Shown here: one piece after another, positions 1-64,000 of the stretch
Layout: every line of letters starts with the position of its first letter
How positions within the stretch are numbered: the first letter of the stretch is position 1
Origin: Giardia intestinalis
Taxonomy: Eukaryota
DNA length: 64,000 nt
Assembly: GCA_000002435.2 (NCBI GenBank)
Contig: CM018792.1
Direction: 5' to 3' (one strand)
The notes under the pieces: generated by a model
Told to the model about the DNA's origin: nothing
Databases searched by the model: none
Seen by the model: only the letters and a program-made list of their open reading frames with translations
Made by a program: the position numbers and the translations under genes

Positions 1-64
1 GCAAGGTGTATCAACAAAGTGTGAGCTAAATATAAAAAAGATACGGAGACCATGGGAAAAGAGG

Positions 65-685
65 ATGCGTGGGCACGTAGGCAGCTATAGGTACGCAGAA
101 AAAGACCCACACGCACGCCCTGGGCCCACCACAGAAGAGAGCAGTGACAATACAGGAAACAGAGTCGAGTATCGGGGGGCTCGAGCCCTCTCCAACAGCG
201 AGATACTCGAGATGTTTGCCACTGAGCTACAGGAAGCGCAGGCATGGTGGAGAGCTAACAGTGAAGCGATCTTAGAAAGCCTAGCGAATGCAGACCAGGA
301 GCCTGCTCCAAAACGCGTCTTGCGCAAAGAAGAAAAGGCATTTGTGGAGGCGAAGCAATACCTTAACCGCTCTATTTATGCTAAATATAAGACAGAGCTC
401 CATAATGTCCGTGTTTCTCGACGAGGACTTCTTGTTTATGATCCAAAGGTTCACGAGCGCATGCTACGGACAGAAGACTATGCAGTTATCAAACCTGTAC
501 TTCTTAATCAGTTAGACCCCGAAGAGCTGGAGAAACTGTTTGGGACAGATAGTGGAATACTAGACGAACTGGGCGCTGTCATTGGTGCTTCACGATTCTA
601 TGCACGCGAGGATATGGAGGACACAGATTCCATTGATGCAGATCGTGAATCTAGCAATTCAGAGGAGGATGACTGCCATAAGTGA
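65..685 (+). CDS. hypothetical protein (206 aa), acidic C-terminus
   Basis: Complete ORF with normal amino-acid complexity. The stop overlaps an AGTGAAT poly(A)-signal-like heptamer. No recognisable domain. Confidence 0.45.
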   Translation: MRGHVGSYRYAEKDPHARPGPTTEESSDNTGNRVEYRGARALSNSEILEMFATELQEAQAWWRANSEAILESLANADQEPAPKRVLRKEEKAFVEAKQYLNRSIYAKYKTELHNVRVSRRGLLVYDPKVHERMLRTEDYAVIKPVLLNQLDPEELEKLFGTDSGILDELGAVIGASRFYAREDMEDTDSIDADRESSNSEEDDCHK

Positions 686-687
686 AT
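681..687 (+). promoter_or_regulatory. putative poly(A) signal AGTGAAT (Giardia AGTRAAY consensus) overlapping stop codon of ORF 65-685
   Basis: The heptamer AGTGAAT at 681-687 overlaps the TGA stop at 683-685. This matches the known AGTRAAY 3'-end signal of Giardia genes. Confidence 0.3.
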
Positions 688-700
688 TTAAGCTTCAGCT

Positions 701-1570
701 ATGATCAACTTTGTCTTTCGGGTCTATAGCGGGCTCCGGTCATTCCTCCAATCTGTTCGGCTGTGCACGTACGTGTTCCTGGACAGCATGGCAAACGTTT
801 TCTACCCATATATGTGGAGTCTCGATACAAGAATTCGATCTCTCGCACACGTGCCAAAGCACATCTTCTTCACAGGAGGGCTAAACAATCACAATGCGAG
901 CAAGCGCGCATCACACGCGCGCCGCCTGAGCGCCATCCTCGCAGCTGCTATTGATGGTGGCGTGAAGCTTTTCACCTTATACTCTTCCCATGAGCTCTGG
1001 CACTTTGAGGAAATAAATGCGCTCCTCCTGTCACTAACAAACGAATTGAAGCGTCTAGGGTATACGCCATTCATCTCGTTGGCCGTTAAGACAGTGGATA
1101 CCCAGCTCTTTAAAAGTGGTGCAGAGAGCACTGAAAGTGACGATGAAAGTGACGGCCTACTGACTCCGCTTAACATTCTGCTGCTAAGCCCAGCAGCAAG
1201 GCCTGGCAATTTTTCTCGAGCTGATGCCATCATTCAGTTACTAGACATTCGTAATTCGCATGGCTCGTATATATCGCACCTGGCACAATACGCAGGAAAA
1301 GACTTTTCATACAGCAATATGGTAGAGGGCTTTCATGGCCTGGCTATGGATACATCTGGGCACTTTATAGGGTATCCAGACCTGTACCTTTCCTTTTCAA
1401 AGTACCAGATACCACAAGTCCACAATTGTATGCCTTGGATGCTGCGGTGTGCAATGATTTTCATGTGTCCGCCGATCAGGCACTACAACGTGCAGTCGTT
1501 CTGGCGAGATTTAGTCAGGTACAACAGGGCACGGCAGCGCCGCGCAGACATAACCAAGAACCTAGATTAG
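701..1570 (+). CDS. hypothetical protein (289 aa)
   Basis: Long ORF tightly packed between neighbouring genes. No recognisable motif. Confidence 0.4.
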   Translation: MINFVFRVYSGLRSFLQSVRLCTYVFLDSMANVFYPYMWSLDTRIRSLAHVPKHIFFTGGLNNHNASKRASHARRLSAILAAAIDGGVKLFTLYSSHELWHFEEINALLLSLTNELKRLGYTPFISLAVKTVDTQLFKSGAESTESDDESDGLLTPLNILLLSPAARPGNFSRADAIIQLLDIRNSHGSYISHLAQYAGKDFSYSNMVEGFHGLAMDTSGHFIGYPDLYLSFSKYQIPQVHNCMPWMLRCAMIFMCPPIRHYNVQSFWRDLVRYNRARQRRADITKNLD

Positions 1571-1587
1571 CACAAAGAGCCCTTTAC

Positions 1588-3174
1588 TCACTTCTTACGC
1601 TGGCTTGGAGGAACGTACTTCTTTGTTTCTGTCTTAATGGCCGACAGATAAACCCCTTCCACTTCCTCAGCAAGCCCCACTGCGGCATAGTCTGCCTTAC
1701 AATAAGGTATAAAGTAGGCACTAGACAGAGCTTCAAATGGCTGCGCAGCCAGTGATTTTAGATTCATATCAAAGATCTCGATGCCGTTATCGACAGTGAA
1801 TCTGGGCTTTGTGACCAGATACAAGAGTACATCTCCTCTGGGAGAAAATAGTGCATGCGTCCTAGAGTGGATGGTCCCTTTCGCCAAATACTTCGGCTCA
1901 TTGTTGATTATTGGCCGGAGTATTCTAGAGTCCCCGTTCATCCCTGCCTCGCCTCGCAAAAGAAGGTACCTCCCGGCTACGTCCCAACTTGTTGAGTTGG
2001 TTGGCATATTGCCAAAATTGATGTCCTTCTGAAGCTCTGCCGATGCGTTTTTGCGATCCAAATTAGTGAGCATAACCACATAGCTGCATACTTTGGGGGG
2101 AACCACCCCATAGATCACGACGAACATTTCGGTTAGTACCTTTAGAGAGTCAATCTTGCCCGAAGCCAGAGCGCTTCGATCGGCAGGGGCTAAGGGCCTG
2201 ATGCTGAAATCATGAACGTAGCTTTTACCATCTGTGATCAATGTTATAGCCTTGTTGATAATGCAATAATGCCTCAGTATCGTGCCTCCGTAGTAATTGT
2301 TGGCCTTTGAAGTGTCTACGTCTGTCTTCTCTAGGAGAAGGAACCAGGCGCCAGACTCACTTGGCTTGAAGACAAATACGTCGCATGTGGCTGTCATACA
2401 GTACATGTATGGCTTTGCCATGATCTTGTCAGCGATTTCCATTGGCTTGGTGCTGGTGGTGCGACCTGTCTCGACCTCTGCTGATGAGAGCTCGACAAAT
2501 TGAGAGAGTTTGTAGACGATAGCATAGCCGGACGAACCCCCCTGCGACGGGATACACACAATGACGCTATACTTATCCAGGCTATCGGACGGGACTTTGA
2601 GGGACAAGGTAAAGTGATAAGCAGTAAGCCTCCATGGTTGGTCTCTCGGGATGGCACTCACGTATCCGTAATCCTTCAATGATCTAGACGCCAGATCATA
2701 TTGTTTGAGGCACAAAAGCCAACCATCTTGAAAGAGTACATAGTCCTCGTCCTCGCTCAGGCAGTACGGCCAGGACATACTTCGGAAACCTGCGAGTCGT
2801 ATGGTTGAATGCATACTGGCAACGATGGTCCCGCTCAATGCATCCACTAATAGGAAGTTGTCTAGTGGTCGCTGAACATTGCAGTGCAGTTGGATTAATG
2901 TTCCATAGTGAGATAGAGTGAACGACTCAATGGGGTGAGGCATGGTGTGGGTGACCTCCTTCAGAAGGATGTCTCGCTTGAGCGTCGATTCGTATACGCG
3001 ACATGTTATCTCCTGCTGCCCTGTCAGAAAGACTAACATGAGGTTGTCGGATCTTGTGATGGCGGCCGAGCACTTCACCTGTTGCTGGGACAGTGTTTGT
3101 GTCAACACAAGCCTTTTTCCATCAAAAGACCAAACCTGAGCACCGTCCGCAGAATTGGTGATAATGGGCTGCAT
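1588..3174 (-). CDS. hypothetical protein (528 aa), possibly beta-rich/propeller-like
   Basis: Uninterrupted 528-aa ORF followed (upstream on its strand) by an AT-rich intergenic region 3175-3372. No domain recognised with confidence. Confidence 0.5.
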   Translation of the reverse strand: MQPIITNSADGAQVWSFDGKRLVLTQTLSQQQVKCSAAITRSDNLMLVFLTGQQEITCRVYESTLKRDILLKEVTHTMPHPIESFTLSHYGTLIQLHCNVQRPLDNFLLVDALSGTIVASMHSTIRLAGFRSMSWPYCLSEDEDYVLFQDGWLLCLKQYDLASRSLKDYGYVSAIPRDQPWRLTAYHFTLSLKVPSDSLDKYSVIVCIPSQGGSSGYAIVYKLSQFVELSSAEVETGRTTSTKPMEIADKIMAKPYMYCMTATCDVFVFKPSESGAWFLLLEKTDVDTSKANNYYGGTILRHYCIINKAITLITDGKSYVHDFSIRPLAPADRSALASGKIDSLKVLTEMFVVIYGVVPPKVCSYVVMLTNLDRKNASAELQKDINFGNMPTNSTSWDVAGRYLLLRGEAGMNGDSRILRPIINNEPKYLAKGTIHSRTHALFSPRGDVLLYLVTKPRFTVDNGIEIFDMNLKSLAAQPFEALSSAYFIPYCKADYAAVGLAEEVEGVYLSAIKTETKKYVPPSQRKK

Positions 3175-3372
3175 TAAAGTCGATTGGATTTTAAGTTAAA
3201 ACGTCATGTCTACCTAAGCATTTCAAGCACGTTAGCATTATTACCTTGTTATTACTTTGTAATTTTATTATAAATTGCAAGTTTTCCAAAGAAAAGACTC
3301 TAAAGCAGTATTCCTTTTGGGTGCATCTAAAGAGGAGAACCTGCCCTACTACTTGGCGTCAAATCCTCCTCG

Positions 3373-3702
3373 TTGCTTACCCTATCAATGGAAGAGACTG
3401 CAGAGTCGTTTTTGTCACAGTATAAAAGACTTGAATCTGCCAAAGCACCCTCGAGTGAGGGCGCCAGAAGGTTTCGCCTGGCTGTTTTGGCACAGTGCAT
3501 AGCATCGGAGCAGTCTGATGTGGACATGTTGTCACTCTTTCACGCCTGCCTTCACGCTCAGCCCCCAACCACTTCGGCAGAGAAGGCTGTTTACGACCTT
3601 GCATGCGACCTGGACCGTGCCGCTTCCCAGGCTGTGTCTGGTGACCAAACCATAGATGCTACCATGGAAGTTGAACGCCTCTTGAGTCAATTCATTCCAT
3701 AG
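3373..3702 (+). CDS. hypothetical protein (109 aa); possibly N-terminal part of a longer gene interrupted by in-frame TAG
   Basis: ORF in frame 1. The next ORF (3718-4101) is in the same frame and separated only by one TAG plus 15 nt. Confidence 0.35.
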   Translation: MLTLSMEETAESFLSQYKRLESAKAPSSEGARRFRLAVLAQCIASEQSDVDMLSLFHACLHAQPPTTSAEKAVYDLACDLDRAASQAVSGDQTIDATMEVERLLSQFIP

Positions 3703-3717
3703 AGGCAAAAAGATTTT

Positions 3718-4101
3718 ATGGAGCTGCGAGCCCCCGATGTCATGGATGCCATCTTGGTATTACTACGTAGCATGAGAATCGAGAGCATCACGACAGAGGC
3801 CATGAATAGACTTCTTTCCGTCGTTGAGGTCATTACAGAGGATGCTGGGGATGTGTGGCGTGGAAGCAGGGACAACTTCTCAAACAGTTTGTTCGGCGCC
3901 ATGAGGAAATACGGAGCATCAACTTCTTCTTTAAAGGAGCACTTCCATTACTTTAGCAAACTGGAGCCGCCGGATCAACAGGGACTTAACTCATCCATCT
4001 TCATTTCTTCCTCATTCAATGATTCTCTCGAGCCTCACCGCAAGCTATTCTTCGCTCCATCGTATCAGGAATTTTTACAATGCATCAGCAAACAGCAGTA
4101 G
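3718..4101 (+). CDS. hypothetical protein (127 aa); possibly continuation of 3373-3702
   Basis: Same reading frame as 3373-3702. The ATG lies 5 codons after the in-frame TAG. Confidence 0.35.
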   Translation: MELRAPDVMDAILVLLRSMRIESITTEAMNRLLSVVEVITEDAGDVWRGSRDNFSNSLFGAMRKYGASTSSLKEHFHYFSKLEPPDQQGLNSSIFISSSFNDSLEPHRKLFFAPSYQEFLQCISKQQ

Positions 4102-4274
4102 ATTTTTAAACGACTTAGAACTACGTTCAGTGCTGTGGCCTATGTGTAGGTAGGTCTCGACATGAAGCTCCCTGTGTATTTTTTTCTCCTGTGTGTGAAC
4201 TAATTTGTTTCCTTTGTTTGCTAAGCTTATCTTAGCAGGTTAACCAGAACATTGAAAACTCAAAAATTAGGATC

Positions 4275-6953
4275 ATGAACACACCTACCAAGGGGGCATC
4301 TCAGCGAAAAATCGGATCCGATGAGATGACGGGGTCACCGCGCATCACTAGTGCGATGATGATAAGTGAGCAGGACATTATGTCTGCTGCTGAGCGACTG
4401 GCGCAGGAAAATAATACGCTTGTTTGCTCTGAGTTAAACAAGATAGCTTCATTGTCATCTTGCACGCTGTCTCCCTCTATCACTGCCCATGTTCTTGGCA
4501 TGTTAGACACCATTGTCGAAGGCTGTGCTATCGGAGAGTCCATGACAATTAAGATGCTGTCTCCTCCATCCGAGGCGGATGCAAATGTGCCTAGGTCTCC
4601 GTTGCCCAAAACACCCGCACGCCTCAGTTCGTCAACTACTTCCATTCGCTCTCCACTGGCTGCCTCTCTTTCAAGCAGTCAGGGCGCATCGCTTGCGTCT
4701 CCTCTGCAGCGAGGCTCAGATGCGTTGTATGATGCCATGCACTCTCCCCTATTCTTTCCTGGCGCAAGTCCGGCCCGTCAATCTGCCAATGCTGACAGCC
4801 TCACTATAACAGAGGCGATAGAAGTAGAGTTCTCCGGGGGGATATACGAAGAAACAGACGAGTTGAAGAAGTCCCACAATGCCATGTCCTTCTTAACATC
4901 TTCACAACACCTCGTTACGACAGATGAGCATGCTAACACTGCACCCGAGGATACAGAGATCATAGAGCTCAAGGACGATGTAGACTACTCCCATCATTAC
5001 GCAAAAGTGGAGCTGAATCTTACAGACGAGCAACTTGTGCAGCTCGCTGCTGACGCTGCAGAGATACCAGACCTCCGTCTGAAGTATCATATCAGGAGAC
5101 CATCGGAGCAGGAAATAGTGCGCTCCTGCAGGTTCTGCTTCGACAACTCGAGATGCAGTAAGCTCAAGCTTCATCGCTCGTCGGCCCCTGATTTCTGTAA
5201 GACGTGTACAGATAGAACACAATTTGAGCTGAGTTGTATCAATAGACTGTCGCAGATTTTTCACAGAGGGATCTCTCTGTTTTCTGTCGTTGATAGCGAG
5301 CTTCTTACACCCGACTTAGACTCTATGTACTCGCGTTTGATGGCAGACATTGTAACGATTTACGAGATACCAGATGTCTCATTCTTACATAAGTGCGCTG
5401 CCACAATGGCTGGGCTCAGTGATAATGCTTTTCGGAAGGAGGTTGTGCAGCCATCTCTCTTACACTGCAAGCAGGCCATGGGGATTCAGGGCGATGGACC
5501 CGTGACCGAGCCTGGAGTACGGTCTCAAAAAGACAAGAAGCAGGGTGCCATGTTGGTGATGGCTGAACTTATATGCGAGGGCATCTTTGGCGTTCCAGGC
5601 TTTTTGGCATTCCCTCTCTTTGCTAGAATACGCTCTGAATACAGACACATGCATCCTTGCTATCTAGATAACATAGACAAGTTTCCTGTTCCGGAGACTA
5701 TACGCTCTCAGATACTCTTGGACGCGCCAGCAGAGAACAACACTTATACAAAATTGACAAGCTATAAATTCCTCAAACAAGCTGAAAACTTCAATATCTA
5801 CTCTGTCACGCTAGACCAAATAAGGGCCTTCTACTCCGAAAACATCATGGGGCGTTCGACGAATACACGGCTCTTTAACTGTCTTAAGTTAGGGAAAGCA
5901 CACGCCATCGTGGAGGATGATCTGATGGCATTCATGGCAGGTGTGTGCAGGTACCATCCGGCTCTAGAATTTCTTCGTGCTACTCCCGAATTTCAGGTCC
6001 AGTATTCCATCACGGTTGTCACCCGCATATTCTATCTCCTTGACAGGACGTTTAAGCAGCATATAACTCACCACGATCTTACTATCAATAAATTTATAAA
6101 TACGCTCTGGCTTCTTCAACGAGAGCCAGACATTAACCGTGTCTTAAAGTATTTCTCTTATGAGCACTTCTACGTCATATTCTGCAAGTTCTGGGAGCTA
6201 GACACCGATCACGACCAACTTATTTCAGCGCAAGATCTGTATAGGTACGGAATACACACCTGTCCATTTCCGTACATCTGCAAATGCGGAAAAACTGATG
6301 GCACGTGCATGTGTAACAGAGTGTACAATCCCAAAGTTGTCGATAGGATCTTTGCAGAAATACCTAGACCGTTCAGGTCGAATGTACCCGGCAAAATGAG
6401 CTACAAAGACTTTATTCCGTTTATTCTAGCAGAAGAGGATAAGGATTCAGACCCTGCACTAGACTACTTTTTCTCGCTTATGGATGTTGACGGTGATGGG
6501 TACATTTCCACCGAGGATATCATGCACTTCTGCCCTGATATGGAGAATATGTACCATTGCCACAAGAGGGATACCAATAGACAGAAAGACATCATGTGCC
6601 AAATGGTTGACATGGCCAAACACACACAACACTGTGTGGGGGAGGGGTTCTATCACCAAGACCAACGAATTAGCAAACGAGACGTACGCAGGTGCAAGAC
6701 ACAGGGTAACCTCTTCAACGTCTTCTTCAACTTCACAAAGGCAGTCCAATTTGAGTGCAAAGATCCCTACACAATTAGATATAGCCCCCATATGTTCGAG
6801 AAAACAACATGGGAGCGGTTTGCCCGCATTATCTATGATTCCCTAGAGGGAATGGAGGAAACGGCGCAGGAGGTATACGAAGAGCCAGAGCCACTTGGAG
6901 ATGATCTGGCGGCAGATACAATCATCCTAGACGCTGACGCGTTAGATGTTTGA
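4275..6953 (+). CDS. protein phosphatase 2A regulatory subunit B'' (PR72/PR130 family), EF-hand containing, with ~500-aa N-terminal extension
   Basis: The C-terminal half carries the B''-family signature blocks 'FSYEHFYVIFCKFWELDTDHD' and 'YFFSLMDVDGDGYISTEDIMHF' (EF-hand loop DxDGDG). An A-rich initiator-like stretch 'aaaactcaaaaattaggatcATG' precedes the start. Confidence 0.8.
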   Translation: MNTPTKGASQRKIGSDEMTGSPRITSAMMISEQDIMSAAERLAQENNTLVCSELNKIASLSSCTLSPSITAHVLGMLDTIVEGCAIGESMTIKMLSPPSEADANVPRSPLPKTPARLSSSTTSIRSPLAASLSSSQGASLASPLQRGSDALYDAMHSPLFFPGASPARQSANADSLTITEAIEVEFSGGIYEETDELKKSHNAMSFLTSSQHLVTTDEHANTAPEDTEIIELKDDVDYSHHYAKVELNLTDEQLVQLAADAAEIPDLRLKYHIRRPSEQEIVRSCRFCFDNSRCSKLKLHRSSAPDFCKTCTDRTQFELSCINRLSQIFHRGISLFSVVDSELLTPDLDSMYSRLMADIVTIYEIPDVSFLHKCAATMAGLSDNAFRKEVVQPSLLHCKQAMGIQGDGPVTEPGVRSQKDKKQGAMLVMAELICEGIFGVPGFLAFPLFARIRSEYRHMHPCYLDNIDKFPVPETIRSQILLDAPAENNTYTKLTSYKFLKQAENFNIYSVTLDQIRAFYSENIMGRSTNTRLFNCLKLGKAHAIVEDDLMAFMAGVCRYHPALEFLRATPEFQVQYSITVVTRIFYLLDRTFKQHITHHDLTINKFINTLWLLQREPDINRVLKYFSYEHFYVIFCKFWELDTDHDQLISAQDLYRYGIHTCPFPYICKCGKTDGTCMCNRVYNPKVVDRIFAEIPRPFRSNVPGKMSYKDFIPFILAEEDKDSDPALDYFFSLMDVDGDGYISTEDIMHFCPDMENMYHCHKRDTNRQKDIMCQMVDMAKHTQHCVGEGFYHQDQRISKRDVRRCKTQGNLFNVFFNFTKAVQFECKDPYTIRYSPHMFEKTTWERFARIIYDSLEGMEETAQEVYEEPEPLGDDLAADTIILDADALDV

Positions 6954-7037
6954 CCCTATCGAACGCTGACAACTCAGATAGAGTAGATCATGTAAATAGG
7001 CAGTTCTCCACACAAGTGCATGTGTGCACACCTCTGG

Positions 7038-10000
7038 TCACATGACTCTCATTTCAGCACTCAGGCTTTCGAGATAGATAAGCTCTATTTGTCTGGACAG
7101 GGGTAGGTCCCTGCAAACCTTAAAGAAATGGAAGAATGATGTCTGAAGGGCAAAAAGCTGAGGGCGCATTAGAGTGGTAGCGAAGACTGAGTCACGATCG
7201 CTAGTATAGTACAAGAGAGGCATGGATCCATGCGGCAAAATGGATGAAGCAACGCTCAGTGGAAAGGTGTGCTCAATAATGTACTGCAGTAGGGTGCTCA
7301 CGTGCTTGTATAGTTTTTCAGATGGAGGGATGGCATGGAAGTGAAGATAGTTGTATTCTACGTGCGCCAGAACGTTTTTGATGAGAGAAATGCACTTCTT
7401 CAGCGTTGACACAGACTCCATATAAAGTGAAAGCGTAAATAATGCTGTGTTGAAGAGAAACTGGTGTAGAGATGTAGAGTCAATAGTAACAAGGAACTCC
7501 TGATTAGATTTATTGTAGGAGTAAAACACAGATAGTTGTTCCAGGGCCAATGCAGCTTCTTCGCGCTTGGATTGGGGAAAGGAGCTTATGATAGAGATCA
7601 GTTCAGAGTCTATATTTCCATAAGCAAATAATTCAAAAGATGAGACCACAGAGGTCGATTGGGCCCTATTATTGGAGGAAGCGTCCGCTGAATAGCGATT
7701 TGAGTAGGGTAGAAAGCGAGAGATTATCAAATACAAAACATCGTCGTCGATAACATCTTTAAACATAGGATAATTGTTGTAGATTGCAAGTGTGAGGATG
7801 AGGTGCAGCTGTGGATATGCCTCTAATCTGAGCACAGCACATGAAACAGCCGCTATGCTTAGTGATTCTGCTAAATTGCCTGCCTCGGTCAATAAAAGGC
7901 TTATATAAAGCGTAAGTATAATAGAAAGACACAAAGACAACGTTTTGGGACCAAATGTTCCCACAGAGCACGAAGAAACAAATGCGTTAGACAGTTGCAC
8001 AGATAGAAGCCTACAAAGGCCTTCCTGGTCCGAAGACTGTTTCAGAAGCTCGTACAGACAAGTAAAGATGGAGGTGAACACGGCCTCATTGGAAAGCGCA
8101 TATGAAAAGAGCGTGCTCAAGCATGCTTCTGTTTTAAGATAAGAATCTTGCCGCTGAGTGTTGCACTTGCAAACCAGCTCCTTGGCTAAGCGCACCGGAA
8201 TTTCATTGAGCGCCTTTTCAATCTCAGGTCGAGATTGCTCTGCCCCTTCTTCTACAGATATGATCATACTTATCAAAGTAATGGCGTTGATTATTATTCG
8301 AGTGGCAATCTCAATGCTTTCCGTAAGACGTGGAAGAAGAGAGAAAACTGTGGAACAAAGGTCTAACAGCACTGCAGACGACTGACAGCTTGCTTTTCCA
8401 TCGATAACTAGCAATGAAAGAATGTCTTCAAGAAGAGCCGTCAGAGACAGCATAGCGTCTTCGTCCCCTAAATCTGATAGCAAGGAAAGCCAAGGACTAT
8501 GCTCCAGGCTCTTTTGAAAGATCTCTGGGAAAAATGAGTCCATCAATGGATATTGCATAATTCTGGAGAACAGCTCCTCAAAGGATAAGTTAGTGGCTTT
8601 TGTGACACCATCATCACTGTGCATCAACTGGACGTCATCTGGCTTCATGCCCATACAGAAAAGTCTGATAGAGTCATCCACCATGGACAGGCCCGTAGCC
8701 ACAGAGAGTGAATGCGTCAGCGAAATAAATGCACGAATCACTTGTATCTTCAAGGGATAGGCTGCAGAAGATACTACACTCATGCAGGAGGTGAAGAAGA
8801 TGTGATGGCAAGAAACGATTGTTGCAGCCGGGGACGAGGTAGCCTTGCGAGATGTACTGGGAGAACAAGTGATCAAGATTGATATGGATTTGAAGAGCAC
8901 ATCGCGTGTCAGGACCAGTATATCGACTGGAGTACAGACAGACAAGTAGCTCCCCACTATTTTGCAAAGAAGCTCGACTATCTTGATGCGCATAACAGAA
9001 ATAGGTGTAGAGCAGAGACGAACGACACGAAGAAGCCCTATGCACCAGAGTTCTTTAAAGCAATCGTCACTTTGAGATCCAGAACATGTCAAAACGCTTT
9101 CATATACCTGCAAGTACTCTATAGCATCCACCAGTTTAGAATCCAAGAAATCAAAAAGTCTGTGCAGTATCAGGAAGTAGGCATGCAGGAATTTGTCTGC
9201 AAAAGTAGAAACTCGATCGAGCGCATGGTAATTGCTCAATATAGAGGCTAGGAGGCCTACACAATTCTGGTGTATCTTCATCACAGCCTGACTTGGGAGC
9301 TTGTCCTGACAAAGGATGGGTATATACATTATAATCTGTGACACTAACGTTAATTGGAGCAGAATCCTGCTTTCATTAGCGGCCGTAGAGTCACTGCCAG
9401 GGGTGGCATTGGGAAGAATAGTCATTGATGGCTTATAGTCATCTGTTAGCGCCAGACACAACTGTGAAAGCGTGCACAGAAACGTTTCTGTGGAAGCCAA
9501 CAATCCGAGTAGTGAATGAAGCTTTCTGAATGAGGACGGGAACAGAAGCAGCAGATCATCACGTCCAAATAGAGACTGAGTAGTTAAGGAATCTATCAGC
9601 TGTTCCTTTATCTCGGAAGACATATCAAACTCATCAAGAGACCGTAATGTCAGTGCCCCCAGAAGCAGTCCATAACCAAACAACAACGATAGGTCCTTTT
9701 CGTTAATCTCAATCAATCCATCATAAAATTGAGCATTGAAAGACTCACATACGCGTGCCATGGCAGCCGACTCTAGCAACCTTTGTCGCCACTCTGGCCA
9801 CTTTGAATCGTGGGAGATGCGAAAGAGCAGGCGTGCTTGAGTCTGAATGCAGATGGAGGTGAATTCCTCAACTGACGAAGCGCTCCTCTGAAGACTTTTT
9901 CTTTTTCGTTCATCAATAACTGAAAATAAAACAGAATTGCAATCCAATGAATTCGAATTCAATTTGCTTGATATTTCTTGTCCCAATAATATTGTTTCGT

Positions 10001-12224
10001 TGAGTGGATCATATAATTCTATAGTTGTTGCACTAATGCTATCGTCCGAGTGAGTATAAAGTATACTGTACAAGGTCTCTGCAGGAAACGGAGTTTGCAC
10101 AGAGTCAGCCACATGCCGGAAGTGGAGTATTCCAGCAAGTGATGCCAATAGGGCAGAGACGCATTGTGCTCCAGTGGATGACGCAACCAATCCACCAATG
10201 TGGGATAGAAGAAGACGGTGAAGATCGATGAGAAAATCTACATGAGAGAGCATCCTAGAGACAGTAGTGGAGTAAGACGTAGAGGTGCAAATGACGTGGG
10301 AGAATAAGCTAAAGCCCAGGTGAGACTCTGAATTAGCGATGAGAAGAGGGATGGAACAGTCAGGTTCCTTGGTCTGCTGTGCCACTTGAGTCACACAACT
10401 GCAATGAAGTAATGCCTGGACGCTTGCAAATGATACTCTGCAGGTATCCTTCCGACCTGCTTCGAGAGATAAAAGACACAAAAGGCAGGGTAGTGCTGAA
10501 ATAGCTCTAACCAGTCCCTCTAAATTAAGATCTTCCTTCTTTTCAGAAGCATGCAGCGCACTTTCTACAAAAGCACGTAAAAGGTCTAGAATCTTTGAGT
10601 GAGGGTAGCGATTAGCAGAGTCCTCAACAACGGTTGGAAGACAATAATCATGGGATAGTAAGCGATAGAGAGATAGAGCTGTGGCTAGAACGGTTGATGG
10701 AGTTAAGGCATTAATGAATACTTCACTGGTGATGAGTCTCTTGATTGTGCAATTCCAAGATATAAGTGAAAAACCACAAATATATAGCATTGGAACGTTT
10801 GTCTGCTTTCCTACATTCTTAGAATCCTTAGCCGATAGAGAATAAAGAGCTTTGAAGAGGGAGAAGTTTTGCACCGTGCTGCCTATGCTTTCTGATGACT
10901 CAAAGGATATGCCAAACTCAGTTTCTACTGTATCTATTGCAGTGCTCAATGACACACTATCATTAGTCAATAACATATTATATTGTGCAGTAGTCAAAGC
11001 ATCGAGTAAGGGCGCCAAATTGAAATGTGGACCAGGCTCAAGATCTGCCTCGTACACAGGAAAGATGTGCGAGGTGATAGCCAGACAAGTGTGGGTGACA
11101 AGGCATCTGGCTTGCAGTAAGGGAAGAAAGGCTTTTTCTGGTATGCTATTGGTCGAGTAGTATCCAGAAGACTCTGCCTCACGTAACGTCAGCAGTGCTA
11201 TCAAAAGAGTTTGGGACGATTGGTGATACTTGAGCAAAGAAACTGCAATGCTCAGAAGCATGTTGAAAGAGTAAATATATGTCAGTAAAAAAAGAGTGAC
11301 AGACGAAGGAGCTAGAGGGTTGTCCGGATTCATCAAAATAGCAGATAGCAAAAATGTAAACAGACACTGTGGCGAGTACTGGCTCGGTGATAGTTCTTCA
11401 GAAGACATCTCAGTAAGTTGTGCAAATACGTCATCTGCGTTCTGAAACTCTGGACGACTATACTCAGAGAAATTAGTTGACGTGAAATTATGTATTCGTA
11501 CCTTGAGCGCAGTTACCAATGTAGAGTCTATATCAAAGTTATATTTGATGGCTTGCTCTAAAGTCAATGCAGTTAGCCATAAAATGGAATCAATACTTTC
11601 TACAGGTTCTCGTAGCATTCTCATTAACGATGTCGTGGATAAAAGGCAAAGGATGCAATCATCTAACAACGGCGTTAGCACTTTCTGTTTAATATTTTCT
11701 GGTAACTCCATCTGCAGGAGCCTCACAATGCGTTGTTCTGCTTCAATGCGCAAGCACACGGGAACGTTTTTTACAGAAGAGGCATTGTAAATAGACAAGA
11801 GGAAGCATAGAGCAGACCCTGTCGCTATCGCACCGAACGCCTTCTGCTTAACTCCCGCGTCGACCAAACGAAAAAGTGTGTTAACCAGTAGTGTTGTCTT
11901 GGCATCAGCCGCGTATCTCTGCTGCATGGTAATGGGCTCAACGAAGGCCTTCGCCAAGACTTTCTCCAGATGAAGAGTCACAGGCCCAGATTGTACAGTA
12001 TTAATGATTAGGTTCAGAATCGGAAGGTGTGCGGCGCGGAAATTCTCATCTAAAAGCTGAGTGATAAGAATACAGAGAGATTCCTGGACTCCCAAGCTCA
12101 ACTCAGAACACTCCTGTGGATAGGCAGACAAGGCATCCTCTATGTCTCTGATCATACTTCTCATGTCTTCGGTCTTGGTGAGCGTTTTGCAAGAGCTGAG
12201 GGAGGGAAGGATTATGTGGGGCAT
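7038..12224 (-). CDS. very large hypothetical protein (1728 aa), Leu/Ser-rich, possibly helical-repeat scaffold
   Basis: Uninterrupted 5.2-kb ORF with no enzymatic motif recognised. Its 5' end overlaps ORF 12142-14103 on the opposite strand, so the true start may be an internal Met (e.g. MRSMIRD at ~12164). Confidence 0.6.
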   Translation of the reverse strand: MPHIILPSLSSCKTLTKTEDMRSMIRDIEDALSAYPQECSELSLGVQESLCILITQLLDENFRAAHLPILNLIINTVQSGPVTLHLEKVLAKAFVEPITMQQRYAADAKTTLLVNTLFRLVDAGVKQKAFGAIATGSALCFLLSIYNASSVKNVPVCLRIEAEQRIVRLLQMELPENIKQKVLTPLLDDCILCLLSTTSLMRMLREPVESIDSILWLTALTLEQAIKYNFDIDSTLVTALKVRIHNFTSTNFSEYSRPEFQNADDVFAQLTEMSSEELSPSQYSPQCLFTFLLSAILMNPDNPLAPSSVTLFLLTYIYSFNMLLSIAVSLLKYHQSSQTLLIALLTLREAESSGYYSTNSIPEKAFLPLLQARCLVTHTCLAITSHIFPVYEADLEPGPHFNLAPLLDALTTAQYNMLLTNDSVSLSTAIDTVETEFGISFESSESIGSTVQNFSLFKALYSLSAKDSKNVGKQTNVPMLYICGFSLISWNCTIKRLITSEVFINALTPSTVLATALSLYRLLSHDYCLPTVVEDSANRYPHSKILDLLRAFVESALHASEKKEDLNLEGLVRAISALPCLLCLLSLEAGRKDTCRVSFASVQALLHCSCVTQVAQQTKEPDCSIPLLIANSESHLGFSLFSHVICTSTSYSTTVSRMLSHVDFLIDLHRLLLSHIGGLVASSTGAQCVSALLASLAGILHFRHVADSVQTPFPAETLYSILYTHSDDSISATTIELYDPLNETILLGQEISSKLNSNSLDCNSVLFSVIDERKRKSLQRSASSVEEFTSICIQTQARLLFRISHDSKWPEWRQRLLESAAMARVCESFNAQFYDGLIEINEKDLSLLFGYGLLLGALTLRSLDEFDMSSEIKEQLIDSLTTQSLFGRDDLLLLFPSSFRKLHSLLGLLASTETFLCTLSQLCLALTDDYKPSMTILPNATPGSDSTAANESRILLQLTLVSQIIMYIPILCQDKLPSQAVMKIHQNCVGLLASILSNYHALDRVSTFADKFLHAYFLILHRLFDFLDSKLVDAIEYLQVYESVLTCSGSQSDDCFKELWCIGLLRVVRLCSTPISVMRIKIVELLCKIVGSYLSVCTPVDILVLTRDVLFKSISILITCSPSTSRKATSSPAATIVSCHHIFFTSCMSVVSSAAYPLKIQVIRAFISLTHSLSVATGLSMVDDSIRLFCMGMKPDDVQLMHSDDGVTKATNLSFEELFSRIMQYPLMDSFFPEIFQKSLEHSPWLSLLSDLGDEDAMLSLTALLEDILSLLVIDGKASCQSSAVLLDLCSTVFSLLPRLTESIEIATRIIINAITLISMIISVEEGAEQSRPEIEKALNEIPVRLAKELVCKCNTQRQDSYLKTEACLSTLFSYALSNEAVFTSIFTCLYELLKQSSDQEGLCRLLSVQLSNAFVSSCSVGTFGPKTLSLCLSIILTLYISLLLTEAGNLAESLSIAAVSCAVLRLEAYPQLHLILTLAIYNNYPMFKDVIDDDVLYLIISRFLPYSNRYSADASSNNRAQSTSVVSSFELFAYGNIDSELISIISSFPQSKREEAALALEQLSVFYSYNKSNQEFLVTIDSTSLHQFLFNTALFTLSLYMESVSTLKKCISLIKNVLAHVEYNYLHFHAIPPSEKLYKHVSTLLQYIIEHTFPLSVASSILPHGSMPLLYYTSDRDSVFATTLMRPQLFALQTSFFHFFKVCRDLPLSRQIELIYLESLSAEMRVM

Positions 12225-14103
12225 TCCTTTTAATAAAATGCCTGTATCATCGTGTATTGCAACCTTGCTTCCACGATGCTTTGGAGACGAGGTTACCTAC
12301 CTACATGTGAACAGGTTCAAGGAAATTTACAAGACCTATTTGAAGAAAATGCATTTATTTTTGGAACGCTATTATGCAATCTCACTAGCCTTCTGCACAG
12401 AAATCTACGGTGGAAAGCAGCATCATTTGTTCCCACCAGAGTGGGAGGGTGATATGGCATTTTTACATAGCACTCCAGCCCTATTTCTTGGAGCGATTGA
12501 ATTGAAGGATTTAACGTTAGTTCAATTGGAAAAGTTAAAGCAAGCCGGTACCGGCATCAGTGCTTCTCTTCTAGAGTTCCTTCAACTTGCTAGAGATCTG
12601 TCTCTATCCCGTGCTCACTTCAATCCATTGTCTGCGGATCAATGCGAGTCTATAATTAGGTACATAAGACACATTTCTCTGTCTAATGCTCTGCTATTCA
12701 ACTGTGCACAGAAGAAAGCATTGGAGGTCTTCTTTCTCAGCACTATTGTCGATGTCTTAATATGCCGTGAAGAGCTCATTAAGAAGGTGCAAACAGAGCA
12801 GGAAACAGCCCTTAGCAGCAGTAAAATGCGAGATGCACGGACGTATATTCTTTCTAAGATATCGTTTTACCAAGATATCAAAACTGCATTGATCAAGTGG
12901 CGTGAAGGCTGCTCTGTGCAGTTCCCTAGTACGGAACTGACAGAACTAGACTTTGGTGCTGGACGTGGCTATTACAGTGTGTATAAAGCCATCGAATTAG
13001 ACAGAAGGATGATAGCAATTGAGGGCAGCCTAAAACATGCCGAAGGACTGTGTCGATACATTGCAGGGGTGAAGCCGAACGAAGCAGTACAAACCACTAG
13101 AAGTACAACTGTCTCTGTATCACTGAGTATGTTGCGGGTGGCGCTACTATATGTGGATGACAGTACCTCAGGAGCAAGGATTGAAGCAGTGAGCGTGCCA
13201 ATTCAAGAGTTGTCTGGTAGAGTCCATAGAGTTAAGAGCAATGCTCACATACGTGGCAGTGTGATTCAAGGAGCGCAGCTCCCCAATCTATCACTCACTA
13301 CAAGTCCTGTGATAACTCCACCAATCCCCTGTCTGAGCCCCGCTGACACAGGTCGGCAGTACTCAGCCATTGGTCTGCATGCATGTGGTCCTCTCTCTGT
13401 TATTGCGCTGAGGATGTTAATGCAGAAGGACGTCACATCTGCCTTTACTATCCCTTGTTGCTATGGGCATCTCACAAAGGATACATTCCCTATCAGTGAC
13501 CAAGGATCTGCTCTTATCAACGGTTTTTTCTCTGCAACGAAAGTCAAGGAGATGTTTCGAGAGTATCATGCCGACACTATTCCGAGGGAATTTCTCACCT
13601 ATGCTGCGTCTGATAGTGTGTTCACTTGGCCAGAGGTAATAGAAACCATACAATCGTATTGGGCCCGCGCCACTGTGGAACTGGCAAGACGACAGCAGTC
13701 TCCCACTTCTGTCAAGCGGACTCTAGACAAAGATCTGAAAGAGCTTCTCTGTGGAGACAACGCCAGCCTTGCTAAAGCCATAGTGCTGGATCTGCAAAGG
13801 AGCGCTAGGCTGGAGCATGCATCTTGTTCAACTGCTGCTGGAGACAGCTCAACAGACGCAGAGCACCAGAAAACGGCACGAAACGCAATAGAGTATGCAA
13901 CATTATATAGGTGGGCAATGCAGGCACACTATCTCGCACGCAAAGTCAGCGGCCATGTCTTTGAAACATTTATTCTAATGGACCGGCTTGCAGGGCTGAT
14001 AGAGTTAGCCGAGAGATTCTCGCTGCAGCTCTGCGCAGGCATCCTCCCTGCACTGACAGAACTCTCCCCACGCGGATTCCTTGTATATGGATTTAAATGG
14101 TAA
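12142..14103 (+). CDS. METTL25-like (Methyltransf_32) methyltransferase-domain protein (653 aa)
   Basis: Motifs 'DFGAGRGYYSVY' (SAM-binding Gly-rich loop, cf. METTL25 'DxGxGKGYLS') and 'IGLHACGPLS' (cf. 'LHACGDL'). The start is ambiguous; candidate Mets lie at 12142, 12214 and 12238 because of overlap with the divergent gene. Confidence 0.55.
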   Translation: MSLIILLMSSVLVSVLQELREGRIMWGIPFNKMPVSSCIATLLPRCFGDEVTYLHVNRFKEIYKTYLKKMHLFLERYYAISLAFCTEIYGGKQHHLFPPEWEGDMAFLHSTPALFLGAIELKDLTLVQLEKLKQAGTGISASLLEFLQLARDLSLSRAHFNPLSADQCESIIRYIRHISLSNALLFNCAQKKALEVFFLSTIVDVLICREELIKKVQTEQETALSSSKMRDARTYILSKISFYQDIKTALIKWREGCSVQFPSTELTELDFGAGRGYYSVYKAIELDRRMIAIEGSLKHAEGLCRYIAGVKPNEAVQTTRSTTVSVSLSMLRVALLYVDDSTSGARIEAVSVPIQELSGRVHRVKSNAHIRGSVIQGAQLPNLSLTTSPVITPPIPCLSPADTGRQYSAIGLHACGPLSVIALRMLMQKDVTSAFTIPCCYGHLTKDTFPISDQGSALINGFFSATKVKEMFREYHADTIPREFLTYAASDSVFTWPEVIETIQSYWARATVELARRQQSPTSVKRTLDKDLKELLCGDNASLAKAIVLDLQRSARLEHASCSTAAGDSSTDAEHQKTARNAIEYATLYRWAMQAHYLARKVSGHVFETFILMDRLAGLIELAERFSLQLCAGILPALTELSPRGFLVYGFKW

Positions 14104-15179
14104 ATTTGGAGCTAATCCAGAGCAGTCGGAATCTCTGCAAATTGGCGCAGATATTGCAGGACAATAACTTGTCAGATGATGAGACATCATCCCAAGAATT
14201 AGATACATTAATCGTTGCTAGCCGCAGAGCCCTGACCAGGACTGTGAATAACTACTATGCTATGTCTCCGCTATCAGCGATGCACAGTGAGCAGACGATC
14301 GATCTACAACAAGGCACGGTGTACTTTTTCCGTGACGACTTGCTCATTGACTTGCAGAAGCTTCCTGGTTTCTTCAAAGATTGTTTGTTGTCCTCAGGCA
14401 CTGTGAGTCACCAAATCACAGACTACTTACGAGACTTTTCATTACTAAGTAGCGATGCTGTGCAGGTGCTCATGGCAAGAGTTTGCTATCTTGGTAAGGG
14501 TGTACTTAGACACTTCGACACTGCCGACAGTCCCCCTCTTGTGTTTGGAAATTCCAGTGCATCTATTTTACGGGAGATTATCAAGACAGAGTGCTGCATA
14601 CTGAGCTTACTTGTTCAACTCCGGTCACTTGCAGATTATAGCTTCCAGGTTTACTCTGCACTCACTTACCTTCTGCCCGCAGCTATAGTTTCTTTGGAGG
14701 AGTGCGGTTATGATTCTGTAAAAGCTTTGTCTGCGATATTGGACGTCTTACTCTGGGCGAGCGATGACGGCAAGGCGGTCTTTTACACAACCTTTCGTAT
14801 GGCTATCTTTTCTACAAAGCAGCGCAATCAAGGATTATATAATCAAATACTGCAGCTGATAGCCGCGAAGATTGACCTAGTCATAAAGGATCCACTCAAG
14901 TGCATGGATATCGTTCTATTGTCGGACCCCCAATCCTCAATGCAACAGACGCAGTTTTTAATATTTCTACATATACTGTGCTCAAGCAATCTTTGGGATA
15001 CCCTGGAACTTACTGACAAATTGAAGCTTGAACTATCCATTCAAGCATATTACGCGATGCTTGTAAAGGAACTCCGTAACCCCTCGGGATCAACCACCAA
15101 TCCCAATTATATGTACGAAGTACATCTACTAATTCAATTCTTAGGGTTGAAATACTCTACAGAAGTTCGTAAAAATTAA
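14097..15179 (+). CDS. hypothetical protein (360 aa)
   Basis: The ATG overlaps the stop of the upstream gene (ATGgTAA at 14097-14103). Long ORF with no domain recognised. Confidence 0.45.
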   Translation: MVNLELIQSSRNLCKLAQILQDNNLSDDETSSQELDTLIVASRRALTRTVNNYYAMSPLSAMHSEQTIDLQQGTVYFFRDDLLIDLQKLPGFFKDCLLSSGTVSHQITDYLRDFSLLSSDAVQVLMARVCYLGKGVLRHFDTADSPPLVFGNSSASILREIIKTECCILSLLVQLRSLADYSFQVYSALTYLLPAAIVSLEECGYDSVKALSAILDVLLWASDDGKAVFYTTFRMAIFSTKQRNQGLYNQILQLIAAKIDLVIKDPLKCMDIVLLSDPQSSMQQTQFLIFLHILCSSNLWDTLELTDKLKLELSIQAYYAMLVKELRNPSGSTTNPNYMYEVHLLIQFLGLKYSTEVRKN

Positions 15180-15215
15180 AATCTACCAGAGGCGAAGGCT
15201 TTACCTCCTGTTCCC

Positions 15216-17249
15216 ATGGTCCCCCTGTCCCAGATAAGCAAGAGCATTGAATCATTCACCCATCTGTGTGCATGCGAGAAGTCTCTAACTGCCTTCTCTG
15301 CGTCTTTACAGCACACCGCCGATGCTATATTTGCACGCTGCAGCTCCATGAAGGAGGCTAACGATCTCGTCACAAAGGCCTTCAGCAGCGTCGCCGACCA
15401 AAAGAGCTCTATACAAGAGCTGACTCAGATGGCAAATGAGTACTTATTGCCACTGGAGAGCGAGTCGTCCCTTTTTGTCGATCCATTAAACAGTGTAAGC
15501 TTTCACACAGCAGCCCTCGAGCTCGTGAGACACATAATAAAACTGAACCTCAAGCAGCTGCTCTCAAAAAGTCTTGCACAGTATCTAAACTCCATAGTCA
15601 GCAGAGAGTACCTGTTGGCATCGGACATATTTACCGACACTGCAGACTTGCGGATAATTAAGATACACCAGCTCATAACCAGAACTGTCGATAGGTATTA
15701 TGACGTGGAAGGGTTCATGCTCAAGCACTTCACAGAGTATCTTTATCGGGTAAAGGCCCTTATTCCTAAGCTTGCAACAACAGATAGTGTGCTATTCACC
15801 ACTTCTCCGCCTTTCCCGTGGTCATCCAAGATGAAGACGCGTTCGTTTCATAGCTACTCTATGGTATCTCTGACATCTTGGCAGGGGTCTCCCGCAGCGG
15901 ATGTGCTCTCTTCTGTAGCGTCAGCACTGGCTAACCTTGATCCTGAAAAATTGTCCAAGCAAGCCAGGGAGAGCATTCTTCCCTGGCTCAACACTGTGTG
16001 CAACTATATTGAGCAAGGTCTCACCGCCTGCTATTCAACGGTCATAGTGTTGTTGTATCTCAAGCCAGTGATACTGACAAATATTCTTTCTTTGATGAAC
16101 AAGTGTCACGGGGTTATGCTCCCATGTATCTTTAAGTTGCAATCTTTTTCAAGTGGTACTACACTTAATAGTAGCATTTGCAGATCAATTAAGCCCCTGA
16201 TCTCATCATTGTGTGCAGAATCAGGGTCATTGCAGATCTGTGTCAACGGGAATAGCCTGAGTAATTACGCTGCAAAGCTTTCCACGCTTAGCAGCGCCTC
16301 TGCATCTTCAGAGAAGAATTTTCTCAACTCTATCATAGTAGGATATAGGGAGGTGTATGATCAATTACTGCGAGATTCACATGTCTGCAATCCTTGTTCC
16401 AATATGAAGGTTGACCACGAGATTGACGACCCTTCTGAAGGCTTTGTCGCTGCTCTCGCAATTGCTGAGTTTAATCCACTTGATCATAAGCACGCTACAA
16501 CCGAACTTGACGATTATATCTCTCGTTATCCTCCTAACAGTGTAGATTTATTGATCGGTAAACGACCTAGTTCAGCGTTGAAGAAAAATCCTTCTGTTGA
16601 CATTCCTATGAAGAGCATCATGGACGCAGGAGTTAAAGACCTAGTTATAAGGTGTCAGTCATTATATTCCCTCTCTAAACCATTTGTCGTGTACATTTAT
16701 AGTGCTCTTGAATTTTGTAGTGCATATGAGAAAGGAGACTCCTTATGGAACAAGCTGTTGTCTGTCTCACCGGATTTCTTCAACTTAACCATGGAAGAGC
16801 ATAAGAGTTCTATGCATATAGTTCTTCAAGAATTTGCAGCACACCTTCGACAGGAGCTGACAGATGCACTTGCATGTGTACCTATTGGTGAAAAACTGTG
16901 CATTCTTCAACTATGCCTCACTAATTCATGCGATGGAATTGCCGAGATGGTCGCAGAGAGCATCACAACATACATATTCAACATAACAAAGAGGAGGGAG
17001 AGCATCCGGACCATTGCTACTTCATCTGACTCCACATTTGCATTTATTACTGCGCTTCTGGCATACTTGCATAAAGCCTTAACGCTACTTCTTTCATACG
17101 CGTCGACTCGGATGCTGAATCTTGTCTCCAAGCTAATTAAAACTCTAGAGCATGAATATGTTACAATGGCGCACAAGATACACCGGGGCTGCACTGAAGC
17201 CACTCACCTCTCACGACTAGCTATTCTTACACACGCTAAGTATCTCTAG
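15216..17249 (+). CDS. hypothetical protein (677 aa)
   Basis: Long ORF. Its TAG stop shares the CTAG tetranucleotide with the convergent gene 17246-19441. Confidence 0.55.
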   Translation: MVPLSQISKSIESFTHLCACEKSLTAFSASLQHTADAIFARCSSMKEANDLVTKAFSSVADQKSSIQELTQMANEYLLPLESESSLFVDPLNSVSFHTAALELVRHIIKLNLKQLLSKSLAQYLNSIVSREYLLASDIFTDTADLRIIKIHQLITRTVDRYYDVEGFMLKHFTEYLYRVKALIPKLATTDSVLFTTSPPFPWSSKMKTRSFHSYSMVSLTSWQGSPAADVLSSVASALANLDPEKLSKQARESILPWLNTVCNYIEQGLTACYSTVIVLLYLKPVILTNILSLMNKCHGVMLPCIFKLQSFSSGTTLNSSICRSIKPLISSLCAESGSLQICVNGNSLSNYAAKLSTLSSASASSEKNFLNSIIVGYREVYDQLLRDSHVCNPCSNMKVDHEIDDPSEGFVAALAIAEFNPLDHKHATTELDDYISRYPPNSVDLLIGKRPSSALKKNPSVDIPMKSIMDAGVKDLVIRCQSLYSLSKPFVVYIYSALEFCSAYEKGDSLWNKLLSVSPDFFNLTMEEHKSSMHIVLQEFAAHLRQELTDALACVPIGEKLCILQLCLTNSCDGIAEMVAESITTYIFNITKRRESIRTIATSSDSTFAFITALLAYLHKALTLLLSYASTRMLNLVSKLIKTLEHEYVTMAHKIHRGCTEATHLSRLAILTHAKYL

Positions 17250-19441
17250 ATCCTGTACTTTTCCAATGCTAGTGCCAATCTATCACGTGTCGATGCAGTT
17301 ACAACCTTTTCTAAGCTGAGAATGACGTCTATTACTGCAAGCGCGACGTCGTTTAACTCTTTAACACGGCATAGGATGCGGAGACACATATCAGCCTTTT
17401 CTTCGCTAGACTCTATCTTTGCAAGACACGTCTTTATTGCTGTGGCTATGAATGTAGCTGCATTTGTTTCGCCGGGCTGAAGCTCTCTATACCACAGAGC
17501 TATCTGATCAAGTAGGTCGTTTATGATCTCTTTCCTTTTGCTAGGACGAATATCCGATATGAATAGGCCAACCTGCATCATGCTTTCCAGAATGGGTACG
17601 CTCTTTAGTGACCAAAGGTTTGTCCCTGCCCGCAGCACCTGATACGCATGAGCAGTAATGTCCTTCCATTGACTATCTGTCAGCCACTCGTTGATAATAG
17701 CTACTTTGATGAGTTCAGTCACGTGCTTATTTGCTCCACTCCATTGCACTTGAAGAATGAGTGTTTTCAGAAGTCTTTGAACCATGAGGCTATCAAATAG
17801 CTGCATTTCGGGCCCCATATAGAACATTGGGTGCCTCAACACAGGGAGCAGAAGGGAGCACAGAGTGTCAGTCACAAATCTGCGCTCATCAGCAGCATCT
17901 AGCGCTGACCCAGAACTGCGCGAAAAGGCCTCCTCCTTTAGAAACACAGAAATCCAACCACAGGAGATCAGTGTCTGAAGCCCTGCCACCAGTGGAGCAG
18001 TGCTTTCCGTGGATACTTGTGAGGTTGCACACACTAAGCTAGCTATAGGAAGAGCAGGGTGAAAAGCACCTAACATATCTATGAGGTTAACTGCTCTGTA
18101 TGAAGCGTTGCAATTGCTCTTTTGTGCTTGTGATTGATCGAACAATAAGCCACCAGCGACAGAAGCAAAGAGATCCAGCCACGGTTTGAGACGCTTCCAC
18201 TCCATTTTTTGGTTCATTAAGCTGACAAGTAGCTTGATAAGGCTGTGATACCGATGGACCTCGTCCAAAGCTTTCCATAAAGGTCTACAGAGGGGATTGA
18301 TCCAAAATTTATTATTAACAGTTAAGCTAGAGATGTTGTAGTTGGATGATAATAAATCCATAGCCTTCAAGGCCACAAGAGCTGAGCCGATGTGTTCAGG
18401 AGAAAAAGCGGCTTCCTGCAATGCAGCCTCTATGCTATCTGATGTCGATAACGAATACGGATCGGTGTATAGTTCAACTACTTGACGAATCAATGCAAGT
18501 ATCGAGGGTACTAAAGGATGGTTGACTGCATGCTTAAGCGGGTCATCATCCGCAGAACTCCCAGTACTGGTCAAACCATGAGAAAGTAAGGGACAAGGAT
18601 TAGTGGACCTTTTGATGTATTCAAACTTATTTAGAAATGCGAGATAGCGAAACGGTCCGTCTGGATAGCGCATGAGTGTAGTTATTACTGGCTTGCTAAC
18701 AATCTGTAAAATAAACTCACCATCGGATTGAAACAGCGCCTCCTTTGATAAATTAACAATGTGAATATAGTTGTTGAAGGGAAAGCTTGGCTGGTTCGCA
18801 AGCAGAGCTGTGTATGTGAGAGATTTAAGTAGGTAGTAATCAACCGCATCTATCCCACCCGAGTCCGCTAGCGAGTCAAGGCGCCTTAGAAATAGGCTAC
18901 CTATTGTCTTGCTGTACTCAAAGCAGTGTAGAAGCCAGTACCAAACCAACAGTAGCGGGCAAGTGAGACAGATCTGTGGTAGATGTGCCAGTATGGTTTC
19001 CCACAGAGATTTGTGCATGTAAATTGGTAATGTAGACAGCCCCCAGCAAACAACAGCCCTAACAGCCGAGCTATTCTGATATTGAAACGCGTATTGTAAG
19101 AGACAAGTAAAGGCTTCTAAATCGGCGTCCTGAAGTAGCAAAGTGCGGCCGCAGCTTATTCCTAGTTGATCAGGTCCATACCTAGTCAGCAGTAGCTCTT
19201 CCAGTAGCACAATAGATATGCATCTGGTACGATGCCAGATGACCGTCCCCTGCTTTGGAGAGGCAGCAACACAGAAAGCTTGCCATAGCAGCTTAATTCT
19301 GTCCTCAGGGGTCATGCACAAATCCTGGTGGTGTAAGATGGATCGCACGTCTTCTGTGCCCGACGTCTGAAGGATACCCTCAACAGATGGATCGCACATA
19401 AATAAAAAAATCTGACAATTTATGGAGCACAAGATTCGCAC
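17246..19441 (-). CDS. hypothetical protein (731 aa), helical
   Basis: Long ORF convergent with 15216-17249 and overlapping it by 4 nt. Confidence 0.55.
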   Translation of the reverse strand: MRILCSINCQIFLFMCDPSVEGILQTSGTEDVRSILHHQDLCMTPEDRIKLLWQAFCVAASPKQGTVIWHRTRCISIVLLEELLLTRYGPDQLGISCGRTLLLQDADLEAFTCLLQYAFQYQNSSAVRAVVCWGLSTLPIYMHKSLWETILAHLPQICLTCPLLLVWYWLLHCFEYSKTIGSLFLRRLDSLADSGGIDAVDYYLLKSLTYTALLANQPSFPFNNYIHIVNLSKEALFQSDGEFILQIVSKPVITTLMRYPDGPFRYLAFLNKFEYIKRSTNPCPLLSHGLTSTGSSADDDPLKHAVNHPLVPSILALIRQVVELYTDPYSLSTSDSIEAALQEAAFSPEHIGSALVALKAMDLLSSNYNISSLTVNNKFWINPLCRPLWKALDEVHRYHSLIKLLVSLMNQKMEWKRLKPWLDLFASVAGGLLFDQSQAQKSNCNASYRAVNLIDMLGAFHPALPIASLVCATSQVSTESTAPLVAGLQTLISCGWISVFLKEEAFSRSSGSALDAADERRFVTDTLCSLLLPVLRHPMFYMGPEMQLFDSLMVQRLLKTLILQVQWSGANKHVTELIKVAIINEWLTDSQWKDITAHAYQVLRAGTNLWSLKSVPILESMMQVGLFISDIRPSKRKEIINDLLDQIALWYRELQPGETNAATFIATAIKTCLAKIESSEEKADMCLRILCRVKELNDVALAVIDVILSLEKVVTASTRDRLALALEKYRI

Positions 19442-19895
19442 AGAGCCTCGCTATCTTCGCCAAATGGCTGTCAACAACCTTGTACACGGAATCCTGTACT
19501 TGGTGCTAGCCATTTGCGGAGCCATAGGGTGTTCTCGAATCTACCTTTTGCCAAACACGTTTCAGTTTAAATCGGCTCTGGCGACCATGACGGCCTTCTT
19601 CTTTCTCGAGGGACCTATGCTCCTGATCAGCTTCTGGCACCGTCTACGTCGTGAGTCCAGTAGTTACAACATAATGATTTTGAATGTAATCAGGACAATG
19701 GTCACTGTCGTCAGATACTGCATCAACATTTGGCTCATCTTTGCTCTCTTTAAGATCAACGCTATGGACTTGTCCGAACCCTTTTCCTTCTGGACCGGAG
19801 TGACGATTGCTCTGTTTCACGTGCTTGAGCTCTTCTTCCTTATTTCTATTTTCATGTCTGCGCTGCTCCGACCAATCGTTTGCTGCTGCGTGTAG
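19422..19895 (+). CDS. small multi-pass membrane protein (157 aa; probable start at Met15, nt 19464)
   Basis: Four hydrophobic helix-like segments (LVHGILYLVLAICGAIG, TMTAFFFLEGPMLLISFW, IWLIFALF, TIALFHVLELFFLISIFMSALL). The first 20 nt overlap the divergent gene. Confidence 0.4.
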   Translation: MEHKIRTEPRYLRQMAVNNLVHGILYLVLAICGAIGCSRIYLLPNTFQFKSALATMTAFFFLEGPMLLISFWHRLRRESSSYNIMILNVIRTMVTVVRYCINIWLIFALFKINAMDLSEPFSFWTGVTIALFHVLELFFLISIFMSALLRPIVCCCV

Positions 19896-19994
19896 CATTA
19901 TCGATGTATAGCGTGTTCTGGTATGTCAAGGTTTACTCATGCAGCCAGTTGTATTTAGTTTCTGAGGTATGCTTTCCTCATCCATTCTTTGTTG

Positions 19995-21263
19995 CTAGTG
20001 TGCTCCGTTTGCGTGTGCCTCCAGGGCACACGGATCTAAAGTAATCTCTAGGGGTGTGAGCTCTGTACTTACACTGCTTTCGCGGATATCAGTGTAGAGC
20101 TTCTGTAAATGCGGTGTTTGATCCACGCATCCCTTGCAAAATGGCAGCACAGTTCCGCACGGGGTGATGGAGGGGGTGGGAGTCGTGCTAGAAGGCACGG
20201 CGAGAGGCGGGAGTTTGTTCTCCTTTTCCTGTGATAGCTTAAGAAGACTGCTGAAGAATCGCCTTGTCTGAGGGGTGTCGTGGCTTATTCCCCAATACCC
20301 ATGGTCAGAGACTAGCACTGCCTTAGACGGAGAAGACAAGGTAACGATGTGCATTGTGCCTGGGCCCTCTCGAGGAGAGACACTATCACTTACTGAAGAT
20401 TGAGACACAGTTTCCGTGGGCTGCAATCTATCAGTGACCGGACTTGCAAGACCAACCTCTGCAGAGTCACAGCTAAGCAGCGCAGAGTCACTGGACGCAG
20501 AACACGACTCTGATCTGCTGCTAGTGCTGGAGCAATCGTTTCTGGGGTCCCTATAAAAAGCTCGTTTCCGCTTGCGAGGCGGATAGCAATCTGGGTCAAC
20601 ATTATGCAGAGAATGCCCACTTCTAGACGCATGTACATCTTTGAAGGATTTCTCAGAGAGAGATGTGCCTAGCCCCATCTGGTCAGCCTTTGTGATGATG
20701 CCTCGACATACTGTAGATAGGCTCTCGTTATTCCAGGAGTAGCTAGGCTTTGACCCACGCTGGTTAATAATGGTAATAAGGTGCATACCTTCTAATATGT
20801 TGGTAATGTCATACAGTCGACGCACCTGACTCGACTTCAATCCGAGGGTGCTTTCAATGGATGCCAGAGAGACGTTTCCTGGGGCCGCCTTAATTATGTG
20901 GCTCATAAACCATATGGACAGTTCATGAAGCTTAAAGCGAGTGTTTGCATTGAGGCTGGTAGAGCTACTTGACGCCGCCCGGCTTACAAAGGCCTGGACT
21001 GCTTGGTCTACAAAGGCGAGACCGATAAATTCATAGTGGGGCCCTTGCTGCTTGATGATAATACCGAGCGCCTCTAGAACGTTTATCAGATCGTAGAGCC
21101 GTCTACTTTCAATAGCCAGCTTATCGCAGACCTCTTTAATAGTAAATCCAAAAGGCTCCTCGTGGTTACAAGCAATAGCAAAGAACTTCCTGGTGAGATC
21201 GACGAGTTTGCGAACCTTCGGGTTCCGTTGACGTACTTGAGGACTTTGGCCTGCGAGCTGCAT
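19995..21263 (-). CDS. E2F-family transcription factor with two tandem winged-helix DNA-binding domains (atypical E2F7/E2F8/DEL-like)
   Basis: Two copies of the E2F_TDP signature: 'LTRKFFAIA...RRLYDLINVLEALGIIIK' and 'LASIESTLGLKSSQVRRLYDITNILEGMHLITI' (E2F consensus RRIYDITNVLEGIGLIEK). No DP-dimerisation or leucine-zipper region is apparent. Ser-rich C-terminus. Confidence 0.75.
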   Translation of the reverse strand: MQLAGQSPQVRQRNPKVRKLVDLTRKFFAIACNHEEPFGFTIKEVCDKLAIESRRLYDLINVLEALGIIIKQQGPHYEFIGLAFVDQAVQAFVSRAASSSSTSLNANTRFKLHELSIWFMSHIIKAAPGNVSLASIESTLGLKSSQVRRLYDITNILEGMHLITIINQRGSKPSYSWNNESLSTVCRGIITKADQMGLGTSLSEKSFKDVHASRSGHSLHNVDPDCYPPRKRKRAFYRDPRNDCSSTSSRSESCSASSDSALLSCDSAEVGLASPVTDRLQPTETVSQSSVSDSVSPREGPGTMHIVTLSSPSKAVLVSDHGYWGISHDTPQTRRFFSSLLKLSQEKENKLPPLAVPSSTTPTPSITPCGTVLPFCKGCVDQTPHLQKLYTDIRESSVSTELTPLEITLDPCALEAHANGAH

Positions 21264-21533
21264 TAAAAAATGAATTGCGGGAACGCAGATTTTGAAATCA
21301 TAAGATTGACGCAGTGTACTGACTTGCCTAATTGCTCATTTCTCCTTTTTATTTAATATTGCTCTATACCTATCGATCTTTATTGACCTTCGTATCATTG
21401 GGCAATGGTTCTTTTGTTGTCCTTGCTTGCAAGTAGGATAGAGATGTGCCTGATTAAACTTTCCACCTTCTTTCAAGTCTGGGTATGAAATTCGGTGATT
21501 ACTCAAAGATCACGGGACTGGAACCTAGTTTGA

Positions 21534-24500
21534 GTGCCATTTGCGCACATCTCTGGTCCAAATTCAAAAATTATGAAGCAGAATCCTAAGCAGCAAACAG
21601 CCAGCGCTCCGTTCCAAGGCAGCAACTCATGCAGCAGTGCCACCTTATCGCACAAGTCTGCTACAGAAGCCCGCAAGATGCTTGCAAATGAGAGACTATC
21701 ATTAGGGCAAGCGCAGGTTGATGCTGGCACACGGGCTGCAGTCAAAGTTCGCACAAGCGAAAATAGAAACCAGATACGACAGGCCCAAGAAGCAAGGGCT
21801 GCCATGACAGCTCGGATAGATGCCATGGCAGCTCAGGACCGTGAACGAAGAAGACTCGCTCTCCAGGAGGACATGCGTCTTGAAGCTTCACTCAATGTAC
21901 GCCACCAAGAGATTCGCGCGCGCTTAAACCAACGCATAGCACATGCATCCACGGTTGACATAGCTAACTTTATCGAACGGCAACAAGGTCATAAGCAAAC
22001 GGTGAACACGGCAGATATTTCGAGCCAGGACTTAGCACACACCATAAAATCTCGAGCAGCTGCTCGTCGTGAAGAGCGTGAAAAAGAACTTTTGGAAAAG
22101 AAGCAGGAGAAGGCACGCAACATTGCATTTATAGCCAATTCCAAGGCTGCATCTCCATCTTCTTCCAGACCTCAGTCGTCAGGAATGTCTGCTACTGCAA
22201 GTTCTGCAGATAAATCGGTGGCAAGACTTACTCTTGAGCATCTTGAGCGGCAAAATTCCGATCCAAACTCTGCATATGATAAGCAACTTATGCGTCGCTT
22301 TGATGATCTGGAGGAATCGAGCGACGTGGGCCTGCCTGAGGTAGATGTGCTTCACCGAGATGAGTCTGATCAAGCAGCTGCAGAATCCTCTTATGCTGAC
22401 CATCGGAATAGAGCCACAAATGTAGTAGACGATATAATGTATTTAACAACGCGATACCAGATGGAACGAGAGGACAAGACGGCACCTGCTGAAGCTACCT
22501 TGCACCAAATAAAATATAAAGAGTATGCCCAGGTAAACAAGAAGATCGTCTGGGCCAACTGTGCACGTGATGTAGATGATCTTATTTCGCTGGCACTAGA
22601 ACTTGCTACATCTGGTCCACAGCTTTCTGCTGCAGACCGAACACGTCTCACCAATGCCTTCCTTTACTGTGAATATGCACCAGATCAAGAATACAAAGAT
22701 AGGATTGCTCGAATAAGAGAACTACTCTTCCACGAATGTGAGCTTTATAAGAATGATATTCCTTGTGACCCCAGTGACATTGAATTAATGCAGCTGATAG
22801 ATTCTATGTCTGCTAATATATTTAATGAGGCAAGCATAGGGTTTACTAAACCAAATGATTTATCCCTCGATTCTACACGCTCTACCCAATTTGTCAACGA
22901 TGCTATCTTATCCATTCCACCGTGTTACCGAAATGCAGATGCATCCGATGCTAGTACTGACGACGAAAGTACTACCGAAAATCAGGTGATGGAACAGTCT
23001 GGTGGGGGTTATGAGGGATCCGAAGAAGCACCTCAAGCCTCAGACAAGGGCGGTACTCAAAAGCTCACGTTCCTTAACACCATTGAGTCTGTCATTCGTC
23101 GTCTTAAATGCACGGATTATTACCTACACAGCCGTGATACTCCATTTCTCTTTTCTAGCCTACAGATATCTATTCCAACTTCATCTGGCCCGAAAATTGT
23201 CAGTGGCCACGATCTTCCCTTGTTTACTCTATTCTCATATAATCCTACACATGTATCAGCAGATATGGCAGAGTCTTTGGCCGCTTCAGCTGCAGATTAT
23301 TTAGGTGCAACACTTCTATCTTACACTAGCTTCGTTTCTAACTTTGCTGATTATAAAAAGGAATTTACGTCGTATGCAACCGTGCTGCAGAAGTTAGCAG
23401 AGGCTGAGAGGCAGATAAAGTCGTGGAAAAAGGAAAATAATGACCCAATTAGATTGACTCTCGAGCTAGCAGATCAGTATGCCTGCATTTGTGACTATAA
23501 GGATGCAGATCGCATTCTCAAGCTCCTCAACACACCATACAAGACAGAGGAACCCCCAGATCCCTATATCTTTACCCTGATGTATATGCGCGCCTACTAC
23601 CTGTTGAAAACGCACTACAGCATGAGGATTGTTAATTCACCCATTATAGATTCAGTTGGAACTAATCTAATATTATCCGTAAACATCTTAGCCCCAGAAG
23701 AGCTTGCAAACACACCTGAATTACGGCCATCATCCCATGTCTCTGTTACGACAAATGGATCACCCCTACGGTCTGAAGTGCACTTTAGTGCTGCATCTGT
23801 CCCAGCATCAGCCGCATCAAAGCGTGCTGCAGGATTCACCTCCCTTTTGAATAGCTCTTACTTATTTGTAGTTCCACTGAAGGCAGCTACAGTGATTACA
23901 GATTTGGAGACAGCTTTTCAACCAATGAACACGTTGAGACATCAAATATACACCACCATCAACGATGCAGTCGTCCCACAGTTACCTCAAAATCCACCCA
24001 AGGGTGCACTGATATCATCTGTCTTCGACTCTATTATATTCATAACGTGCAGTGACGACTGCGTGATTAAACCAGGAGAAGATGCATCCGTCAAGAAGCG
24101 AGACCCTAAGAAGGACCCACCGCCACCATTGAACCTGGACGGATTGAGCCCCTGGCAATGGAGCAAGTTTTCTACAATCAGCTCTGAACTGGTTGAAGAC
24201 CCTGATTATTCCAAGCTTGCCTCCGCCTATTCTGCTGCGCGAGGATATTTGCAGCTGCTTACAGATACCGTTGAGACGAGTGGAAATACTCAAGCAGCCC
24301 CCCAAGTCAGTGAGACATCTGCAATTCATACATCGCGAACACAGACATCACGGACAAAAGAAGGTAAGCCGGACTCAAGGGGACCTAAACCAGATCCCGC
24401 ATCCCCAGTGCGGTGTATTCCTGTCCTAAAATCATCGTCTGATATGCTTATTGCTGACTTACAACGCTGCTATGGCGATTACCTCCAGGCTCCTTGTGCA

Positions 24501-27500
24501 CAGGACGAAGCTATCGCATGCGAGCCACTAACGAGGAGTATGTCTGCTACCTCGCCGTCGCAAATGCATGGAGTCATGCCCACAGATTCTCCACTGCAGA
24601 AGGCTAGTCAATCTAACAATGATGTGGATAATATGGACCCTGTGCAGATTCCTGAGGAGCCTACATCACAGGCTGACCCCCGAGGTGTAACTCAGGATGC
24701 TCTAGAGAGTGCTGTACCGATTACTCAGGATAAGATAGAAAGCTTCTTTGAGGATGAGCTAGAGGCAAAGAGTTCTGCTCCTACCCTGGAAGGCATTTTG
24801 TTCAAGTGCTTCCGTAAAACGCGCGTTCCTCAGGACCTTGTCTTCAAAATGACTGAGCGTCAATTAATTAACAGGGCCTCTGAATTGATAGAGCATGCAA
24901 TTGCTTCATATAAAAGCGCTGTCTCTTCATTGGTACCAAGGCTAAACAACGCCTTGCGTATGTTTTCATTACACTTTGTCAATATGCGCACTGAATGCAT
25001 AAAGGTCTGCAAGTGTACTCATAATCGCCTCATAGAGGAGCTGTGCTCACAGTTCTCCGGTTTCTCTAAGAGCTCTGCTGCAATATGTGCTGCACTAGAG
25101 TCAGGTGGCGGTGAAAGCAGTGCAGAGCTGCGTGAGAAGCTCGAAAGCTATGTTTTCCAATTTAGGACCATGTTGGACAACACAATCCATGACTGGCGGC
25201 ACGGATCGGAGCAGCTTCTTTACGAGAAGATCTATACAGACACTGAGGATGATACGTTTCGTGCACCAATTGAGTTAGTTTCGGAGACGTTTGATACATT
25301 TGCTACGACACTGGATCCAGGCATAAAGCAGTTGCAGAACATACCATCTAGTTTCTTCTATTACGATATCCATACAAAGTACAAGTTTATGCGGCCCATG
25401 GGTGCTTTGTTTAACATTTATCGCCGCCTGTCAGAGAACTATGATGATACCCTCAGAGAGGCAGAAGCCCTATGTCAAGACTTTGGATCACTTATCAATA
25501 AGGCTTTCAATCAGCAGATTGTCGCATATATAATGGAACAAAGGACTGAACCAATTGCTGAACTTTCCAGCTACACAGAGATGTTGTCAAACCTCATCTT
25601 TAATATGTTCAAGGACCTGGTCTATGCCTCTGTAGAGTTATTTGGGATGGCCTTCTATGCTCTCACTAATATTATCCACTTAGTCGCGCCGACGAATCCG
25701 TCACGTCAGCGGTCTGCAAGGTCGAAGATCTACAATATCAAGACATTCATTAAGACAGACATGGACTATACAGTCATCAGAGACGAGCGATACAACCTAG
25801 ACACGTACTTCGAAGACTTTTACTACGGTCTTATTTCCAACCTTAACTATAAGAATCTATTTGATGTTGCCTCTCTGCAATCTGCGCACATCTTACTGGT
25901 CTCCAAAAATGAGATTGCAGATCTGATTCAGATCATGCTGAAAAACTTTCACGTTTTCCTGAACACCTTCATTAAGCCAAATGGGGATGCAATGATGAAC
26001 ACGCTCCTTCACGCTTTCTCAGATGCAAGGACTCGCTGCGACAACGTAATATGCGACCAATATCTTTCTACGCTCAGCAGTGTCAGGTCTATTTTGGCAG
26101 ACTTGTTGGAGAAGAATAGCGACATTCCTGCACTATTAAGACAGCTTCCGCAAACAGCCCTGACTGAGTTGGGGTCTCAAACGCTGCAACACGAGCTAAT
26201 TCTCTTGGAAACACTGAAGCCTCTTCTGAGTCGAAGCAATCCTCAAGCAGAGGCAACACTCTTTATGACTGCTGACCAAAGACCTTTGGGCTACTATCAG
26301 CACTACATAGATGGTGTTGGGCCATTTTCTAGCTGCTCTGCCATGGTATTGCGAGTCGATGAATTTTGCACCAAGCTTAAGACATGTAAGCCATCTCCAT
26401 TTATTGTAGAATTTGGCGAGGACTGCACAGATCTTCTGCCACTTATCTCCGTCCCGGAAGACTTTGACAACGAGTCCCTGGTTGCAGCTCGTGAACAGCT
26501 TTCTGTGTTGATAAAGCGGGCATCAAGCGCCGTATCTTGGAATGCAGTATTCTCGAGACGTGCACTCGAGTGCCTGTCAGACGAGCGGAAAAGGTATAAT
26601 GAGCTTGTAGAGGCGGCTGCATCTACTGCCAAAGGTAAAAAGCCAGCAGACATTCCTGAAACCGTCCCTTCTAATGATTATTATATCATGTGGCCTGTAT
26701 TTATAGTGCGCAACAGCTTTATCCCACTAGATATGGAGGAGTTCTGTACTATGGTGAGCCTCATTTATGGCACGCTTGGCATTGAGAGAGATAGTATTTG
26801 CACTCTTTTACCGCCAGTTCCAGTGGTTACAGAACAGAGTACGCCTCCCTCAACCAAGCAAGAAAAAGGGAGCCGGGCTCCCTCTCCCATCAAGGAGATG
26901 TTACCAGACCCAGCGTCTGCTCCCAAGGAAGCTGAGCCTGCAGAACCACCTGTGCTATTCAAAGACACTCGAGAATATACACTTCTTCATGAAGCCTTTT
27001 CAAGTATTTTCACTCGTGGTCCCTATAAGTCTCTTCCATCTGGGCCGGTGGCTGAAAAGCTGGCTTTGAATACCAATCTAAGCCTCGATGAGTATAATAA
27101 GCTGTTCAGAATGAGCTTCATTAACATGTTCGCCAATATATTGGTTACGCCTTCTCGTGTATTGGAATTTATTATCCAAATGCTTCTTTGCTTCTGCTAT
27201 ACGGATGAACTCGCAGACGACTCTGTATCGGAGGAACCTCCAGCCTCCCCTTCTCGTATTACACAATCACTAGCATCGACCAGATCAACTGCTGCAGGAA
27301 AAACTCGAGATGCTACTCCAGACACCGGCAAGAGAGACACTCCGAAGGATCCAGTGGCCTCATGCCAGCGGACGTTTTCTCCAGACGTTTCGAATCGCGT
27401 GTTCTATCTCTTTGGGCTTTCATCACTGCATCACGACAACATTAAGACGGGGAGATACAAATACTACCGTAATATTAAGCACATCTGCTCACTAGGCCTG

Positions 27501-27698
27501 CATGACGTGACTGAGGAGTCCATCTTTTCAGTGTTTGCTGCCTTTGATTATACTATGGCCTTGCAAAAGCTTCGCTCCGAGGTATTGCAAAAGCTTTCAG
27601 AGGAAGTGGAAGAGCTGGTAGAAAGAGCACGGTCAGATGCCGCTTCTACTCAAAAGGAGAAGGGACAGAAACAAGCATTCTCTCGTGCTAAGAAATAG
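21534..27698 (+). CDS. very large hypothetical protein (~2040-2054 aa) with N-terminal coiled-coil region; probable start at 21573
   Basis: Uninterrupted 6.2-kb ORF. The internal ATG at 21573 (MKQNPKQQ) is preceded by the AT-rich 'ccaaattcaaaaatt', a typical Giardia initiator context. Residues ~50-200 are Gln/Arg/Glu/Ala-rich and look like a heptad coiled coil. Confidence 0.6.
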   Translation: MPFAHISGPNSKIMKQNPKQQTASAPFQGSNSCSSATLSHKSATEARKMLANERLSLGQAQVDAGTRAAVKVRTSENRNQIRQAQEARAAMTARIDAMAAQDRERRRLALQEDMRLEASLNVRHQEIRARLNQRIAHASTVDIANFIERQQGHKQTVNTADISSQDLAHTIKSRAAARREEREKELLEKKQEKARNIAFIANSKAASPSSSRPQSSGMSATASSADKSVARLTLEHLERQNSDPNSAYDKQLMRRFDDLEESSDVGLPEVDVLHRDESDQAAAESSYADHRNRATNVVDDIMYLTTRYQMEREDKTAPAEATLHQIKYKEYAQVNKKIVWANCARDVDDLISLALELATSGPQLSAADRTRLTNAFLYCEYAPDQEYKDRIARIRELLFHECELYKNDIPCDPSDIELMQLIDSMSANIFNEASIGFTKPNDLSLDSTRSTQFVNDAILSIPPCYRNADASDASTDDESTTENQVMEQSGGGYEGSEEAPQASDKGGTQKLTFLNTIESVIRRLKCTDYYLHSRDTPFLFSSLQISIPTSSGPKIVSGHDLPLFTLFSYNPTHVSADMAESLAASAADYLGATLLSYTSFVSNFADYKKEFTSYATVLQKLAEAERQIKSWKKENNDPIRLTLELADQYACICDYKDADRILKLLNTPYKTEEPPDPYIFTLMYMRAYYLLKTHYSMRIVNSPIIDSVGTNLILSVNILAPEELANTPELRPSSHVSVTTNGSPLRSEVHFSAASVPASAASKRAAGFTSLLNSSYLFVVPLKAATVITDLETAFQPMNTLRHQIYTTINDAVVPQLPQNPPKGALISSVFDSIIFITCSDDCVIKPGEDASVKKRDPKKDPPPPLNLDGLSPWQWSKFSTISSELVEDPDYSKLASAYSAARGYLQLLTDTVETSGNTQAAPQVSETSAIHTSRTQTSRTKEGKPDSRGPKPDPASPVRCIPVLKSSSDMLIADLQRCYGDYLQAPCAQDEAIACEPLTRSMSATSPSQMHGVMPTDSPLQKASQSNNDVDNMDPVQIPEEPTSQADPRGVTQDALESAVPITQDKIESFFEDELEAKSSAPTLEGILFKCFRKTRVPQDLVFKMTERQLINRASELIEHAIASYKSAVSSLVPRLNNALRMFSLHFVNMRTECIKVCKCTHNRLIEELCSQFSGFSKSSAAICAALESGGGESSAELREKLESYVFQFRTMLDNTIHDWRHGSEQLLYEKIYTDTEDDTFRAPIELVSETFDTFATTLDPGIKQLQNIPSSFFYYDIHTKYKFMRPMGALFNIYRRLSENYDDTLREAEALCQDFGSLINKAFNQQIVAYIMEQRTEPIAELSSYTEMLSNLIFNMFKDLVYASVELFGMAFYALTNIIHLVAPTNPSRQRSARSKIYNIKTFIKTDMDYTVIRDERYNLDTYFEDFYYGLISNLNYKNLFDVASLQSAHILLVSKNEIADLIQIMLKNFHVFLNTFIKPNGDAMMNTLLHAFSDARTRCDNVICDQYLSTLSSVRSILADLLEKNSDIPALLRQLPQTALTELGSQTLQHELILLETLKPLLSRSNPQAEATLFMTADQRPLGYYQHYIDGVGPFSSCSAMVLRVDEFCTKLKTCKPSPFIVEFGEDCTDLLPLISVPEDFDNESLVAAREQLSVLIKRASSAVSWNAVFSRRALECLSDERKRYNELVEAAASTAKGKKPADIPETVPSNDYYIMWPVFIVRNSFIPLDMEEFCTMVSLIYGTLGIERDSICTLLPPVPVVTEQSTPPSTKQEKGSRAPSPIKEMLPDPASAPKEAEPAEPPVLFKDTREYTLLHEAFSSIFTRGPYKSLPSGPVAEKLALNTNLSLDEYNKLFRMSFINMFANILVTPSRVLEFIIQMLLCFCYTDELADDSVSEEPPASPSRITQSLASTRSTAAGKTRDATPDTGKRDTPKDPVASCQRTFSPDVSNRVFYLFGLSSLHHDNIKTGRYKYYRNIKHICSLGLHDVTEESIFSVFAAFDYTMALQKLRSEVLQKLSEEVEELVERARSDAASTQKEKGQKQAFSRAKK

Positions 27699-27730
27699 AA
27701 TTTACACCCCTCTTAATAAGAAAAATGAGG

Positions 27731-29923
27731 TTAATATTTAAGTTTTGCGTATCTGAATGGCCTAGAAAACGGCGGCAGAAAGGGCGGGGACCTTGCCGTC
27801 TTTATGAGTTGCAATAGGAATCTATCTTCTTTAGAGATGGGAACATCAAAGTCGTGGAATCCACGGAAGATCTGCATAGCTTTTCTAGCACCGGCTTCCT
27901 CGAGCCAGTTACCGTCTCTTTTAACTGGATCTGTCAAGCAAGAAAGAACAATCTTAATCACTTCCACAGGCAGTATTGGAGGGAACGTAGACCCAGGAAT
28001 TGTCAGGCCTAGCTCTTCTAAAGAGTAGCTATCGTTGTCAAATGGAATGTGAAGAAGCTTCCCGTGGAGCTCGTGAGGAAACGCGCCTATGACAGCAGGA
28101 GTAGTAAGAGTCATAGTGTCCGTGAGGAGAACCAGCGCCTCTACGAGATCGTCAGTTGGAATGGAATCCGGTACGGGGATTTTCTCTGCGGTTTCAATAA
28201 TACGCTGTTTCAATCGAGTATTGCTATTTTTGTCCTGGTGGATCCGAGTCCCAATAGTTGCACCAATCAGATGTGGCACTACAACTCCACCTTTTTCTGG
28301 GACAGCCACTAGACACTGCTCAGGATCCTCGATAACTTGAGATAGTAGATTCATCTTCATCTCCTCGTTATTCTTGATTATGGTACAGATATCAATAGAG
28401 TCTTCTTCCGGTGCTTCGAAAAAAGAAGACGGCCCATCAGACAAAAGAGGCTGGTTGACCATGGCTGAGTGTTGAGAGCAAGTGAATTTCTTAACAAAAA
28501 CAAGTGGTTCTGAGGGAGCGAGGTTGTACTTAGCCTTTGGGGTAGCGTCCTCTTTCAGAACCTCCTTGTCAAGTGACGATAGCTCTTCGGTTTTATCATA
28601 GAGCCCATAAAAGACAGCATAAGCTCCCAAATTCTTCTCTGCGTAATTTGGGACAGAGAAAAGAGTGAAGACCCCAGGATATTCAACCTGCCAACCCTCG
28701 TCGACACACGAGTGAGACCGTATTATATATTTTAGTTCTGAAGTACGCAAAAAGCGCTGTGCTGCTACTGCTCCAAAAATAACAGATGTACCTCTGAGAT
28801 AATTGAAGGAAAACTCGGGGTCCTCTGTGCTAGGATCAGCCCATAAGATATCTGAAAGGGGATCAAAGTAGGTATAGTCTGTGAAATCTGCTTGGTCTGG
28901 TTCACGGAAGCGATTTAGCTTGACCATGTCCTGAAGGGTGAAGTCCGGCCATGCTGAGATCCCTCCGTGGACAACCAAATACCTATCGTTGATCACTGCA
29001 CAAAGAGGGAGTGCCTGAAAGGCTTTATTCATCATGGCAAGAAGGAGCTTGCACTCCTCCTCGCCAAGAGCTTTTCCGTATTTCTTCTCTATCTCAGCAG
29101 GTAGCGAATAGTTACTATTGACGCTCTCGGTTTCATGATTTCCTCTCAGTAGATGCACAGCATCTGGTCTGGCTATCTTTATTGCTAATAGAACAATGAA
29201 TATCTCGATGGAAAACGATCCTCTATCAACGTAATCTCCGTTAAATAGATAGACAATCTCGTTATCAGTAGGAAATCCCTCTGTAGCCAAGATTTTTCCT
29301 ATGACCTCAAACGTTCCATGAGTGTCACCGACGACTACCAGCCTCTTGCATGGCACAACAACGCTGCTACATCCCATATCGATTGGACCCAGATCCTCCA
29401 ATGCACTGGGGGAAATATTTTGAATTTCTGAGAGATTGGTACACTTTTTAAGAATATTCTTGGAATACTCAGCAGGCAACTTCTTCTTGAACGATTTGAG
29501 TTCTGTAGGAGGGACTGTTAGTTCCAGAACGTTGGGGCAGGACGCCAGCACGCGGGTACCAAGAGCTAGGACGTCCTTGACAAACGAAATAGGAAGGATC
29601 TCCCTGAGATCGACCGTTTCCTGAATACCTCCCCCCACCTTCTTTGTGACAAAAGTCTTTTGGATGTCCCCTGCGATACCATTGAACCAATCCTCGGTTA
29701 TCTTATACGCAAAGCTTCGAATTTCTTTCTCCGTGGGAGGAGAATTCTGCTGCTTGGGGCTGCTGAAGAAGAGCTTCTTCCTGCGCTCCAAATCCGTCCG
29801 TGGTAGTGGCGAATTCGTGTAGCTTGTGAATGATGTCATGGACGAGAGATCCACAGTTCCTGTGCGTCTAGTTTTGCCAGAATCTCTATGCGATCGGCCC
29901 TTTCTACCCATCTCAAAATGCAA
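27731..29923 (-). CDS. PPP-family serine/threonine protein phosphatase with long N- and C-terminal extensions (730 aa)
   Basis: Complete metallophosphatase catalytic signature in order: 'VVGDTHG', 'NGDYVDRG', 'LRGNHE', 'VVHGG', then RG and H motifs. The catalytic core is flanked by a ~190-aa N-terminal region and a ~250-aa C-terminal region. Confidence 0.85.
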   Translation of the reverse strand: MHFEMGRKGRSHRDSGKTRRTGTVDLSSMTSFTSYTNSPLPRTDLERRKKLFFSSPKQQNSPPTEKEIRSFAYKITEDWFNGIAGDIQKTFVTKKVGGGIQETVDLREILPISFVKDVLALGTRVLASCPNVLELTVPPTELKSFKKKLPAEYSKNILKKCTNLSEIQNISPSALEDLGPIDMGCSSVVVPCKRLVVVGDTHGTFEVIGKILATEGFPTDNEIVYLFNGDYVDRGSFSIEIFIVLLAIKIARPDAVHLLRGNHETESVNSNYSLPAEIEKKYGKALGEEECKLLLAMMNKAFQALPLCAVINDRYLVVHGGISAWPDFTLQDMVKLNRFREPDQADFTDYTYFDPLSDILWADPSTEDPEFSFNYLRGTSVIFGAVAAQRFLRTSELKYIIRSHSCVDEGWQVEYPGVFTLFSVPNYAEKNLGAYAVFYGLYDKTEELSSLDKEVLKEDATPKAKYNLAPSEPLVFVKKFTCSQHSAMVNQPLLSDGPSSFFEAPEEDSIDICTIIKNNEEMKMNLLSQVIEDPEQCLVAVPEKGGVVVPHLIGATIGTRIHQDKNSNTRLKQRIIETAEKIPVPDSIPTDDLVEALVLLTDTMTLTTPAVIGAFPHELHGKLLHIPFDNDSYSLEELGLTIPGSTFPPILPVEVIKIVLSCLTDPVKRDGNWLEEAGARKAMQIFRGFHDFDVPISKEDRFLLQLIKTARSPPFLPPFSRPFRYAKLKY

Positions 29924-30430
29924 TTATTATTCTCAAAGTTTGCAAGAGCTGTGAAAATTTGTGGTTCCACGCTTGCCACACGTTTCAGAAGGCGGTAGCA
30001 TCCAGCCATGCTGAGGTCGCAGGCGCGTTGGCCACGTACCTTACAGAAGAAGGCCTAGTTTTATTCTTGGACGTTCTCCCTGAAGGTACTTGGCTAATAT
30101 TTCTCTGCTGCACTTCGCGGTGAAACATTCAACTTTTACACTGCTCTGCCCACACTTTCTAGTGTGAGAGAGTACTTTTGTGTACTAAACTAATCCTATT
30201 AGCTGCACCCGGCCCGTCGTCTGAGCCCGGTGTAATCCCTTGTACCCAGTCCTACGGCTTCTACCTTCTGTCATCCACCTACGGAGGTCCTGCTCACCGG
30301 TGCCCATGGGTCCACTCCACACCAACGAGCACGCGAGCTATCAATGTATGTCATCGATTCAAAGTCCGGTATGTTACAAGTCCCGGTAGCGGTCTTTACT
30401 TCCTGGACACAGGCACACATCAATCGGCTA

Positions 30431-31660
30431 ATGTTCGAGAAAATTCTCCTCGGAATCGCTATCTTGCAGATGGCGCGGGCATCCACGTGTCAAGCACAAA
30501 GCGGCGGCGATCCTGGAACTTGTGAGAAATGTGATGCTCTTATTGGCCAAACGAAGTATTGTTCTAAGTGCAACGGAGCAAACTACGCCCCCGTGAACGG
30601 TGCTTGTGAGGACGTGGAGACGCAGGAGGATAAAAAAGCTCTTTGCAAAGCACACGCCAGCGGGGCTTGTACAACGTGCGGAGGCGCCTCCTTCATGTAC
30701 AAGGACGGCTGTTATTCAAAGGACACTGAACCAGGACAGAGCATGTGCACGCAAGCCTCTGAGGGAAAATGCACCGAGGCGGCCCCGGGGTACTTTGCTC
30801 CGGTGGGAGCGGCGAACACTGAACAATCTGTGGTCGCATGTGGCGATACAACTGGAGTAACAATAGCAGCTGGCGGAAACACATACAAGGGCATTGCTGA
30901 CTGCGCAGAGTGCGGCGCCCCTGACGCAACAGCCGGCGCTGAGGCCGGCAAGGTTGCAACGTGTACCAAGTGTGGAGTCAGTAAGTATCTCAAGGATAAT
31001 ACGTGCGTAGATAAAGCCCAGTGCGATTCTGGTAACACCAACAAGCTCGTTGCCGTTGACGATCCTGAGAATGGCAACAAATGTGTTTCTTGCAGCGATA
31101 ACCTCAATGGTGGCGTTGCCAATTGCGACACCTGTAGCTACGATGAGCAATCTAAGAAGATCAAGTGTACAAAATGCACCGATAACAACTACCTGAAAAC
31201 CACAAGCGAAGGCACGTCGTGCGTACAAAAAGACCAATGCAAAGACGGCTTCTTCCCCAAGGATGACAGCAGTGCAGGAAATAAATGCCTCCCTTGTAAT
31301 GACAGCACCGACGGAATTGCCAATTGCGCCACGTGTGCTCTGGTTAGTGGCCGATCAGGGGCTGCCCTCGTTACGTGCTCCGCCTGCATAGACGGTAAGA
31401 GACCCAACAAGGAAGGCGCAGCATGCTTTGAATGTAACATGGAAGGCTGTGTTTATTGTAGCGGTGCTAATAAGTGCGAGGAGTGCAGCGATGGGTTCAA
31501 ATTAGAGGGTGACAAGTGCGTGTCTTCTGGCAGTGCGGGAGTCAATAAGAGTGGGCTCAGCACAGGGGCCATCGCGGGGATCTCCGTGGCTGTGATCGCT
31601 GTCGTGGCTGGCCTTGTGGGCTTCCTCTGCTGGTGGTTTGTGTGTAGAGGAAAGGCGTGA
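30431..31660 (+). CDS. vsp: variant-specific surface protein (VSP)
   Basis: Signal-peptide-like N-terminus (MFEKILLGIAILQMARAS), many CXXC motifs, a GGCY motif, and a C-terminal TM helix followed by the invariant VSP tail '...GFLCWWFVCRGKA'. The start is taken at the signal-peptide Met (30431) rather than the upstream in-frame ATG at 30344. Confidence 0.9.
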   Translation: MFEKILLGIAILQMARASTCQAQSGGDPGTCEKCDALIGQTKYCSKCNGANYAPVNGACEDVETQEDKKALCKAHASGACTTCGGASFMYKDGCYSKDTEPGQSMCTQASEGKCTEAAPGYFAPVGAANTEQSVVACGDTTGVTIAAGGNTYKGIADCAECGAPDATAGAEAGKVATCTKCGVSKYLKDNTCVDKAQCDSGNTNKLVAVDDPENGNKCVSCSDNLNGGVANCDTCSYDEQSKKIKCTKCTDNNYLKTTSEGTSCVQKDQCKDGFFPKDDSSAGNKCLPCNDSTDGIANCATCALVSGRSGAALVTCSACIDGKRPNKEGAACFECNMEGCVYCSGANKCEECSDGFKLEGDKCVSSGSAGVNKSGLSTGAIAGISVAVIAVVAGLVGFLCWWFVCRGKA

Positions 31661-31667
31661 TTTAGGT

Positions 31668-31674
31668 AGTAAAC
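31668..31674 (+). promoter_or_regulatory. poly(A) signal AGTAAAC 8 nt after VSP stop
   Basis: AGTAAAC matches the AGTRAAY consensus. It lies within a 15-nt block (ttaggtagtaaacgc) identical to the 3' flank of the second VSP. Confidence 0.5.
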
Positions 31675-31830
31675 GCATCAACTGGTGTCACTGAGTCGTC
31701 TTATAGGGTACTTAGATGGCTGCCATCTCCCACGTCAGGATGTCCAACTCTGAAAGTACCAGACACACTCTTTACTAGTCAATGAGAAGTACATTCTCCG
31801 TGTGGTGATCCCGTTTGTTCAAGACAATTG

Positions 31831-33081
31831 CTACAAGTCACGCCGATAGTTATCGCGATGTTTCTCAGTCCCCTTAGATTGTCGCTGGTGCTGTATGCGC
31901 CGCCATTGCTCTTTCCGTAACTGTCTTTGTACCGCCTGCCGTATATCTACTACCTTCCTCATCCTAGGCTCCTTAGACTTGTCAACTGGATCTGCATCAT
32001 CATCTACCATACTATTTGAACATTCATCAACAGCTTCGTCACCTTCTTTAATCTCAAGCTCTTCGTCAGGATCATATTTAGCCACCATCTCCTTAACAAA
32101 GGCCTCTGTTGCATCAATCCGTTGACCCACTAATTCCTCTTCAGAAATTTGACGCATAACTTCATTGTAGCGTGGAAGCACAATGTCTGCTCCAAATCTT
32201 CGATTGAAGAAACCCTCAACAGACATTACATCGCGATTAAATTGTTCTTCGGCTTCAGGAGCTATCGACTGTATCACCTGAGGAAAATCGATGATCACTA
32301 CACGGGTAGTCTCCGGGGTGCAATTTTCTGGATCTGAGGTCTGGACTATTGCATTGAACTCGTTGCAATCTCCGTGTACAATCCCGTATCTTAGCATCCG
32401 CACCATTTGAGTGTGTATATCTTTGGCCAGCAAGTTTGCAGCCTCTATGTCGATATCCTTAATCGCATGCATTGGTATTCCTTCAACGTAGGACATGCAC
32501 ACACAGTGGCGATTGATGGAGATGGGATCGGGAACAGGGAAGCTTCTCTCCTTCAATGCAACCATAAATCCAAACTCTCTAACGGCAGCAAGTCGAGAGA
32601 GGTACATCCAAGAAGCACTCTTCCGGGGTCCCATGTAATCCCGTTTTGTCTTGGCTGTTTTAAAGCTGGTGCGACCAAGCTTGTGAAGTTTGAGCACAAC
32701 ATATTGACCATTAGGACGCATAGCCATGTACACGTCTGCTTCTTTTCCAACACCGATTCGGGATCCTATAGCAGAAATGACTCCGCGACGCTTCATGACA
32801 TTGAGCGAGAGGTAGTCATATCCCATATACGTCAAAGCGTAGCCATCAATCGGTGCTCCTATGTGAGAGATGAGCTTTATCTTTAAAAGCTCCTGCACAA
32901 TGTGTGGTATAGACCCGTGGCGAATCCCAGAAAGGCTGATTACCAGGTTAAGAGGAACGTAGTCATGGTTCTTCATCCCCATCTCAACTGCTGTCAAGAC
33001 TCGGTAGTAGCTCGGAGGCAGGGAGTCGACGTAGGAGACGTCGAGGTTCGGCATTGCAATTAATGAAATGAATTTACTCAT
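31831..33081 (-). CDS. RIO2: RIO2 serine/threonine protein kinase (ribosome small-subunit biogenesis)
   Basis: N-terminal winged-helix region, then the RIO-domain motifs 'IGVGKEADVY', 'LKLHKLGRTSFK', 'YLSRLAAVREF' and catalytic 'IVHGDCNEFNAIV'. Acidic/basic C-terminal tail. Confidence 0.85.
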   Translation of the reverse strand: MSKFISLIAMPNLDVSYVDSLPPSYYRVLTAVEMGMKNHDYVPLNLVISLSGIRHGSIPHIVQELLKIKLISHIGAPIDGYALTYMGYDYLSLNVMKRRGVISAIGSRIGVGKEADVYMAMRPNGQYVVLKLHKLGRTSFKTAKTKRDYMGPRKSASWMYLSRLAAVREFGFMVALKERSFPVPDPISINRHCVCMSYVEGIPMHAIKDIDIEAANLLAKDIHTQMVRMLRYGIVHGDCNEFNAIVQTSDPENCTPETTRVVIIDFPQVIQSIAPEAEEQFNRDVMSVEGFFNRRFGADIVLPRYNEVMRQISEEELVGQRIDATEAFVKEMVAKYDPDEELEIKEGDEAVDECSNSMVDDDADPVDKSKEPRMRKVVDIRQAVQRQLRKEQWRRIQHQRQSKGTEKHRDNYRRDL

Positions 33082-33087
33082 TCCACA

Positions 33088-33483
33088 TCAATTCTTGATG
33101 CGCCAGGCGACATCCTCGATCTCGGCCACAAGCAGCACCATGTCCGGGTCAGACGCACCACCCTTGAAGTACTTGGATATCTGATCGCACCAGACATCTG
33201 CAAAGGCCTGGGGCTCCTGACCTTGGGGTATAATGCGTGCCTTGGCCATGACAAGGGCGTTGTCACCGAAGGGCTGGCCAATCTTGAAGGTGAACATGGG
33301 GTTGTTAGTCACGGCCTTGACCTTGGCGCTGTTCTTGTTGACAGCCGTGACGAGTCTGTCAAGTGTCTTCGTGTACAGGACAGTCGTAGGTTCGCTATCT
33401 GGATAGCCCTTCTCGTTCAGATACGCGATAGTAGCTATGTGCTTTGCGCCTTCGTTGAGCTCGATAAGCTTAGGATCCACCAT
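33088..33483 (-). CDS. small hypothetical protein (131 aa)
   Basis: Compact ORF 6 nt downstream of the RIO2 gene on the same strand. No family recognised. Confidence 0.45.
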   Translation of the reverse strand: MVDPKLIELNEGAKHIATIAYLNEKGYPDSEPTTVLYTKTLDRLVTAVNKNSAKVKAVTNNPMFTFKIGQPFGDNALVMAKARIIPQGQEPQAFADVWCDQISKYFKGGASDPDMVLLVAEIEDVAWRIKN

Positions 33484-33787
33484 TTTATAATCGTCTGTAG
33501 TGTAATTACTTGACAGCTTAAAATACAGAGTTAGGTCTATCTTTATTCAATCTACTGTTCTACATTTAGCCGCTTACATAAAATGCTGTTGTCCTGAGGG
33601 GTCACAGCGCGATCCTCATAGGTAGGGTCTACAGGTAGGAGACTGCCACAACTGGTAGCACGGTACTACAATGATATACGGCACCGTGGCGGTATGCTGA
33701 TATGTTTCTTGGTGTTATGTACTGGGTTGTTTGCGCTCTTCGATATATGTGTATAACTTCGGCTTCGCTTTTAAAAAAGCTTAGAGA

Positions 33788-36259
33788 ATGGCTCGCAGGC
33801 GGATTTCAGCCCCCAGATACTCGGAAAAGCGGAGTACACCTAAGAAGGAAAAGAGCATTCTTGCAAATTACGACGCGTGGATCGATAGCCTCCTTGAACG
33901 TATTGGGATCCGGCCGAAGCTGATAACGGGCCTGGATGAATTCCTTACTGTTTTAATGGCCTTGTTTTACGCAGTTTTTTTCTTCTTCAGGCTCGCGACC
34001 CCATTCTCTTTGCAAGAAACAGGAATTCCTGCCATCCCCACGCTGCCTTCCAACAGCACACATACAAATCTCACTACCTTTTTTGAGGGTCTCCAAACCA
34101 CCAATGATAAGTACTTTCAGTGCTTTTCTCTGAAATCTGTCCATTCAGTATCATATAAAGAAGTCAATGTCGATGATCAGCTCAGTGTTTACAACGGTCA
34201 TTTCACACCAGCTCACACATATGTTTTTGATGATTACGTCAATATTCTGAGTGTTTCGGATGCAAAGCCAAGTATTTTGGTCGCCATTCCCACAGAGCAA
34301 TCTTCCAGGACAGAAGAGTCTCTCCGCATTACGCTTGCCGCAGCTGCCGACGCTCTCTGCTCATCTAGGCTATCTTCGCGCAGTCTACACATGGGTGTTG
34401 TTCTAGCAGTTGGTCGGACATATGCTTCTATTGAGCACGCGTTTCTGGAAACATATGGAAAGGATGCCTTGAGCTCTGCACTTTCTCTGCGCTTGGAGCC
34501 AGGCACTGGCTGGTCGGGTCTCCAATTTCTTGACTTCTTTTCTGTAAAGGATGGAGAGGCTTATCACTTGTTAAGTGCACCTTTACGAAAATGCAAAAGT
34601 TGCAAACAGGGGTTTCTTACCTACTTGTATGAATGGATCCTAGCGATTATGGAGCAAAAGAAGATCATCTCACTAAAAGCTGCCAACCAACGTAGAACTC
34701 AGATCCAATCAGCCTCTTATGGCAATAAGGACAATAGAAGAATCGTGATTACTTCGACCACTACCGGTGGATTTAAAGGGACAGAAATCCTCGTTCCTCC
34801 AGAAGGTAGATGGAAGCGGACTGAAGATGATGCGAACACCTTCAGCACCGTCCTGATAGGCTCTGCCGTGAGAAGCTTGTCAACGTGCATCGTGGACACG
34901 CTTCTTTCATTACTTACCGCAATCTCTTCAAAGGCTGATCTCACTGAGAGCAGCATGCGTCCCTTTTTACTTGTTACAGGTAGATCTGTGCATGTGCCAC
35001 GCATGGCCATACCAGTAGCTTCGGCCGCCACGTTGTTTGTGTTGCTGCATACAGCGAAGAAATATCACCAAGGTAGCAAGAGGCTCCTTATGAAGCGGCT
35101 TTTCATAGGAATCTTTTCGCGGCTCTTTGTTATTGCTTTAACGGCATCGGCAGGATATCTCCTTGTAACGTTTTATCCTGATTTTAATAGCAACTCCAGC
35201 GCACTTAATTTTGTTACAGGTATGCATCGCGGTCTGCTGAGTGCCATCATCTTATTTGTAACGGGTGCTTCAATAACTATATGGGGTGTCTTCCCATTAG
35301 TGCCTATCCCAGTTTCCATTCTGGAAGGTTCTCTCTTCTTGATCGTGCTTCAGCCCATCCTTTTGGCTATTTCCTCTGCTGCACCAGAGGCCGATGCTAT
35401 GGCACTGCAACTTCTTCAAATTTCCTTGCTTTCGTGTTCCTCACAGCTCCTCTCAGACGTTCTCCGCAAACGTTTTGGATTTACATATCCTTCGCTGGTA
35501 CATGGGATCACGATAATGGGGGCTATCATACTAACATTCCCTACCATTTATTACGGCATTCATCTATTGCTCAATAGCGTTGCACATTCCAGACTAATTT
35601 GGTCACTCACAGGCGAGGCTACTCGAAGCATCTTACTCTCTGTGATTATCACTTCTTCTGTGGTGTTGGCCTTTGTGTTTGGTCATGTCGGTGCGTTGAT
35701 GAGGAGGGCACCGATGCGCTTCTTGATAGGTCTTCTTACGTGTGCTGCATCCTTTGTTCCTGTATATTACTATTGCAATCGCCCAAGCAATGATCATTTA
35801 ATCAAGAACATGAAACACGTTCCGGGCGCACTAACTCTACCAACATATACTGCGCACACCGACGTGACTTTTTGGTGCTTTGACGATGAAAAGGCATGTT
35901 CAGTTGATGTGTATAATGGCTTGTACGACAGCATGGAGCTGTATGACACTGTTGCTGAAGATGACGAAAAACAAGGTCATAGAATACAGTTCTTTAGTCA
36001 GAATGTCAATATTTCCATTCCCATGCTAGAGTCCCATTCGATAACATGTGCGTCGGGCAGTTGCACCAGTGACCGTTCCACAGAGATCGTAGTTATTTCA
36101 AACACCATTAATAGGCGATATCGCTACAATAGTCAGCTAGCATCTGTGAAGAATATTACTGGGATGGTGAGCTATGTATGCGAAAGGGTTCCTATGCGAG
36201 TGGAGGAGTCTGTTTATTGGCGCCGAACCTACAAGGCGTATAGCTGTTACCACCCGTAG
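33788..36259 (+). CDS. multi-pass membrane protein, hypothetical (823 aa)
   Basis: N-terminal basic segment and a TM helix (LTVLMALFYAVFFFF). A cluster of ~8 hydrophobic helix-like segments lies between residues ~400 and 640, and the C-terminal domain is Cys-containing. No catalytic motif recognised. Confidence 0.55.
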   Translation: MARRRISAPRYSEKRSTPKKEKSILANYDAWIDSLLERIGIRPKLITGLDEFLTVLMALFYAVFFFFRLATPFSLQETGIPAIPTLPSNSTHTNLTTFFEGLQTTNDKYFQCFSLKSVHSVSYKEVNVDDQLSVYNGHFTPAHTYVFDDYVNILSVSDAKPSILVAIPTEQSSRTEESLRITLAAAADALCSSRLSSRSLHMGVVLAVGRTYASIEHAFLETYGKDALSSALSLRLEPGTGWSGLQFLDFFSVKDGEAYHLLSAPLRKCKSCKQGFLTYLYEWILAIMEQKKIISLKAANQRRTQIQSASYGNKDNRRIVITSTTTGGFKGTEILVPPEGRWKRTEDDANTFSTVLIGSAVRSLSTCIVDTLLSLLTAISSKADLTESSMRPFLLVTGRSVHVPRMAIPVASAATLFVLLHTAKKYHQGSKRLLMKRLFIGIFSRLFVIALTASAGYLLVTFYPDFNSNSSALNFVTGMHRGLLSAIILFVTGASITIWGVFPLVPIPVSILEGSLFLIVLQPILLAISSAAPEADAMALQLLQISLLSCSSQLLSDVLRKRFGFTYPSLVHGITIMGAIILTFPTIYYGIHLLLNSVAHSRLIWSLTGEATRSILLSVIITSSVVLAFVFGHVGALMRRAPMRFLIGLLTCAASFVPVYYYCNRPSNDHLIKNMKHVPGALTLPTYTAHTDVTFWCFDDEKACSVDVYNGLYDSMELYDTVAEDDEKQGHRIQFFSQNVNISIPMLESHSITCASGSCTSDRSTEIVVISNTINRRYRYNSQLASVKNITGMVSYVCERVPMRVEESVYWRRTYKAYSCYHP

Positions 36260-36264
36260 GTTTT

Positions 36265-37767
36265 TCATGTTTCGGGCTTGCTGATGTCATCGTTTTTGTT
36301 ACGGACACAAGTAAACGAGTGTATTGCTTGCCGCAAATTCTTTTGGAGGAAGAATGCCTTAACTATAAGAGACAGCGAGCTCTCCCAGAGATTCATAAGG
36401 AAAATTCTCTGTTTGGGGCCTTCGTCCACTAGGTGTAGTTCAGAACTAGGTATAGCAATAAGCTCTACCTGCCCTTGCTCATTTTTAGCTATGCGAGGAA
36501 CTAAATTTTCTGAAGCCATCGAAAAAATAAAGGCAGCCAGCGCTACCTGACAATCTTGACCGGAATAAAAAATCACCGTGCCATTAGAGCGCAATTCCTG
36601 AAAGGTGGCATGAATAGACCCTAAAACCCGTGAAAGATTTGTTGTGTATTTTAGATTTCTACAGACTGGTATAGAAATTACATTAGAAAGATTGTTTGGC
36701 AGAGATTGGTTAGGTCTGCATAAAGAAATACAGACGGCCAGCGGCTCTTTATTCATAATATCGGCGCTATTCGTAATGATAACACGACGCTGCTCGGGGC
36801 ATTTTATATATGCAAGTACCTCTTGGGCAGGAACAATCAAAATTGCTCTACTGATCGCTGTCTTATACTCGTTGGTAGTTAGACTTGCAAATTCTGAACT
36901 ACAGAGAAAGGAGGAGTTGGCTACAAAGACAGAAGGAGTCAAAGCTAAGGGAAGCCACGATTCTGCGTCATCTGCAGCACCCTGAATGTAATAAAAGGGG
37001 GCTTCCTTTTCATCGAAAACCTGGACTGGATAAGGGGTCTCTTTAGATATTGAGACAAGGTGAATTGTACACGCAGAGGGTACACCATCTCTCTCATATG
37101 GTGTATGCTTAGAGTGTTCGGAACAGAGACCGTTCTGACCAACGTACCAATATCTGCAGTGTATACTATGGATTGGAAAGAGAGAGTCTAACCCAGAACG
37201 GTTATCTAGACCTAAGATAAAACCCATAAGCTCTTTCAAACTACTAGCATGTCTCTCAGCCCGCTGCAAAATAAGATCTCTCTCGTTCAGAGTAATGGAT
37301 GGAAGGAAAAACTCATTTAGATCTAGCTCGCTGGGATTAGACCCACTGAGCACCGTTGACCATACAAGACACCAAATGGGAATTGTTCGCTTTATGGCAT
37401 CAGGATACCTCTTGCCTGCTTTTGTGGCATCGACGATGACAGCCGCCTTGGAAGTCTGCAGGCCAAGAAGAAATTGAAGATTCAGCTTTCTGAGACTGAA
37501 GTCCCATGTGCCGTAGTGGCCGTCAGTGGATTTGAACAAAACACTTTGATCAGGATCTGGAGCATACCAACAGCCTGTTCTAGCATTGCCAAAGACAGGC
37601 GTAGTGCCGAGACCGACTTTATCTAACTCCTTCAAAACTATCCCGCGATCGTGCAGAATAGACTGTAATCTATTATAAGGGGTTTGGATTGCCCTATCAA
37701 GCTCACGTAAGCCTCTTTTAATGGCTGCTGATGAACCTGAAAAGGTGATCTCATTATCTCCAGACAT
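36265..37767 (-). CDS. Rit1-like initiator tRNA 2'-O-ribosylphosphate transferase family protein
   Basis: N-terminal block 'NARTGCWYAPDPDQSVLFKSTDGHYGTWDFSLRKLNLQFL' resembles the Init_tRNA_PT signature (ERCGSWY...YFKSTDGH...W.FS.RRLNL). Length (~500 aa) is also consistent. Confidence 0.6.
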   Translation of the reverse strand: MSGDNEITFSGSSAAIKRGLRELDRAIQTPYNRLQSILHDRGIVLKELDKVGLGTTPVFGNARTGCWYAPDPDQSVLFKSTDGHYGTWDFSLRKLNLQFLLGLQTSKAAVIVDATKAGKRYPDAIKRTIPIWCLVWSTVLSGSNPSELDLNEFFLPSITLNERDLILQRAERHASSLKELMGFILGLDNRSGLDSLFPIHSIHCRYWYVGQNGLCSEHSKHTPYERDGVPSACTIHLVSISKETPYPVQVFDEKEAPFYYIQGAADDAESWLPLALTPSVFVANSSFLCSSEFASLTTNEYKTAISRAILIVPAQEVLAYIKCPEQRRVIITNSADIMNKEPLAVCISLCRPNQSLPNNLSNVISIPVCRNLKYTTNLSRVLGSIHATFQELRSNGTVIFYSGQDCQVALAAFIFSMASENLVPRIAKNEQGQVELIAIPSSELHLVDEGPKQRIFLMNLWESSLSLIVKAFFLQKNLRQAIHSFTCVRNKNDDISKPET

Positions 37768-37777
37768 ACTTGTCTAT

Positions 37778-39640
37778 TTACTTTTCACTTATACGCTCTA
37801 TTTTTCCTAGCCCCACAGATCTGTTGTCGCTGCGGAGAATCATTCTTCCCATAAGTTTGCTCTTGCTAAACTCTTTCACTATTACAGCAACGTTAAAGAT
37901 AAGAGTCATTCGAACATATGCAGACTTTCCTACCAAAGGCGGGTTCTTTCTAATAACTTCTTGGGTTGACGGGTTTATTTGAGCATTTATTTTATGTACC
38001 CTAGCCTCTACTCTGCTACTTCCGACATAACAATCATACACATCTCCTACACTAATTCCCCGAGGGGTGTTAAGGACCAGAACAAGGGCCTTGACAGTCG
38101 TAGCTAGGATCATGTTGTTTATCCACACACCCTTTGACACAGGTCCCTGTTGAAGAAGGATCCCCGTTAAGACAAAGCAAGATCCTTGAGGCATTTCCTT
38201 CACTACAACACTACTGTCGAGCTTATCACAATTATTGCATAGCTTAGTAGCACGCTTATCTGGTGCCAAATACAGAGTAACAGTATCATAGGCAACTGCT
38301 TTATCTGCCTCCACAGCATCTACCATGATGCTTACTATTTGAAACAGATACATAGACGGTAGATGGACGATGCTATCGCTGAGTTGGAGGATGCCTGACT
38401 CTACTACACAGTTTGCAGCAAAGACCTTTTTCCCCTCATACGTATCTGGAGTTACATCAAAAAGAATGATAGTAGGACTTGTTTTTTCTCCCTTAATTTG
38501 AGACGTTGAACGAATCGACTGAGTCTTATAAATCTCCTCGCCTAAACTCGTATGCTTTCTAACCCAATCTGGAAGACATCCTGCATTCCCTGGCGTCAAG
38601 TTATGAGAGCCATCTTCGCCTATACCACTTACAGGAATAAAGGTAACTTCTCCGCCAAACTGGATGTCCTTACGAAGCACTTTAGTTAATACAGTTACAA
38701 TCTCTACAAAACGCCCCTCGTTCCAGTCTGTTCTGTCTAACTTGTTCACTGCAACCATGATATGCTTAACACCAAAAATCATTAACAATTGCAAATGCTC
38801 ACGTGTTTGACCATCATCTGACAAACCCTTTTCAAATTCCTTGGGGGATGCATCTAAAACCAAGACAGCTGCATCCGGTTGAGAGACGGCTCTAATAAGT
38901 GATGGAACAAAGTCTCGGTGTCCAGGACAGTCTTGCAGGAAAACTGTGTGAGGGACAGAGTAGTTATCACCGAGTTCTGGGAATGCCAGTGTGAGGGTAT
39001 GATTACACACATCCATCGTTACCCCGCGCTGACGCTCTTCATCGTTAGTATCCAAGAGAAAAGCGTAGGAGAATGTACTTTTATTATAAGTGTCTGCAAG
39101 CGCCTGCGTACGTGTCCTTTCTCGCATGGAGACAGACCCCGATAGAACAGCTAGATGTCCAAATATGGTGCTCTTTCCTGCGTCAACATGCCCAACGACC
39201 AGGACATTAATTGTATTCCTTGATTTAATGAGCCCTGCTGCTCCCTTGATGACTTCTTCACTACGCTCAACATCTGCTATGAATTTAGCGATGTGCTGCT
39301 GAGAAGGAGTTGCCTTCATGGTACCAATGTTCGCTACTGAACTTAACGAGGTCGATGGTGTTATTGGGGTGGGGGTCGAAACAGTTTCAAACGTTGTTTT
39401 TGGTGTAGAACAAGTAGTGCTACCAGTATTTGATGGAGTAGAGCCGGTGGAGCTTTTCTTGCTTTGCCAAGCAGGTCTTCCCTCCACAGCTCCCCCGCTC
39501 TTCTTCAGCCTGCCACAATCATAGTCGTCGTAGTCGTCATAACCATCATCACTATAGTCGCTATAGTTATTGTGAGAGATGTAACGGGGCATCAGAAAAA
39601 CTTTAAAGATGACATTCTCTGTGTATTCATTTAAGTGCAT
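37778..39640 (-). CDS. eEF1A-family translational GTPase, HBS1/eRF3-like (N-terminal low-complexity extension + GTPase + domains II/III)
   Basis: G1 'GHVDAGKST', G3 'DCPGHRDF', 'GQTREH', G4 'NKLD'. About 200 aa of N-terminal Ser/Thr/Asp-Tyr-rich extension. The start may be Met17 (39592), leaving a 16-nt gap to the divergent gene. Confidence 0.8.
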   Translation of the reverse strand: MHLNEYTENVIFKVFLMPRYISHNNYSDYSDDGYDDYDDYDCGRLKKSGGAVEGRPAWQSKKSSTGSTPSNTGSTTCSTPKTTFETVSTPTPITPSTSLSSVANIGTMKATPSQQHIAKFIADVERSEEVIKGAAGLIKSRNTINVLVVGHVDAGKSTIFGHLAVLSGSVSMRERTRTQALADTYNKSTFSYAFLLDTNDEERQRGVTMDVCNHTLTLAFPELGDNYSVPHTVFLQDCPGHRDFVPSLIRAVSQPDAAVLVLDASPKEFEKGLSDDGQTREHLQLLMIFGVKHIMVAVNKLDRTDWNEGRFVEIVTVLTKVLRKDIQFGGEVTFIPVSGIGEDGSHNLTPGNAGCLPDWVRKHTSLGEEIYKTQSIRSTSQIKGEKTSPTIILFDVTPDTYEGKKVFAANCVVESGILQLSDSIVHLPSMYLFQIVSIMVDAVEADKAVAYDTVTLYLAPDKRATKLCNNCDKLDSSVVVKEMPQGSCFVLTGILLQQGPVSKGVWINNMILATTVKALVLVLNTPRGISVGDVYDCYVGSSRVEARVHKINAQINPSTQEVIRKNPPLVGKSAYVRMTLIFNVAVIVKEFSKSKLMGRMILRSDNRSVGLGKIERISEK

Positions 39641-40778
39641 TCAAGATGTTCACACTGGCGTCTTTTCGCCCCTGGAATTGGTGCCGAACGAACCAGTAAC
39701 GGAATCTCAGCGAACTTACCCCATGGGGATAAGTGGAGCAGACTTAAAGCTTTTTCAACATGATGTCACAACAATTGAGCCACGAGATAAATATGTCATC
39801 ATCTCCATTAACTATACCAGCTATATTGTGAAACGTGATTGCCTGACAGTTGTTGTTTTGACTGCGGGGATGTCAGAGAAGGACGCTGTCCATATGGGGA
39901 AAAAATTCGAGAGCGAAGCACTTAAACGTGCATACGAGGAAGAAGTTAAGAACATGTATGACACCGAGCTCAGAAAGTATTCAGAGCTTCTCTACATAGG
40001 GACGATTTTGCGATATGAAGTTACACGACTGAAGAACTCGCTAGAAAAAGCACAGGAACTCATCACTCAGCTGTCCAAGGTTGTCCCTGATGATCTCAAG
40101 AAGTCAGTGGAAGACATCAATTCTCTTGGGGGACAAGCATCTTCACTTATCAATGCTTTCAAGTACCTCTTCGACGACGATCTAGAAGTCCTTGCCCTTT
40201 GCTTTGAGAATCAAGTGTCTCGAAGAAAGAAGCTAGAACGTGATAATGCCTTGACAAATCAACCCTTCCACTTTCCCAAATATGGCATACAAACAGATAG
40301 TGAGACATCCGATAGCTCAGAATCTATTAGTGACGAAGACTATCCTGTCCCCCTAGATGCAATTCTCACGTTTCTAGAAAAGTATTATTTCGAAGTGCAG
40401 AGCATCGGGTCAACTGCTATCATTTTGAAGCAGAAGATTACAGATGCAATCTTCTTTCGACAGCTTCAATTAGATACTAAACGTAACTTTTTCCTAGGCT
40501 TAGATGCAGTCCTTGGGATCATCTCATGTGGATGCCTCATTGTAACGGGCGTAGGAAACTTTTTTGGGGCTAATGTTTTGAACCCATGGAACTTCAGCCC
40601 ACCTGGGCCACTCAGTACGCAAAGTGATTTATTTCCAGACATACTCAGTGTATCTTTGTGGATAGCATGCCCCGCTGTTATATTTATAGTTACCAATCTA
40701 TTAGTCCTTTTTTACATTATGCAGAAAAATAAAAAAGAAATCCGGATGCAAGATTTAATTTCGCAGTTCAAGAGCTAA
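39609..40778 (+). CDS. hypothetical protein (389 aa) with predicted coiled-coil middle and two C-terminal TM helices
   Basis: Long ORF. The C-terminus contains two hydrophobic stretches (LGIISCGCLIVTGVGNFF; VSLWIACPAVIFIVTNLLVLFYI). Confidence 0.5.
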   Translation: MTFSVYSFKCIQDVHTGVFSPLELVPNEPVTESQRTYPMGISGADLKLFQHDVTTIEPRDKYVIISINYTSYIVKRDCLTVVVLTAGMSEKDAVHMGKKFESEALKRAYEEEVKNMYDTELRKYSELLYIGTILRYEVTRLKNSLEKAQELITQLSKVVPDDLKKSVEDINSLGGQASSLINAFKYLFDDDLEVLALCFENQVSRRKKLERDNALTNQPFHFPKYGIQTDSETSDSSESISDEDYPVPLDAILTFLEKYYFEVQSIGSTAIILKQKITDAIFFRQLQLDTKRNFFLGLDAVLGIISCGCLIVTGVGNFFGANVLNPWNFSPPGPLSTQSDLFPDILSVSLWIACPAVIFIVTNLLVLFYIMQKNKKEIRMQDLISQFKS

Positions 40779-41165
40779 CCCGAGAAGGGCATACTCTGGC
40801 AGTCAGGCATGTGCTTGTTATGAACCACGGCCTGTTCCTCGATGAGAGTCTAAAGCGGATGGTTGCCTCTGATGCTTTTTAATTACCACGAGCAACCAGC
40901 CTGCTCTGCATTACAAGACATCGTTATCGTACACAGGGTAGGCTACTGCCTCTATGCCATGCCGCCCCTAACACCCGCCAGTACGGGCGATCAACTATCA
41001 GTTATCAGTCGGTTTGTGGGGACAAGTGCCAGTGGGTGGAGCAGACCTCCCATACAGACCCATCTGGTATGCAATTGCAGAGTGAAGGGACAGCGCTCAC
41101 TGATGCGCAGCAGTACCGGGTAGATGGATAGCAGATATCCACTGAGCACTAACCATCACTGACGC

Positions 41166-41172
41166 GTTTACT
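41166..41172 (-). promoter_or_regulatory. poly(A) signal AGTAAAC downstream of repeat-VSP stop (TAG at 41185-41187)
   Basis: The reverse complement of 41166-41172 is AGTAAAC. The 15-nt context ttaggtagtaaacgc is identical to that at 31661-31675 after the other VSP. Confidence 0.5.
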
Positions 41173-41184
41173 ACCTAAGTACAT

Positions 41185-44100
41185 CTACGCTTTCCCCCGA
41201 CAAATAAACCACCAACAGAGGAAGCCGGCAAGGCCTCCGACGACGACCACCACGGCGACGGTGATACCTGCTATGGCGCCTGTGGAAAGGCCTCCCTTAT
41301 TGACGCTTCCACCGGCACCGCCGCTAGATACGCATGCGTTTGCGGCCTCGTCCAGTGCGTGCCCCTCCGCGCATGCTTTGCACTTGGCTGTGCCCGTGTC
41401 CCCTGTCGGCGCATCACAGGCCGCACAGTTTGCCACTCCTTTGTTGCTATCTGCACCAACGGAGTCTGAGCACAGAATGCACTCGCTGCCCGGTGTCTTA
41501 ACTGATGCCTTGTTTTGGAAAACACTTCCGTCAGCCTTGCAAGCGGCACATACCCCACCGACTGCATTGGTGCATATAAGTTCTCCGGGAGACGCCCCTG
41601 TTTTATAACAGCCGCCCATGAAGAGGAAGTACCCGTCGCCGCCACATTTACCACACGAGGTGTCCGTGCCCTCTATTGCGGCTCCGCCCGATTGCGTGCA
41701 CTTTGCCGTCTTTGTGACGAGATCGTCCCCGAACGCCGTGCAGACACCGTCGATGGGTGCGAAGCCCTGCTTGCATTGTGTACACGCTTGGGCTGATCCT
41801 ATAGTTACCAGTTTGTCGACCTCGCATTGGAAAGACGGAGGGGCCCTGCATGCGTTTGCGGCCTCGTCCAGTGCGTGCCCCTCCGCGCATGCTTTGCACT
41901 TGGCTGTGCCCGTGTCCCCTGTCGGCGCATCACAGGCCGCACAGTTTGCCACTCCTTTGTTGCTATCTGCACCAACGGAGTCTGAGCACAGAATGCACTC
42001 GCTGCCCGGTGTCTTAACTGATGCCTTGTTTTGGAAAACACTTCCGTCAGCCTTGCAAGCGGCACATACCCCACCGACTGCATTGGTGCATATAAGTTCT
42101 CCGGGAGACGCCCCTGTTTTATAACAGCCGCCCATGAAGAGGAAGTACCCGTCGCCGCCACATTTACCACACGAGGTGTCCGTGCCCTCTATTGCGGCTC
42201 CGCCCGATTGCGTGCACTTTGCCGTCTTTGTGACGAGATCGTCCCCGAACGCCGTGCAGACACCGTCGATGGGTGCGAAGCCCTGCTTGCATTGTGTACA
42301 CGCTTGGGCTGATCCTATAGTTACCAGTTTGTCGACCTCGCATTGGAAAGACGGAGGGGCCCTGCATGCGTTTGCGGCCTCGTCCAGTGCGTGCCCCTCC
42401 GCGCATGCTTTGCACTTGGCTGTGCCCGTGTCCCCTGTCGGCGCATCACAGGCCGCACAGTTTGCCACTCCTTTGTTGCTATCTGCACCAACGGAGTCTG
42501 AGCACAGAATGCACTCGCTGCCCGGTGTCTTAACTGATGCCTTGTTTTGGAAAACACTTCCGTCAGCCTTGCAAGCGGCACATACCCCACCGACTGCATT
42601 GGTGCATATAAGTTCTCCGGGAGACGCCCCTGTTTTATAACAGCCGCCCATGAAGAGGAAGTACCCGTCGCCGCCACATTTACCACACGAGGTGTCCGTG
42701 CCCTCTATTGCGGCTCCGCCCGATTGCGTGCACTTTGCCGTCTTTGTGACGAGATCGTCCCCGAACGCCGTGCAGACACCGTCGATGGGTGCGAAGCCCT
42801 GCTTGCATTGTGTACACGCTTGGGCTGATCCTATAGTTACCAGTTTGTCGACCTCGCATTGGAAAGACGGAGGGGCCCTGCATGCGTTTGCGGCCTCGTC
42901 CAGTGCGTGCCCCTCCGCGCATGCTTTGCACTTGGCTGTGCCCGTGTCCCCTGTCGGCGCATCACAGGCCGCACAGTTTGCCACTCCTTTGTTGCTATCT
43001 GCACCAACGGAGTCTGAGCACAGAATGCACTCGCTGCCCGGTGTCTTAACTGATGCCTTGTTTTGGAAAACACTTCCGTCAGCCTTGCAAGCGGCACATA
43101 CCCCACCGACTGCATTGGTGCATATAAGTTCTCCGGGAGACGCCCCTGTTTTATAACAGCCGCCCATGAAGAGGAAGTACCCGTCGCCGCCACATTTACC
43201 ACACGAGGTGTCCGTGCCCTCTATTGCGGCTCCGCCCGATTGCGTGCACTTTGCCGTCTTTGTGACGAGATCGTCCCCGAACGCCGTGCAGACACCGTCG
43301 ATGGGTGCGAAGCCCTGCTTGCATTGTGTACACGCTTGGGCTGATCCTATAGTTACCAGTTTGTCGACCTCGCATTGGAAAGACGGAGGGGCCCTGCATG
43401 CGTTTGCGGCCTCGTCCAGTGCGTGCCCCTCCGCGCATGCTTTGCACTTGGCTGTGCCCGTGTCCCCTGTCGGCGCATCACAGGCCGCACAGTTTGCCAC
43501 TCCTTTGTTGCTATCTGCACCAACGGAGTCTGAGCACAGAATGCACTCGCTGCCCGGTGTCTTAACTGATGCCTTGTTTTGGAAAACACTTCCGTCAGCC
43601 TTGCAAGCGGCACATACCCCACCGACTGCATTGGTGCATATAAGTTCTCCGGGAGACGCCCCTGTTTTATAACAGCCGCCCATGAAGAGGAAGTACCCGT
43701 CGCCGCCACATTTACCACACGAGGTGTCCGTGCCCTCTATTGCGGCTCCGCCCGATTGCGTGCACTTTGCCGTCTTTGTGACGAGATCGTCCCCGAACGC
43801 CGTGCAGACACCGTCGATGGGTGCGAAGCCCTGCTTGCATTGTGTACACGCTTGGGCTGATCCTATAGTTACCAGTTTGTCGACCTCGCATTGGAAAGAC
43901 GGAGGGGCCCTGCATGCGTTTGCGGCCTCGTCCAGTGCGTGCCCCTCCGCGCATGCTTTGCACTTGGCTGTGCCCGTGTCCCCTGTCGGCGCATCACAGG
44001 CCGCACAGTTTGCCACTCCTTTGTTGCTATCTGCACCAACGGAGTCTGAGCACAGAATGCACTCGCTGCCCGGTGTCTTAACTGATGCCTTGTTTTGGAA

Positions 44101-45627
44101 AACACTTCCGTCAGCCTTGCAAGCGGCACATACCCCACCGACTGCATTGGTGCATATAAGTTCTCCGGGAGACGCCCCTGTTTTATAACAGCCGCCCATG
44201 AAGAGGAAGTACCCGTCGCCGCCACATTTACCACACGAGGTGTCCGTGCCCTCTATTGCGGCTCCGCCCGATTGCGTGCACTTTGCCGTCTTTGTGACGA
44301 GATCGTCCCCGAACGCCGTGCAGACACCGTCGATGGGTGCGAAGCCCTGCTTGCATTGTGTACACGCTTGGGCTGATCCTATAGTTACCAGTTTGTCGAC
44401 CTCGCATTGGAAAGACGGAGGGGCCCTGCATGCGTTTGCGGCCTCGTCCAGTGCGTGCCCCTCCGCGCATGCTTTGCACTTGGCTGTGCCCGTGTCCCCT
44501 GTCGGCGCATCACAGGCCGCACAGTTTGCCACTCCTTTGTTGCTATCTGCACCAACGGAGTCTGAGCACAGAATGCACTCGCTGCCCGGTGTCTTAACTG
44601 ATGCCTTGTTTTGGAAAACACTTCCGTCAGCCTTGCAAGCGGCACATACCCCACCGACTGCATTGGTGCATATAAGTTCTCCGGGAGACGCCCCTGTTTT
44701 ATAACAGCCGCCCATGAAGAGGAAGTACCCGTCGCCGCCACATTTACCACACGAGGTGTCCGTGCCCTCTATTGCGGCTCCGCCCGATTGCGTGCACTTT
44801 GCCGTCTTTGTGACGAGATCGTCCCCGAACGCCGTGCAGACACCGTCGATGGGTGCGAAGCCCTGCTTGCATTGTGTACACGCTTGGGCTGATCCTATAG
44901 TTACCAGTTTGTCGACCTCGCATTGGAAAGACGGAGGGGCCCTGCATGCGTTTGCGGCCTCGTCCAGTGCGTGCCCCTCCGCGCATGCTTTGCACTTGGC
45001 TGTGCCCGTGTCCCCTGTCGGCGCATCACAGGCCGCACAGTTTGCCACTCCTTTGTTGCTATCTGCACCAACGGAGTCTGAGCACAGAATGCACTCGCTG
45101 CCCGGTGTCTTAACTGATGCCTTGTTTTGGAAAACACTTCCGTCAGCCTTGCAAGCGGCACATACCCCACCGACTGCATTGGTGCATATAAGTTCTCCGG
45201 GAGACGCCCCTGTTTTATAACAGCCGCCCATGAAGAGGAAGTACCCGTCGCCGCCACATTTACCACACGAGGTGTCCGTGCCCTCTATTGCGGCTCCGCC
45301 CGATTGCGTGCACTTTGCCGTCTTTGTGACGAGATCGTCCCCGAACGCCGTGCAGACACCGTCGATGGGTGCGAAGCCCTGCTTGCATTGTGTACACGCT
45401 TGGGCTGATCCTATAGTTACCAGTTTGTCGACCTCGCATTGGAAAGACGGAGGGGCCCTGCATGCGTTTGCGGCCTCGTCCAGTGCGTGCCCCTCCGCGC
45501 ATTCCATGGGACTGCTTATTCCCTCTATTGTTCCGCACTGATTGCCAGTTGCGCGACTGTTTCTAGTGCCTCCAGCGCAGTTTGCAGCAAGCACATTCAG
45601 CACGAATAGAAGCTCTACTACCAACAT
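41185..45627 (-). CDS. vsp: variant-specific surface protein (VSP) containing ~8 identical 172-aa tandem repeats (1480 aa)
   Basis: Signal peptide MLVVELLFVLNVLAANCAGG, CXXC-rich ectodomain with GGCY motifs, C-terminal TM helix and the tail 'GFLCWWFICRGKA'. The internal unit 'CAEGHALDEAANACRAPPSFQCEVDK...TGDTGTAKCKA' is repeated 8 times. Confidence 0.9.
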   Translation of the reverse strand: MLVVELLFVLNVLAANCAGGTRNSRATGNQCGTIEGISSPMECAEGHALDEAANACRAPPSFQCEVDKLVTIGSAQACTQCKQGFAPIDGVCTAFGDDLVTKTAKCTQSGGAAIEGTDTSCGKCGGDGYFLFMGGCYKTGASPGELICTNAVGGVCAACKADGSVFQNKASVKTPGSECILCSDSVGADSNKGVANCAACDAPTGDTGTAKCKACAEGHALDEAANACRAPPSFQCEVDKLVTIGSAQACTQCKQGFAPIDGVCTAFGDDLVTKTAKCTQSGGAAIEGTDTSCGKCGGDGYFLFMGGCYKTGASPGELICTNAVGGVCAACKADGSVFQNKASVKTPGSECILCSDSVGADSNKGVANCAACDAPTGDTGTAKCKACAEGHALDEAANACRAPPSFQCEVDKLVTIGSAQACTQCKQGFAPIDGVCTAFGDDLVTKTAKCTQSGGAAIEGTDTSCGKCGGDGYFLFMGGCYKTGASPGELICTNAVGGVCAACKADGSVFQNKASVKTPGSECILCSDSVGADSNKGVANCAACDAPTGDTGTAKCKACAEGHALDEAANACRAPPSFQCEVDKLVTIGSAQACTQCKQGFAPIDGVCTAFGDDLVTKTAKCTQSGGAAIEGTDTSCGKCGGDGYFLFMGGCYKTGASPGELICTNAVGGVCAACKADGSVFQNKASVKTPGSECILCSDSVGADSNKGVANCAACDAPTGDTGTAKCKACAEGHALDEAANACRAPPSFQCEVDKLVTIGSAQACTQCKQGFAPIDGVCTAFGDDLVTKTAKCTQSGGAAIEGTDTSCGKCGGDGYFLFMGGCYKTGASPGELICTNAVGGVCAACKADGSVFQNKASVKTPGSECILCSDSVGADSNKGVANCAACDAPTGDTGTAKCKACAEGHALDEAANACRAPPSFQCEVDKLVTIGSAQACTQCKQGFAPIDGVCTAFGDDLVTKTAKCTQSGGAAIEGTDTSCGKCGGDGYFLFMGGCYKTGASPGELICTNAVGGVCAACKADGSVFQNKASVKTPGSECILCSDSVGADSNKGVANCAACDAPTGDTGTAKCKACAEGHALDEAANACRAPPSFQCEVDKLVTIGSAQACTQCKQGFAPIDGVCTAFGDDLVTKTAKCTQSGGAAIEGTDTSCGKCGGDGYFLFMGGCYKTGASPGELICTNAVGGVCAACKADGSVFQNKASVKTPGSECILCSDSVGADSNKGVANCAACDAPTGDTGTAKCKACAEGHALDEAANACRAPPSFQCEVDKLVTIGSAQACTQCKQGFAPIDGVCTAFGDDLVTKTAKCTQSGGAAIEGTDTSCGKCGGDGYFLFMGGCYKTGASPGELICTNAVGGVCAACKADGSVFQNKASVKTPGSECILCSDSVGADSNKGVANCAACDAPTGDTGTAKCKACAEGHALDEAANACVSSGGAGGSVNKGGLSTGAIAGITVAVVVVVGGLAGFLCWWFICRGKA
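41300..45500. repeat. tandem array of ~8 apparently identical 516-bp units inside the VSP coding region
   Basis: The six-frame track shows identical ORFs recurring every 516 nt (e.g. 41618, 42134 ... 45230 and 41515, 42031 ... 45127). The flanks diverge at ~41330 and ~45497. The period is a multiple of 3, so the frame is maintained. Confidence 0.9.
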
Positions 45628-45907
45628 TGTAGTATACCTTGGGCTTTACACCGACTCCTGGCGATAGCAGTGCCTGGGCGGGCCCCTTCCTCCAGGGAGA
45701 GTTCTAGTTCGAGGGCGACCGCCAGGGAGGAGCCCGGTGCTGTGTTACTGGCCCTTGTTCGATGCTTGGCCAGTCTGAAGGCTGGGGCGGGTCGCTGATA
45801 ATATATAGTGCGACGTATCGTCCCACTGACGCATCTAAGCCTGTGCGCTCCTCAATTGCTCCGCGGGCATCCCAGCCCAAGCAGCCTCTGAGGCCCACGG
45901 ATGATGC

Positions 45908-45985
45908 GGTCGGCTAACTCAGTCGGTAGAGCAACACTGGAGTCTGAAGTCTGAGATCAGATGCCCTCGATCTCGGGGGAAGAAC
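45908..45985 (+). pseudogene. degenerate tRNA-like fragment related to the tRNA-Ile at 48692
   Basis: The first 25 nt (GGTCGGCTAACTCAGTCGGTAGAGC) match the acceptor/D-arm of the downstream tRNA-Ile at 23 of 25 positions. Then comes a duplicated AGTCTGA heptamer and a 6-bp perfect hairpin (gagatc...gatctc). No canonical anticodon or T arm folds. Confidence 0.3.
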
Positions 45986-48486
45986 TCCTATGCCCGCCTC
46001 CCCTAGAAGCTGCCGCTCCTCGCGGTGCCCCCTAGGACTTCCTTCTCTCTGGCCCGTCGGGGCCAACCATCGTCTGGCATCTAGTGAGCACCCGCTGTCC
46101 CGGGCCTTGCGTCGGTCACAGGACCTGGCCTCAGAGCAGTTGACTCTGGCGCTCCGTGACGAAGATGGGATACGCCACGACCCCGGGTGCCTACCCCGTT
46201 CCTCGGGGTGCCTCTTCGTCTTCTCATGAAGCGAGTCATCAGTCCCGAGTATGATCGGAGGGTGCGCTCCCCGTGCGCCTCTGTCTTGGAGTCATAGTAC
46301 GCGTTCGTGGATGCCGGCGGAGTACTCCTATACGTTGGCGTCGGGGAGGAGGCTCGGCCCTCTGCTCACGGATCGCAGGGCGCTCTTGCAGGTGCTCCGT
46401 CACCCAGCACGAGATCATGTCGACGCTCACCCTGTGCAGTGTGTCTGGCTCAGTGATGTGTGGGCTGGTCCATCCTCACACCGCACACTTGGGGTGATGC
46501 TTCGGTCCACCGAGGCGTCGTCCAAAGCATCAGAAGCGATCAGGACCGGTTCGCTGTCAGGCCGTCTCTCTCTACAACCGGCACCCGTCTACTCGATGGT
46601 GTCAAAGGATTACGCAGCTGCTGTGGTAAGCGCCCAGCAAGTGGCCCAGGCCGCCACCACTCTCCGGTGCAGGCAGGATTAGTCCACTTCTGCCAGCCAG
46701 ACACTCCAAGGATCCCGACTTGCCTGTCGAGGGATTCACATGGGTCACGTGTGGGTCCGTCTCGACCAGCGTGGTGAGTGATTAGTGCCATCACTAGCTT
46801 CAAGCTCTCCGTTGCCTTGGAAGCTCCTTAAGACCGGCCAGGAAGAAGGCCTCCTGCTCCTCAGTGCTCCCACACCCAGTGTTGACCGTCGAGCCAATCG
46901 CTTCGCCGGGCCTATCGCTTCTGTGACTGCCCCGTCGCGTCGCTGTCGTCGGCACGGGCAGTGAGCGGGGCATCTCCTCAGCTCCTGGCGAGCAGGTTCT
47001 GTCCCGCGCAGCACAGAAGCATGCGCAGGGTCCCGAGGGACCGAGTCCAGGGGTGCAGCGTGTCGCAGCCGGAGGAAGGCCTCGACGCAGCTCCTTGGAA
47101 CTGTGTTGTGGAGCGAATCATGATCGTCCGTTCATCGTGCTTGTCCTGCCCTGTCTCTGGGGAAGGGCTAGACGGAACCGTACGGAGCACGCATTCCATC
47201 CTATGGATCGCGCCGAGGATCTCGCTGAAGGCCTGCACCCGGATGGGCTCGCCAGCGCAGGCCCGGAGACTTCGAGCCCCGCGGACTGGCCGTCCGTGCT
47301 CTCCGATGGCTGAGGGGGCTCTTGTCTCTCAGGGGCCAGGCCGTCCTGATCCGGCCCTCTGGATAGCAAGGTGCTGGTCGTCGGTGGCGCTGTTAGGGGG
47401 CAGCTCCCCCTCGAGGCGAGGCTTCAGGCCGGGCAGTGGGGTGGTGAATGCCGCTCCTCCGCTTCCCCGCTGTGTGGGGAGGTACCCTCCCCTGAGCACG
47501 TTCGCACGAAGGGCGCTGAAGAGGACGTCCTTCTCCATCCCCGCTGCCCCACTCAGTAGCACCCTGCATCCGGTGTCCGTGCTGCATACGTCTGGACGGC
47601 CTCGCCGCGGAGGGTCTTCGCGCAGGACAGGCACGTGCTCTTCCGCTCCTACTACTTTGGCGTTCGCCCGGTGCCGCTCCAGCGCAGAGTGCTCCTCTCC
47701 GTCAGGTTCCTAAGGTCCTCGTTCTCGCTGTGATACCTGATCTATCCCTCTTGAGGGGTGGGGTTCACGGTGCACTGGTGCGTGTCCGGGGCGACGTCTC
47801 CCTTGTAGAGTTCTGCAGGTTCCACGACCCTCTGGGGATAGCCAGCGACTGGGACCCCTGTTTGAGGCTAGGGCTGGCCTGGCTCCACCGGGCCGCGAAC
47901 AACTCAAGGGCGCTCTGGTGTCGCTGGTCTCTCAACCGCACACTCGACCTGTCTTAGCAGATAACGGGTCGTGCCTGGGCACCTCCGGGAAGCGCTCCGG
48001 TCCGATGCTTTCTGTCCGGGGCATCACGGCAGGCAACGGTGAGGGCCCACGAGGGACACCGCACTCGGGCGCCGGGGCATGGTGCATGGGCTGGCACCGT
48101 CTGTCTGTCGCAAGGCTGCAGAAGGAGCTCAGACGGGGAGGGTTCCCGAGACGTGCTGCTCAGGGCCCTCCGGTGATGTGAAGGAGGCGTGGCAGCTCCT
48201 CGTGCTGTGGATCGCATAGGAGGTCCCCGATGGTGCAGTCTCTTAGTGAACTCCAGCATCCTTGAGCCAGTTCGTGTAGTCAGCGAGTGACCCCATTGGG
48301 ACCATTGAGAGCCTGCCACCATGCGCCGCTCTCCATGACAGGGAGGTGCGGGCCCCCTGCTCACTCTATCGGCTGCTCTCTAGACTCTCTTCTTCGGGCC
48401 TCTACAAGCCCTCCTCGGCGGCTTCCCGTCTGGGCCTCTCCCAAAGGCTCGGACTCTCAGACCTCGAGGGTGCGCAGAGGGCTGGC

Positions 48487-48738
48487 GGGTGCTGGGCCGG
48501 CGGGGGGTCCGGCGAGGGGCCGCGGTCGGTTAGCTCAGTCGGTAGAGCGTCAGTCTGATAAGCTGAAGGCGGGTGCTGGGCCGGCGGGGGGTCCGGCGAG
48601 GGGCCGCGGTCGGTTAGCTCAGTCGGTAGAGCGTCAGTCTGATAAGCTGAAGGCGGGTGCTGGGCCGGCGGGGGGTCCGGCGAGGGGCCGCGGTCGGTTA
48701 GCTCAGTCGGTAGAGCGTCAGTCTGATAAGCTGAAGGT
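48487..48738 (+). repeat. three tandem 84-bp units, each containing 41 nt of GC-rich leader plus the 5' 43 nt (acceptor-D-anticodon arm) of tRNA-Ile
   Basis: The unit 'gggtgctgggccggcggggggtccggcgaggggccgc|ggtcggttagctcagtcggtagagcgtcagtctgataagctgaagg' recurs at 48487, 48571 and 48655. Only the third copy continues into the variable loop, T arm and acceptor 3' strand. Confidence 0.8.
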
Positions 48739-48764
48739 CGGGGGTTCGAGCCCCCCACCGACCA
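48692..48764 (+). tRNA. tRNA-Ile (anticodon GAU)
   Basis: Manual cloverleaf: 7-bp acceptor GGTCGGT/ACCGACC; D arm GCTC-AGTCGGTA-GAGC; anticodon arm TCAGT-CTGATAA-GCTGA (U33, anticodon GAT, A37); 5-nt variable loop; T arm GGGGG-TTCGAGC-CCCCC; discriminator A. No encoded CCA. Closely resembles eukaryotic tRNA-Ile genes. Confidence 0.8.
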
Positions 48765-48778
48765 CTTTGTCTTCCATA

Positions 48779-48970
48779 ATGGGTCCTCTGTGGTGGGTCC
48801 TCTGTGGTGGGTCCTCTGTGGTGGGTCCTCTGTGGTGGGTCCTCTGTGGTGGGTCCTCTGTGGTGGGTCCTCTGTGGTGGGTCCTCTGTGGTGGGTCCTC
48901 TGTGGTGGGTCCTCTGTGGTGGGTCCTCTGTGGTGGGTCCTCTGTGGTGGGTCCTCTGTGGTGGGTCCTC
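48779..48970. repeat. 14-bp minisatellite (ggtcctctgtggtg)n, ~13.5 copies, starting 15 nt after the tRNA
   Basis: Perfect 14-nt periodicity across 48781-48967. It produces the artefactual periodic ORF 'GPLWWVLCGGSSVV'n in the frame track. Confidence 0.85.
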
Positions 48971-49495
48971 GTGAGCCTGGACGGGCAGTCGTGCCTAGGG
49001 GAGTGCACCGGGGACAAAGTGGTGGGAGAGGTGTCCGGCGGCGTGCGGAGGTGCTGGTGCGAGCGGGGCCTCCTGCCGGCACTGGACAGATCCGAGTGTG
49101 TGCCCGCAGCTGAGTGTCCCCCTGATATATACTCATGACGTTTCCACAATTCTTCATAGAGTTGTGAATATCTGATATCTTTTAAAAGTAGTCACAAATT
49201 GTATGCATTTGCTATGACGATCCTTGCACAGATTGTTATTAAATATTGCTAAAACTAACCGTGTGTTCAATCTTCAAAATAAAAGATTTAGATCTAAATA
49301 ACAACATACATTTGGACACAGCCTTCTGAGAGCGCCAACTACTTTCACGTTTTAATCTTGTCCTCATCTCTACTTCTAATTCTAGACAAGTTCCATTTCG
49401 CTGATTGCCTAACTTTTAGTAAACCAAGGCGCTGCAAATTATCACTATATCAAACTTCTAATGTCTTAGAGTTCCCTTTACTTAACTGTAGATGC

Positions 49496-49939
49496 TTAAT
49501 TAATATTTGCAAGCTCAAACTGATCGTGCGCTGTTGACGCCTTGACGATGGCTTTGGTAGATGCTTCGCAAAAGCGCCCATTCATTATTATTTCATCTAA
49601 GACATGATATGCCTTAAGGTAGTTGAAAATAAGGTCAAGCTCGCTTACACCTCCAAAGTATCTATCGAGACACGTAGCAAAGAAGTGGATCATTTCATGT
49701 GCTAGTAGCTTGTTGTCTGAATTCTCAACTGCAAAGACAATCGTAAGGTCTGCATACTGCCTTAAGATAAGAGAACCTCTATCCCAGTCGATAATCCCAT
49801 TAGAAAGCGAGGCGTGGAGCTTCACAGTCCGTATAGCAAGCTGAATTGCGGCGGCTTGCTCAGCTGCCAGTAGGACCTTATACCACTTGAGCAGCCGGAT
49901 CTCGCTCTGTCCGTTGAATATGAGAACAAATTCAATCAT
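49496..49939 (-). CDS. clathrin adaptor (AP) complex sigma subunit
   Basis: 147-aa protein 'MIEFVLIFNGQSEIRLLKWY...LIFNYLKAYHVLDEIIMNG...ASTKAI' matching the sigma-adaptin consensus (MI.F.L..N.QGK.RL.KWY...ELD.IFNF.K.Y.ILDE...GGE..ETSK). Confidence 0.85.
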   Translation of the reverse strand: MIEFVLIFNGQSEIRLLKWYKVLLAAEQAAAIQLAIRTVKLHASLSNGIIDWDRGSLILRQYADLTIVFAVENSDNKLLAHEMIHFFATCLDRYFGGVSELDLIFNYLKAYHVLDEIIMNGRFCEASTKAIVKASTAHDQFELANIN

Positions 49940-49957
49940 TTATTTTAAACAAAAACA
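49940..49957. promoter_or_regulatory. 18-bp AT-rich bidirectional promoter/initiator region between divergent AP-sigma and methyltransferase genes
   Basis: 'tattttaaacaaaaacat' is the only sequence between the ATG at 49939 (minus strand) and the ATG at 49958 (plus strand). AT-rich initiator elements adjacent to start codons are typical of Giardia. Confidence 0.3.
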
Positions 49958-52024
49958 TTGTTTATGAGCAAGGGATCTGAGAAGGGTGACACGCCAGCGA
50001 TAGCCATTGCTAAAATGCGTGAAGAAAGCTGTGATCCGACACTATTTGGAGTTTATGACGGGTATAGGGATATCATAGTGATCAAGTATGATCCAGAGAG
50101 TGAGACTCTCGTTAACTTCACAATAGATGAGCTACGCACCATTAGAATGCCTCAGTACAGAAGTATCCTTCTCAGGTATGAAAACATACCCATCACTAAT
50201 GTCCACTTTGGAACTGTGGTACGAAAATGCAGTGACCTATCTCTTGATGACTTGACGGCCTCTCCTGTTACTCCAGAGCTCTGCACGAAAATATTCATTG
50301 ATCCAGAAACTAAAGCCCTTCCACCAATTCTAATTTATATCCCAACATGGGCTACGCAATCAGACACACCCGACTCTTCTAGTTCACTTCCGATTAATGC
50401 CCACATTATTTCTGCATTGTTAGAGAACTCTCCAATTGTCGCTATCTGCAAATCGTTTACTAATATAGAACAGTTTAACATTCAAACCAATTTCAAGAAA
50501 TCTGTTCCGCAGATCTCTGATACACCTGGAGCAAGGCCAGATCCTGCCTCTGGAGAACAGATCTATAAGCTGATGAATTATCAATCACATGTTGGATACT
50601 TTGCTACATGGATAGTGGAGCGTTGCCCTGCAGTTAAAAAGCACCGCTTAACAGAAAAGGCGGCCGAGGTAAAAGATCTTTTGAATAAGATATATAAGAA
50701 ATGGAACACAAAGCAGCTAGCCTTAAACACCAGAAAATACGATGACTACGTCTATGATGAACTTTACAAGCTCCTCTGGACAAGCAGGAAGCGCCCTCAA
50801 CCTTTAAAGATAGCTGCCCCTAACTTGGCACACCGTCAACTTCGGCGTGTAGTTGAGATAGTATCTGCGGTGGAGGAAGCCGCTGGAAGCACCAATCTAC
50901 GAGGCATTACTGAAGCAAACTTACGAGACAATCTTTATCAGTTTTCCTTTAGGCCGTCGTCCATACTAGATATTGGGTGTGCAGATGGCTATATACTAGA
51001 GGCGTTGGGGAAGGCATATGGTTTGAAGAAAGAACAAATTGTTGGGATGGACATAAGACCCCCGCAGTCACAGGAGATTGTATTTAATGAGCGCAGTGCT
51101 TTGGACTCCTCTGCATTTGAACCAGAGTCGTTTGATCTTATAACTATATCCATGACGCTCCATCATATAGCACGTTGGAAGACAGTCTTACGAAACGCTC
51201 GGTCTTGGATTAAGCCCAATGGCTACGTTTTTGTTCGTGAACATGATGCAACGTCAAACGCCGACAGGCTTCTGCTGGATATTCATGACGGCGCCTTCAA
51301 CGGCTCTATTTGGGAAAACCCTGAGCAAACTTGGGAGAGCTTCGTAGCTTTTGCAAGGAGCTACTTCTTTGGGTATGCGACCCTGTGCTTGAGCGCTGCG
51401 ATTGCTGGCCTCAAGCTATCCTGTGCCCGATGGGATATCGCAGATATGGTTAATTGGAAAACACATGGAATGATCTACACAGCTGTGTTTATAACAACCA
51501 ATGAGCCAGTGATCCCACCCGTCTCTGGCACACCCCAGGAAATCGAGAAGCACGCATTAGCATGTATTGATATCATCTTCAATGTGCTTGATCCCATTAC
51601 ACATCCTGATGCACTCAAGCCAGGGACATTCACTGTAATTGCAGAGGAGACATCTTTTATTGCACCTCAGCTGCCCCCACTGATTACTACCATAGCTCCT
51701 AATTTAATATATGTTCCCTTTGAACCTTCATCAGCTTTGTCGGGACAACCCTTTATTGTCATTTTGGAGGCATCCACAGCAAAGCACTATGAGGAAGTCT
51801 TCCAAGGCGACACAGACAAACTACCAAAGTATGTTGCCATTTACAGGACCAGAGAGAAGATGGACGCTCATAAGGGCGCATCGCTAGTAATAGAAAAGGT
51901 AATTGGAAGTGCTGGATACAAATTAGTTAGCAACGGACTCACGTGTCACCCAGACTTTGCTGTAGCATGCTTTTCAAGGACCTCTGAAGCTGTATCTGAC
52001 AAGATAAAGGTTCTAAAATATTAG
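49958..52024 (+). CDS. class I SAM-dependent methyltransferase domain protein (688 aa)
   Basis: Motif I 'ILDIGCADGYILEAL', an acidic motif II region 'VGMDIRPP', and 'FDLITISMTLHHI' (post II/III) in the central region. Long N- and C-terminal regions of unknown function. Confidence 0.6.
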   Translation: MFMSKGSEKGDTPAIAIAKMREESCDPTLFGVYDGYRDIIVIKYDPESETLVNFTIDELRTIRMPQYRSILLRYENIPITNVHFGTVVRKCSDLSLDDLTASPVTPELCTKIFIDPETKALPPILIYIPTWATQSDTPDSSSSLPINAHIISALLENSPIVAICKSFTNIEQFNIQTNFKKSVPQISDTPGARPDPASGEQIYKLMNYQSHVGYFATWIVERCPAVKKHRLTEKAAEVKDLLNKIYKKWNTKQLALNTRKYDDYVYDELYKLLWTSRKRPQPLKIAAPNLAHRQLRRVVEIVSAVEEAAGSTNLRGITEANLRDNLYQFSFRPSSILDIGCADGYILEALGKAYGLKKEQIVGMDIRPPQSQEIVFNERSALDSSAFEPESFDLITISMTLHHIARWKTVLRNARSWIKPNGYVFVREHDATSNADRLLLDIHDGAFNGSIWENPEQTWESFVAFARSYFFGYATLCLSAAIAGLKLSCARWDIADMVNWKTHGMIYTAVFITTNEPVIPPVSGTPQEIEKHALACIDIIFNVLDPITHPDALKPGTFTVIAEETSFIAPQLPPLITTIAPNLIYVPFEPSSALSGQPFIVILEASTAKHYEEVFQGDTDKLPKYVAIYRTREKMDAHKGASLVIEKVIGSAGYKLVSNGLTCHPDFAVACFSRTSEAVSDKIKVLKY

Positions 52025-52101
52025 CTTTGCATAACTCTTTGTATTTTGCCTGCTGAGCAGCGTGTGAAAAAGAGGTGGGGACAAGAGTAAACCGTCGCTA
52101 C

Positions 52102-52452
52102 TTAGTTTTCTTTCCGTCTACAATCACGATGCTTGCGTATCTTTTCTACACTGCGGCCAACCCATCTACCAAGAAAGGGCTCTGACATCTGGAGTTGTTG
52201 AAAAGCTTTGGCTTGAAGGTCAGCGAAGTAGGCCTCATCCAAATCCCCAAGTCCTCGTTGTCGTCTCCTGCTATTAGCAACGTCCCGCGGCTGCAGCTTT
52301 TCGCCAACCTCTTGCTCAGAGGTTATAGGCACAACCGTAGGCCCATACTCTATTCGGAGATACACGAGCCAAAGCATCATTAGTAGGACTACCACCAGCC
52401 ACACGAGATAGTTGACAGGCCCAGGTACAGGAGGGAAGAGGAGGTTTGCCAT
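52102..52452 (-). CDS. small hypothetical single-pass membrane protein (116 aa)
   Basis: N-terminal hydrophobic helix (LVWLVVVLLMMLWLVYL) and a basic C-terminus. It fits between neighbouring genes. Confidence 0.35.
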   Translation of the reverse strand: MANLLFPPVPGPVNYLVWLVVVLLMMLWLVYLRIEYGPTVVPITSEQEVGEKLQPRDVANSRRRQRGLGDLDEAYFADLQAKAFQQLQMSEPFLGRWVGRSVEKIRKHRDCRRKEN

Positions 52453-52469
52453 AGAAACACTTTATCAAT

Positions 52470-53318
52470 TTACGCATTTATCGGAACGGGAAGACCTCTC
52501 GGGACCCACTTCAGCTTTAGTGTTCGTAGAGGCTCCATCTTCGGAAGTACCATCTTGATTGTTTTACGCTTACGCTTAGGGGGAAGGAGATTCTGCAAGT
52601 TTCGATCAGTGGCCATGTCCTCCTTCTTCTCCTCCCCAGCCTCTTCGTCAGCCTCTTCTTCAATGGACTTTTCTGGGTCCTCTATTTGCTCTTCTTCCGC
52701 CTCTTCCTTTTCCTCTGCCTCTTCATCGATGCCCTCGTCGTCGACCTCTTTGGGTGGAGGGTTTATCTCAATGTACGAGCCATCCTGCTTCCATCCATTC
52801 ACTATCCACGCTCCCTTACCAAAAGGTTGGTTCAGGCGAAACTCACCTTCATACTTAGATCCGTCCCGCAGAATCATCTCGCCGAAGACTATCCGCCCGT
52901 ATTCAAACTGACCCTTAACTTTGACATCGCATGATTTATAATAATACTCACCCTTTCCGTGTGGGAGACCATTGTGGAATTCCCCTGAATAATAATCCAA
53001 GTTTGGATAGGTGATCTTTCCATTTCCTTCACGCTTGCTGTCTACCCAATTGCCTTCATAGACGGTTCCGTTGGTGTAGTTCATTGTCCCATACCCATTT
53101 CTGGCACCATTCTTGTATTCACCTTTATACTTTACGCCTAGATACGCCCAGCGGTATGTTCCATTGCCATTGCGGAGGCCATTCTCATAATCGCCTACGT
53201 AGACATCTTTGTTTGGGAATACACACCTTCCTCGGCCATGACGCTCACCCAACTCGTTCCGAGGGCCTGTATATGTCCCTATATTCAAGATGGGCTGCTC
53301 AGATTCGTCGTCGGACAT
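52470..53318 (-). CDS. MORN-repeat protein with acidic C-terminal tail
   Basis: Six or more MORN units (Y.GD/E..G...G.G...) across the N-terminal ~180 aa. A Glu/Asp-rich region and then a basic C-terminal tail follow. Confidence 0.8.
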   Translation of the reverse strand: MSDDESEQPILNIGTYTGPRNELGERHGRGRCVFPNKDVYVGDYENGLRNGNGTYRWAYLGVKYKGEYKNGARNGYGTMNYTNGTVYEGNWVDSKREGNGKITYPNLDYYSGEFHNGLPHGKGEYYYKSCDVKVKGQFEYGRIVFGEMILRDGSKYEGEFRLNQPFGKGAWIVNGWKQDGSYIEINPPPKEVDDEGIDEEAEEKEEAEEEQIEDPEKSIEEEADEEAGEEKKEDMATDRNLQNLLPPKRKRKTIKMVLPKMEPLRTLKLKWVPRGLPVPINA

Positions 53319-53391
53319 TTTTAGAAATTCAAGTTATCAATTTTTAACTAAATCGGAGTGCTGTAGGGTAATGAGGGGCGGATCGCCTTCC

Positions 53392-55296
53392 TTAACACGT
53401 GAGATCCTTGAGTATACCAAAAAGCACATCTGTACATTGCTGGCATACGGGATAAAGCTTATAGATAAAGTAGTCTTCGTCTAGTCGCTTCAAGAACGCT
53501 TGGGCGTCAAATTCAGGTATGCCGCAGCGCCGAAGGAGATGTACAGGAACGCATGATGAAATTGTTATACTTGTCATGACAAAGAAGTTTTGCAATTTGT
53601 CGAAGGATAGAAGCACGTCATCGCGGGTCTTATGTACACTGAAAAATAAATCTATTAAGCGATCTTTGTTTGCCATCAGGTCCATACTGATTTGACTACC
53701 TGGTAAGGATGCCGGCTCAATGGATGATTTTGATAATAACGTGCTTATCGTTATAAGAAGAGCGTCTCGGTATTTAAAAACGGTCTTATCATTAGTTAGA
53801 ATGTAATGTAATAGACGATACAGATTGGCAATTGACGTTTCAGAATATAATGCAGAGAATACTTGGTACTTATTGGATATATGTGCAAACGGCTCACTAA
53901 GCAGGACCTTGAACGGGAGGCGATGGGCACATCGTGGAGCCTGACAGCGCACACATGGTCTGTTAATCGCGATCTCAGGAACGTGCAGAGAGACTTCCTC
54001 TGCATGCTCTAGAGTTTTTGCAAAAGAACAAGCCACTTCCGATATGAACTTGTATGCTTTGCTCTGCATCCTGGTCCCAATATCTTTGTTAATACACTTC
54101 AATATGTGCCGTACAGCATCTGTGCGTTGCAGATTGACACGCGCTTCGCCATCCTGCACCTCATATCCCAAATTAGAGACCCTTTCGTAGACGTCACGAT
54201 ATTCTGCAGGCGTTTGTTGAGCAATCAGCGGATTGGTGATTGCAATATAAACCTTTTTCAATAGATCATAATGTAGAATAAGTGGAGGCCGGAACTCTCG
54301 CCTCACCCTTTGCTGCCATTGTAGATAAAGATCTGCATCAATATTCTTACCGCCTATAACTATCTCTTCGCCTAATACCAACGAAAGCTCTGTAGTTCCC
54401 CTGTGAGAAGTAAAAGGGTGCAAGTATACTACCAGTCTATCAACTGTCTTCTTTTGCTTTTGTGCAGAAATGTGTATTGCCAAATGAGTGAGGACAGTAT
54501 TTATCTTATATAGGAGAGACACGGGGACAGTCACCATTTGGAAGGCACCACTCATAAAGAATGTGCAGCAACGTACATCTGGAGAGTACCGATACCCATC
54601 GAAATTTGCTTTGCTTTTGCGAGCCTCTACGCAGCTACTCTCTGGGCTCCAAAGTACTCGAATCAAGGAGTAGCTCTGTTCTGTAGTCCCATAGTCTCTG
54701 TTTCCACGTCGCTTCTGTGCTTCTGTTTCATTGGGCTTTGTGATAAGCGAAGAGGTTGGTCGTGGCAGATTTTGGCAATCTCTTTGTTGAGACTTATCAG
54801 CTAAGTTACTAATCTGTGATTCCTTGAAAGATTCGCGAGAAGGACAGCTGACTGCGGAGCTTATTTGTCGACGCGAATGTCTCCGTCCGAAAGGCCAAGA
54901 CCGAGTCAGGCTCTGAATTATACCCGTAAAGTAGTAATTCTTCAAGTCCAGGAGAAGAACCTCAAGCTGTGCTGGTGCAAGATAGCGTACAGTATAGTGT
55001 ACATCTAAACTGGGACTCAGGTCTATATATGCCACTAGTGCGCACACGGCCTCTGGATGCACTCCAGATGCAAATGCGTTCAGAATGTTCTTATTTGTTA
55101 TATTAGCCTTATTTTTTCGTAGGATTGTTCCGTCCTCAGAAGACGTAAAGTACCAATTCTTGATGATTGAATCTTCAACTAAAAGCGTATCTGGCAAGAA
55201 TAAAGACGTCAGGCCATATTCTGTACTGTCATCGCTTTCTTCGGGGATTTTTTGCCACATGAGGTCATAGAGTTGGTGAGATATGAGAGGATGCAT
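53392..55296 (-). CDS. hypothetical protein (634 aa)
   Basis: Long uninterrupted ORF. No domain recognised. Confidence 0.55.
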   Translation of the reverse strand: MHPLISHQLYDLMWQKIPEESDDSTEYGLTSLFLPDTLLVEDSIIKNWYFTSSEDGTILRKNKANITNKNILNAFASGVHPEAVCALVAYIDLSPSLDVHYTVRYLAPAQLEVLLLDLKNYYFTGIIQSLTRSWPFGRRHSRRQISSAVSCPSRESFKESQISNLADKSQQRDCQNLPRPTSSLITKPNETEAQKRRGNRDYGTTEQSYSLIRVLWSPESSCVEARKSKANFDGYRYSPDVRCCTFFMSGAFQMVTVPVSLLYKINTVLTHLAIHISAQKQKKTVDRLVVYLHPFTSHRGTTELSLVLGEEIVIGGKNIDADLYLQWQQRVRREFRPPLILHYDLLKKVYIAITNPLIAQQTPAEYRDVYERVSNLGYEVQDGEARVNLQRTDAVRHILKCINKDIGTRMQSKAYKFISEVACSFAKTLEHAEEVSLHVPEIAINRPCVRCQAPRCAHRLPFKVLLSEPFAHISNKYQVFSALYSETSIANLYRLLHYILTNDKTVFKYRDALLITISTLLSKSSIEPASLPGSQISMDLMANKDRLIDLFFSVHKTRDDVLLSFDKLQNFFVMTSITISSCVPVHLLRRCGIPEFDAQAFLKRLDEDYFIYKLYPVCQQCTDVLFGILKDLTC

Positions 55297-55316
55297 CTAT
55301 AAAAATTTAGATTTCA

Positions 55317-58040
55317 ATGTCACAGCGAAAACTTCAACGAACTAGGCCCTTGTTAAAGCCAGCCAACAAAGATCTTGGTCTTGCTGATGTTAACCAACCT
55401 GCACAGCGGGCTGTTAGCTCTAAAACTCGAAGTTCTTCAAATAGCCGCGCGACATCTGCTTTACGAACTGGCCCTCAGCGGGCCTCTACAGCCTCTCACA
55501 GTGCCCCGAAATCCCGAAACTCAATTCAAAGTGCTAGAGGAGCGGCGCAGGAAAAGGATTTTACTAAACCGACAAAGTCTGCCAAAGCGCCAACCAGTAT
55601 AGCGGATCGGCCTGCATTTAATTTAGATCTAGGAGGACCTCCAGCATCAAGTCATAGTCGCACCGGCTTGCGAGCCCCGGCGAAATCGTCAATTAATGTA
55701 CATGCGTACACCACAAAGGAGCGTGCTGAGCTTTTTGCTCGATCACGGGCTACGCAAAGCGTCAAGAAGCCACAAGAAGCATCGGCTCCGTCTCATCATA
55801 AGCAATCTGTGGCTAATGCATACAAAGCGAAGGCACATGTCAATGCTGCTCTTGATGATACTACAACCCTTAGTGACCATAGCTTTATTGGACGGTCGTC
55901 CTCAAATATAAGCCACTCAAATCCGTTCAGGTCGCACTCTGAGCAAGCACGGTCCATGCTATCAGCATCTGATCTTACATCAAGTGTAGGTAGTAGTAGC
56001 AGTGGAACTATACGCTCAACTTCAAAGACTGCTGATATGTCGAGGCAAAACAAAGATATTAGGGCAGCTATAAATGCTGTTACCGATGTCACATACAAAA
56101 GTGGCATCGATTTGGCCACATTTGATGATAAATCCTTTGACAACTACTCAACTGCTCGGAAACTCAAGAGCGCAAAGACAAAGGAAGAACAGCAAAAGAT
56201 CCGACAGCATCAGATCTCAGAGCTCATTGGAGATATGGCGCATTACAAAGCCAGAATAGCTTCTCCTGCAGACATACGTTCTCCGTTTACAAAGTTCGGA
56301 ACAACGAAGCAAACAGCAGCCATAAAAGCAGCCACCGATGCCTTGGAAAAGATTATCAACCCAAAGCGACCAGTATTTGTAGAGCCCCAGCCGCATAAAG
56401 CTTCCAAGTATTCTGAACATCCAAGCAGCTGCGTCGTGGAGACAGAGCAAAAGCAATACCCAATCAAGTGTTCGCTCTGCGGGTTATTTCTAGGCATGGC
56501 TACTGATGCTATTGACCAGGGTCCCACTTACTGTGCACAATGTGCAGAGCAAATGCGTGCTAACCTAAACTCAGAGAAAAAACCGTTACAGTATAAGATG
56601 CTCATTAGTCCAGGAACAATTAATAAGCACAAGACCTCAGTGCCAGCCACAGCAAGTTCGCCAACGGTTGTCGAGACAATGGTAGTCACTCAAAGTAAGA
56701 GTCCTCCTCTTCCAGAGCCTTTAACTAAGACACAAGCTCCCATTTCCCCACCTATATATAGTGTACAAAATGTTCCTAGAAAGTCTGGGGTAAAGCAACC
56801 ACAGATCATCGGAACGTCTGGTGGTGCTCCTCTTATTACATCTGTGGCTAGCGATTTTCAACTAGCTTTTCAACCGCCCGTACCAGAGAAGTGGGAACCA
56901 CTAGACACTGTTCAACACCTCCCTCAGCAAAATTCACGCACTGTTATTCAAGTTGTTGATAAAGAAGATTCTATCGGACGAACCCCAATATATGCTCCAT
57001 TTGATGAGTGTAGCATTGTACCTGCTGTTCCTATTGATGCAGCATCTAAATCCAGGAAAGATGGCAGTGAAAGCGTTGCAATCAATACCAAGCCAATTAC
57101 ACGAAATGTCGGCATATCTCACCTCGAGAAAAATACACAGGCACATAAGCATGCCCTGTCCCCACATCAACGACTGAGTGACGAAGAGATAGAAGATCTT
57201 ATTATTCAGCGTATAGCTGAGTTACACAAGAGCGTCCATCACAGACCATCTTCTGTCTGTACAATGAGTACACCGGACACCTACTCATCCTCCACCACTT
57301 CTTGTTCATCTTCTCAAGAAGAAGAGGACATAAACAATCATGGGGGTAGAAGTCATAGAAGAGCACGGAGACACCAATCTCGGAAACACAAGCATAGACA
57401 TCATAGATATAACAGGGATAAGGACAAGGAGTCCCAGAAGATAGCATATAAAAACGGGGAACAGATAATTCTTGAGAAGGTTAAGTGCCCATGTTGTGAT
57501 GATATTATTGAAATGCGCATACTGAACGATTGTATAGATGGAGTACCGAGTCATAAAGAAAAGCATGTCCATAGAAAAAAGCGATCCCACAGATCCCATC
57601 AGTGTTGTGCTAACGAACAAAACGCAATGAATATGCACGCATGTCTTTCGCTTCTAACAAAGCAGATACATGACGTTCGCTCCAAGAGTGCGGGACGTCT
57701 GGGGCAGCCCATTAGTGAGCCAGCAAACACTGAGTCAACAGAAGATGCACGGAGAAGGGACCGCTTGGCCTTGCTACAGAGGCTTGATGATCGGTTAGCA
57801 AGTATTCAGGCCATGTCTGGTGCATTGTCGCTCGGTGTTCGATGCTCGAGTGTAGGGAATCAACATGTGCATTCTGCATATACTGTACTGGAGCCAGAGC
57901 AGAACTTGACACCGCTGAACGTCGGTGATGAAGGGAATCGCGTTGCTGTTAGTACTGAGAGAACATCGGCTGCCTCCGCATACGGCCTTGATAATCTGTT
58001 TGAGCTACAGATGCCAGAGACGTGCCAGATAGGGTACTAA
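55317..58040 (+). CDS. hypothetical Ser/Thr-rich low-complexity protein (907 aa) with Cys/His clusters
   Basis: Long ORF preceded by the AT-rich initiator 'ctataaaaatttagatttcaATG'. The N-terminus is Ser/Ala/Lys-rich. C..C motifs are present (CSLCG...CAQCAEQM; CPCCDD), as is a His/Arg/Lys-rich stretch. Confidence 0.55.
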   Translation: MSQRKLQRTRPLLKPANKDLGLADVNQPAQRAVSSKTRSSSNSRATSALRTGPQRASTASHSAPKSRNSIQSARGAAQEKDFTKPTKSAKAPTSIADRPAFNLDLGGPPASSHSRTGLRAPAKSSINVHAYTTKERAELFARSRATQSVKKPQEASAPSHHKQSVANAYKAKAHVNAALDDTTTLSDHSFIGRSSSNISHSNPFRSHSEQARSMLSASDLTSSVGSSSSGTIRSTSKTADMSRQNKDIRAAINAVTDVTYKSGIDLATFDDKSFDNYSTARKLKSAKTKEEQQKIRQHQISELIGDMAHYKARIASPADIRSPFTKFGTTKQTAAIKAATDALEKIINPKRPVFVEPQPHKASKYSEHPSSCVVETEQKQYPIKCSLCGLFLGMATDAIDQGPTYCAQCAEQMRANLNSEKKPLQYKMLISPGTINKHKTSVPATASSPTVVETMVVTQSKSPPLPEPLTKTQAPISPPIYSVQNVPRKSGVKQPQIIGTSGGAPLITSVASDFQLAFQPPVPEKWEPLDTVQHLPQQNSRTVIQVVDKEDSIGRTPIYAPFDECSIVPAVPIDAASKSRKDGSESVAINTKPITRNVGISHLEKNTQAHKHALSPHQRLSDEEIEDLIIQRIAELHKSVHHRPSSVCTMSTPDTYSSSTTSCSSSQEEEDINNHGGRSHRRARRHQSRKHKHRHHRYNRDKDKESQKIAYKNGEQIILEKVKCPCCDDIIEMRILNDCIDGVPSHKEKHVHRKKRSHRSHQCCANEQNAMNMHACLSLLTKQIHDVRSKSAGRLGQPISEPANTESTEDARRRDRLALLQRLDDRLASIQAMSGALSLGVRCSSVGNQHVHSAYTVLEPEQNLTPLNVGDEGNRVAVSTERTSAASAYGLDNLFELQMPETCQIGY

Positions 58041-58061
58041 GAGAAATGAAAATAAAATAGA

Positions 58062-58544
58062 ATGTCTGAGGGATCCACGGCGAGTGGCGGGCCTAGCCTT
58101 GGGGTCATGATAGGTCTTGTTGTAGGAGTGATGGTCGTTGCCCAAGTAATTATACAGGGTCTAGTCACCTTACGGATGAAGAAGCTTAAGGTATCGTATG
58201 AAGAGGTCAAGGAAGATTCACAGCTGAGCAATACACTATTAGTGGGTACTAACGCAGCAACGTGTTATCACTGCTACAAGTTAGAAATGAATACATGGAG
58301 CGATGCGAAAGTTAAGGCTGCTCTAGCAGAGCACTCAGTCAAACTTATTAGAGCCAAGCTGGCTTGCGTTAACGCATACTGCGCCAAGAACAATATAAAG
58401 CAAGGAAGGGGAATACCGTTCATTGTCCTTATTGGCAAGGACGGAAAGTGCTTGGGAACTGTGGAAGGCTATCGCGAGCCTCGCGTTATGCTAGGCATCA
58501 TTAAGAAATTCTTCCCTTTATCGGAGGAGACAACTGTAAATTAG
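58062..58544 (+). CDS. small membrane-anchored protein with CxxC motif, possibly thioredoxin-like (160 aa)
   Basis: N-terminal TM helix (LGVMIGLVVGVMVVAQVII), then 'ATCYHC' (CxxC) and 'GIPFIVLIGKDG', reminiscent of a thioredoxin fold. Weak call. Confidence 0.4.
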   Translation: MSEGSTASGGPSLGVMIGLVVGVMVVAQVIIQGLVTLRMKKLKVSYEEVKEDSQLSNTLLVGTNAATCYHCYKLEMNTWSDAKVKAALAEHSVKLIRAKLACVNAYCAKNNIKQGRGIPFIVLIGKDGKCLGTVEGYREPRVMLGIIKKFFPLSEETTVN

Positions 58545-58575
58545 CCTACCCTGTAGCAACTGAACAACCTTTACA

Positions 58576-60108
58576 GTGGGTATGTTCACCTCTGCCCTTA
58601 GTCTAGTCGCCTCGGAGCGTTTGACAAAGAGTACGGTTGAGAGTAGCACACTCCCATGTATTGCCGCTCAAAGTTTGACAACTATAGATATTGCTGTGCT
58701 TAGATTGAGCCCTCTAGATGCAGAAGATGAAGATGTTATGCTCCAATTCGCCCGTTTGGGATATCGCCTATACCTTTCTGGTCTTTTTGTTCACGTGGCA
58801 TCTTCGTGGTCTCTAATTGTTTGGGTCCCTGCTTCTATAGAACAAGACTTTGTAAAGCAACTGAGTGGATACTTTGAAGTCACACCTATTTCGGTACGTC
58901 AGTCTATGCACTGGCTGAAGGGTGCACTAGCTCGCTCTCTCACGTTGCATAATGATCGTATAACTGCTCTAGACTCTGGAGTGCTGTTTGACGATCATGT
59001 TATGAAGCTCGAGCTGAAAGTATCAGAAGAGCTCACTAATGACAAGGAGGTCCGGGTTATAATAGGTTTGCAGCCAAGCCGAGAGAACTGGAGAGCGTGC
59101 TCCCTGACTGATCTAGATTTGGAACTTAGCGATACAGTGTATATTGCACCGTCGCTATCGGGCGTGTCACTCAGCTATATAGAAGAAGAAAGTACGCAGG
59201 ATGAAGACAGTGAGCAGTGGTATTTGGAAGCGTGTCTCCGATGGGGATATAAATTGACTAATAGGCTTCTCAAACTTGCGTTCAGGTCCAGCAATGGAGA
59301 GATGATTGTATCTAGGGTATTCCCGCAAATGATTCTTAAGAAGGAGCAGAACCTATCACCTGAACAGATGCTTCAAAGACATACAGCTGATAGCAAGGCT
59401 GTGGTTCAGCTTCTTGAAGTATGCATAGGGCAATGGAGTCGCTTTTTATTGACCAGCTTGAACACAATAGATGTCAGCAAGTGTCTCCTGTCGAGTAGAC
59501 CTACCAAAATACGCTTCAAATTTGCAAGAGCGGGACCAAGGGAACCAAGCAAGTTACAAGAACAGAGTTCAGAAGCATTGCCAATACCTCATTGTACGGT
59601 ACCCAGAAACAGGTTGCCTAAGATATCATTTTCAGCCTCAAAGGAGAGTTTGCCCGAGCGGTATGAAAGAGTAATAAAGGTAATAACCGGGAAGCCCAGT
59701 CTTAACACCAAAATGAGAGGCTTATTGGATGAGATAAGGCGAGAGTTAGAGTGTGCAAACACTTCCATACCAGAGCCGGTGAAAATGAAGCCGGTGAAGC
59801 CCAATAAGCGACAGGCCTTTTCAAAGTTGGTAGCAAAACTTTCCCCCTCAGATCTGCCCAGAAAAACTCCACAGAGAACTCCTAAGAAACTCAAAACGGT
59901 GACGGGGTCAACTACATCGCCTATTGTAGCCAGTCTCCCAAAGAAATCAGATCGTCGGGTTCGTTTTAATACAACCGTTCTTTTCGTCGACGAGTGGAAC
60001 AAAGTTCACCGCATTAAACTACAACAGCAAGAGGCCGCATCATATCACCAAGAAGATGACTTGCAACAAGATATAGAGTCCGAATTCACTACATCTCTTC
60101 TGTCTTGA
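58576..60108 (+). CDS. hypothetical protein (510 aa)
   Basis: Long ORF with a basic, Lys/Pro-rich C-terminal region. No domain recognised. Confidence 0.5.
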   Translation: MGMFTSALSLVASERLTKSTVESSTLPCIAAQSLTTIDIAVLRLSPLDAEDEDVMLQFARLGYRLYLSGLFVHVASSWSLIVWVPASIEQDFVKQLSGYFEVTPISVRQSMHWLKGALARSLTLHNDRITALDSGVLFDDHVMKLELKVSEELTNDKEVRVIIGLQPSRENWRACSLTDLDLELSDTVYIAPSLSGVSLSYIEEESTQDEDSEQWYLEACLRWGYKLTNRLLKLAFRSSNGEMIVSRVFPQMILKKEQNLSPEQMLQRHTADSKAVVQLLEVCIGQWSRFLLTSLNTIDVSKCLLSSRPTKIRFKFARAGPREPSKLQEQSSEALPIPHCTVPRNRLPKISFSASKESLPERYERVIKVITGKPSLNTKMRGLLDEIRRELECANTSIPEPVKMKPVKPNKRQAFSKLVAKLSPSDLPRKTPQRTPKKLKTVTGSTTSPIVASLPKKSDRRVRFNTTVLFVDEWNKVHRIKLQQQEAASYHQEDDLQQDIESEFTTSLLS

Positions 60109-60149
60109 CTATAGCGCGGTCTACAGACTCGGGCACCCAAACCTGCCAC

Positions 60150-60602
60150 TTAAGGAGTATACTGTGCTGAATATAACAGTATCCACACTAGAGCAAACGC
60201 AGAGAGGCCACCTGCTAGGTTGTAGTATTTCAAAATGTGCGTAGGAACGTTAGCTGCTTTGGTTATTATAGTCGTGGGGTACATGAGCGCCAGAAATGCA
60301 AATATGATAGGGAGGTAGCCACGTATTCGTAGGGAACCAGCTAGGCATCCGACAGCCGTCCCTATCCACAGGCGCGCCCAGAATATTAAGTTTGCAGCCT
60401 CTTTAGCATCGATGGGGTAATATCCATCTCTATCAACATTGTGATTATACATCCTTACCAGGTGAACTATGCTCATGTGCTTTACGTGTTGTTTAACGTT
60501 CTTAGGTGTAAACATGTGGGTCTTTATTTTATGAAGTGTTTGGTTATTGAAACAAAAAGCTAGATCAGAGTACCTGTGCTTATTACACCACGAGACTATC
60601 AT
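60150..60602 (-). CDS. hypothetical multi-pass membrane protein (150 aa)
   Basis: Three hydrophobic helix-like segments in the C-terminal two-thirds. Confidence 0.4.
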   Translation of the reverse strand: MIVSWCNKHRYSDLAFCFNNQTLHKIKTHMFTPKNVKQHVKHMSIVHLVRMYNHNVDRDGYYPIDAKEAANLIFWARLWIGTAVGCLAGSLRIRGYLPIIFAFLALMYPTTIITKAANVPTHILKYYNLAGGLSAFALVWILLYSAQYTP

Positions 60603-60863
60603 TAGATACGCGATTGCTGTTATAAAATATGATGCATCTCAGTTTTCTTTGAGTACATCTTCGAGTTTTAAAAGTATCAATCTTCCTGACTATTCGCCAC
60701 AATAATTTTATAAATAGATCATAGAGTATCTGGTGAGATTAGGGCCATGACCTAGAGATGTCAGCTGCTAGCTTAGCTTGTCCGGTATGTTTATCCACCT
60801 ACTGAGAGAATACTCTAGCATAGGTGTCGTGTAAAGATTGAAGCTTAGATTGCACGCATTATC

Positions 60864-61610
60864 CTACTCTACTTGTAGTTCAAGAATCCAAAAGGGATCT
60901 TCGTCCTCGCTGTCTCCGTTGAGAGCAAACCCCAGTTTAGTATATGCTATATACCCCGCTTCGTTGCGTTTAGAACAAGTCAAGCAGAGGGAAAACTTCT
61001 CGGGAGACATGACATTCTTCCCTAAGTCTATCAGACTCCATATGAGCATCTGCCCCAGTCCCTTTCGTTGATAACGAGCATCAATTTGGAGTTCCCAGAT
61101 GTAGAGCTGCCTTTTGCCGTTCTCTAATATCGGTCTAAACGCAAGAAATCCCAGCACACGATCTGATGGTGTGGTGTTGTCGTCCTCTGCAGACAAACGA
61201 GATGCAAGTAAAATATAACTGTGCCGGTGGATGATATTGTCTTTTGCCGTCTCTTCAGTATATATGTCATAGTGGCGGTCTTGCATATTCATACAAGAAA
61301 TCTTTATAAGCGTGTTCAGAAGCGCAATCTCGATAGCTTTAGATTCCAGAAGCTGGAGGGTCAAGGGCATAAGTGGAGGAGGCCTACTTTGGTTGATTTC
61401 AGCCAATGCATTGGCTGCCAATGCTCGTAGTTTTTGAGAGGCCTCGGGGATATATTTCATCGACTTGCACCAGCGCGATTGATCCAATAAATTAAAATGG
61501 CAGTTGCTACTGTGGATCTCCCGATGCCCCGTAGCCGCCTCTTTGGGATGAAGCGGACCACAGAGACTGCCCATCGGCCAATGAAGCGGCTGGAGTCCCA
61601 ACTTTGGCAA
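60864..61610 (-). CDS. GNAT-family N-acetyltransferase (probable start at internal Met ~61460)
   Basis: Acetyl-CoA-binding motif A 'YQRKGLGQMLIWSLIDLG' and the following 'GYIAYTKLGF' block. The first ~50 codons overlap the divergent ORF 61497-61895, so the start is ambiguous. Confidence 0.6.
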   Translation of the reverse strand: MPKLGLQPLHWPMGSLCGPLHPKEAATGHREIHSSNCHFNLLDQSRWCKSMKYIPEASQKLRALAANALAEINQSRPPPLMPLTLQLLESKAIEIALLNTLIKISCMNMQDRHYDIYTEETAKDNIIHRHSYILLASRLSAEDDNTTPSDRVLGFLAFRPILENGKRQLYIWELQIDARYQRKGLGQMLIWSLIDLGKNVMSPEKFSLCLTCSKRNEAGYIAYTKLGFALNGDSEDEDPFWILELQVE

Positions 61611-61895
61611 CCGTTAAGATTAGCTACCCCCTATGATATTATCAGGACACCATCCCTCCAACTCATTCCGCCTTCATACAGAAATAAAGCTCGCAATAGA
61701 AGCTCCGATTTACTCTTCAGTTTAAACGACATAGAATGCATTCTCACGGAGATACGCGATCAGCTAGCGAGGGAGACCGCCGTTGAGTTTGAGCGCATAT
61801 ATCATGCTCGTATTAGCGAGAATGAGGCCCGTGTTAGGGAGTATATCTCTTCCTTGCTGAATGAGCAAGGGCAGCCGGTATCCTATATTCAATAA
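61497..61895 (+). CDS. hypothetical protein (132 aa), uncertain
   Basis: The ORF's 5' part overlaps the opposite-strand GNAT ORF. A real but shorter gene is possible. Confidence 0.25.
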   Translation: MAVATVDLPMPRSRLFGMKRTTETAHRPMKRLESQLWQPLRLATPYDIIRTPSLQLIPPSYRNKARNRSSDLLFSLNDIECILTEIRDQLARETAVEFERIYHARISENEARVREYISSLLNEQGQPVSYIQ

Positions 61896-61936
61896 TGCTT
61901 ATTAACTATGTAAATTAGTTTTATCTTATAATACCG

Positions 61937-63397
61937 TTAGCTCTGCTTCAGCGCCGCGTGCCCTGTATCCGCTATGTGCTTGAATAGCTTTGTTCGGGAC
62001 TCAAACCGCTGTTTGCAGATCTTACACTGATGTGAATTCTTTGAGCCCCCTTCACAAGCTTCCCCCTTCTCAATACTTTCGTCAGGGGTACCTTCCTGGA
62101 TTGCTCTGCGCCGTTTTCTTGGCTCAGTTCTTTCCACATTCTCAGAATTGATAGTAGCCTTCGTTGGTGCATCGGTAGCTGCACTTTCCTTCTGTGCATT
62201 GCGGTGCTTCTTACTTGTTAGATGAGACTTGAACTCTCCTTCCATTTGAAAGCGCTGATTGCATACCTTACAGAATAACTTGCCGGTGGCCTTATCGAAC
62301 GCAAGACCTTGGGCAATAAATTCCTTTGACAATGATCCAGGATAGTGGTGAGATTTGTTCGGGGAACCACCATTCATGGGAGTTTCCTTACGGTCTGTAA
62401 ATTCATCTGCTATCTTATCTGAGTGTAGGGGCTGAGTAGACGCCATGCTTTCAAGCTCCAGCATTTCGTGGGCGGTAATAGTCCCGTCGTTTACCTTTTC
62501 TGTTAGGATGGATATTCGTTTGGCGATCTGCTCCTTCAGTGCTTGCTTGCTCGCTATACGTTCCCTTTGGATCTGCTGTATCTTTGCCTCACGCTTCTGT
62601 TGTGCTTCGACGCTCTGACGGCGCTGCTTTTCTTGGTAAGCCTCTACCCGCGGGTCTCTACGCTTAAGGTATGCAGCCATGTCTCTTACACGAATGGAAA
62701 ACTGGAGCCTTGCCTCTTCACGGAACTTTTTGTTTTCTCCTTCTGCCAACCGTCTATACTTTGAATTCCCTTCAGTAGAATAGTAATTCTCGTGCAGAAA
62801 TTCTTTTACAGATTGAAAGCGACTCCAAAAACTGTAGAAGGAAGAGACCATAGCCTCTGACGCGTCAGAAGGACCAAATTGCGGGTAACTTTCTTCAGAG
62901 CTACGCCGCTGTAACATGGAAAGTTCATTGTCAGCGTAACTCTTAATTTCGATTCGACGCTTAGCAGCACGGAGCTCCTCGTCTGCAAGGGTCTTGAATA
63001 GCAATGCATAGACGGTGTAAAATCCCCGAGGAGAGTCATCGAACCCGTCGTAACAGCTTGAGGAACGAAAAGACGCTAGGTTCACGAAGGTATCAACGCC
63101 ATAGAACTCGTCTGCTTCTACGCCCCCAGAGAGTATCAACTCGCGATTACGCTCATAGTACGCCCGTTCTGTAGGATCACTTAAGGTTTTCCACGCCTCC
63201 TGCAAATATTTGAAGACAATTTCTGCACGCTCAGGGTTGTCTCTATTCTTGTCTGGATGTAACCTCATAGCCGCTTTATAGTAGGCCTTCTTAGCCTCCC
63301 CGTCGCCAGGCCACGTCTCTAGACCAAGGATCTTGTAGAAATCTATTTTCTTACCAGTGTCTGGATCCACTAGAGGATCGTCCACGGACGTGGCCAT
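61937..63397 (-). CDS. DnaJ (J-domain) protein with two C-terminal C2H2 zinc fingers, DNAJC21/Jjj1-like (60S ribosome biogenesis co-chaperone)
   Basis: N-terminal J domain 'DFYKILGLE...AYYKAAMRLHPDKN' (HPD motif). Central Lys/Glu/Arg-rich coiled region. Two C2H2 fingers: 'CKVCNQRFQMEGEFKSHLTSKKH' and 'HQCKICKQRFESRTKLFKHIADTGH'. Confidence 0.8.
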   Translation of the reverse strand: MATSVDDPLVDPDTGKKIDFYKILGLETWPGDGEAKKAYYKAAMRLHPDKNRDNPERAEIVFKYLQEAWKTLSDPTERAYYERNRELILSGGVEADEFYGVDTFVNLASFRSSSCYDGFDDSPRGFYTVYALLFKTLADEELRAAKRRIEIKSYADNELSMLQRRSSEESYPQFGPSDASEAMVSSFYSFWSRFQSVKEFLHENYYSTEGNSKYRRLAEGENKKFREEARLQFSIRVRDMAAYLKRRDPRVEAYQEKQRRQSVEAQQKREAKIQQIQRERIASKQALKEQIAKRISILTEKVNDGTITAHEMLELESMASTQPLHSDKIADEFTDRKETPMNGGSPNKSHHYPGSLSKEFIAQGLAFDKATGKLFCKVCNQRFQMEGEFKSHLTSKKHRNAQKESAATDAPTKATINSENVERTEPRKRRRAIQEGTPDESIEKGEACEGGSKNSHQCKICKQRFESRTKLFKHIADTGHAALKQS

Positions 63398-63508
63398 CTT
63401 TATATTTATTTAATTCTCGAAAGCAGATTGTAGTAGTTAGACTAAGCTTACTGGTTGAATCAACTGCATAGTGCTTCTTGCGTCTATCGCTAAGGGCAAC
63501 AATATTTT

Positions 63509-63886
63509 ATGGGCGTGCATAACAAAGATATTTCAAAAATGAAGCAAGTTCTGCCCAATTGTGTTAACTATTACATGGTTATTGCACTCAAAGATAGCAC
63601 GACCATCCAGGGAGTTCTCAGAAACGTTGACGTGCAAATGAATATGGTCCTGTCAGACGTCACTATGATCGACACAGAAAGCAAGTCATCACACTATCCC
63701 ACATACAGCCTTCAGGGATCCCTTATCTCCTCAATTAGAATTCCAGACCGTGCAATCAAGGAAGCTGCCAGCATTGCTGCATCTCAGAGCATGAACTCGT
63801 CGTCTGTCACCAACTCTCAGGGATTACCAACTTCGCAAGTCTTAAGGGGACCAAAAGGTGACTATATAGATGTGATGGATCTTTGA
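63509..63886 (+). CDS. Sm-like (Sm/LSm) protein
   Basis: Sm1/Sm2 motifs: 'MVIALKDSTTIQGVLRNVDVQMNMVLSDV' (G.L..D..MN.VL.D) and 'SIRIP'. Ser-rich C-terminal extension. AT-rich initiator 'caacaatattttATG'. Confidence 0.7.
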   Translation: MGVHNKDISKMKQVLPNCVNYYMVIALKDSTTIQGVLRNVDVQMNMVLSDVTMIDTESKSSHYPTYSLQGSLISSIRIPDRAIKEAASIAASQSMNSSSVTNSQGLPTSQVLRGPKGDYIDVMDL

Positions 63887-64000
63887 GCAGCTTGTAAACC
63901 ACTGAAACCTGCGTGAGCTCTGTATTGTAAGAGAGAAGCACCAGTCTGCTTTTCCCGAATTAATGGATCTTCAGAATCTTGCTTGCCTTTGATTTTGTTT

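What the first reader, a model, noticed from the sequence alone, without database searches (positions are those of the whole stretch)
19995..21263. Atypical E2F with two DNA-binding domains in a diplomonad
The ORF carries two consecutive E2F winged-helix signatures (RRLYDLINVLEALGII and RRLYDITNILEGMHLI) and no obvious DP-dimerisation or marked-box region. That is the architecture of E2F7/E2F8 and plant DEL, which bind DNA without DP partners. Its presence in a deep-branching protist bears on the origin of the atypical E2F branch and on cell-cycle and encystation transcription control, where E2F-like factors have been implicated.
Basis: partly seen in the sequence, partly recalled or inferred. 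Interest (0 to 1): 0.5.

Follow-up and report, generated by a model that had tools for sequence, protein, structure and literature searches.

The report
Giardia's already-known atypical E2F (E2F1)

Summary
The ORF at 19995..21263 (-) is real (422 aa) and carries two independently significant Pfam E2F_TDP domains (50.3 and 42.8 bits; cut-off 25.7). It has no coiled-coil/marked-box or DP dimerisation domain. The only significant structural match is human E2F8 (4yo2). Cross-scoring shows DBD1 is DEL/E2F7-8 DBD1-type. DBD2 is second-domain-type (clear with a broad reference set, marginal with a small labelled set) and not DP-like.

It is not new. The window is Giardia intestinalis WB, and the protein is exactly XP_001705587.1 / A8BQ51 = GL50803_23756. 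This is the 'E2F1' of Su et al. 2011, an encystation-induced nuclear factor that activates the cwp1-3 and thymidine kinase promoters. The identical sequence is in the E2F/DP phylogeny dataset of Medina et al. 2016 as 'GintDEL', the only Giardia member of the family there.

One small addition: an E2F-type site (TTCSCGCAATT) lies 10-48 nt upstream of the start codon of this gene in G. intestinalis lineages, G. muris and a more distant relative. This suggests autoregulation. I could not establish whether that has been reported.

The parts
19995..21263 (-). Coding sequence of Giardia intestinalis E2F1 / GL50803_23756 (422 aa, stop codon 19995..19997)
   Evidence: ORF. Exact match to XP_001705587.1 / KAE8304110.1 / UniProt A8BQ51. 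Orthologue row GL50803_23756-GLP15_1009, with GLP15_1009 in the same 90% cluster.
21018..21212 (-). DNA-binding domain 1 (aa 18-82), winged helix, DEL/E2F7-8 DBD1-type
   Evidence: Pfam E2F_TDP 50.3 bits. pLDDT 84-93. Scores 49.4 bits against the labelled DEL-DBD1 HMM, vs 33.6 for typical E2F and 21.2 for DP.
21090..21104 (-). RRLYD recognition motif of DBD1 (aa 54-58)
   Evidence: Read from the sequence. Invariant in 7 Giardia-lineage orthologues.
20940..21017 (-). Short inter-domain linker (aa 83-108), starting with a predicted helix (aa 82-98)
   Evidence: AF2 secondary structure. The linker is about 27 aa, compared with a median of 67 aa in 45 other two-domain proteins.
20730..20939 (-). 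DNA-binding domain 2 (aa 109-178), winged helix with an extended wing (QRGSKPSYSW), second-domain type and not DP-like
   Evidence: Pfam E2F_TDP 42.8 bits. Broad second-domain HMM 49.6 bits vs first-domain HMM 32.5. DP HMM only 11 bits.
20808..20822 (-). RRLYD recognition motif of DBD2 (aa 148-152)
   Evidence: Read from the sequence. Invariant in the orthologues.
20562..20582 (-). Basic patch PPRKRKR (aa 228-234) inside a variable Ser-rich linker; candidate nuclear localisation signal
   Evidence: Alignment A1: conserved in G. intestinalis lineages, absent from the G. muris and P0007 orthologues. The NLS role is inferred only.
20220..20354 (-). Conserved C-terminal block (aa 304-348, MHIVTLSSPSKAVLVSDHGYWGISHDTPQTRRFFSSLLKLSQEKE) of unknown function
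   Evidence: Conserved across all 7 Giardia-lineage orthologues, including G. muris. No Pfam hit. AF2 predicts three strands plus a helix at low confidence, pLDDT 41-51.
21273..21283 (-). E2F-type site TTCCCGCAATT in the gene's own promoter, at -20..-10 from the ATG
   Evidence: Single match in the 64-kb window (0.07 expected). Exactly one match in each of 6 loci, always just upstream of the orthologue on the gene strand. A-priori core test.
21264..21272 (-). AT-rich stretch (CATTTTTTA) directly abutting the ATG; initiator-like
   Evidence: Sequence. Part of the 30 nt that are perfectly conserved among G. intestinalis lineages. AT-rich initiators next to the start codon are described for Giardia promoters.
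19931..19937 (-). AGTAAAC about 58 nt after the stop codon; matches the Giardia polyadenylation-signal consensus AGTRAAY
   Evidence: Sequence. The consensus comes from my own knowledge of Giardia mRNA 3' ends and was not tested here.

Best explanation
The ORF encodes Giardia intestinalis E2F1 (GL50803_23756), the single E2F-family protein of this organism and a member of the atypical E2F7/E2F8/DEL branch. Two winged-helix domains in one chain pack against each other as an intramolecular substitute for the E2F-DP heterodimer. Each contributes an RRLYD recognition helix, so the protein binds TTTSSCGC-type sites without a DP partner; this step is inferred from the E2F8 structure and the shared architecture. 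The rest of the protein is a variable Ser-rich linker with a basic patch plus a Giardia-specific conserved C-terminal block, which probably mediates nuclear import and contacts with co-factors (inferred). According to the literature, the protein is nuclear, is induced in mid-encystation, binds and activates the cwp1-3 and thymidine kinase promoters, and associates with Myb2 and MBF1. A conserved E2F-type site in its own proximal promoter suggests that it also regulates itself (inferred here).
For: Architecture: two E2F_TDP domains, each above the Pfam cut-off on its own, with no CC-MB or DP domain. Structure: confident model for aa 18-195, and the sole significant PDB fold match is E2F8, 4yo2; by sequence, both domains also align to E2F8. 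Subfamily: Giardia DBD1 scores 49-57 bits with the labelled DEL-DBD1 HMM, vs 31-39 for typical E2F. With HMMs from 143 two-domain proteins, DBD1 scores 56-63 (first-domain HMM) vs 25-28 (second-domain HMM), and DBD2 scores 49-51 (second) vs 31-34 (first), whereas typical E2F domains show the opposite preference, 72 vs 44. Those 143 proteins are themselves DEL-class by the labelled HMMs, 143/143 and 142/143. The nearest non-Giardia relatives include a protein from the fornicate Dysnectes brevis, consistent with vertical descent. Identity: exact match to XP_001705587.1/A8BQ51; GL50803_23756-GLP15_1009 orthologue row; identical sequence labelled GintDEL and the only 'Gint' entry in the E2F/DP dataset of Medina et al. 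2016. Function from the literature. Promoter site.
Against: With the small, plant-heavy labelled set, DBD2 is only marginally DEL-DBD2-type; for the WB protein, typical E2F scores 33.8 and DEL-DBD2 32.0. A distance tree on 69 columns does not resolve the placement: DBD2+DEL2 gets 37% bootstrap, and the DEL-DBD1 references are not monophyletic. The 143 broad references were selected by similarity to the Giardia two-domain profile, which biases the cross-scores somewhat. Reported function is activation, whereas animal E2F7/8 and plant DEL1 are repressors. The primary paper (Su et al. 2011) could not be read, so its content is taken from citing papers, and my recollection that its abstract states 'two putative DNA-binding domains' is unverified. 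DP-independence is inferred, not shown here.
Confidence: 0.9

Rival explanations
1. Convergence: a typical single-domain E2F duplicated its DNA-binding domain within the diplomonad/fornicate lineage, independently of the duplication that gave E2F7/8 and DEL.
For: The single-domain NJ tree is unresolved. DBD2 scores about equally with the typical-E2F and labelled DEL-DBD2 HMMs. The inter-domain linker is unusually short, about 27 aa against a median of 67.
Against: The two Giardia domains are only 17/50 identical to each other. Each prefers the positionally matching domain of other two-domain proteins by about 17-30 bits. DBD1 is clearly DEL-DBD1-type with labelled references. The DBD2 wing carries the extended 'KPSYSW' segment resembling 'RKPAF/YxW' of DEL DBD2 (references, read directly). 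Medina et al. labelled the sequence DEL in their phylogeny dataset.
Confidence: 0.06
2. E2F-DP fusion: the second domain derives from a DP gene fused behind an E2F domain, giving a covalent heterodimer.
For: In the E2F8 structure, the second domain plays the positional role of DP (established knowledge about 4yo2). No separate DP is listed for Giardia.
Against: Giardia DBD2 scores only 11 bits against a DP-domain HMM, while DP references score 141.6. It groups with DP in 1% of bootstraps. There is no Pfam DP dimerisation domain.
Confidence: 0.02
3. A typical E2F that still needs a partner: the second domain is degenerate and DNA binding requires dimerisation with another protein.
For: DBD2 is the more divergent domain (42.8 vs 50.3 bits). 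The protein co-precipitates with other factors (Myb2, MBF1).
Against: DBD2 keeps the RRLYD motif and is nearly invariant across Giardia lineages. It folds confidently. No coiled-coil/marked-box is present. Citing papers state that the protein binds the tk and cwp promoters.
Confidence: 0.02

Closest known systems
Giardia lamblia E2F1 (ORF 23756; Su et al. 2011, J Biol Chem 286:34101) = 'GintDEL' of Medina et al. 2016 (eLife 5:e09492)
   Same: It is the same gene. The sequence matches XP_001705587.1/A8BQ51 exactly, matches the GintDEL entry, and is tied to GL50803_23756 through its P15 orthologue GLP15_1009.
   Different: Nothing at the sequence level. The conserved promoter element and the C-terminal block described here may or may not be covered in the primary paper, which I could not read.
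Human E2F8 / E2F7 (structure 4yo2)
   Same: Two tandem E2F winged helices in one chain, an RRxYD motif in both, and no DP dimerisation or marked-box region. E2F8 is the only significant fold match (E 1.6e-5, TM 0.62 on the target, 24% identity).
   Different: The Giardia protein is much smaller (422 aa), with a much shorter inter-domain linker (about 27 aa). Its C-terminal half is unrelated, with a Giardia-specific conserved block. It is reported as a transcriptional activator of encystation genes rather than a cell-cycle repressor.
Plant DEL1-3 (E2Fd-f)
   Same: Same two-domain architecture and similar overall size (about 350-480 aa). Giardia DBD1 scores best with a DEL-DBD1 HMM dominated by plant sequences.
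   Different: DBD2 is only weakly closer to plant DEL DBD2 than to typical E2F. The conserved plant C-terminal motif seen in the sequences is absent.
Typical E2F1-6 with DP1/2
   Same: Same winged-helix fold and the same RRxYD recognition motif. E2F4 (1cf7) is the second PDB sequence hit.
   Different: Typical E2Fs have one DNA-binding domain plus a coiled-coil/marked-box and need DP. None of that is present here, and no Giardia E2F1-6, DP or Rb entry exists in the Medina dataset.

Membership tests
E2F/DP winged-helix superfamily (Pfam PF02319 E2F_TDP) | At least one E2F_TDP domain above the curated gathering score | tested here: met
   85.4 bits for the whole protein, against a cut-off of 25.7.
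Atypical E2F (E2F7/E2F8/DEL) | Two tandem E2F-type DNA-binding domains in one polypeptide | tested here: met
   50.3 and 42.8 bits when each half is scanned alone. Two winged helices are modelled at pLDDT 80-93.
Atypical E2F (E2F7/E2F8/DEL) | Intact RRxYD DNA-recognition motif in both domains | tested here: met
   RRLYD at aa 54-58 and aa 148-152. Both are invariant in 7 orthologues.
Atypical E2F (E2F7/E2F8/DEL) | Absence of a leucine-zipper/coiled-coil marked-box (E2F_CC-MB) and of a DP dimerisation domain | tested here: met
   No such Pfam hit even at E<=10, for the whole protein or the fragments.
Atypical E2F (E2F7/E2F8/DEL) | First domain homologous to DEL/E2F7-8 DBD1 rather than to typical E2F or DP | tested here: met
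   DEL-DBD1 HMM 49-57 bits, vs E2F 31-39, DP 21-22 and DEL-DBD2 18-22. Broad first-domain HMM 56-63 vs second-domain HMM 25-28.
Atypical E2F (E2F7/E2F8/DEL) | Second domain homologous to DEL/E2F7-8 DBD2 | tested here: inconclusive
   Broad second-domain HMM 49-51 vs first-domain HMM 31-34 and 52-54 vs 30-32 both support it. The small labelled set is marginal (DEL2 32-35.5 vs E2F 28-34), and NJ bootstrap support is only 37%.
Atypical E2F (E2F7/E2F8/DEL) | Fold and relative arrangement of the two domains as in the E2F8-DNA structure | tested here: met
   Foldseek against PDB: 4yo2_A is the only hit with E<=0.001, with 191 aligned columns and a target-normalised TM-score of 0.62. The rmsd of 6.3 A means the inter-domain geometry is similar but not tightly matched.
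Atypical E2F (E2F7/E2F8/DEL) | DNA binding to TTTSSCGC-type sites without a DP partner | not testable with these tools
   Citing papers report binding to the tk and cwp promoters. No Giardia DP is in the Medina dataset. The primary data were not readable.
Atypical E2F (E2F7/E2F8/DEL) | Acts as a transcriptional repressor of E2F targets | not testable with these tools
   The literature reports the opposite for Giardia: transactivation of cwp1 and tk, and lower CWP1 on knockdown. This is a functional difference, not a structural criterion.
Typical E2F1-6 | Single DNA-binding domain followed by a coiled-coil/marked-box and a pocket-protein-binding transactivation domain | tested here: not met
   Two DNA-binding domains and no CC-MB hit.
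DP | DP-type DNA-binding domain plus a DP dimerisation domain | tested here: not met
   The DP HMM scores 21 bits (DBD1) and 11 bits (DBD2), while DP references score 141.6. There is no Pfam DP domain.

The most novel reading that the evidence does not exclude
The only possibly new element is regulatory. A conserved E2F-type site (TTCSCGCAATT) sits in the proximal promoter of the E2F1 gene in G. intestinalis lineages, G. muris and a more distant Giardia-like lineage. This implies an ancient autoregulatory loop on the sole, atypical E2F of an organism that lacks typical E2F, DP and Rb. If the site is functional and unreported, it would give a simple, testable circuit for the mid-encystation rise of E2F1.
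Probability: 0.3. Interest if true: 0.3.

Novelty: already known. Interest (0 to 1): 0.12.

Why it matters
An atypical E2F as the only E2F-family protein of Giardia is relevant to how E2F-type control worked in early eukaryotes and to how encystation genes are switched on. Both points are already in the literature: the protein was characterised in 2011, and it was placed among DEL/E2F7-8 proteins in a 2016 survey which concluded that all three E2F subfamilies occur across the major eukaryotic branches. This scan therefore adds confirmation, not discovery. The conserved E2F site in the gene's own promoter is a modest lead for people who study Giardia differentiation.

Tried and rejected
1. The word-indexed homologue search reached only Giardia-lineage proteins, both with the single protein and with the profile, and initially suggested the window was not G. 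intestinalis. The exact-sequence lookup corrected this.
2. The primary paper could not be read by PMC id or DOI. Searches for accession numbers or primers linking the ORF to '23756' found nothing in main texts, and the PNAS supplement is not held. The link came from an orthologue table.
3. My first domain caller, a generic Giardia DBD HMM, found two domains in only 45 of 146 hits. HMMs built from those 45 recovered 143.
5. The NJ bootstrap tree of single domains (69 columns) was uninformative. I do not use it for or against the placement.
6. My first promoter pattern, TTYCSCGCAATT, was mis-registered by one base and missed the WB site. TTCSCGCAATT is the correct shared core.
7. Window-wide counts of TTCCCGC and TTTSSCGC are not enriched: 2 found vs 5.2 expected, and 4 vs 6.6. 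The other copies lie inside coding regions, so no further target genes can be claimed in this window.
8. A search for reports of the e2f1 promoter in Giardia found nothing.
9. The C-terminal half has no Pfam hit and only a low-confidence model. No function can be assigned from these tools.

Full report
OBSERVATION. Both quoted signatures are present, with RRLYD motifs at aa 54-58 and aa 148-152. Pfam E2F_TDP (PF02319) hits the protein at E 2.2e-24 with two stretches. When the protein is cut into three pieces, the first 100 aa score 50.3 bits (E 2e-13) and the next 106 aa score 42.8 bits (E 4.5e-11), against a curated cut-off of 25.7. The last 216 aa match nothing, and no E2F_CC-MB or DP domain appears even at E<=10.

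ORGANISM AND IDENTITY. The window is gene-dense, with long intron-less ORFs on both strands. Ten window ORFs are exact matches to proteins of Giardia intestinalis ATCC 50803 (WB clone C6). The ORF in question is XP_001705587.1 / KAE8304110.1 / UniProt A8BQ51, annotated 'E2F/DP family winged-helix DNA-binding domain-containing protein'. Its assemblage E orthologue GLP15_1009 (EFO63167.1) is in the same 90% cluster and is 95% identical. An orthologue table in the supplement of PMC8700996 lists GL50803_23756 - GLP15_1009 - GSB_23756 - GMRT_13604. The ORF is therefore GL50803_23756.

WHAT IS ALREADY PUBLISHED. GL50803_23756 is the 'E2F1' of Su et al. 2011 (J Biol Chem 286:34101). That paper is not held in the library, so I rely on papers that cite it.
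- It co-precipitates with MBF1.
- It is nuclear, and its knockdown lowers CWP1.
- Its mRNA rises at about 10.5 h of encystation and in late axenic culture.
- My recollection that the abstract of Su et al. says 'two putative DNA-binding domains' is from memory and unverified.

Independently, the E2F/DP phylogeny dataset of Medina et al. 2016 (eLife 5:e09492, Figure 2-source data 2) contains the entry '>GintDEL', whose 422-aa sequence is this ORF. 'Gint' occurs only once in that file, and the Rb file has no Gint header. The main text of that paper states that all three E2F subfamilies (E2F1-6, DP, E2F7/8) occur across the major eukaryotic branches, including Excavata.

INDEPENDENT CHECKS OF THE ATYPICAL-E2F READING.
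Structure. An AlphaFold2 model built on seven Giardia-lineage orthologues is confident for aa 18-195 (pLDDT 80-93) and shows two winged helices. The rest is below 50. Foldseek against the PDB gives one hit with E<=0.001: 4yo2_A, human E2F8, with 191 aligned columns, TM 0.62 normalised on the target, and 24% identity. By sequence, E2F8 is also the best solved relative and aligns to both domains.

Architecture of relatives. A profile of the double domain searched against 1.84 billion representatives gives 801 hits at E<=0.001. Of the 146 best non-Giardia hits, 143 have a first-type domain followed by a second-type domain.

Domain-by-domain homology. I built HMMs from labelled references taken from the Medina dataset and the PDB alignment (11 typical E2F, 7 DP, 9 DEL/E2F7-8 DBD1, 7 DBD2).
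- Giardia DBD1 scores 49-57 bits with DEL-DBD1, against 31-39 (E2F), 21-22 (DP) and 18-22 (DEL-DBD2).
- Giardia DBD2 is clearly not DP-like (11 bits), but it is only marginally best with DEL-DBD2 (32-35.5 vs 28-34 for E2F). For the WB protein itself, E2F is slightly ahead, 33.8 vs 32.0.
- With broader HMMs from the 143 two-domain proteins, Giardia DBD1 scores 56-63 (first-domain HMM) vs 25-28 (second), and DBD2 scores 49-51 (second) vs 31-34 (first). Typical E2F domains have the opposite preference, 72 vs 44. Those 143 proteins are themselves DEL-class by the labelled HMMs (143/143 first domains, 142/143 second domains).
- This broad set was selected by similarity to the Giardia profile, so some bias is possible.
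- The two Giardia domains are only 17/50 identical to each other, so a recent internal duplication is excluded.
- A neighbour-joining bootstrap on 69 columns is unresolved (DBD2+DEL2 37%, DBD2+E2F 19%), and I treat it as uninformative.

Nearest relatives. The closest non-Giardia proteins are an unnamed 1,237-aa protein that aligns without gaps over 174 aa at the same coordinates and a protein from the fornicate Dysnectes brevis. This fits vertical inheritance.

MECHANISM. Shown here: there are two intact E2F winged helices with recognition motifs, no dimerisation module, and an E2F8-like fold. Inferred from the E2F8 structure (established knowledge): the two domains form an intramolecular pseudo-heterodimer that reads a TTTSSCGC-type site without DP. 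From the literature: the protein localises to the nucleus, binds promoters and activates transcription during encystation. The remaining parts are inferred:
- a variable Ser-rich linker with a PPRKRKR patch (aa 228-234) that is absent from G. muris;
- a C-terminal block (aa 304-348) conserved in all seven orthologues, with no family assignment, which could be a co-factor-binding or activation module.

AN ADDITION: A CONSERVED E2F-TYPE SITE IN THE GENE'S OWN PROMOTER. Twenty to ten nucleotides upstream of the ATG lies TTCCCGCAATT (21273..21283, minus strand), followed by an AT-rich stretch that abuts the start codon.
- TTCSCGCAATT occurs once in the 64-kb window (0.07 expected).
- It occurs exactly once in each of six fetched loci, always on the gene strand just upstream of the orthologue: at -20 in three G. 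intestinalis-type lineages, -25 in G. muris (TTTCGCGCAATT) and -48 in the most distant lineage.
- Among G. intestinalis lineages whose proteins are 75-83% identical, the 30 nt before the ATG are perfectly conserved, while the distal promoter is about 57% identical in a gapped alignment.
- An a-priori test with only the textbook core TT[CG][CG]CGC within 60 nt of the ATG gives chance frequencies of 0.010, 0.055 and 0.067 for the three independent lineages.

This suggests autoregulation. I found no open-access Giardia paper mentioning the e2f1 promoter, but I could not read the primary paper, so I cannot say the point is new.

VERDICT. The promoter element is a minor lead.

Noticed in passing
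window 21273..21283 (-); L003 1481-1491; L006 486-496; L004 1476-1486; L005 1453-1463: A conserved E2F-type element, TTCSCGCAATT, lies 10-48 nt upstream of the E2F1 start codon in G. intestinalis lineages, G. muris and a more distant relative. It is unique in the 64-kb window. This suggests autoregulation.
   Followed up: yes
window 20220..20354 (-), aa 304-348: A C-terminal block (MHIVTLSSPSKAVLVSDHGYWGISHDTPQTRRFFSSLLKLSQEKE) is conserved in all seven Giardia-lineage orthologues but has no Pfam match and only a low-confidence fold. Further short conserved motifs (TPCGT, QTPHLQKLY, LDPCALE) follow it.
   Followed up: partly
window 21264..21400 (-); protein P0005: One public assembly-derived protein (P0005, 256 aa) carries a 44-aa N-terminal extension. 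It arises from one fewer A in a homopolymer run upstream of the ATG, which removes the in-frame TGA seen in the window. It is probably an assembly or sequencing artefact. The ATG at 21263 is supported by promoter conservation.
   Followed up: partly
window 19422..19895 (+): A 157-aa ORF convergent with E2F1, with no Pfam hit and several hydrophobic stretches, is kept in the same position and orientation in other G. intestinalis lineages (157 aa) and in G. muris (156 aa). It is therefore a real, conserved small gene and a synteny anchor. Its start overlaps the start of the divergent ORF 17246..19441 (-) by 20 nt.
   Followed up: partly
window 41185..45627 (-), within a block of 58-64% G+C (about 42-50 kb): A 1,480-aa protein with eight matches to the Giardia VSP family (PF03302, E 2e-57) lies in a markedly G+C-rich block, compared with about 45% elsewhere in the window.
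   Followed up: partly
window 48692..48765 (+): tRNA-Ile (anticodon GAT), found by Rfam (74.7 bits) and ARAGORN. It lies in the most G+C-rich part of the window, among overlapping ORFs on both strands (46961..47713, 48287..49138, 48402..49157) that have no family match and may not be genes.
   Followed up: no
window 30344..31660 (+) and 31831..33081 (-): The longest ORFs for a VSP (438 aa) and RIO kinase 2 (416 aa) match the older gene models (XP_001705590.1, XP_001705591.1). The current models are shorter (409 and 407 aa), so the start codons were revised in the newer annotation.
   Followed up: no
protein P0118 (1,237 aa, Logan assembly): The closest non-Giardia relative aligns without gaps to aa 19-192 at 30% identity, but it has RRFYD in both recognition motifs and a roughly 1,000-aa unrelated tail. 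Its organism is unknown, probably another metamonad.
   Followed up: partly
literature: PMC8700996 main text: That paper prints the gene as 'EF2/DP (GL50803_23576)', which appears to be a transposition of GL50803_23756; its own supplementary table uses 23756.
   Followed up: partly
literature: supplement file 4 of PMC4862756: No Trichomonas vaginalis E2F, DP or DEL entries are in the Medina E2F/DP dataset (0 matches for TvagE2F, TvagDP and TvagDEL). Naegleria has a DEL entry, and the Spironucleus genome paper mentions E2F- and DP1-like factors. E2F-family content therefore seems to vary widely among metamonads.
   Followed up: no

What the first reader, a model, noticed from the sequence alone, without database searches (positions are those of the whole stretch)
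41300..45500. VSP gene built from ~8 apparently identical 516-bp tandem repeats
The 1480-aa VSP on the minus strand contains a 172-aa Cys-rich unit (about six CXXC and two GGCY motifs per unit) repeated about 8 times. The six-frame track gives identical translations for every copy, implying no DNA divergence between copies. Perfect identity over >4 kb points to very recent expansion or concerted evolution by unequal crossing-over or gene conversion. It predicts copy-number polymorphism between isolates, nuclei or cells, which is relevant to antigenic variation and epitope repetition on the trophozoite surface. Repeat-containing VSPs are known, but a perfectly homogenised 8 x 172-aa unit is notable. 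Such arrays are also classic sites of assembly collapse or expansion.
Basis: seen in the sequence. Interest (0 to 1): 0.7.

Follow-up and report, generated by a model that had tools for sequence, protein, structure and literature searches.

The report
Known Giardia VSP with 8 identical repeats
This is the already catalogued Giardia surface-antigen gene vsp122 (GL50803_113357); its 516-bp repeat really is present as eight perfectly identical copies here, against three in the older assembly of the same strain and one in a related isolate.

Summary
Window 41332-45502 is a head-to-tail array of 8.08 copies of a 516-bp unit with no mismatch between copies. It lies in frame inside a 1480-aa minus-strand ORF (41185-45627) that has every VSP hallmark.

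The gene is not new. The exact protein is XP_001705598.2 / KAE8304120.1, annotated "VSP" in the long-read Giardia intestinalis WB C6 reference. Deleting five units in silico gives exactly XP_001705598.1, the 620-aa version from the older WB assembly. That version is vsp122 / GL50803_113357, which Adam et al. [quoted passage not shown]

Isolate DH (assemblage A2) and two metagenome assemblies carry a 1.08-copy gene of 276 aa. It differs from every WB copy at the same four unit positions. The WB array therefore coalesced much more recently than the A1/A2 split.

What may add to the literature is the 3-to-8 revision, the single-copy A2 allele and the zero divergence. This is an ordinary, already known kind of feature, and the interest is low.

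The parts
41185..45627 (-). Complete CDS of VSP GL50803_113357 (vsp122), 1480 aa plus the stop codon
   Evidence: ORF list and translation. Pfam VSP PF03302 at E = 2e-57. Exact match to XP_001705598.2 / KAE8304120.1.
45623..45629 (-). CAATGTT initiator-like motif that includes the ATG start codon (45627-45625)
   Evidence: Read directly from the sequence. Adam et al. 2010 list CAATGTT as the Inr of vsp122.
45503..45627 (-). Unique 5' leader of the CDS. It comprises the hydrophobic signal-peptide-like N-terminus MLVVELLFVLNVLAA plus 27 further residues up to ...SSPME.
   Evidence: SignalP was not run, so the signal peptide is inferred from hydrophobicity and the family pattern.
41375..45502 (-). 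Eight identical, in-frame 516-bp units encoding 172 aa each. In coding orientation, unit 1 runs 45502-44987 and unit 8 runs 41890-41375.
   Evidence: No mismatch between copies. Each period has 18 Cys, 6 CXXC and 1 GGCY. No internal self-similarity within a unit.
41332..41374 (-). Terminal 43-bp partial copy (R), encoding CAEGHALDEAANAC and identical to the first 43 bp of every unit
   Evidence: The same perfect 43-bp direct repeat flanks the single unit in isolate DH. In the AF2 model this C-terminal copy folds confidently as the last hairpin of the module.
41188..41331 (-). Conserved VSP C-terminus: Gly/Ser stalk, transmembrane helix (about residues 1449-1471) and the CRGKA cytoplasmic tail
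   Evidence: Translation, hydrophobicity maximum at residues 1449-1471, best Pfam stretch at 1381-1480 and a predicted helix.
41166..41172 (-). AGTAAAC, matching the Giardia polyadenylation signal consensus AGTRAAY, 12 nt after the TAG stop codon
   Evidence: Read from the sequence. The consensus itself is from established knowledge, not a tool result.

Best explanation
The locus is vsp122 (GL50803_113357) on chromosome 4 of Giardia intestinalis WB C6 (assemblage A1). It is an intact variant-specific surface protein gene.

The ectodomain is built almost entirely from eight identical copies of one 172-aa disulfide-rich module. The gene structure is leader-(R-U)8-R-stalk-TM-CRGKA, where R is a 43-bp direct repeat and U is 473 bp.

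The array grows and shrinks by homologous misalignment between units. The possible routes are unequal sister-chromatid or inter-allelic crossing-over, replication slippage, and gene conversion. The single-unit form R-U-R, as found in A2 isolates, is the minimal substrate.

The WB array arose or was last homogenised very recently, which is why the copies are still identical. Because the repeat is perfect and longer than Sanger or short reads, the 2007 WB assembly condensed it to three copies. The PacBio assembly resolves eight.

Functionally (inferred, not shown here), when this VSP is the one expressed it would display eight identical epitope sets on an elongated stalk. Changes in copy number would alter protein size and epitope valency without changing antigenic specificity.
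For: Shown by tool results:
- The array is a perfect 8.08 x 516 bp.
- VSP hallmarks are all present: PF03302 at E = 2e-57, 10.1% Cys, 48 CXXC, GGCY, a TM segment plus CRGKA, a CAATGTT start context and an AGTAAAC signal.
- The protein is an exact match to XP_001705598.2 / KAE8304120.1 on a 2,761,001-bp WB contig. The in-silico 3-copy version is an exact match to XP_001705598.1.
- Adam et al. 2010 describe vsp122 = GL50803_113357: TR516, 620 aa, 60 Cys, 18 CXXC, chromosome 4. They warn that assemblies condense repeat numbers and that vspA6 and vspC5 show allelic variation in copy number. The arithmetic fits exactly: 1480 - 5 x 172 = 620.
- The syntenic locus in DH (AHGT01000015.1) and in two metagenome assemblies carries a 276-aa R-U-R gene. 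Flanks are 99.3% identical, and there are 4 unit substitutions shared against all 8 WB copies.
- A Poisson estimate expects about 13 substitutions among copies if they dated from the A1/A2 split. None is observed.
- The AF2 model of one unit plus the C-terminus is confident (pLDDT above 94 over residues 21-190). It shows a single all-beta hairpin module.
- Mini-VSPs consisting of one such module exist, for example P0064 at 239 aa and 59% identity.
Against: - No reads were available, so neither the copy number of 8 nor the perfect identity can be verified independently. Consensus polishing tends to homogenise perfect repeats.
- The 3-versus-8 difference could in principle be a real difference between the DNA stocks rather than assembly collapse.
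- The single-copy state in DH (an older shotgun assembly) could itself be a collapse. However, an 18-kb MEGAHIT k141 contig that runs straight through the locus argues for a true single copy in that sample (assembler behaviour is my inference).
- The direction of change is not polarised: it could be expansion in A1 or contraction in A2. No outgroup orthologue was found, because the P15 contig ends before the locus and P0064 shows no synteny.
- Expression of this VSP, and any effect of valency, are untested here.
Confidence: 0.9

Rival explanations
1. The eight-copy, perfectly identical array is partly an assembly or polishing artefact. On this reading the true WB locus has a different copy number, or has slightly divergent copies that consensus calling and short-read polishing homogenised.
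For: Two assemblies of the same strain disagree, 3 versus 8 copies. Xu et al. 2020 polished the PacBio assembly with Illumina reads, and such reads cannot be placed uniquely in a perfect 516-bp repeat. Adam et al. 2010 explicitly say that repeat copy numbers are approximate.
Against: A 4.2-kb array is well within PacBio read length. The older Sanger assembly independently gave copies identical at protein level, since the 620-aa protein equals the in-silico 3-copy version exactly. The repeat itself is real in any case: the period, the borders and the 43-bp R are all reproduced in DH.
Confidence: 0.12
2. The 3-copy (2007) and 8-copy (2020) versions are both real. They would represent different alleles among the four genome copies of a trophozoite, or drift in copy number between laboratory stocks of WB C6.
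For: Allelic variation in repeat copy number is documented for vspA6 and vspC5 within WB (Adam et al. 2010). Giardia is tetraploid with two nuclei. Xu et al. note higher allelic variation around VSPs. Pollo et al. 2020 report intra-isolate structural variants enriched for VSPs.
Against: There are no data for this gene. Collapse of a perfect 516-bp repeat in a Sanger whole-genome assembly is the simpler explanation, and the one anticipated by the authors of that analysis. The supplement of Pollo et al. as held contains no entry for 113357.
Confidence: 0.25
3. The array is ancient and is kept identical by continuous concerted evolution, with the single-copy A2 allele being a secondary contraction, rather than the WB array being a recent expansion.
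For: The 1.08-copy A2 gene already contains an orphan N-terminal copy of the 14-aa R motif. In the AF2 model this motif is the last hairpin of a module, which is what a contraction remnant of a multi-module gene would look like. The mini-VSP P0064 lacks that N-terminal R.
Against: All three A2-type assemblies show one copy. No outgroup is available to polarise the change. Both scenarios predict the same present-day sequence, so they are not distinguishable here. The low confidence of the N-terminal R in the model may only reflect the absence of homologous columns in the alignment.
Confidence: 0.3

Closest known systems
vsp122 / GL50803_113357 of G. lamblia WB (Adam et al. 2010, BMC Genomics 11:424; RefSeq XP_001705598)
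   Same: It is the same gene. The protein is identical to XP_001705598.2, and the in-silico 3-copy derivative is identical to XP_001705598.1. The 516-bp period, CAATGTT start, chromosome 4 location and convergent arrangement with vsp121 all agree.
   Different: The published description gives two to three copies and 620 aa. This window, from the long-read assembly, has 8.08 copies and 1480 aa. I found no paper in the searchable library that comments on the revision.
vspA6 / CRP170 (about 22-23 copies of 195 bp) and vspC5 (more than 20 copies of 105 bp) of G. lamblia WB
   Same: These genes share the architecture of a short leader, in-frame near-identical tandem repeats and a conserved C-terminus. 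In vspC5, as here, the repeats run up to the conserved 3' region. Copy number varies between alleles and related genes.
   Different: The unit here is 2.6 to 5 times longer and corresponds to a whole VSP ectodomain module rather than a sub-module. The copy number is lower. Immunodominance and allelic variation have been shown for those genes but not for this one.
Single-module mini-VSPs (e.g. P0064, 239 aa; ESU38233.1 of isolate DH, 276 aa)
   Same: They consist of a signal peptide, one copy of the same Cys-rich module and a TM-CRGKA C-terminus. ESU38233.1 is the syntenic allele, with 7 nucleotide differences over 831 bp.
   Different: They have one module rather than eight. P0064 lacks the N-terminal R motif and shows no evidence of synteny.

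Membership tests
Giardia variant-specific surface protein (VSP, Pfam PF03302) | Match to the family profile above the curated threshold | tested here: met
   PF03302 at E = 2e-57, 195.3 bits against a cut-off of 31.4, in 9 stretches
Giardia variant-specific surface protein (VSP, Pfam PF03302) | Conserved C-terminus: transmembrane segment followed by the pentapeptide CRGKA and a stop codon | tested here: met
   The protein ends ...GLSTGAIAGITVAVVVVVGGLAGFLCWWFICRGKA*. The hydrophobicity maximum lies at residues 1449-1471.
Giardia variant-specific surface protein (VSP, Pfam PF03302) | Cys-rich ectodomain (about 10-12% Cys) with frequent CXXC, plus the GGCY motif | tested here: met
   150 Cys (10.1%), 48 CXXC and one GGCY per unit
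Giardia variant-specific surface protein (VSP, Pfam PF03302) | N-terminal signal peptide | tested here: inconclusive
   The hydrophobic N-terminus MLVVELLFVLNVLAA is consistent with one, but no signal-peptide predictor was available. Xu et al. 2020 required a SignalP-positive start to name a gene 'VSP', and RefSeq names this gene VSP.
Giardia variant-specific surface protein (VSP, Pfam PF03302) | One-at-a-time surface expression with switching | not testable with these tools
   No expression data were found. The gene is only listed among VSPs with a putative miR2 site at the 3' end.
Tandem-repeat-containing VSPs (vspA6, vspC5 and the 30 TR genes of Adam et al. 2010) | In-frame, head-to-tail, near-identical repeats between a short leader and the conserved 3' end | tested here: met
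   8.08 x 516 bp at 100% identity, covering residues 43-1432 of 1480. The gene is listed as TR516 in the paper's table.
Tandem-repeat-containing VSPs (vspA6, vspC5 and the 30 TR genes of Adam et al. 2010) | Repeat copy number differs between isolates or assemblies | tested here: met
   There are 8 copies in the WB long-read assembly, 3 in WB 2007, and 1 in DH and two metagenome assemblies. Some of this difference is likely assembly collapse.
Tandem-repeat-containing VSPs (vspA6, vspC5 and the 30 TR genes of Adam et al. 2010) | Allelic copy-number variation within one clone, and immunodominance of the repeat | not testable with these tools
   This needs spanning long reads, Southern blots and serology. 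It is documented for vspA6 and vspC5 only.

The most novel reading that the evidence does not exclude
The array is a WB/A1-lineage-specific, very recent amplification of a whole VSP ectodomain module from a single-module ancestor still present in A2. It would still be length-polymorphic among the four genome copies or between cells of a clone. Giardia could then vary the size and epitope valency of one antigen by recombination, independently of VSP switching.
Probability: 0.3. Interest if true: 0.4.

Novelty: already known. Interest (0 to 1): 0.2.

Why it matters
The main value is practical. This locus is a concrete, checkable example of a VSP whose published size (620 aa, 61 kDa) was an assembly artefact, or only one allele. 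The current reference gives 1480 aa.

Anyone doing proteomics, antibody work, primer design or short-read variant calling on GL50803_113357 should know three things. The size of the gene depends on the assembly, short reads cannot be placed within it, and A2 isolates appear to carry a single-module allele.

Biologically it adds one more case to the established picture that VSP tandem repeats expand and contract quickly. The unusual detail is that the unit amplified here is a complete ectodomain module.

Tried and rejected
- Tandem Repeats Finder found nothing because its period limit of 500 is below 516. I replaced it with a direct lag comparison.
- An exact look-up of the 1480-aa protein in the contig index returned nothing, although the cluster look-up found it.
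- The word-indexed homology search did not return the gene's own cluster. Its best hit was only 37% identical.
- Neighbour-based look-ups in Logan assemblies gave only short contigs that stop before the VSP.
- The assemblage E (P15) contig ends at the methyltransferase gene, just short of the locus, so it provides no outgroup.
- The closest mini-VSP, P0064, lies on a 1.5-kb contig whose upstream region is unrelated to the window. Orthology therefore cannot be claimed.
- The held supplements of three papers contain no entry for 113357 (Be-2 comparison, three-strain proteomics, nanopore structural variants). The apparent matches in the last one were digits inside other numbers.
- The two 1994 papers on VSP repeat copy number are not held.
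- There is no sequence relative in the PDB and no significant fold match. The best was TNFR1 at E = 0.16, so I make no fold assignment beyond 'disulfide-rich beta-hairpin module'.
- The 43-bp R motif is absent from JGI metagenome contigs.
- I considered and rejected an internal sub-repeat within the 172-aa unit, since there is no self-hit.
- I considered and rejected the 389-aa ORF at 39609-40778 as the tail-to-tail VSP partner. It has no CRGKA and no VSP similarity. The partner is the 438-aa VSP at 30344-31660.
Full report
**Observation**

A direct self-comparison of the window at a lag of 516 bases gives an uninterrupted run of 3655 matches. This defines a tandem array at 41332-45502 of 4171 bp, or 8.08 copies. 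The eight full units are one and the same 516-base string. Flanks compared in the same register are only 25-27% identical, so the borders are sharp. Tandem Repeats Finder reported nothing only because its longest period is 500.

The array lies in frame in a 1480-aa ORF on the minus strand, 41185-45627. At protein level it covers residues 43-1432 as 172-aa units. Each period has 18 Cys and six CXXC, one of which spans the junction. The unit has no internal sub-repeat.

**What the gene is**

The protein has all the features of a VSP.
- It ends in a transmembrane segment followed by CRGKA.
- It matches Pfam VSP PF03302 at E = 2e-57.
- It is 10.1% Cys with 48 CXXC.
- It starts in a CAATGTT context.
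- An AGTAAAC motif follows 12 nt after the stop codon.

An exact-sequence look-up identifies it as KAE8304120.1 / XP_001705598.2, 'VSP' of Giardia intestinalis ATCC 50803 (WB clone C6), on a contig of 2,761,001 bp. Neighbouring ORFs are exact matches to WB proteins: HBS1-like GTPase, tRNA ribosyltransferase, GL50803_5809 and GL50803_16402. The window is thus part of the PacBio chromosome-scale WB reference described by Xu et al. 2020 (PMC7000408).

**Relation to the literature**

Adam et al. 2010 (PMC2996952) catalogued 30 WB vsp genes with tandem repeats. [quoted passage not shown] Their table lists vsp122 = GL50803_113357 as TT_TR516, chromosome 4, Inr CAATGTT, 620 aa, 60 Cys and 18 CXXC.

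Removing five units from the window protein gives 620 aa. That in-silico sequence is exactly XP_001705598.1, the earlier RefSeq version. The same gene therefore went from 3 to 8 units between the Sanger assembly and the long-read assembly.

[quoted passage not shown] They also recalled allelic copy-number variation in vspA6 and vspC5. Xu et al. do not discuss this gene. Only two papers in the searchable library name it. The second lists it among VSPs with a putative miR2 site at the 3' end.

**Comparison with other isolates**

The same 90% cluster contains a 276-aa protein from isolate DH, assemblage A2 (ESU38233.1). This is exactly the length of a one-unit version. I retrieved the locus from the DH assembly (AHGT01000015.1, a 163-kb contig) and from two metagenome assemblies, one an 18-kb MEGAHIT k141 contig and the other a 67-kb scaffold. 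All three are syntenic with the window, with the same 389-aa ORF, HBS1-like gene and tRNA ribosyltransferase. All three carry 1.08 units.

The flanks are 99.3% identical to the window, with 43 differences in 6709 bp. The one-unit CDS differs from a WB one-unit version at 7 of 831 positions. Four of these lie in the unit: three synonymous changes and K102R. All eight WB units carry the WB state at all four positions.

If the WB copies were as old as the WB/DH split, about 13 substitutions would be expected among them, and none is seen (P about 2e-6). The 95% upper bound puts their common ancestor within roughly the last quarter of the WB branch. This is a star-tree approximation using the flank divergence rate.

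In DH the unit is flanked by a perfect 43-bp direct repeat, R. The general structure is therefore leader-(R-U)n-R-C-terminus, with n = 1 in A2 and n = 8 in WB.

A de Bruijn assembler with k = 141, which exceeds 43, would break at a true multi-copy loop rather than run through it. I therefore regard the single copy in that sample as probably real. This is an inference about assembler behaviour, not a tool result.

**Module anatomy**

A full HMMER scan of 1.84 billion representatives with the last unit plus the C-terminus finds 249 relatives at E <= 1e-3. Several 229-239-aa 'mini-VSPs' consist of a signal peptide, one module and TM-CRGKA, for example P0064 at 59% identity.

An AlphaFold2 model built on 57 aligned sequences is confident over residues 21-190 (pLDDT above 94). 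It is essentially all beta-hairpin. The C-terminal copy of the R motif (CAEGHALDEAANAC) forms the last hairpin, and it is followed by a disordered stalk and the TM helix.

No solved structure is related by sequence or significantly by fold; the best match is TNFR1 at E = 0.16. The amplified unit is thus a complete ectodomain module plus a 7-residue linker (RAPPSFQ), not a sub-domain.

The N-terminal orphan R could be a relic of an earlier multi-module state. However, the low model confidence there may only reflect poor alignment coverage, and I could find no outgroup. Whether A1 expanded or A2 contracted therefore stays open.

**Mechanism**

The sequence shows a perfect in-frame array bounded by a 43-bp direct repeat, different copy numbers in different assemblies and isolates, and no divergence between copies.

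From this I infer that copy number changes by homologous misalignment between units. The routes would be unequal crossing-over, slippage or gene conversion. The last expansion or homogenisation in the WB lineage was recent.

By analogy with vspA6, whose repeats are immunodominant according to the work cited, the expressed protein would present eight identical epitope sets on a long stalk. Copy-number change would then alter size and valency.

**Rival explanations**

Three rivals remain.
- The number eight, or the perfect identity, may owe something to consensus polishing.
- The 3-copy and 8-copy versions may both be real alleles or stock differences. This is plausible given Giardia's tetraploidy and the VSP-enriched structural variants reported by Pollo et al. 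2020.
- The array may be old and homogenised rather than recently expanded.

All three need spanning long reads or long-read assemblies of further isolates, which these tools cannot supply.

**Verdict**

However, the gene, its 516-bp repeat and the phenomenon of VSP repeat copy-number variation are already in the literature, and the 8-copy protein is in the current reference annotation.

The modest additions here are the explicit 3-to-8 reconciliation, the single-unit A2 allele with its 43-bp flanking repeat, and the divergence argument for recency. Novelty: already known. Interest is low.

Noticed in passing
window 48484-48765 (+): A tRNA-Ile(GAU) gene at 48692-48765 (ARAGORN; Rfam tRNA at 74.7 bits) is preceded by two extra copies of an 84-bp unit. 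The unit consists of a roughly 38-nt GC-rich spacer plus the first roughly 46 nt of the tRNA, giving a 3.1-copy tandem array at 99% identity made of truncated tRNA 5' halves. Offset BLAST hits suggest the copy number differs in isolate DH.
   Followed up: partly
window 48780-48970: A perfect 14-bp minisatellite (TGGGTCCTCTGTGG x 13.6) lies immediately downstream of the tRNA-Ile gene.
   Followed up: no
window 45700-49450: A GC-rich stretch (up to 64% against about 45% background) upstream of the VSP has no convincing ORFs. It is only 83-89% identical between WB and DH and has many indels, whereas the genes on either side are 98.5-99.3% identical. This fits the remark of Xu et al. 2020 that regions around VSPs are gene-poor and more variable.
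   Followed up: partly
window 30344-31660 (+): A second VSP lies in the window: 438 aa, ending ...FLCWWFVCRGKA. Its length equals that of vsp121 / GL50803_5812 in Adam et al. 2010. It is convergent with vsp122 across about 9.5 kb and five non-VSP genes, which explains the 'TT' (tail-to-tail) label in that paper's table. Its identity was not confirmed by exact look-up.
   Followed up: partly
window 41618-45220 (+): Each 516-bp unit carries the same 168-aa antisense ORF, seven full copies in all, running from ATG to a stop codon. It is Pro/Ala/Ser-rich and most likely a by-product of the GC-rich repeat rather than a gene. It was not tested.
   Followed up: no
window 37778-39640 (-) versus 39609-40778 (+): The 620-aa reading of the HBS1-like GTPase overlaps the start of the 389-aa ORF by 32 bp. 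Current RefSeq uses a 604-aa version (XP_001705595.2), so the annotated start was moved between assemblies.
   Followed up: no

Follow-up and report, generated by a model that had tools for sequence, protein, structure and literature searches.

What kind of DNA fills the longest ORF-free gap in a 64-kb stretch of chromosome 4 of Giardia intestinalis WB, and where does its high GC content come from? The window (the whole stretch of 64,000 nucleotides that was analyzed) was the subject of an earlier note, in which an isolated, gene-free island of 65–80% GC was described next to a VSP gene. The note offered three kinds of explanation: a structured RNA or Pol III locus, a fragment of an rDNA spacer or subtelomere, and a recombination hotspot associated with the VSP. 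We consider it likely that the VSP gene vsp122 has in this island its extended non-coding upstream region, made up of a decayed copy of a repeat, a tRNA gene, unstable arrays and a scrap of cysteine-rich sequence.

Position and composition of the island upstream of vsp122

The gap that holds the island is 3868 nt long, and it is the only non-coding gap of the window that exceeds 52% GC. The island (45628–49140) has a GC content of 64.2% (3501 nt), whereas 3.5-kb windows of the background lie at 45.8 ± 1.5% and reach 50.1% at most. Its right border is abrupt, with GC in 50-nt windows falling from 0.70 to 0.28 across positions 49050–49140, and it gives way to an AT-rich spacer (49139–49495; 26–42% GC) that precedes the gene for an AP-complex sigma subunit (49496–49939, minus strand). 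These findings confirm the gene-free, GC-rich stretch with its sharp right edge. However, the GC content originally ascribed to it was too high: values range from 0.59 to 0.72 in 300-nt windows and from 0.54 to 0.77 in 100-nt windows, and just 1% of the latter attain 75%. Nor is the island isolated on its left, where the border is a mere rise from the VSP gene at 58% GC; island and VSP gene form one GC-rich block of 8 kb (41.0–49.1 kb).

The adjacent gene (41185–45627, minus strand; translation of 1480 aa) is vsp122, or GL50803_113357 (supplementary row 122 of PMC2996952). We make this assignment because the gene carries a unique 516-bp repeat, present in 8.6 perfect copies, together with the CAATGTT initiator. 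In particular, the minus-strand start context at 45627 is TACAATGTTGG, in which CAATGTT is the vsp initiator element (PyAatgTT), and vsp122 is given with CAATGTT in the published supplementary table (PMC2996952). The protein ends in CRGKA, and the flanking methyltransferase is identical to WB XP_001705602.1. The island therefore abuts the 5′ end of a vsp ORF beginning with the PyAatgTT initiator. An extended upstream non-coding region is a typical vsp feature (Adam et al. 2010, PMC2996952); near-identical regions of this kind are common to some vsps, and inverted vsp pairs have 2–4 kb of non-coding DNA between them (PMC2996952). Like these regions, the island is several kb long, non-coding, 5′ of a PyAatgTT vsp and shared with other loci, but vsp122 stands outside any inverted identical pair, and the island goes beyond the published regions in also having a tRNA gene and tandem arrays. 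(Note that the second VSP gene of the window, vsp121 (30344–31660), is without such an island, which is thus not an obligatory vsp feature.)

The setting is also a familiar one. VSP, RT and HCMP genes make GC-rich chromosomal islands in Giardia (Jerlström-Hultqvist et al. 2010, PMC3091692), which contradicts the view that rDNA is the sole Giardia DNA of comparable GC content, and the DNA around VSPs contains few genes and shows more allelic variation (Xu et al. 2020, PMC7000408). The island shares with these islands its raised GC, atypical nucleotide signature, paucity of genes, proximity to a VSP and position at a synteny break (PMC3091692, PMC7000408). The published islands are described by their genes, whereas the GC-rich DNA past this VSP is non-coding. 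Conserved housekeeping genes lie on both sides of the locus in WB and in DH, the assemblage A2 isolate. In G. muris the island is missing and the genes left of the adaptor gene are in a different order; in assemblage B the equivalent place has GC-rich DNA, unrelated to the island, with an ORF start there; and the retrieved assemblies other than DH (assemblages A, B and two divergent lineages) all break at the island. The island is an ordinary feature, one more case of the GC-rich, gene-poor DNA already known to accompany VSPs, and the main value of the analysis is this correction of what had looked like a possible new RNA locus or rDNA relic.

Protein-coding, ribosomal and structured RNA readings

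The island is non-coding and has no protein product. Its period-3 signal-to-noise ratio is 0.4–2.0, compared with 12–57 for real genes, and no Pfam domain was found in its six frames; codon periodicity and homologous proteins were the signs that the earlier note had set against its own non-coding call, which was borne out. Moreover, 18 of the 20 indels between WB and DH in the island are not multiples of 3, and the substitutions are even across the three codon phases. When every protein of the window, the VSP included, was compared with the island by tblastn, nothing fell below E = 0.05.

These results also bear on the idea that a protein-coding gene (VSP, HCMP or other cysteine-rich) formerly occupied the slot and has decayed. 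The idea draws on the final 168 nt of the island (48971–49138, plus strand), a Cys-rich ORF tail (…CLGEC…CWCERG…ECVPAAEC…) whose stop codon falls exactly at the GC/AT boundary, and on the ORF start found at the equivalent position of the GC-rich DNA in assemblage B. However, the tblastn comparison, the missing period-3 signal and the want of a VSP or other Pfam signal in the island speak against it, the ORF of assemblage B matched nothing in the protein collection and does not resemble the island, and a decayed gene would account for the 168-nt tail at most. We thus regard it as improbable that the island as a whole arose in this way. The tail itself, which in DH has a 1-nt frameshift at 89% identity and which gave no Pfam hit, may be what is left of the 3′ end of a cysteine-rich gene, now a pseudogene.

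As an explanation, derivation from rDNA, its spacer or a subtelomere merits almost no credence. High GC is what the island has in common with the Giardia rDNA unit, but rDNA is roughly 75% GC and the island 64%, and the island is chromosome-internal, with conserved housekeeping genes to either side in WB and DH alike, rather than subtelomeric. Rfam searches at E ≤ 10 gave no SSU, LSU or 5.8S match; ten of 12 universal rRNA motifs went unmatched with up to 3 mismatches allowed, while two 14-mers had one chance-level 3-mismatch match each; and no TAGGG repeats were found. The proposed spacer or subtelomeric origin thus failed on the Rfam, motif and telomere-repeat scans alike.

Scarcely more can be said for a structured ncRNA or multi-gene Pol III locus (RNase P/MRP, snRNA or a snoRNA cluster). 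One genuine tRNA gene is present, along with partial copies that contain an A-box, but Rfam at E ≤ 10 yielded the tRNA family only. In addition, the fold z-scores of 118 windows had a mean of −0.28 (SD 1.15), with outliers confined to the tRNA and the repeat arrays, and the core is altered by frequent A1/A2 indels. What had been suspected of structured RNA thus does not extend beyond the tRNA.

A decayed copy of a dispersed repeat in the core of the island

The main new result, overlooked in the first reading, is that the core of the island, approximately 46262–48520 (~2.3 kb), is a single, decayed member of a family of dispersed repeats that are GC-rich and non-coding; these coordinates are a minimum extent, mapped by tblastn of paralogue ORFs that fall in shifting frames. 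A pseudo-ORF of 250 aa within the core (46961–47713, plus strand) was translated and used as a query (249 aa) against a library of representative proteins, and it returned 12 matches of 71–87% identity, with seven different representatives covering the same 55 residues. The matches are 'hypothetical proteins' of Giardia WB and DH and unnamed ORFs of ENA and Logan assemblies. The pseudo-ORF is itself a product of chance: it has neither a Pfam hit nor a period-3 signal, and it is open solely through a TCA where DH, the paralogous locus L014 and most paralogues have TGA.

Copies elsewhere in WB include GL50803_0031391 (on a 4.02-Mb contig), GL50803_26631 and GL50803_101368, and a further match, UPI000018CAA4 in UniParc, is probably from WB as well. 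The other WB copies thus number at least three or four, as counted from protein matches. In DH, DHA2_152867 and DHA2_150218 are copies of the repeat. L014, the sole paralogue seen as DNA, is a truncated copy on a contig that begins within the repeat; it is 79% identical to 46322–47101, differs by a 175-nt indel and has unrelated neighbour genes. One paralogue ORF (P0039) has an internal deletion of ~310 nt, and another (P0037) passes from AT-rich DNA into the repeat at about 46622–46640. All copies seen are GC-rich. The fact that the sequence is multi-copy and GC-rich in every copy argues that the high GC belongs to the repeat family and was not made at this site.

L014 was the only match when the core was searched with nhmmer against all retrieved loci. 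Concatenated island ORFs had 0 matches in an index of 5.8 billion proteins; note that the paralogue ORFs use other frames and extents, and that the preselection of candidates by shared words was swamped. Exact look-up of the island ORF at 46251–46682, of P0037 and of P0039 among indexed contigs returned nothing, and an 18-mer scan of JGI metagenomes gave chance bacterial matches only.

We entertained the idea that the repeats belong to GilD (Genie 2), a dead non-LTR retrotransposon, or represent its long untranslated part, with the island as a decayed insertion. This would be a more specific form of the explanation that we prefer, and GilD is likened to the repeat here by description. Both are dispersed and GC-rich; the repeat is present as dead copies with internal deletions, truncations, frameshifts and 10–20% substitutions, and the same kinds of decay are said to have been described for GilD by Arkhipova and Morrison in 2001. 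Moreover, RT genes form GC-rich islands in Giardia (PMC3091692), an RT remnant occurs in the 3.2–6.3 kb spacer upstream of VSPs in 4/7 head-to-head pairs of WB (PMC7000408), and the 3′ UTRs of Gil elements are unusually long (according to a secondary source, PMC5537684). On the other hand, no RVT or endonuclease hit was obtained in the six frames of the island (E ≤ 10) or in ten paralogue ORFs (E ≤ 1), and neither a poly(A) nor a target-site duplication was seen. Genie 2 has a terminal inverted repeat; none was found for the repeat, and a search of the island for inverted repeats gave nothing convincing. (None of the Genie-1 primer sequences occurs in the window, which rules out Genie 1 only.) We regard identity with GilD as possible, but the balance is against it.

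Comparison of WB with DH indicates that the copy in the island has diverged far more than its surroundings. Over the whole island the two are 89.2% identical. The proximal flank of vsp122 (45628–46039), GC-rich and non-coding, is 97.8% identical in a pairwise alignment, whereas the hyperdivergent core (46040–47870) is only 84–88% identical, with indels of 1–73 nt. For comparison, divergence in six flanking genes is 0.5% overall and 1.4% at four-fold sites, so that the syntenic copies, 11–14% apart, exceed four-fold sites about ten-fold. Compared as amino acids in the same frame, the WB copy is 84–91% identical to its paralogues and 80% to its syntenic counterpart in DH. Derived changes, present on both lineages, are weakly clustered, with a marginal runs test (p = 0.03). 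That the syntenic DH copy is no closer to the WB copy than paralogues are points to exchange among copies, and from these patterns of similarity we infer gene conversion or ectopic recombination between them. (Note that a locally raised mutation rate would yield numbers like those that we read as gene conversion.)

An alternative account places the process at this locus alone, as a hypermutable site or recombination hotspot beside the VSP with a raised mutation rate and with its GC kept up by GC-biased gene conversion. Consistent with it are the ten-fold excess of divergence, the instability of the tandem arrays, the presence of derived changes on both the WB and the DH lineages, and the near balance of strong-to-weak and weak-to-strong differences (136 versus 123) that is expected at an equilibrium of ~64% GC. 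However, the sequence is multi-copy and GC-rich in all copies seen, the copy in the window resembles paralogues more closely than it does the orthologue at the same position, and the blocks of divergence end sharply at about 46040 and 47870, which suits replaced tracts better than a diffuse rise in rate. We consider such a single-locus hotspot unlikely. Of the VSP-linked hotspot suggested earlier, what stands is the tie to the VSP and the instability, evident in arrays that differ between WB and DH and in the mosaic divergence.

The reading that we prefer, a decayed repeat copy within the upstream region of vsp122, may be of use in Giardia genomics. A dispersed repeat whose copies apparently exchange would help to account for two things reported around VSPs, a higher 'allelic' variation and breaks in assemblies, and it offers tracts of homology along which vsp genes could be moved by rearrangement.

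The tRNA-Ile gene, its partial copies and the neighbouring arrays

All four components that had been listed for the island, namely a tRNA gene, partial duplications of it, a minisatellite and a degenerate tRNA-like fragment, are present. The gene (48692–48765, plus strand; called by ARAGORN and by Rfam) encodes tRNA-Ile with anticodon GAU (GAT in DNA) and scores 74.7 bits against RF00005 (match at 48692–48764), for which the gathering threshold is 29, in keeping with a complete cloverleaf. It is intact in both WB and DH, and is probably functional, judging from its sequence, although no T4 run is reached until 415 nt downstream of it. The gene forms the end of a tandem array (48484–48742, plus strand) of 3.1 copies of an 84-nt unit at 99–100% identity. 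Each unit consists of 38 nt of upstream sequence and tRNA nt 1–46, and the last leads into the complete tRNA; with a score of 27.8, the two partial copies upstream stay under the threshold. The suggestion of a Pol III gene with derived partial copies thus held up. The corresponding array in DH instead has units of 103 nt (3.6 copies) and 72 nt (1.9 copies). A 14-bp minisatellite (TGGGTCCTCTGTGG; 48780–48970, plus strand) follows, with 13.6 perfect copies in WB and about one in DH.

At the other side of the repeat copy lies a degenerate tRNA 5′ half (45906–45932, plus strand), D-arm/A-box-like, whose 27 nt are 92.6% identical to the 5′ part of tRNA-Ile. It is kept in DH with one substitution, and as a complete tRNA it gave no covariance-model hit at E ≤ 10. 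The repeat copy is thus bracketed by this fragment at 45906 and by the tRNA-Ile with its 5′ halves (48484–48765), and, on back-translation, a paralogue ORF (P0052; WB GL50803_101368) seems to have a D-arm-like end. Because of this arrangement we also considered an unclassified mobile or duplicative element of Giardia that travels with, or targets, tRNA genes. Retroelements associated with tRNA genes include TRE of Dictyostelium and Ty3 of yeast, and the likeness, a lead only, is that the copy adjoins a tRNA gene and has a tRNA-like fragment on its other side. Unlike those elements, the repeat has no proteins of its own, no defined termini and no target-site duplications, and no tRNA lies within 10 kb of the L014 copy. 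Giardia is not known to have more than three retrotransposon families. We find this reading improbable; if true, it would mean that a tRNA-linked repeat in Giardia seeds recombination substrates beside a vsp gene.

These findings suggest how the upstream region of vsp122 may have been assembled. It is a patchwork in which a decayed repeat copy was joined to an intact tRNA-Ile(GAU) gene, and amplification of the 5′ half of this tRNA, with its leader, would have produced the short array, variable among isolates; the 14-bp minisatellite, which would have expanded recently, and then the scrap of a cysteine-rich gene would complete it. The island evolves free of coding constraint, with slippage or unequal exchange altering the tandem arrays. 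Ectopic recombination or gene conversion with other copies of the family may also change it, and such exchange would explain an A1/A2 gap about ten times that at neutral sites of the neighbours. Beyond what the tRNA gene does, any role would be a matter of speculation, namely in controlling the vsp gene at the level of chromatin or in its recombination. Neither the exchange among repeat copies nor the tRNA array changes current understanding. The isolate-variable array of the tRNA 5′ half, a small Pol III curiosity, could serve as a simple typing marker.

Composition and coding potential of the region upstream of vsp122

The GC-rich, gene-free stretch at 45628-49140 (the island) is quite probably an extended upstream region of the VSP gene vsp122, made up mostly of a decayed dispersed repeat; it also contains an intact gene for tRNA-Ile and a pair of unstable arrays. 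The window belongs to Giardia intestinalis assemblage A1, isolate WB: its methyltransferase (49964-52024) has exactly the sequence of XP_001705602.1/KAE8304122.1, and from 49040 on the window shows 100% identity to a WB-type short-read contig. The VSP ORF (41185-45627, minus strand), which encodes 1480 aa with a C-terminal CRGKA, is listed as GL50803_113357 (vsp122) on chromosome 4 with the initiator CAATGTT (Adam et al., PMC2996952); its start context in the window is TACAATGTTGG. At 41332-45502, vsp122 carries 8.6 copies of a 516-bp (172-aa) repeat, all perfectly identical, as compared with 2-3 copies in the 2010 catalogue (Adam et al., PMC2996952) and one repeat unit, in a 276-aa product, in the assembly of DH (assemblage A2). 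The discrepancy reflects either true copy-number variation or collapse in older assemblies.

The GC content of 45640-49140 is 64.2%. Beyond the GC-rich block, all remaining 3.5-kb windows average 45.8±1.5% and none exceeds 50.1%. An earlier note on this DNA had given the GC content of the island as 65-80%, which is too high because values range from 0.59 to 0.72 in 300-nt windows and from 0.54 to 0.77 in 100-nt windows. The sharp fall in GC that was proposed at about 49140 is borne out (0.70 to 0.28 over 90 nt), but the proposed left edge is not, the island there merely continuing from a VSP gene of 58% GC. The ORF-free gap of 3868 nt is the largest in the window. The island is a real compositional feature, but an ordinary one.

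Several tests agree with the earlier call that the island is non-coding. The period-3 signal-to-noise ratio is 0.4-2.0 in the island, where three real genes gave 12, 14.5 and 57; the six-frame translations contain 21-35 stops per 1177 codons, where ~30 are expected at the island's composition; and with Pfam these translations gave no match except one sub-threshold zinc-finger hit. Of the 20 indels relative to the orthologous DH locus (AHGT01000015.1; L003), 18 have lengths not divisible by three and thus break the frame, and WB/DH substitutions are spread evenly across the three phases. A 250-aa pseudo-ORF (46961-47713, plus strand) is open solely because TCA here replaces the TGA of DH, of a paralogous locus (L014) and of most paralogues. 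A tblastn search with all window proteins, VSP included, found no relic of any of them in the island (nothing below E=0.05).

It had also been suggested that the island might be a structured ncRNA locus or derive from rDNA or a subtelomere. Neither idea held up. In an Rfam scan of the island tRNA was the sole family even at E<=10, with no rRNA, and fold z-scores in 118 windows average -0.28 (SD 1.15), strong values being confined to the minisatellite and the tRNA array. A scan for 12 universal rRNA motifs with <=3 mismatches gave nothing convincing (two 14-mers had one chance-level match each), in agreement with the earlier note, and no TAGGG repeats were found in the island.

A dispersed repeat family in the island core

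When the pseudo-ORF (249 aa) was used as the query in a HMMER search of 1.84 billion representative proteins, 12 matches with 71-87% identity were obtained, and the same 55 residues are covered by seven different representatives. All named matches are Giardia 'hypothetical proteins': GL50803_0031391 (on a 4.02-Mb contig, a chromosome other than the island's), GL50803_26631 and GL50803_101368 in WB, and DHA2_152867 and DHA2_150218 in DH. UniParc UPI000018CAA4, probably of WB origin, also matches, as do ORFs without names in ENA and Logan assemblies. The paralogue ORFs have no Pfam domains and were placed by tblastn on 46262-48520, with shifting frames. One paralogous locus, L014 (ENA k141_29986), was compared as DNA. 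Its contig starts within the repeat, and its first 764 nt are 79% identical to 46322-47101; a 175-nt insertion follows, similarity stops at 47165, and beyond the repeat lie AT-rich DNA and then unrelated genes (a glycosyltransferase and others). The paralogue matches, the tblastn mapping and the similarity to L014 show that the island core belongs to a family of decayed, GC-rich repeats without coding function, of which WB has at least four copies.

The copy in paralogue ORF P0039 has an internal deletion of ~310 nt, and that in P0037 passes from AT-rich sequence into the family at ~46622-46640. The sequences hint at a modular family in which one module would end and another begin at ~46622-46640. 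Two independent paralogues coincide at this position, where the deletion in GL50803_0031391 ends and the similarity of UPI000018CAA4 starts; nowhere is WB/DH conservation lower than in this region (75%).

Upstream of some VSPs, spacers of 3.2-6.3 kb contain RT remnants (PMC7000408), and the family might represent the dead retrotransposon GilD/Genie 2. We regard this as unlikely, since there is no RT remnant in the six frames of the island or in the paralogue ORFs, and no terminal inverted repeat. The apparent link of copies to tRNA or tRNA-like sequences would make the repeat a tRNA-linked element, a reading to which we give a small probability because no tRNA lies close to the L014 copy. The ORF of GL50803_101368 (P0052) has the C-terminus …GGGLARGTNCSAGR, and its back-translation gives a D-arm-like tRNA sequence (…TGCTCAGCTGGTAGA), so that this repeat copy, too, may lie next to a tRNA or something resembling one.

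In six flanking genes, WB and DH are 99.5% identical at all sites (0.5% differ) and differ at 1.4% of four-fold sites (14/999). Identity is 89.2% in the island at 45628-48483 (2733 aligned sites and 216 gap columns), with 84-88% in the core (46040-47870), 97.8% at the left edge (45628-46039) and 95.1% at the right edge (47871-48483); in the 168-nt tail (48971-49138) it is 89%. The differences are mostly transitions (227:69), and strong-to-weak and weak-to-strong changes are balanced (136:123). Compared in a common frame, the window copy is closer to the paralogues of WB and DH (84-91% identity) than to the DH syntenic copy (80%). With L014 as outgroup, the two syntenic copies have 46 and 62 derived changes over ~840 sites, which are weakly clustered (runs test z=-1.94, p=0.03). 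We infer that family members probably exchange sequence by ectopic gene conversion or recombination, atop unconstrained drift; a locally raised mutation rate is a less likely source of the fast divergence.

The tRNA-Ile gene and tandem arrays

All of the components listed in the earlier note were recovered: a tRNA gene, partial tRNA copies, a minisatellite and a degenerate tRNA-like fragment (D-arm-like, 27 nt, 45906-45932). The tRNA-Ile(GAU) at 48692-48765 (74.7 bits) is complete and intact in both WB and DH. Eukaryotic tRNA-Ile usually has the anticodon AAU, whereas that here is GAU. The first four-T run after the gene is at 49180, 415 nt downstream and past the minisatellite.

An 84-nt unit, comprising a 38-nt leader and tRNA nt 1-46, is present in 3.1 copies at 48484-48742, and a 14-bp minisatellite in 13.6 perfect copies at 48780-48970. 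DH instead has partial-tRNA units of 103 nt (3.6 copies) and 72 nt (1.9 copies), and ~1 minisatellite unit. Comparison of the two sequences indicates that both arrays are unstable. Every 84-nt unit contains a 12-nt micro-repeat (CCGGCGGGGGGT / CCGGCGAGGGGC; 48497-48519), and the units of DH (L003 11030-11476; 72, 84 and 103 nt) have lost or gained sequence near this micro-repeat, so the changes in unit length probably arise by slippage. A canonical G-quadruplex motif begins at 48479. The minisatellite lies between the arms of an imperfect inverted repeat of 19 nt with 84% complementarity (48753-48771 / 49013-49031), which is probably due to chance.

Synteny and VSP-associated DNA

The comparison across Giardia that the earlier note called for revealed a variable slot. 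In G. muris (L011 8820-9998, CM016925.1) the adaptor-sigma gene adjoins an unrelated E2F/DP-like gene with a 30-nt gap, and there is no island and no tRNA at the syntenic position. To the left of the adaptor-sigma gene, G. muris and G. intestinalis differ in gene order, which places a synteny breakpoint at the island. In assemblage B (L012 1-240, AHHH01000084.1), the DNA past an AT-rich spacer is GC-rich (57-68%) and unrelated in sequence to the island; it contains an ORF of 81 codons that begins like a signal or transmembrane segment (MRPVIRLYLKTVRAHLCLYVCIIVLPTVVAAAVALFF…), for which no homologue was found in the protein collection. With the exception of DH, all of the retrieved short-read assemblies (L001, L002, L004-L010, L012 and L013), which come from many isolates and represent assemblages A and B as well as two divergent lineages, end within 0.1-0.9 kb of the right edge of the island (window 49040-49290). 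Given these differences and assembly ends, the slot is variable and hard to assemble species-wide.

According to PMC2996952, some vsps have near-identical non-coding upstream regions, and inverted vsp pairs have non-coding spacers of 2-4 kb; VSP surroundings are also gene-poor, with raised allelic variation (PMC7000408). Being non-coding, kilobase-scale and beside vsp122, the island matches this published VSP-associated DNA (PMC2996952, PMC7000408) and fits an already known kind of region. A second VSP (30344-31660; 438 aa, CRGKA) matches vsp121 (GL50803_5812) and has an upstream gap of just 432 nt at 50% GC; a long GC-rich upstream region is thus not universal among vsp genes.

Follow-up and report, generated by a model that had tools for sequence, protein, structure and literature searches.

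What are the truncated repeats of a tRNA gene that stand directly in front of that gene in Giardia intestinalis, a source of RNA in their own right or the remains of a duplication? The question arises in a stretch of DNA of 64,000 nucleotides (hereafter the window, by which we mean the whole stretch that was analysed), in which a tRNA-Ile(GAU) gene is preceded, head to tail and on the same strand, by copies of its own 5' part together with the leader upstream of it.

The gene that closes the array is a canonical tRNA gene, as the original prediction had it. ARAGORN calls a single tRNA in the 64-kb window, a tRNA-Ile with anticodon GAT at 48692-48765, and the interval given in Table 1 matches the Rfam tRNA model RF00005 with 74.7 bits, far above the gathering score of 29. 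Its minimum-free-energy fold is the complete cloverleaf, at -33.1 kcal/mol (z = -2.84 against shuffled sequences). The gene is directly followed by CTTTG, in which the T run has only three residues (TTT at 48766-48768), and the next run of at least four T is found at 49180, 416 nt downstream of the gene. In most eukaryotes, AUU and AUC are read by a tRNA-Ile with anticodon AAU (inosine), and we noted that the anticodon at 48725-48727 is GAU. We also noted a 19-nt inverted repeat, complementary at 16 of 19 positions, between the tRNA 3' end with its trailer (48753-48771) and a stretch within the VSP fragment further downstream (49013-49031), which may be due to chance.

Table 1. Features in and around the tRNA-Ile array (positions are those of the window; tRNA positions are counted from the first nucleotide of the gene)
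Feature	Start	End	Strand	Description
Relic tRNA-Ile 5' fragment	45906	45932	+	Positions -2 to +25; 25/27 nt match; same orientation as the gene
GC-rich dispersed repeat	45937	48333		About 2.4 kb; about 64% GC; apparently non-coding
Canonical G-quadruplex motif	48479	48507	+	Loops of at most 7 nt; the only one in the 64 kb; at the 5' edge of the array
Leader copy 1	48486	48523	+	38 nt; 89% GC; CGGGTGCTGGGCCGGCGGGGGGTCCGGCGAGGGGCCGC
Truncated tRNA copy 1	48524	48569	+	Positions 1-46; 100% identical to the gene over 46 nt
Leader copy 2	48570	48607	+	Identical to leader copy 1
Truncated tRNA copy 2	48608	48653	+	Positions 1-46
Leader copy 3	48654	48691	+	Actual 5' flank of the intact tRNA-Ile gene
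Intact tRNA-Ile(GAU) gene	48692	48764	+	73 nt; A and B boxes both present
14-bp minisatellite	48780	48970	+	TGGGTCCTCTGTGG x 13.6, perfect; starts 15 nt after the tRNA
VSP/HCMP-like gene internal fragment	48966	49128	+	163 bp; multi-copy sequence

The repeat in front of the gene is regular. TRF reports a period of 84 over 48484-48742, with 3.1 copies, 99% matches and a score of 509, and a repeat search of the window returns three 86-nt copies that are 100% identical and spaced 84 nt apart, so the predicted 84-bp unit recurring three times is indeed there. With up to three mismatches allowed, the 25-mer at the 5' end of the tRNA occurs four times in the window, where 0.00 occurrences are expected by chance. 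Head-to-tail units of this size (minisatellite units are about 10-100 bp long) and of this identity are a property of minisatellites. The original prediction was headed as three copies preceding the gene, while its text described two truncated copies followed by an intact one; the text is correct and the heading is not, as only the two truncated copies listed in Table 1 precede the gene.

The composition of the unit also differs from what was first proposed, namely a 41-nt leader plus tRNA positions 1-43, truncated right after the anticodon stem and near the sites of tRNA introns and of tRNA-half cleavage. Each unit is instead the 38-nt leader followed by positions 1-46 of the tRNA: the identity of the copies with the gene extends to position 46, ending in GCTGAAGG, and then switches to CGGGTGC. 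The break is therefore in the variable loop, and not at the canonical intron site (37/38) or in the anticodon loop, the site of tRNA-half cleavage. The truncated copies keep the 5' strand of the acceptor stem, the D arm (with the A box), the anticodon arm and three nucleotides of the variable loop, and they lack the T arm, the B box, the 3' acceptor strand and a terminator. The dinucleotide GG at 48484-48485 precedes leader copy 1 (ctGG/CGGGTGC, where the slash here and below marks the breakpoint) and matches G45-G46 of the tRNA, which is a microhomology of 2 nt.

As one possible origin of the array, the original prediction had named replication slippage or unequal recombination, and it had proposed a comparison of unit copy number in other isolates. 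We reached the orthologous locus of isolate DH (GCA_000498715.1, L001) through the flanking sigma-adaptin protein (49496-49939, minus strand), so that copy numbers are those of two assemblies, the window and DH. In DH, four truncated copies precede an intact tRNA-Ile gene, compared with two in the window, and the units are 72, 103, 103, and 103 nt long, compared with 84 nt. Every copy in DH breaks at GAAGG/CGGGTGC, which is also the breakpoint of the array in the window, and the leader lengths differ across the isolates (26, 38, and 57 nt). Variation in copy number and unit length between genomes, which is another property of minisatellites, is thus seen in the two genomes compared, and with junctions that lie at short direct repeats (see below) it supports slippage or unequal recombination. 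A breakpoint shared by arrays that differ in copy number and unit lengths points to an array that predates the split between the two isolates and has changed since.

DH was the only assembly to span the array. The other short-read contigs that we found through sigma-adaptin do not contain it and end before or within the VSP fragment or the 14-bp repeat on its 3' side, several of them in or near the fragment or the adjacent minisatellite, and in two more divergent isolates, with 93% identity in sigma-adaptin, the contigs end shortly after the neighbouring gene. A search of metagenome contigs with a 38-mer of the tRNA gave no matches. These broken contigs indicate a region that is hard to assemble, and exact repeats are prone to expansion or collapse by assemblers, so one might suspect that the repeat, or at least its copy number, came from the misassembly of a GC-rich region with low coverage. 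We consider this highly improbable. The junction between position 46 and the leader is present in two independent assemblies, with unit variants that are different and internally consistent, and a misassembly would not yield unit variants (72, 84, and 103 nt) each of which can be traced to a short direct repeat. The shared breakpoint and the differing units of the two assemblies argue for a single old duplication that was later remodelled, and not for an artefact of one assembly.

Within the array, there is very little variation among the parts themselves. All of the 46-nt copies in the window and DH are identical (8/8), and so are nearly all of the 38-nt leader cores, while the sequence around them differs by about 5%; about 1.9 differences are expected per leader, and the probability of finding none is about 0.15. 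Recent expansion, or concerted evolution with a gene that is under selection, can explain why the copies and leader cores would be the same, although such identity across isolates is also what would be seen if the unit were constrained, in a sample that is too small to tell these apart.

The junction of the 84-nt unit makes use of the GG that precedes copy 1. The 103-nt unit of DH corresponds to an unequal exchange between two (C)GGGTGC motifs, which the native flank contains at a distance of 19 nt from each other. The 72-nt unit corresponds to a 12-nt deletion between CCGGCG repeats, and in the first DH leader 14 nt are missing between GGCGGG repeats. Short direct repeats of 2-7 nt can account for every junction and every length variant, again as in minisatellites. 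In addition to the canonical G-quadruplex motif at the edge of the array, each leader has a relaxed motif with one 8-nt loop, and the adjacent 14-bp minisatellite is itself a relaxed G-quadruplex motif.

Based on these observations, we think it likely that the array is a microhomology-driven minisatellite, which arose by tandem duplication of a segment running from the GC-rich 5' flank to position 46 of a functional tRNA-Ile(GAU) gene and which is a by-product of that process. The founding 84-bp junction would have formed once, at the 2-nt GG microhomology between ...ctGG/CGGGTGC upstream and ...GAAGG/TCGGGG in the tRNA. The array would then have expanded, contracted and changed its unit length through replication slippage or unequal sister-chromatid exchange between the direct repeats of the leader, a remodelling that was probably favoured by the G-quadruplex-prone runs of G and by the recombination-prone, VSP-associated setting. 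The tRNA would be made by the 3'-most copy alone. A tandem duplication with one breakpoint inside the gene turns A-B-C into A-B-A-B-C, leaving truncated copies upstream and the intact gene at the 3' end, so that selection need not be invoked for the fact that the last copy alone is complete.

The truncated copies might nevertheless have a role, and the original prediction had suggested two, the production of extra 5' tRNA halves and the recruitment of TFIIIC by the duplicated A boxes. As tRNA genes, they are incomplete, ending at position 46 with no T arm and no 3' acceptor strand. ARAGORN calls none of them in either the window or DH. Against the Rfam model, they score 27.8 bits in the window, which is less than the gathering score, and 27.5-29.7 bits in DH, and they reach these scores only when GCCGGCG from the next leader stands in for the missing 3' acceptor strand. 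Their predicted folds are no more stable than those of shuffled sequences (z = -0.14 and 0.10 for the truncated copies, -0.17 for one unit, and -0.72 for the whole array). A reading of the array as a structured RNA was accordingly rejected. There is no run of at least four T within or after the units before the one at 49180, so any transcript started upstream would read through into the real tRNA-Ile gene.

Nor do the copies have the ends that would be expected of tRNA fragments. In Giardia, sitRNAs are the ~46-nt 3' portions of mature, CCA-bearing tRNAs and are made from nearly all tRNAs; the cleavage that produces them falls within the anticodon stem, on its left arm, they carry no leader, and no 5' halves were cloned (PMC2577346). 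Later work on Giardia tRNA fragments is summarised in a review as dealing with cleavage-derived species (PMC11764236). The copies in the array run as far as position 46 of the variable loop, whereas a tRNA half would end in the anticodon loop and a sitRNA at the left arm of its stem. With no terminator, no T arm or 3' acceptor strand to serve RNase P and RNase Z, folding z-scores near zero, and published sitRNAs that are 3' fragments, the suggested 5' tRNA-half locus finds no support.

As for the second suggestion, each partial copy does contain an A box. In other eukaryotes, the main anchor of TFIIIC is the B box, which is absent from the truncated copies, so they do not qualify as extra-TFIIIC-type sites either. 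The recruitment of TFIIIC is further weakened as a proposal by the lack of a homologue in Giardia: neither TFIIIC nor TFIIIA homologues were found in isolates WB, GS and P15, where only TBP and BRF were detected (PMC3369914).

The same absence can be turned into an argument for function, as promoters in Giardia may then be located upstream, and each unit duplicates the region from -1 to -38. According to this argument, every unit would bring its own Pol III promoter, in the leader or in the A box, and would either give rise to RNAs that resemble 5' fragments or T-armless tRNAs, or boost initiation at the downstream tRNA gene. The units are perfectly conserved in both isolates despite the divergence nearby, and the truncated copies score close to the Rfam threshold as T-armless tRNA-like sequences, both of which fit. 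We nevertheless regard a functional RNA locus as very unlikely. The units have no T run in or after them and no excess folding stability, their length and leader content vary between the isolates, and the known sitRNAs are leaderless 3' parts. What brings the Rfam score near the threshold is almost wholly the genuine 46 nt, together with five chance pairs in the 89%-GC leader.

One could go further and imagine each unit as an autonomous Pol III initiation module, with initiation depending on the flank, from which leader-containing or T-armless RNAs or a stack of Pol III would result; such a stack would, with the G-quadruplex motifs, act as a barrier to replication and recombination that marks the edge of a variable VSP domain. 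We give this idea hardly any credence. Judging from what the copies contain, they are most likely inert, or at most would be transcribed within an extended 5' leader and then removed by RNase P.

Two stop-free ORFs cross the array, one of 283 aa on the plus strand (48287-49138) and one of 251 aa on the minus strand (48402-49157). Long ORFs run through it on both strands because 84 bp amounts to 28 codons and the sequence is GC-rich. Neither ORF has a match in Pfam, and the sole homology is that of the 55-aa VSP fragment, which in the spurious 283-aa ORF is fused in frame with the minisatellite. In DH, the 103-nt units break the frame of the long ORFs, and we rejected a coding reading of the array. 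It is worth knowing that gene callers might annotate both ORFs as hypothetical proteins. Protein look-ups for the window ORFs 46251-46682(+), 46961-47713(+) and 48402-49157(-) found nothing on record.

The setting of the array is that of a variable region. The tRNA-Ile gene is at the edge of a GC-rich block, with 58-64% GC compared with about 45% elsewhere. Between the window and DH, the flanking genes are 99.3-99.7% identical and the 184 nt upstream of the array 95.1% identical, while identity is 86-90% in the interior of the block and 89.9% in the stretch just downstream, so that divergence in the block is 5-14% versus 0.3-0.7% for the flanking genes. The tRNA-Ile gene sits exactly at the border between conserved genes and this fast-changing, VSP-associated block. 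Regions surrounding VSP genes are known to be gene-poor and to have more allelic variation (Xu et al., PMC7000408).

The minisatellite that follows the tRNA gene varies as well: the window has 13.6 copies, ERZ19219916 has about 4.5 (of a variant with a 15-bp unit), and DH has about 1.5. The VSP fragment next to it shares 85-87% of its amino acids with GL50803_100877 and DH proteins, and 92-93% of its nucleotides with two DH loci (L010 and L011), neither of which has a tRNA or tRNA fragment. The protein matches in the region are named as VSP and hypothetical proteins of Giardia lamblia or Giardia duodenalis. On the other side of the block is a 1480-aa VSP ORF (41185-45627, minus strand) that ends in CRGKA, a VSP signature, and contains about eight tandem repeats of 516 bp (172 aa). 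This ending and the names of the protein matches bear out the assignment of the window to Giardia in the original prediction. We noted that the DH ortholog of this gene has a single repeat unit, which may be an assembly collapse or a real difference.

Outside the array, only one other fragment of the tRNA-Ile gene is found in the 64 kb, the 27-nt relic listed in Table 1. It is 2.6 kb upstream of the array, with the VSP start codon about 280 bp away, and it is conserved in DH. Its similarity to the gene beyond position 25 is not significant (451 of 2000 shuffled sequences score as well), and nhmmer extends it only at low posterior probability. The left edge of the dispersed repeat is 4 nt away from the end of the relic, and its right edge is uncertain, as weak similarity runs on to about 48440. 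The orthologous copies of this repeat in the window and DH are 86-90% identical, compared with more than 99% for the flanking genes. A paralogue with 80-87% identity is found on another DH contig (L012, at about 8772-11223), beside a 1165-aa VSP gene. A six-frame Pfam scan of the region from 45628 to about 48550 found no domain, and in particular no reverse transcriptase, integrase or VSP domain.

These features invite the idea that a mobile element was involved. The insertion of the ~2.4-kb dispersed repeat, or the repair of a break, would have duplicated the 5' part of the tRNA gene, the fragments would be target-site or att-like duplications, and the array would have grown later. The relic lies at the left edge of the repeat in the orientation of the gene, the array and gene are within about 150 nt of its right edge, and the paralogue in DH indicates a sequence that occurs elsewhere. 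We find this scenario unlikely. No reverse transcriptase, integrase or transposase signal is detectable in any of the six frames, and the L012 paralogue has no tRNA or tRNA fragment alongside. The relic breaks at about position 25 instead of 46, which makes it a different event. Transposition does not make head-to-tail units with junctions at short repeats, so that an insertion can account for the relic and not for the array. The relic is an older and separate rearrangement at the tRNA-Ile gene. tRNA genes are hot spots of rearrangement, and the relic would be consistent with this.

The array, as a minisatellite made from part of a gene, is a biologically modest finding, and it may be useful in several ways. 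It is a clean natural case in which the breakpoint of a tandem duplication inside a gene leaves one intact gene plus dead copies, and it illustrates how short G-rich repeats remodel a partial duplication. Closely related isolates of assemblage A differ in the 84/103-bp array and in the adjacent 14/15-bp minisatellite, which are candidates for high-resolution typing. The truncated copies come close to the thresholds of tRNA finders (up to 29.7 bits in DH), and could be annotated falsely as tRNA pseudogenes or inflate tRNA counts. In small-RNA data, reads from the tRNA-Ile 5' region can be assigned to the truncated copies only if they cross the GCTGAAGG/CGGGTGC junction, because positions 1-46 are identical to those of the real tRNA. 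In our literature searches we found nothing relevant on this locus or on Giardia minisatellites at tRNA genes.

Several known systems resemble the array in part. Giardia sitRNAs are also about 46 nt long and derived from tRNAs, but they are cleaved 3' portions that carry CCA, whereas the copies in the array are 5' portions at the level of DNA and end at position 46 (PMC2577346). tRNA-derived SINEs are likewise a case of 5' tRNA sequence that is not part of a functional tRNA gene. However, SINEs retain both internal promoter boxes (A and B), possess a body that is not related to tRNA as well as a 3' tail, and occur as dispersed copies flanked by target-site duplications, whereas the copies here have no B box or T arm and are strictly tandem. 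Partial duplications of tRNA genes are typical of insertion sites, such as the att repeats of bacterial genomic islands and the targets of the Dictyostelium TRE5 and yeast Ty3 elements. The similarity is that the relic and the intact tRNA gene bracket the dispersed element. The differences are that no Pfam domain, integrase or reverse transcriptase is found in the six frames, that the 5' and not the 3' part of the tRNA is duplicated, that the L012 copy has no tRNA beside it, and that insertion leaves the array unexplained.

In Entamoeba, there are many tRNA arrays and the repeated units hold complete tRNA genes, whereas the Giardia locus is a single gene with truncated, presumably dead copies. 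What the two have in common is a protist tRNA locus with tandem repeats that vary in number between isolates; polymorphic short tandem repeats in the tRNA gene arrays of Entamoeba histolytica are used for strain typing (PMC2888827). Defining features of each of these systems were looked for and are absent, so the array does not belong with tRNA-half loci, SINEs, the tRNA arrays of Entamoeba or att-type duplications.

The closest likeness is to minisatellites and partial tandem duplications, which are also arranged head to tail in units of tens of base pairs, nearly identical in sequence, variable between isolates, bounded by direct repeats of 2-7 nt and prone to form G-quadruplexes. The array in the window differs from these in that its unit takes in positions 1-46 of a Pol III gene and the flank of that gene, so that it resembles a truncated tRNA gene.
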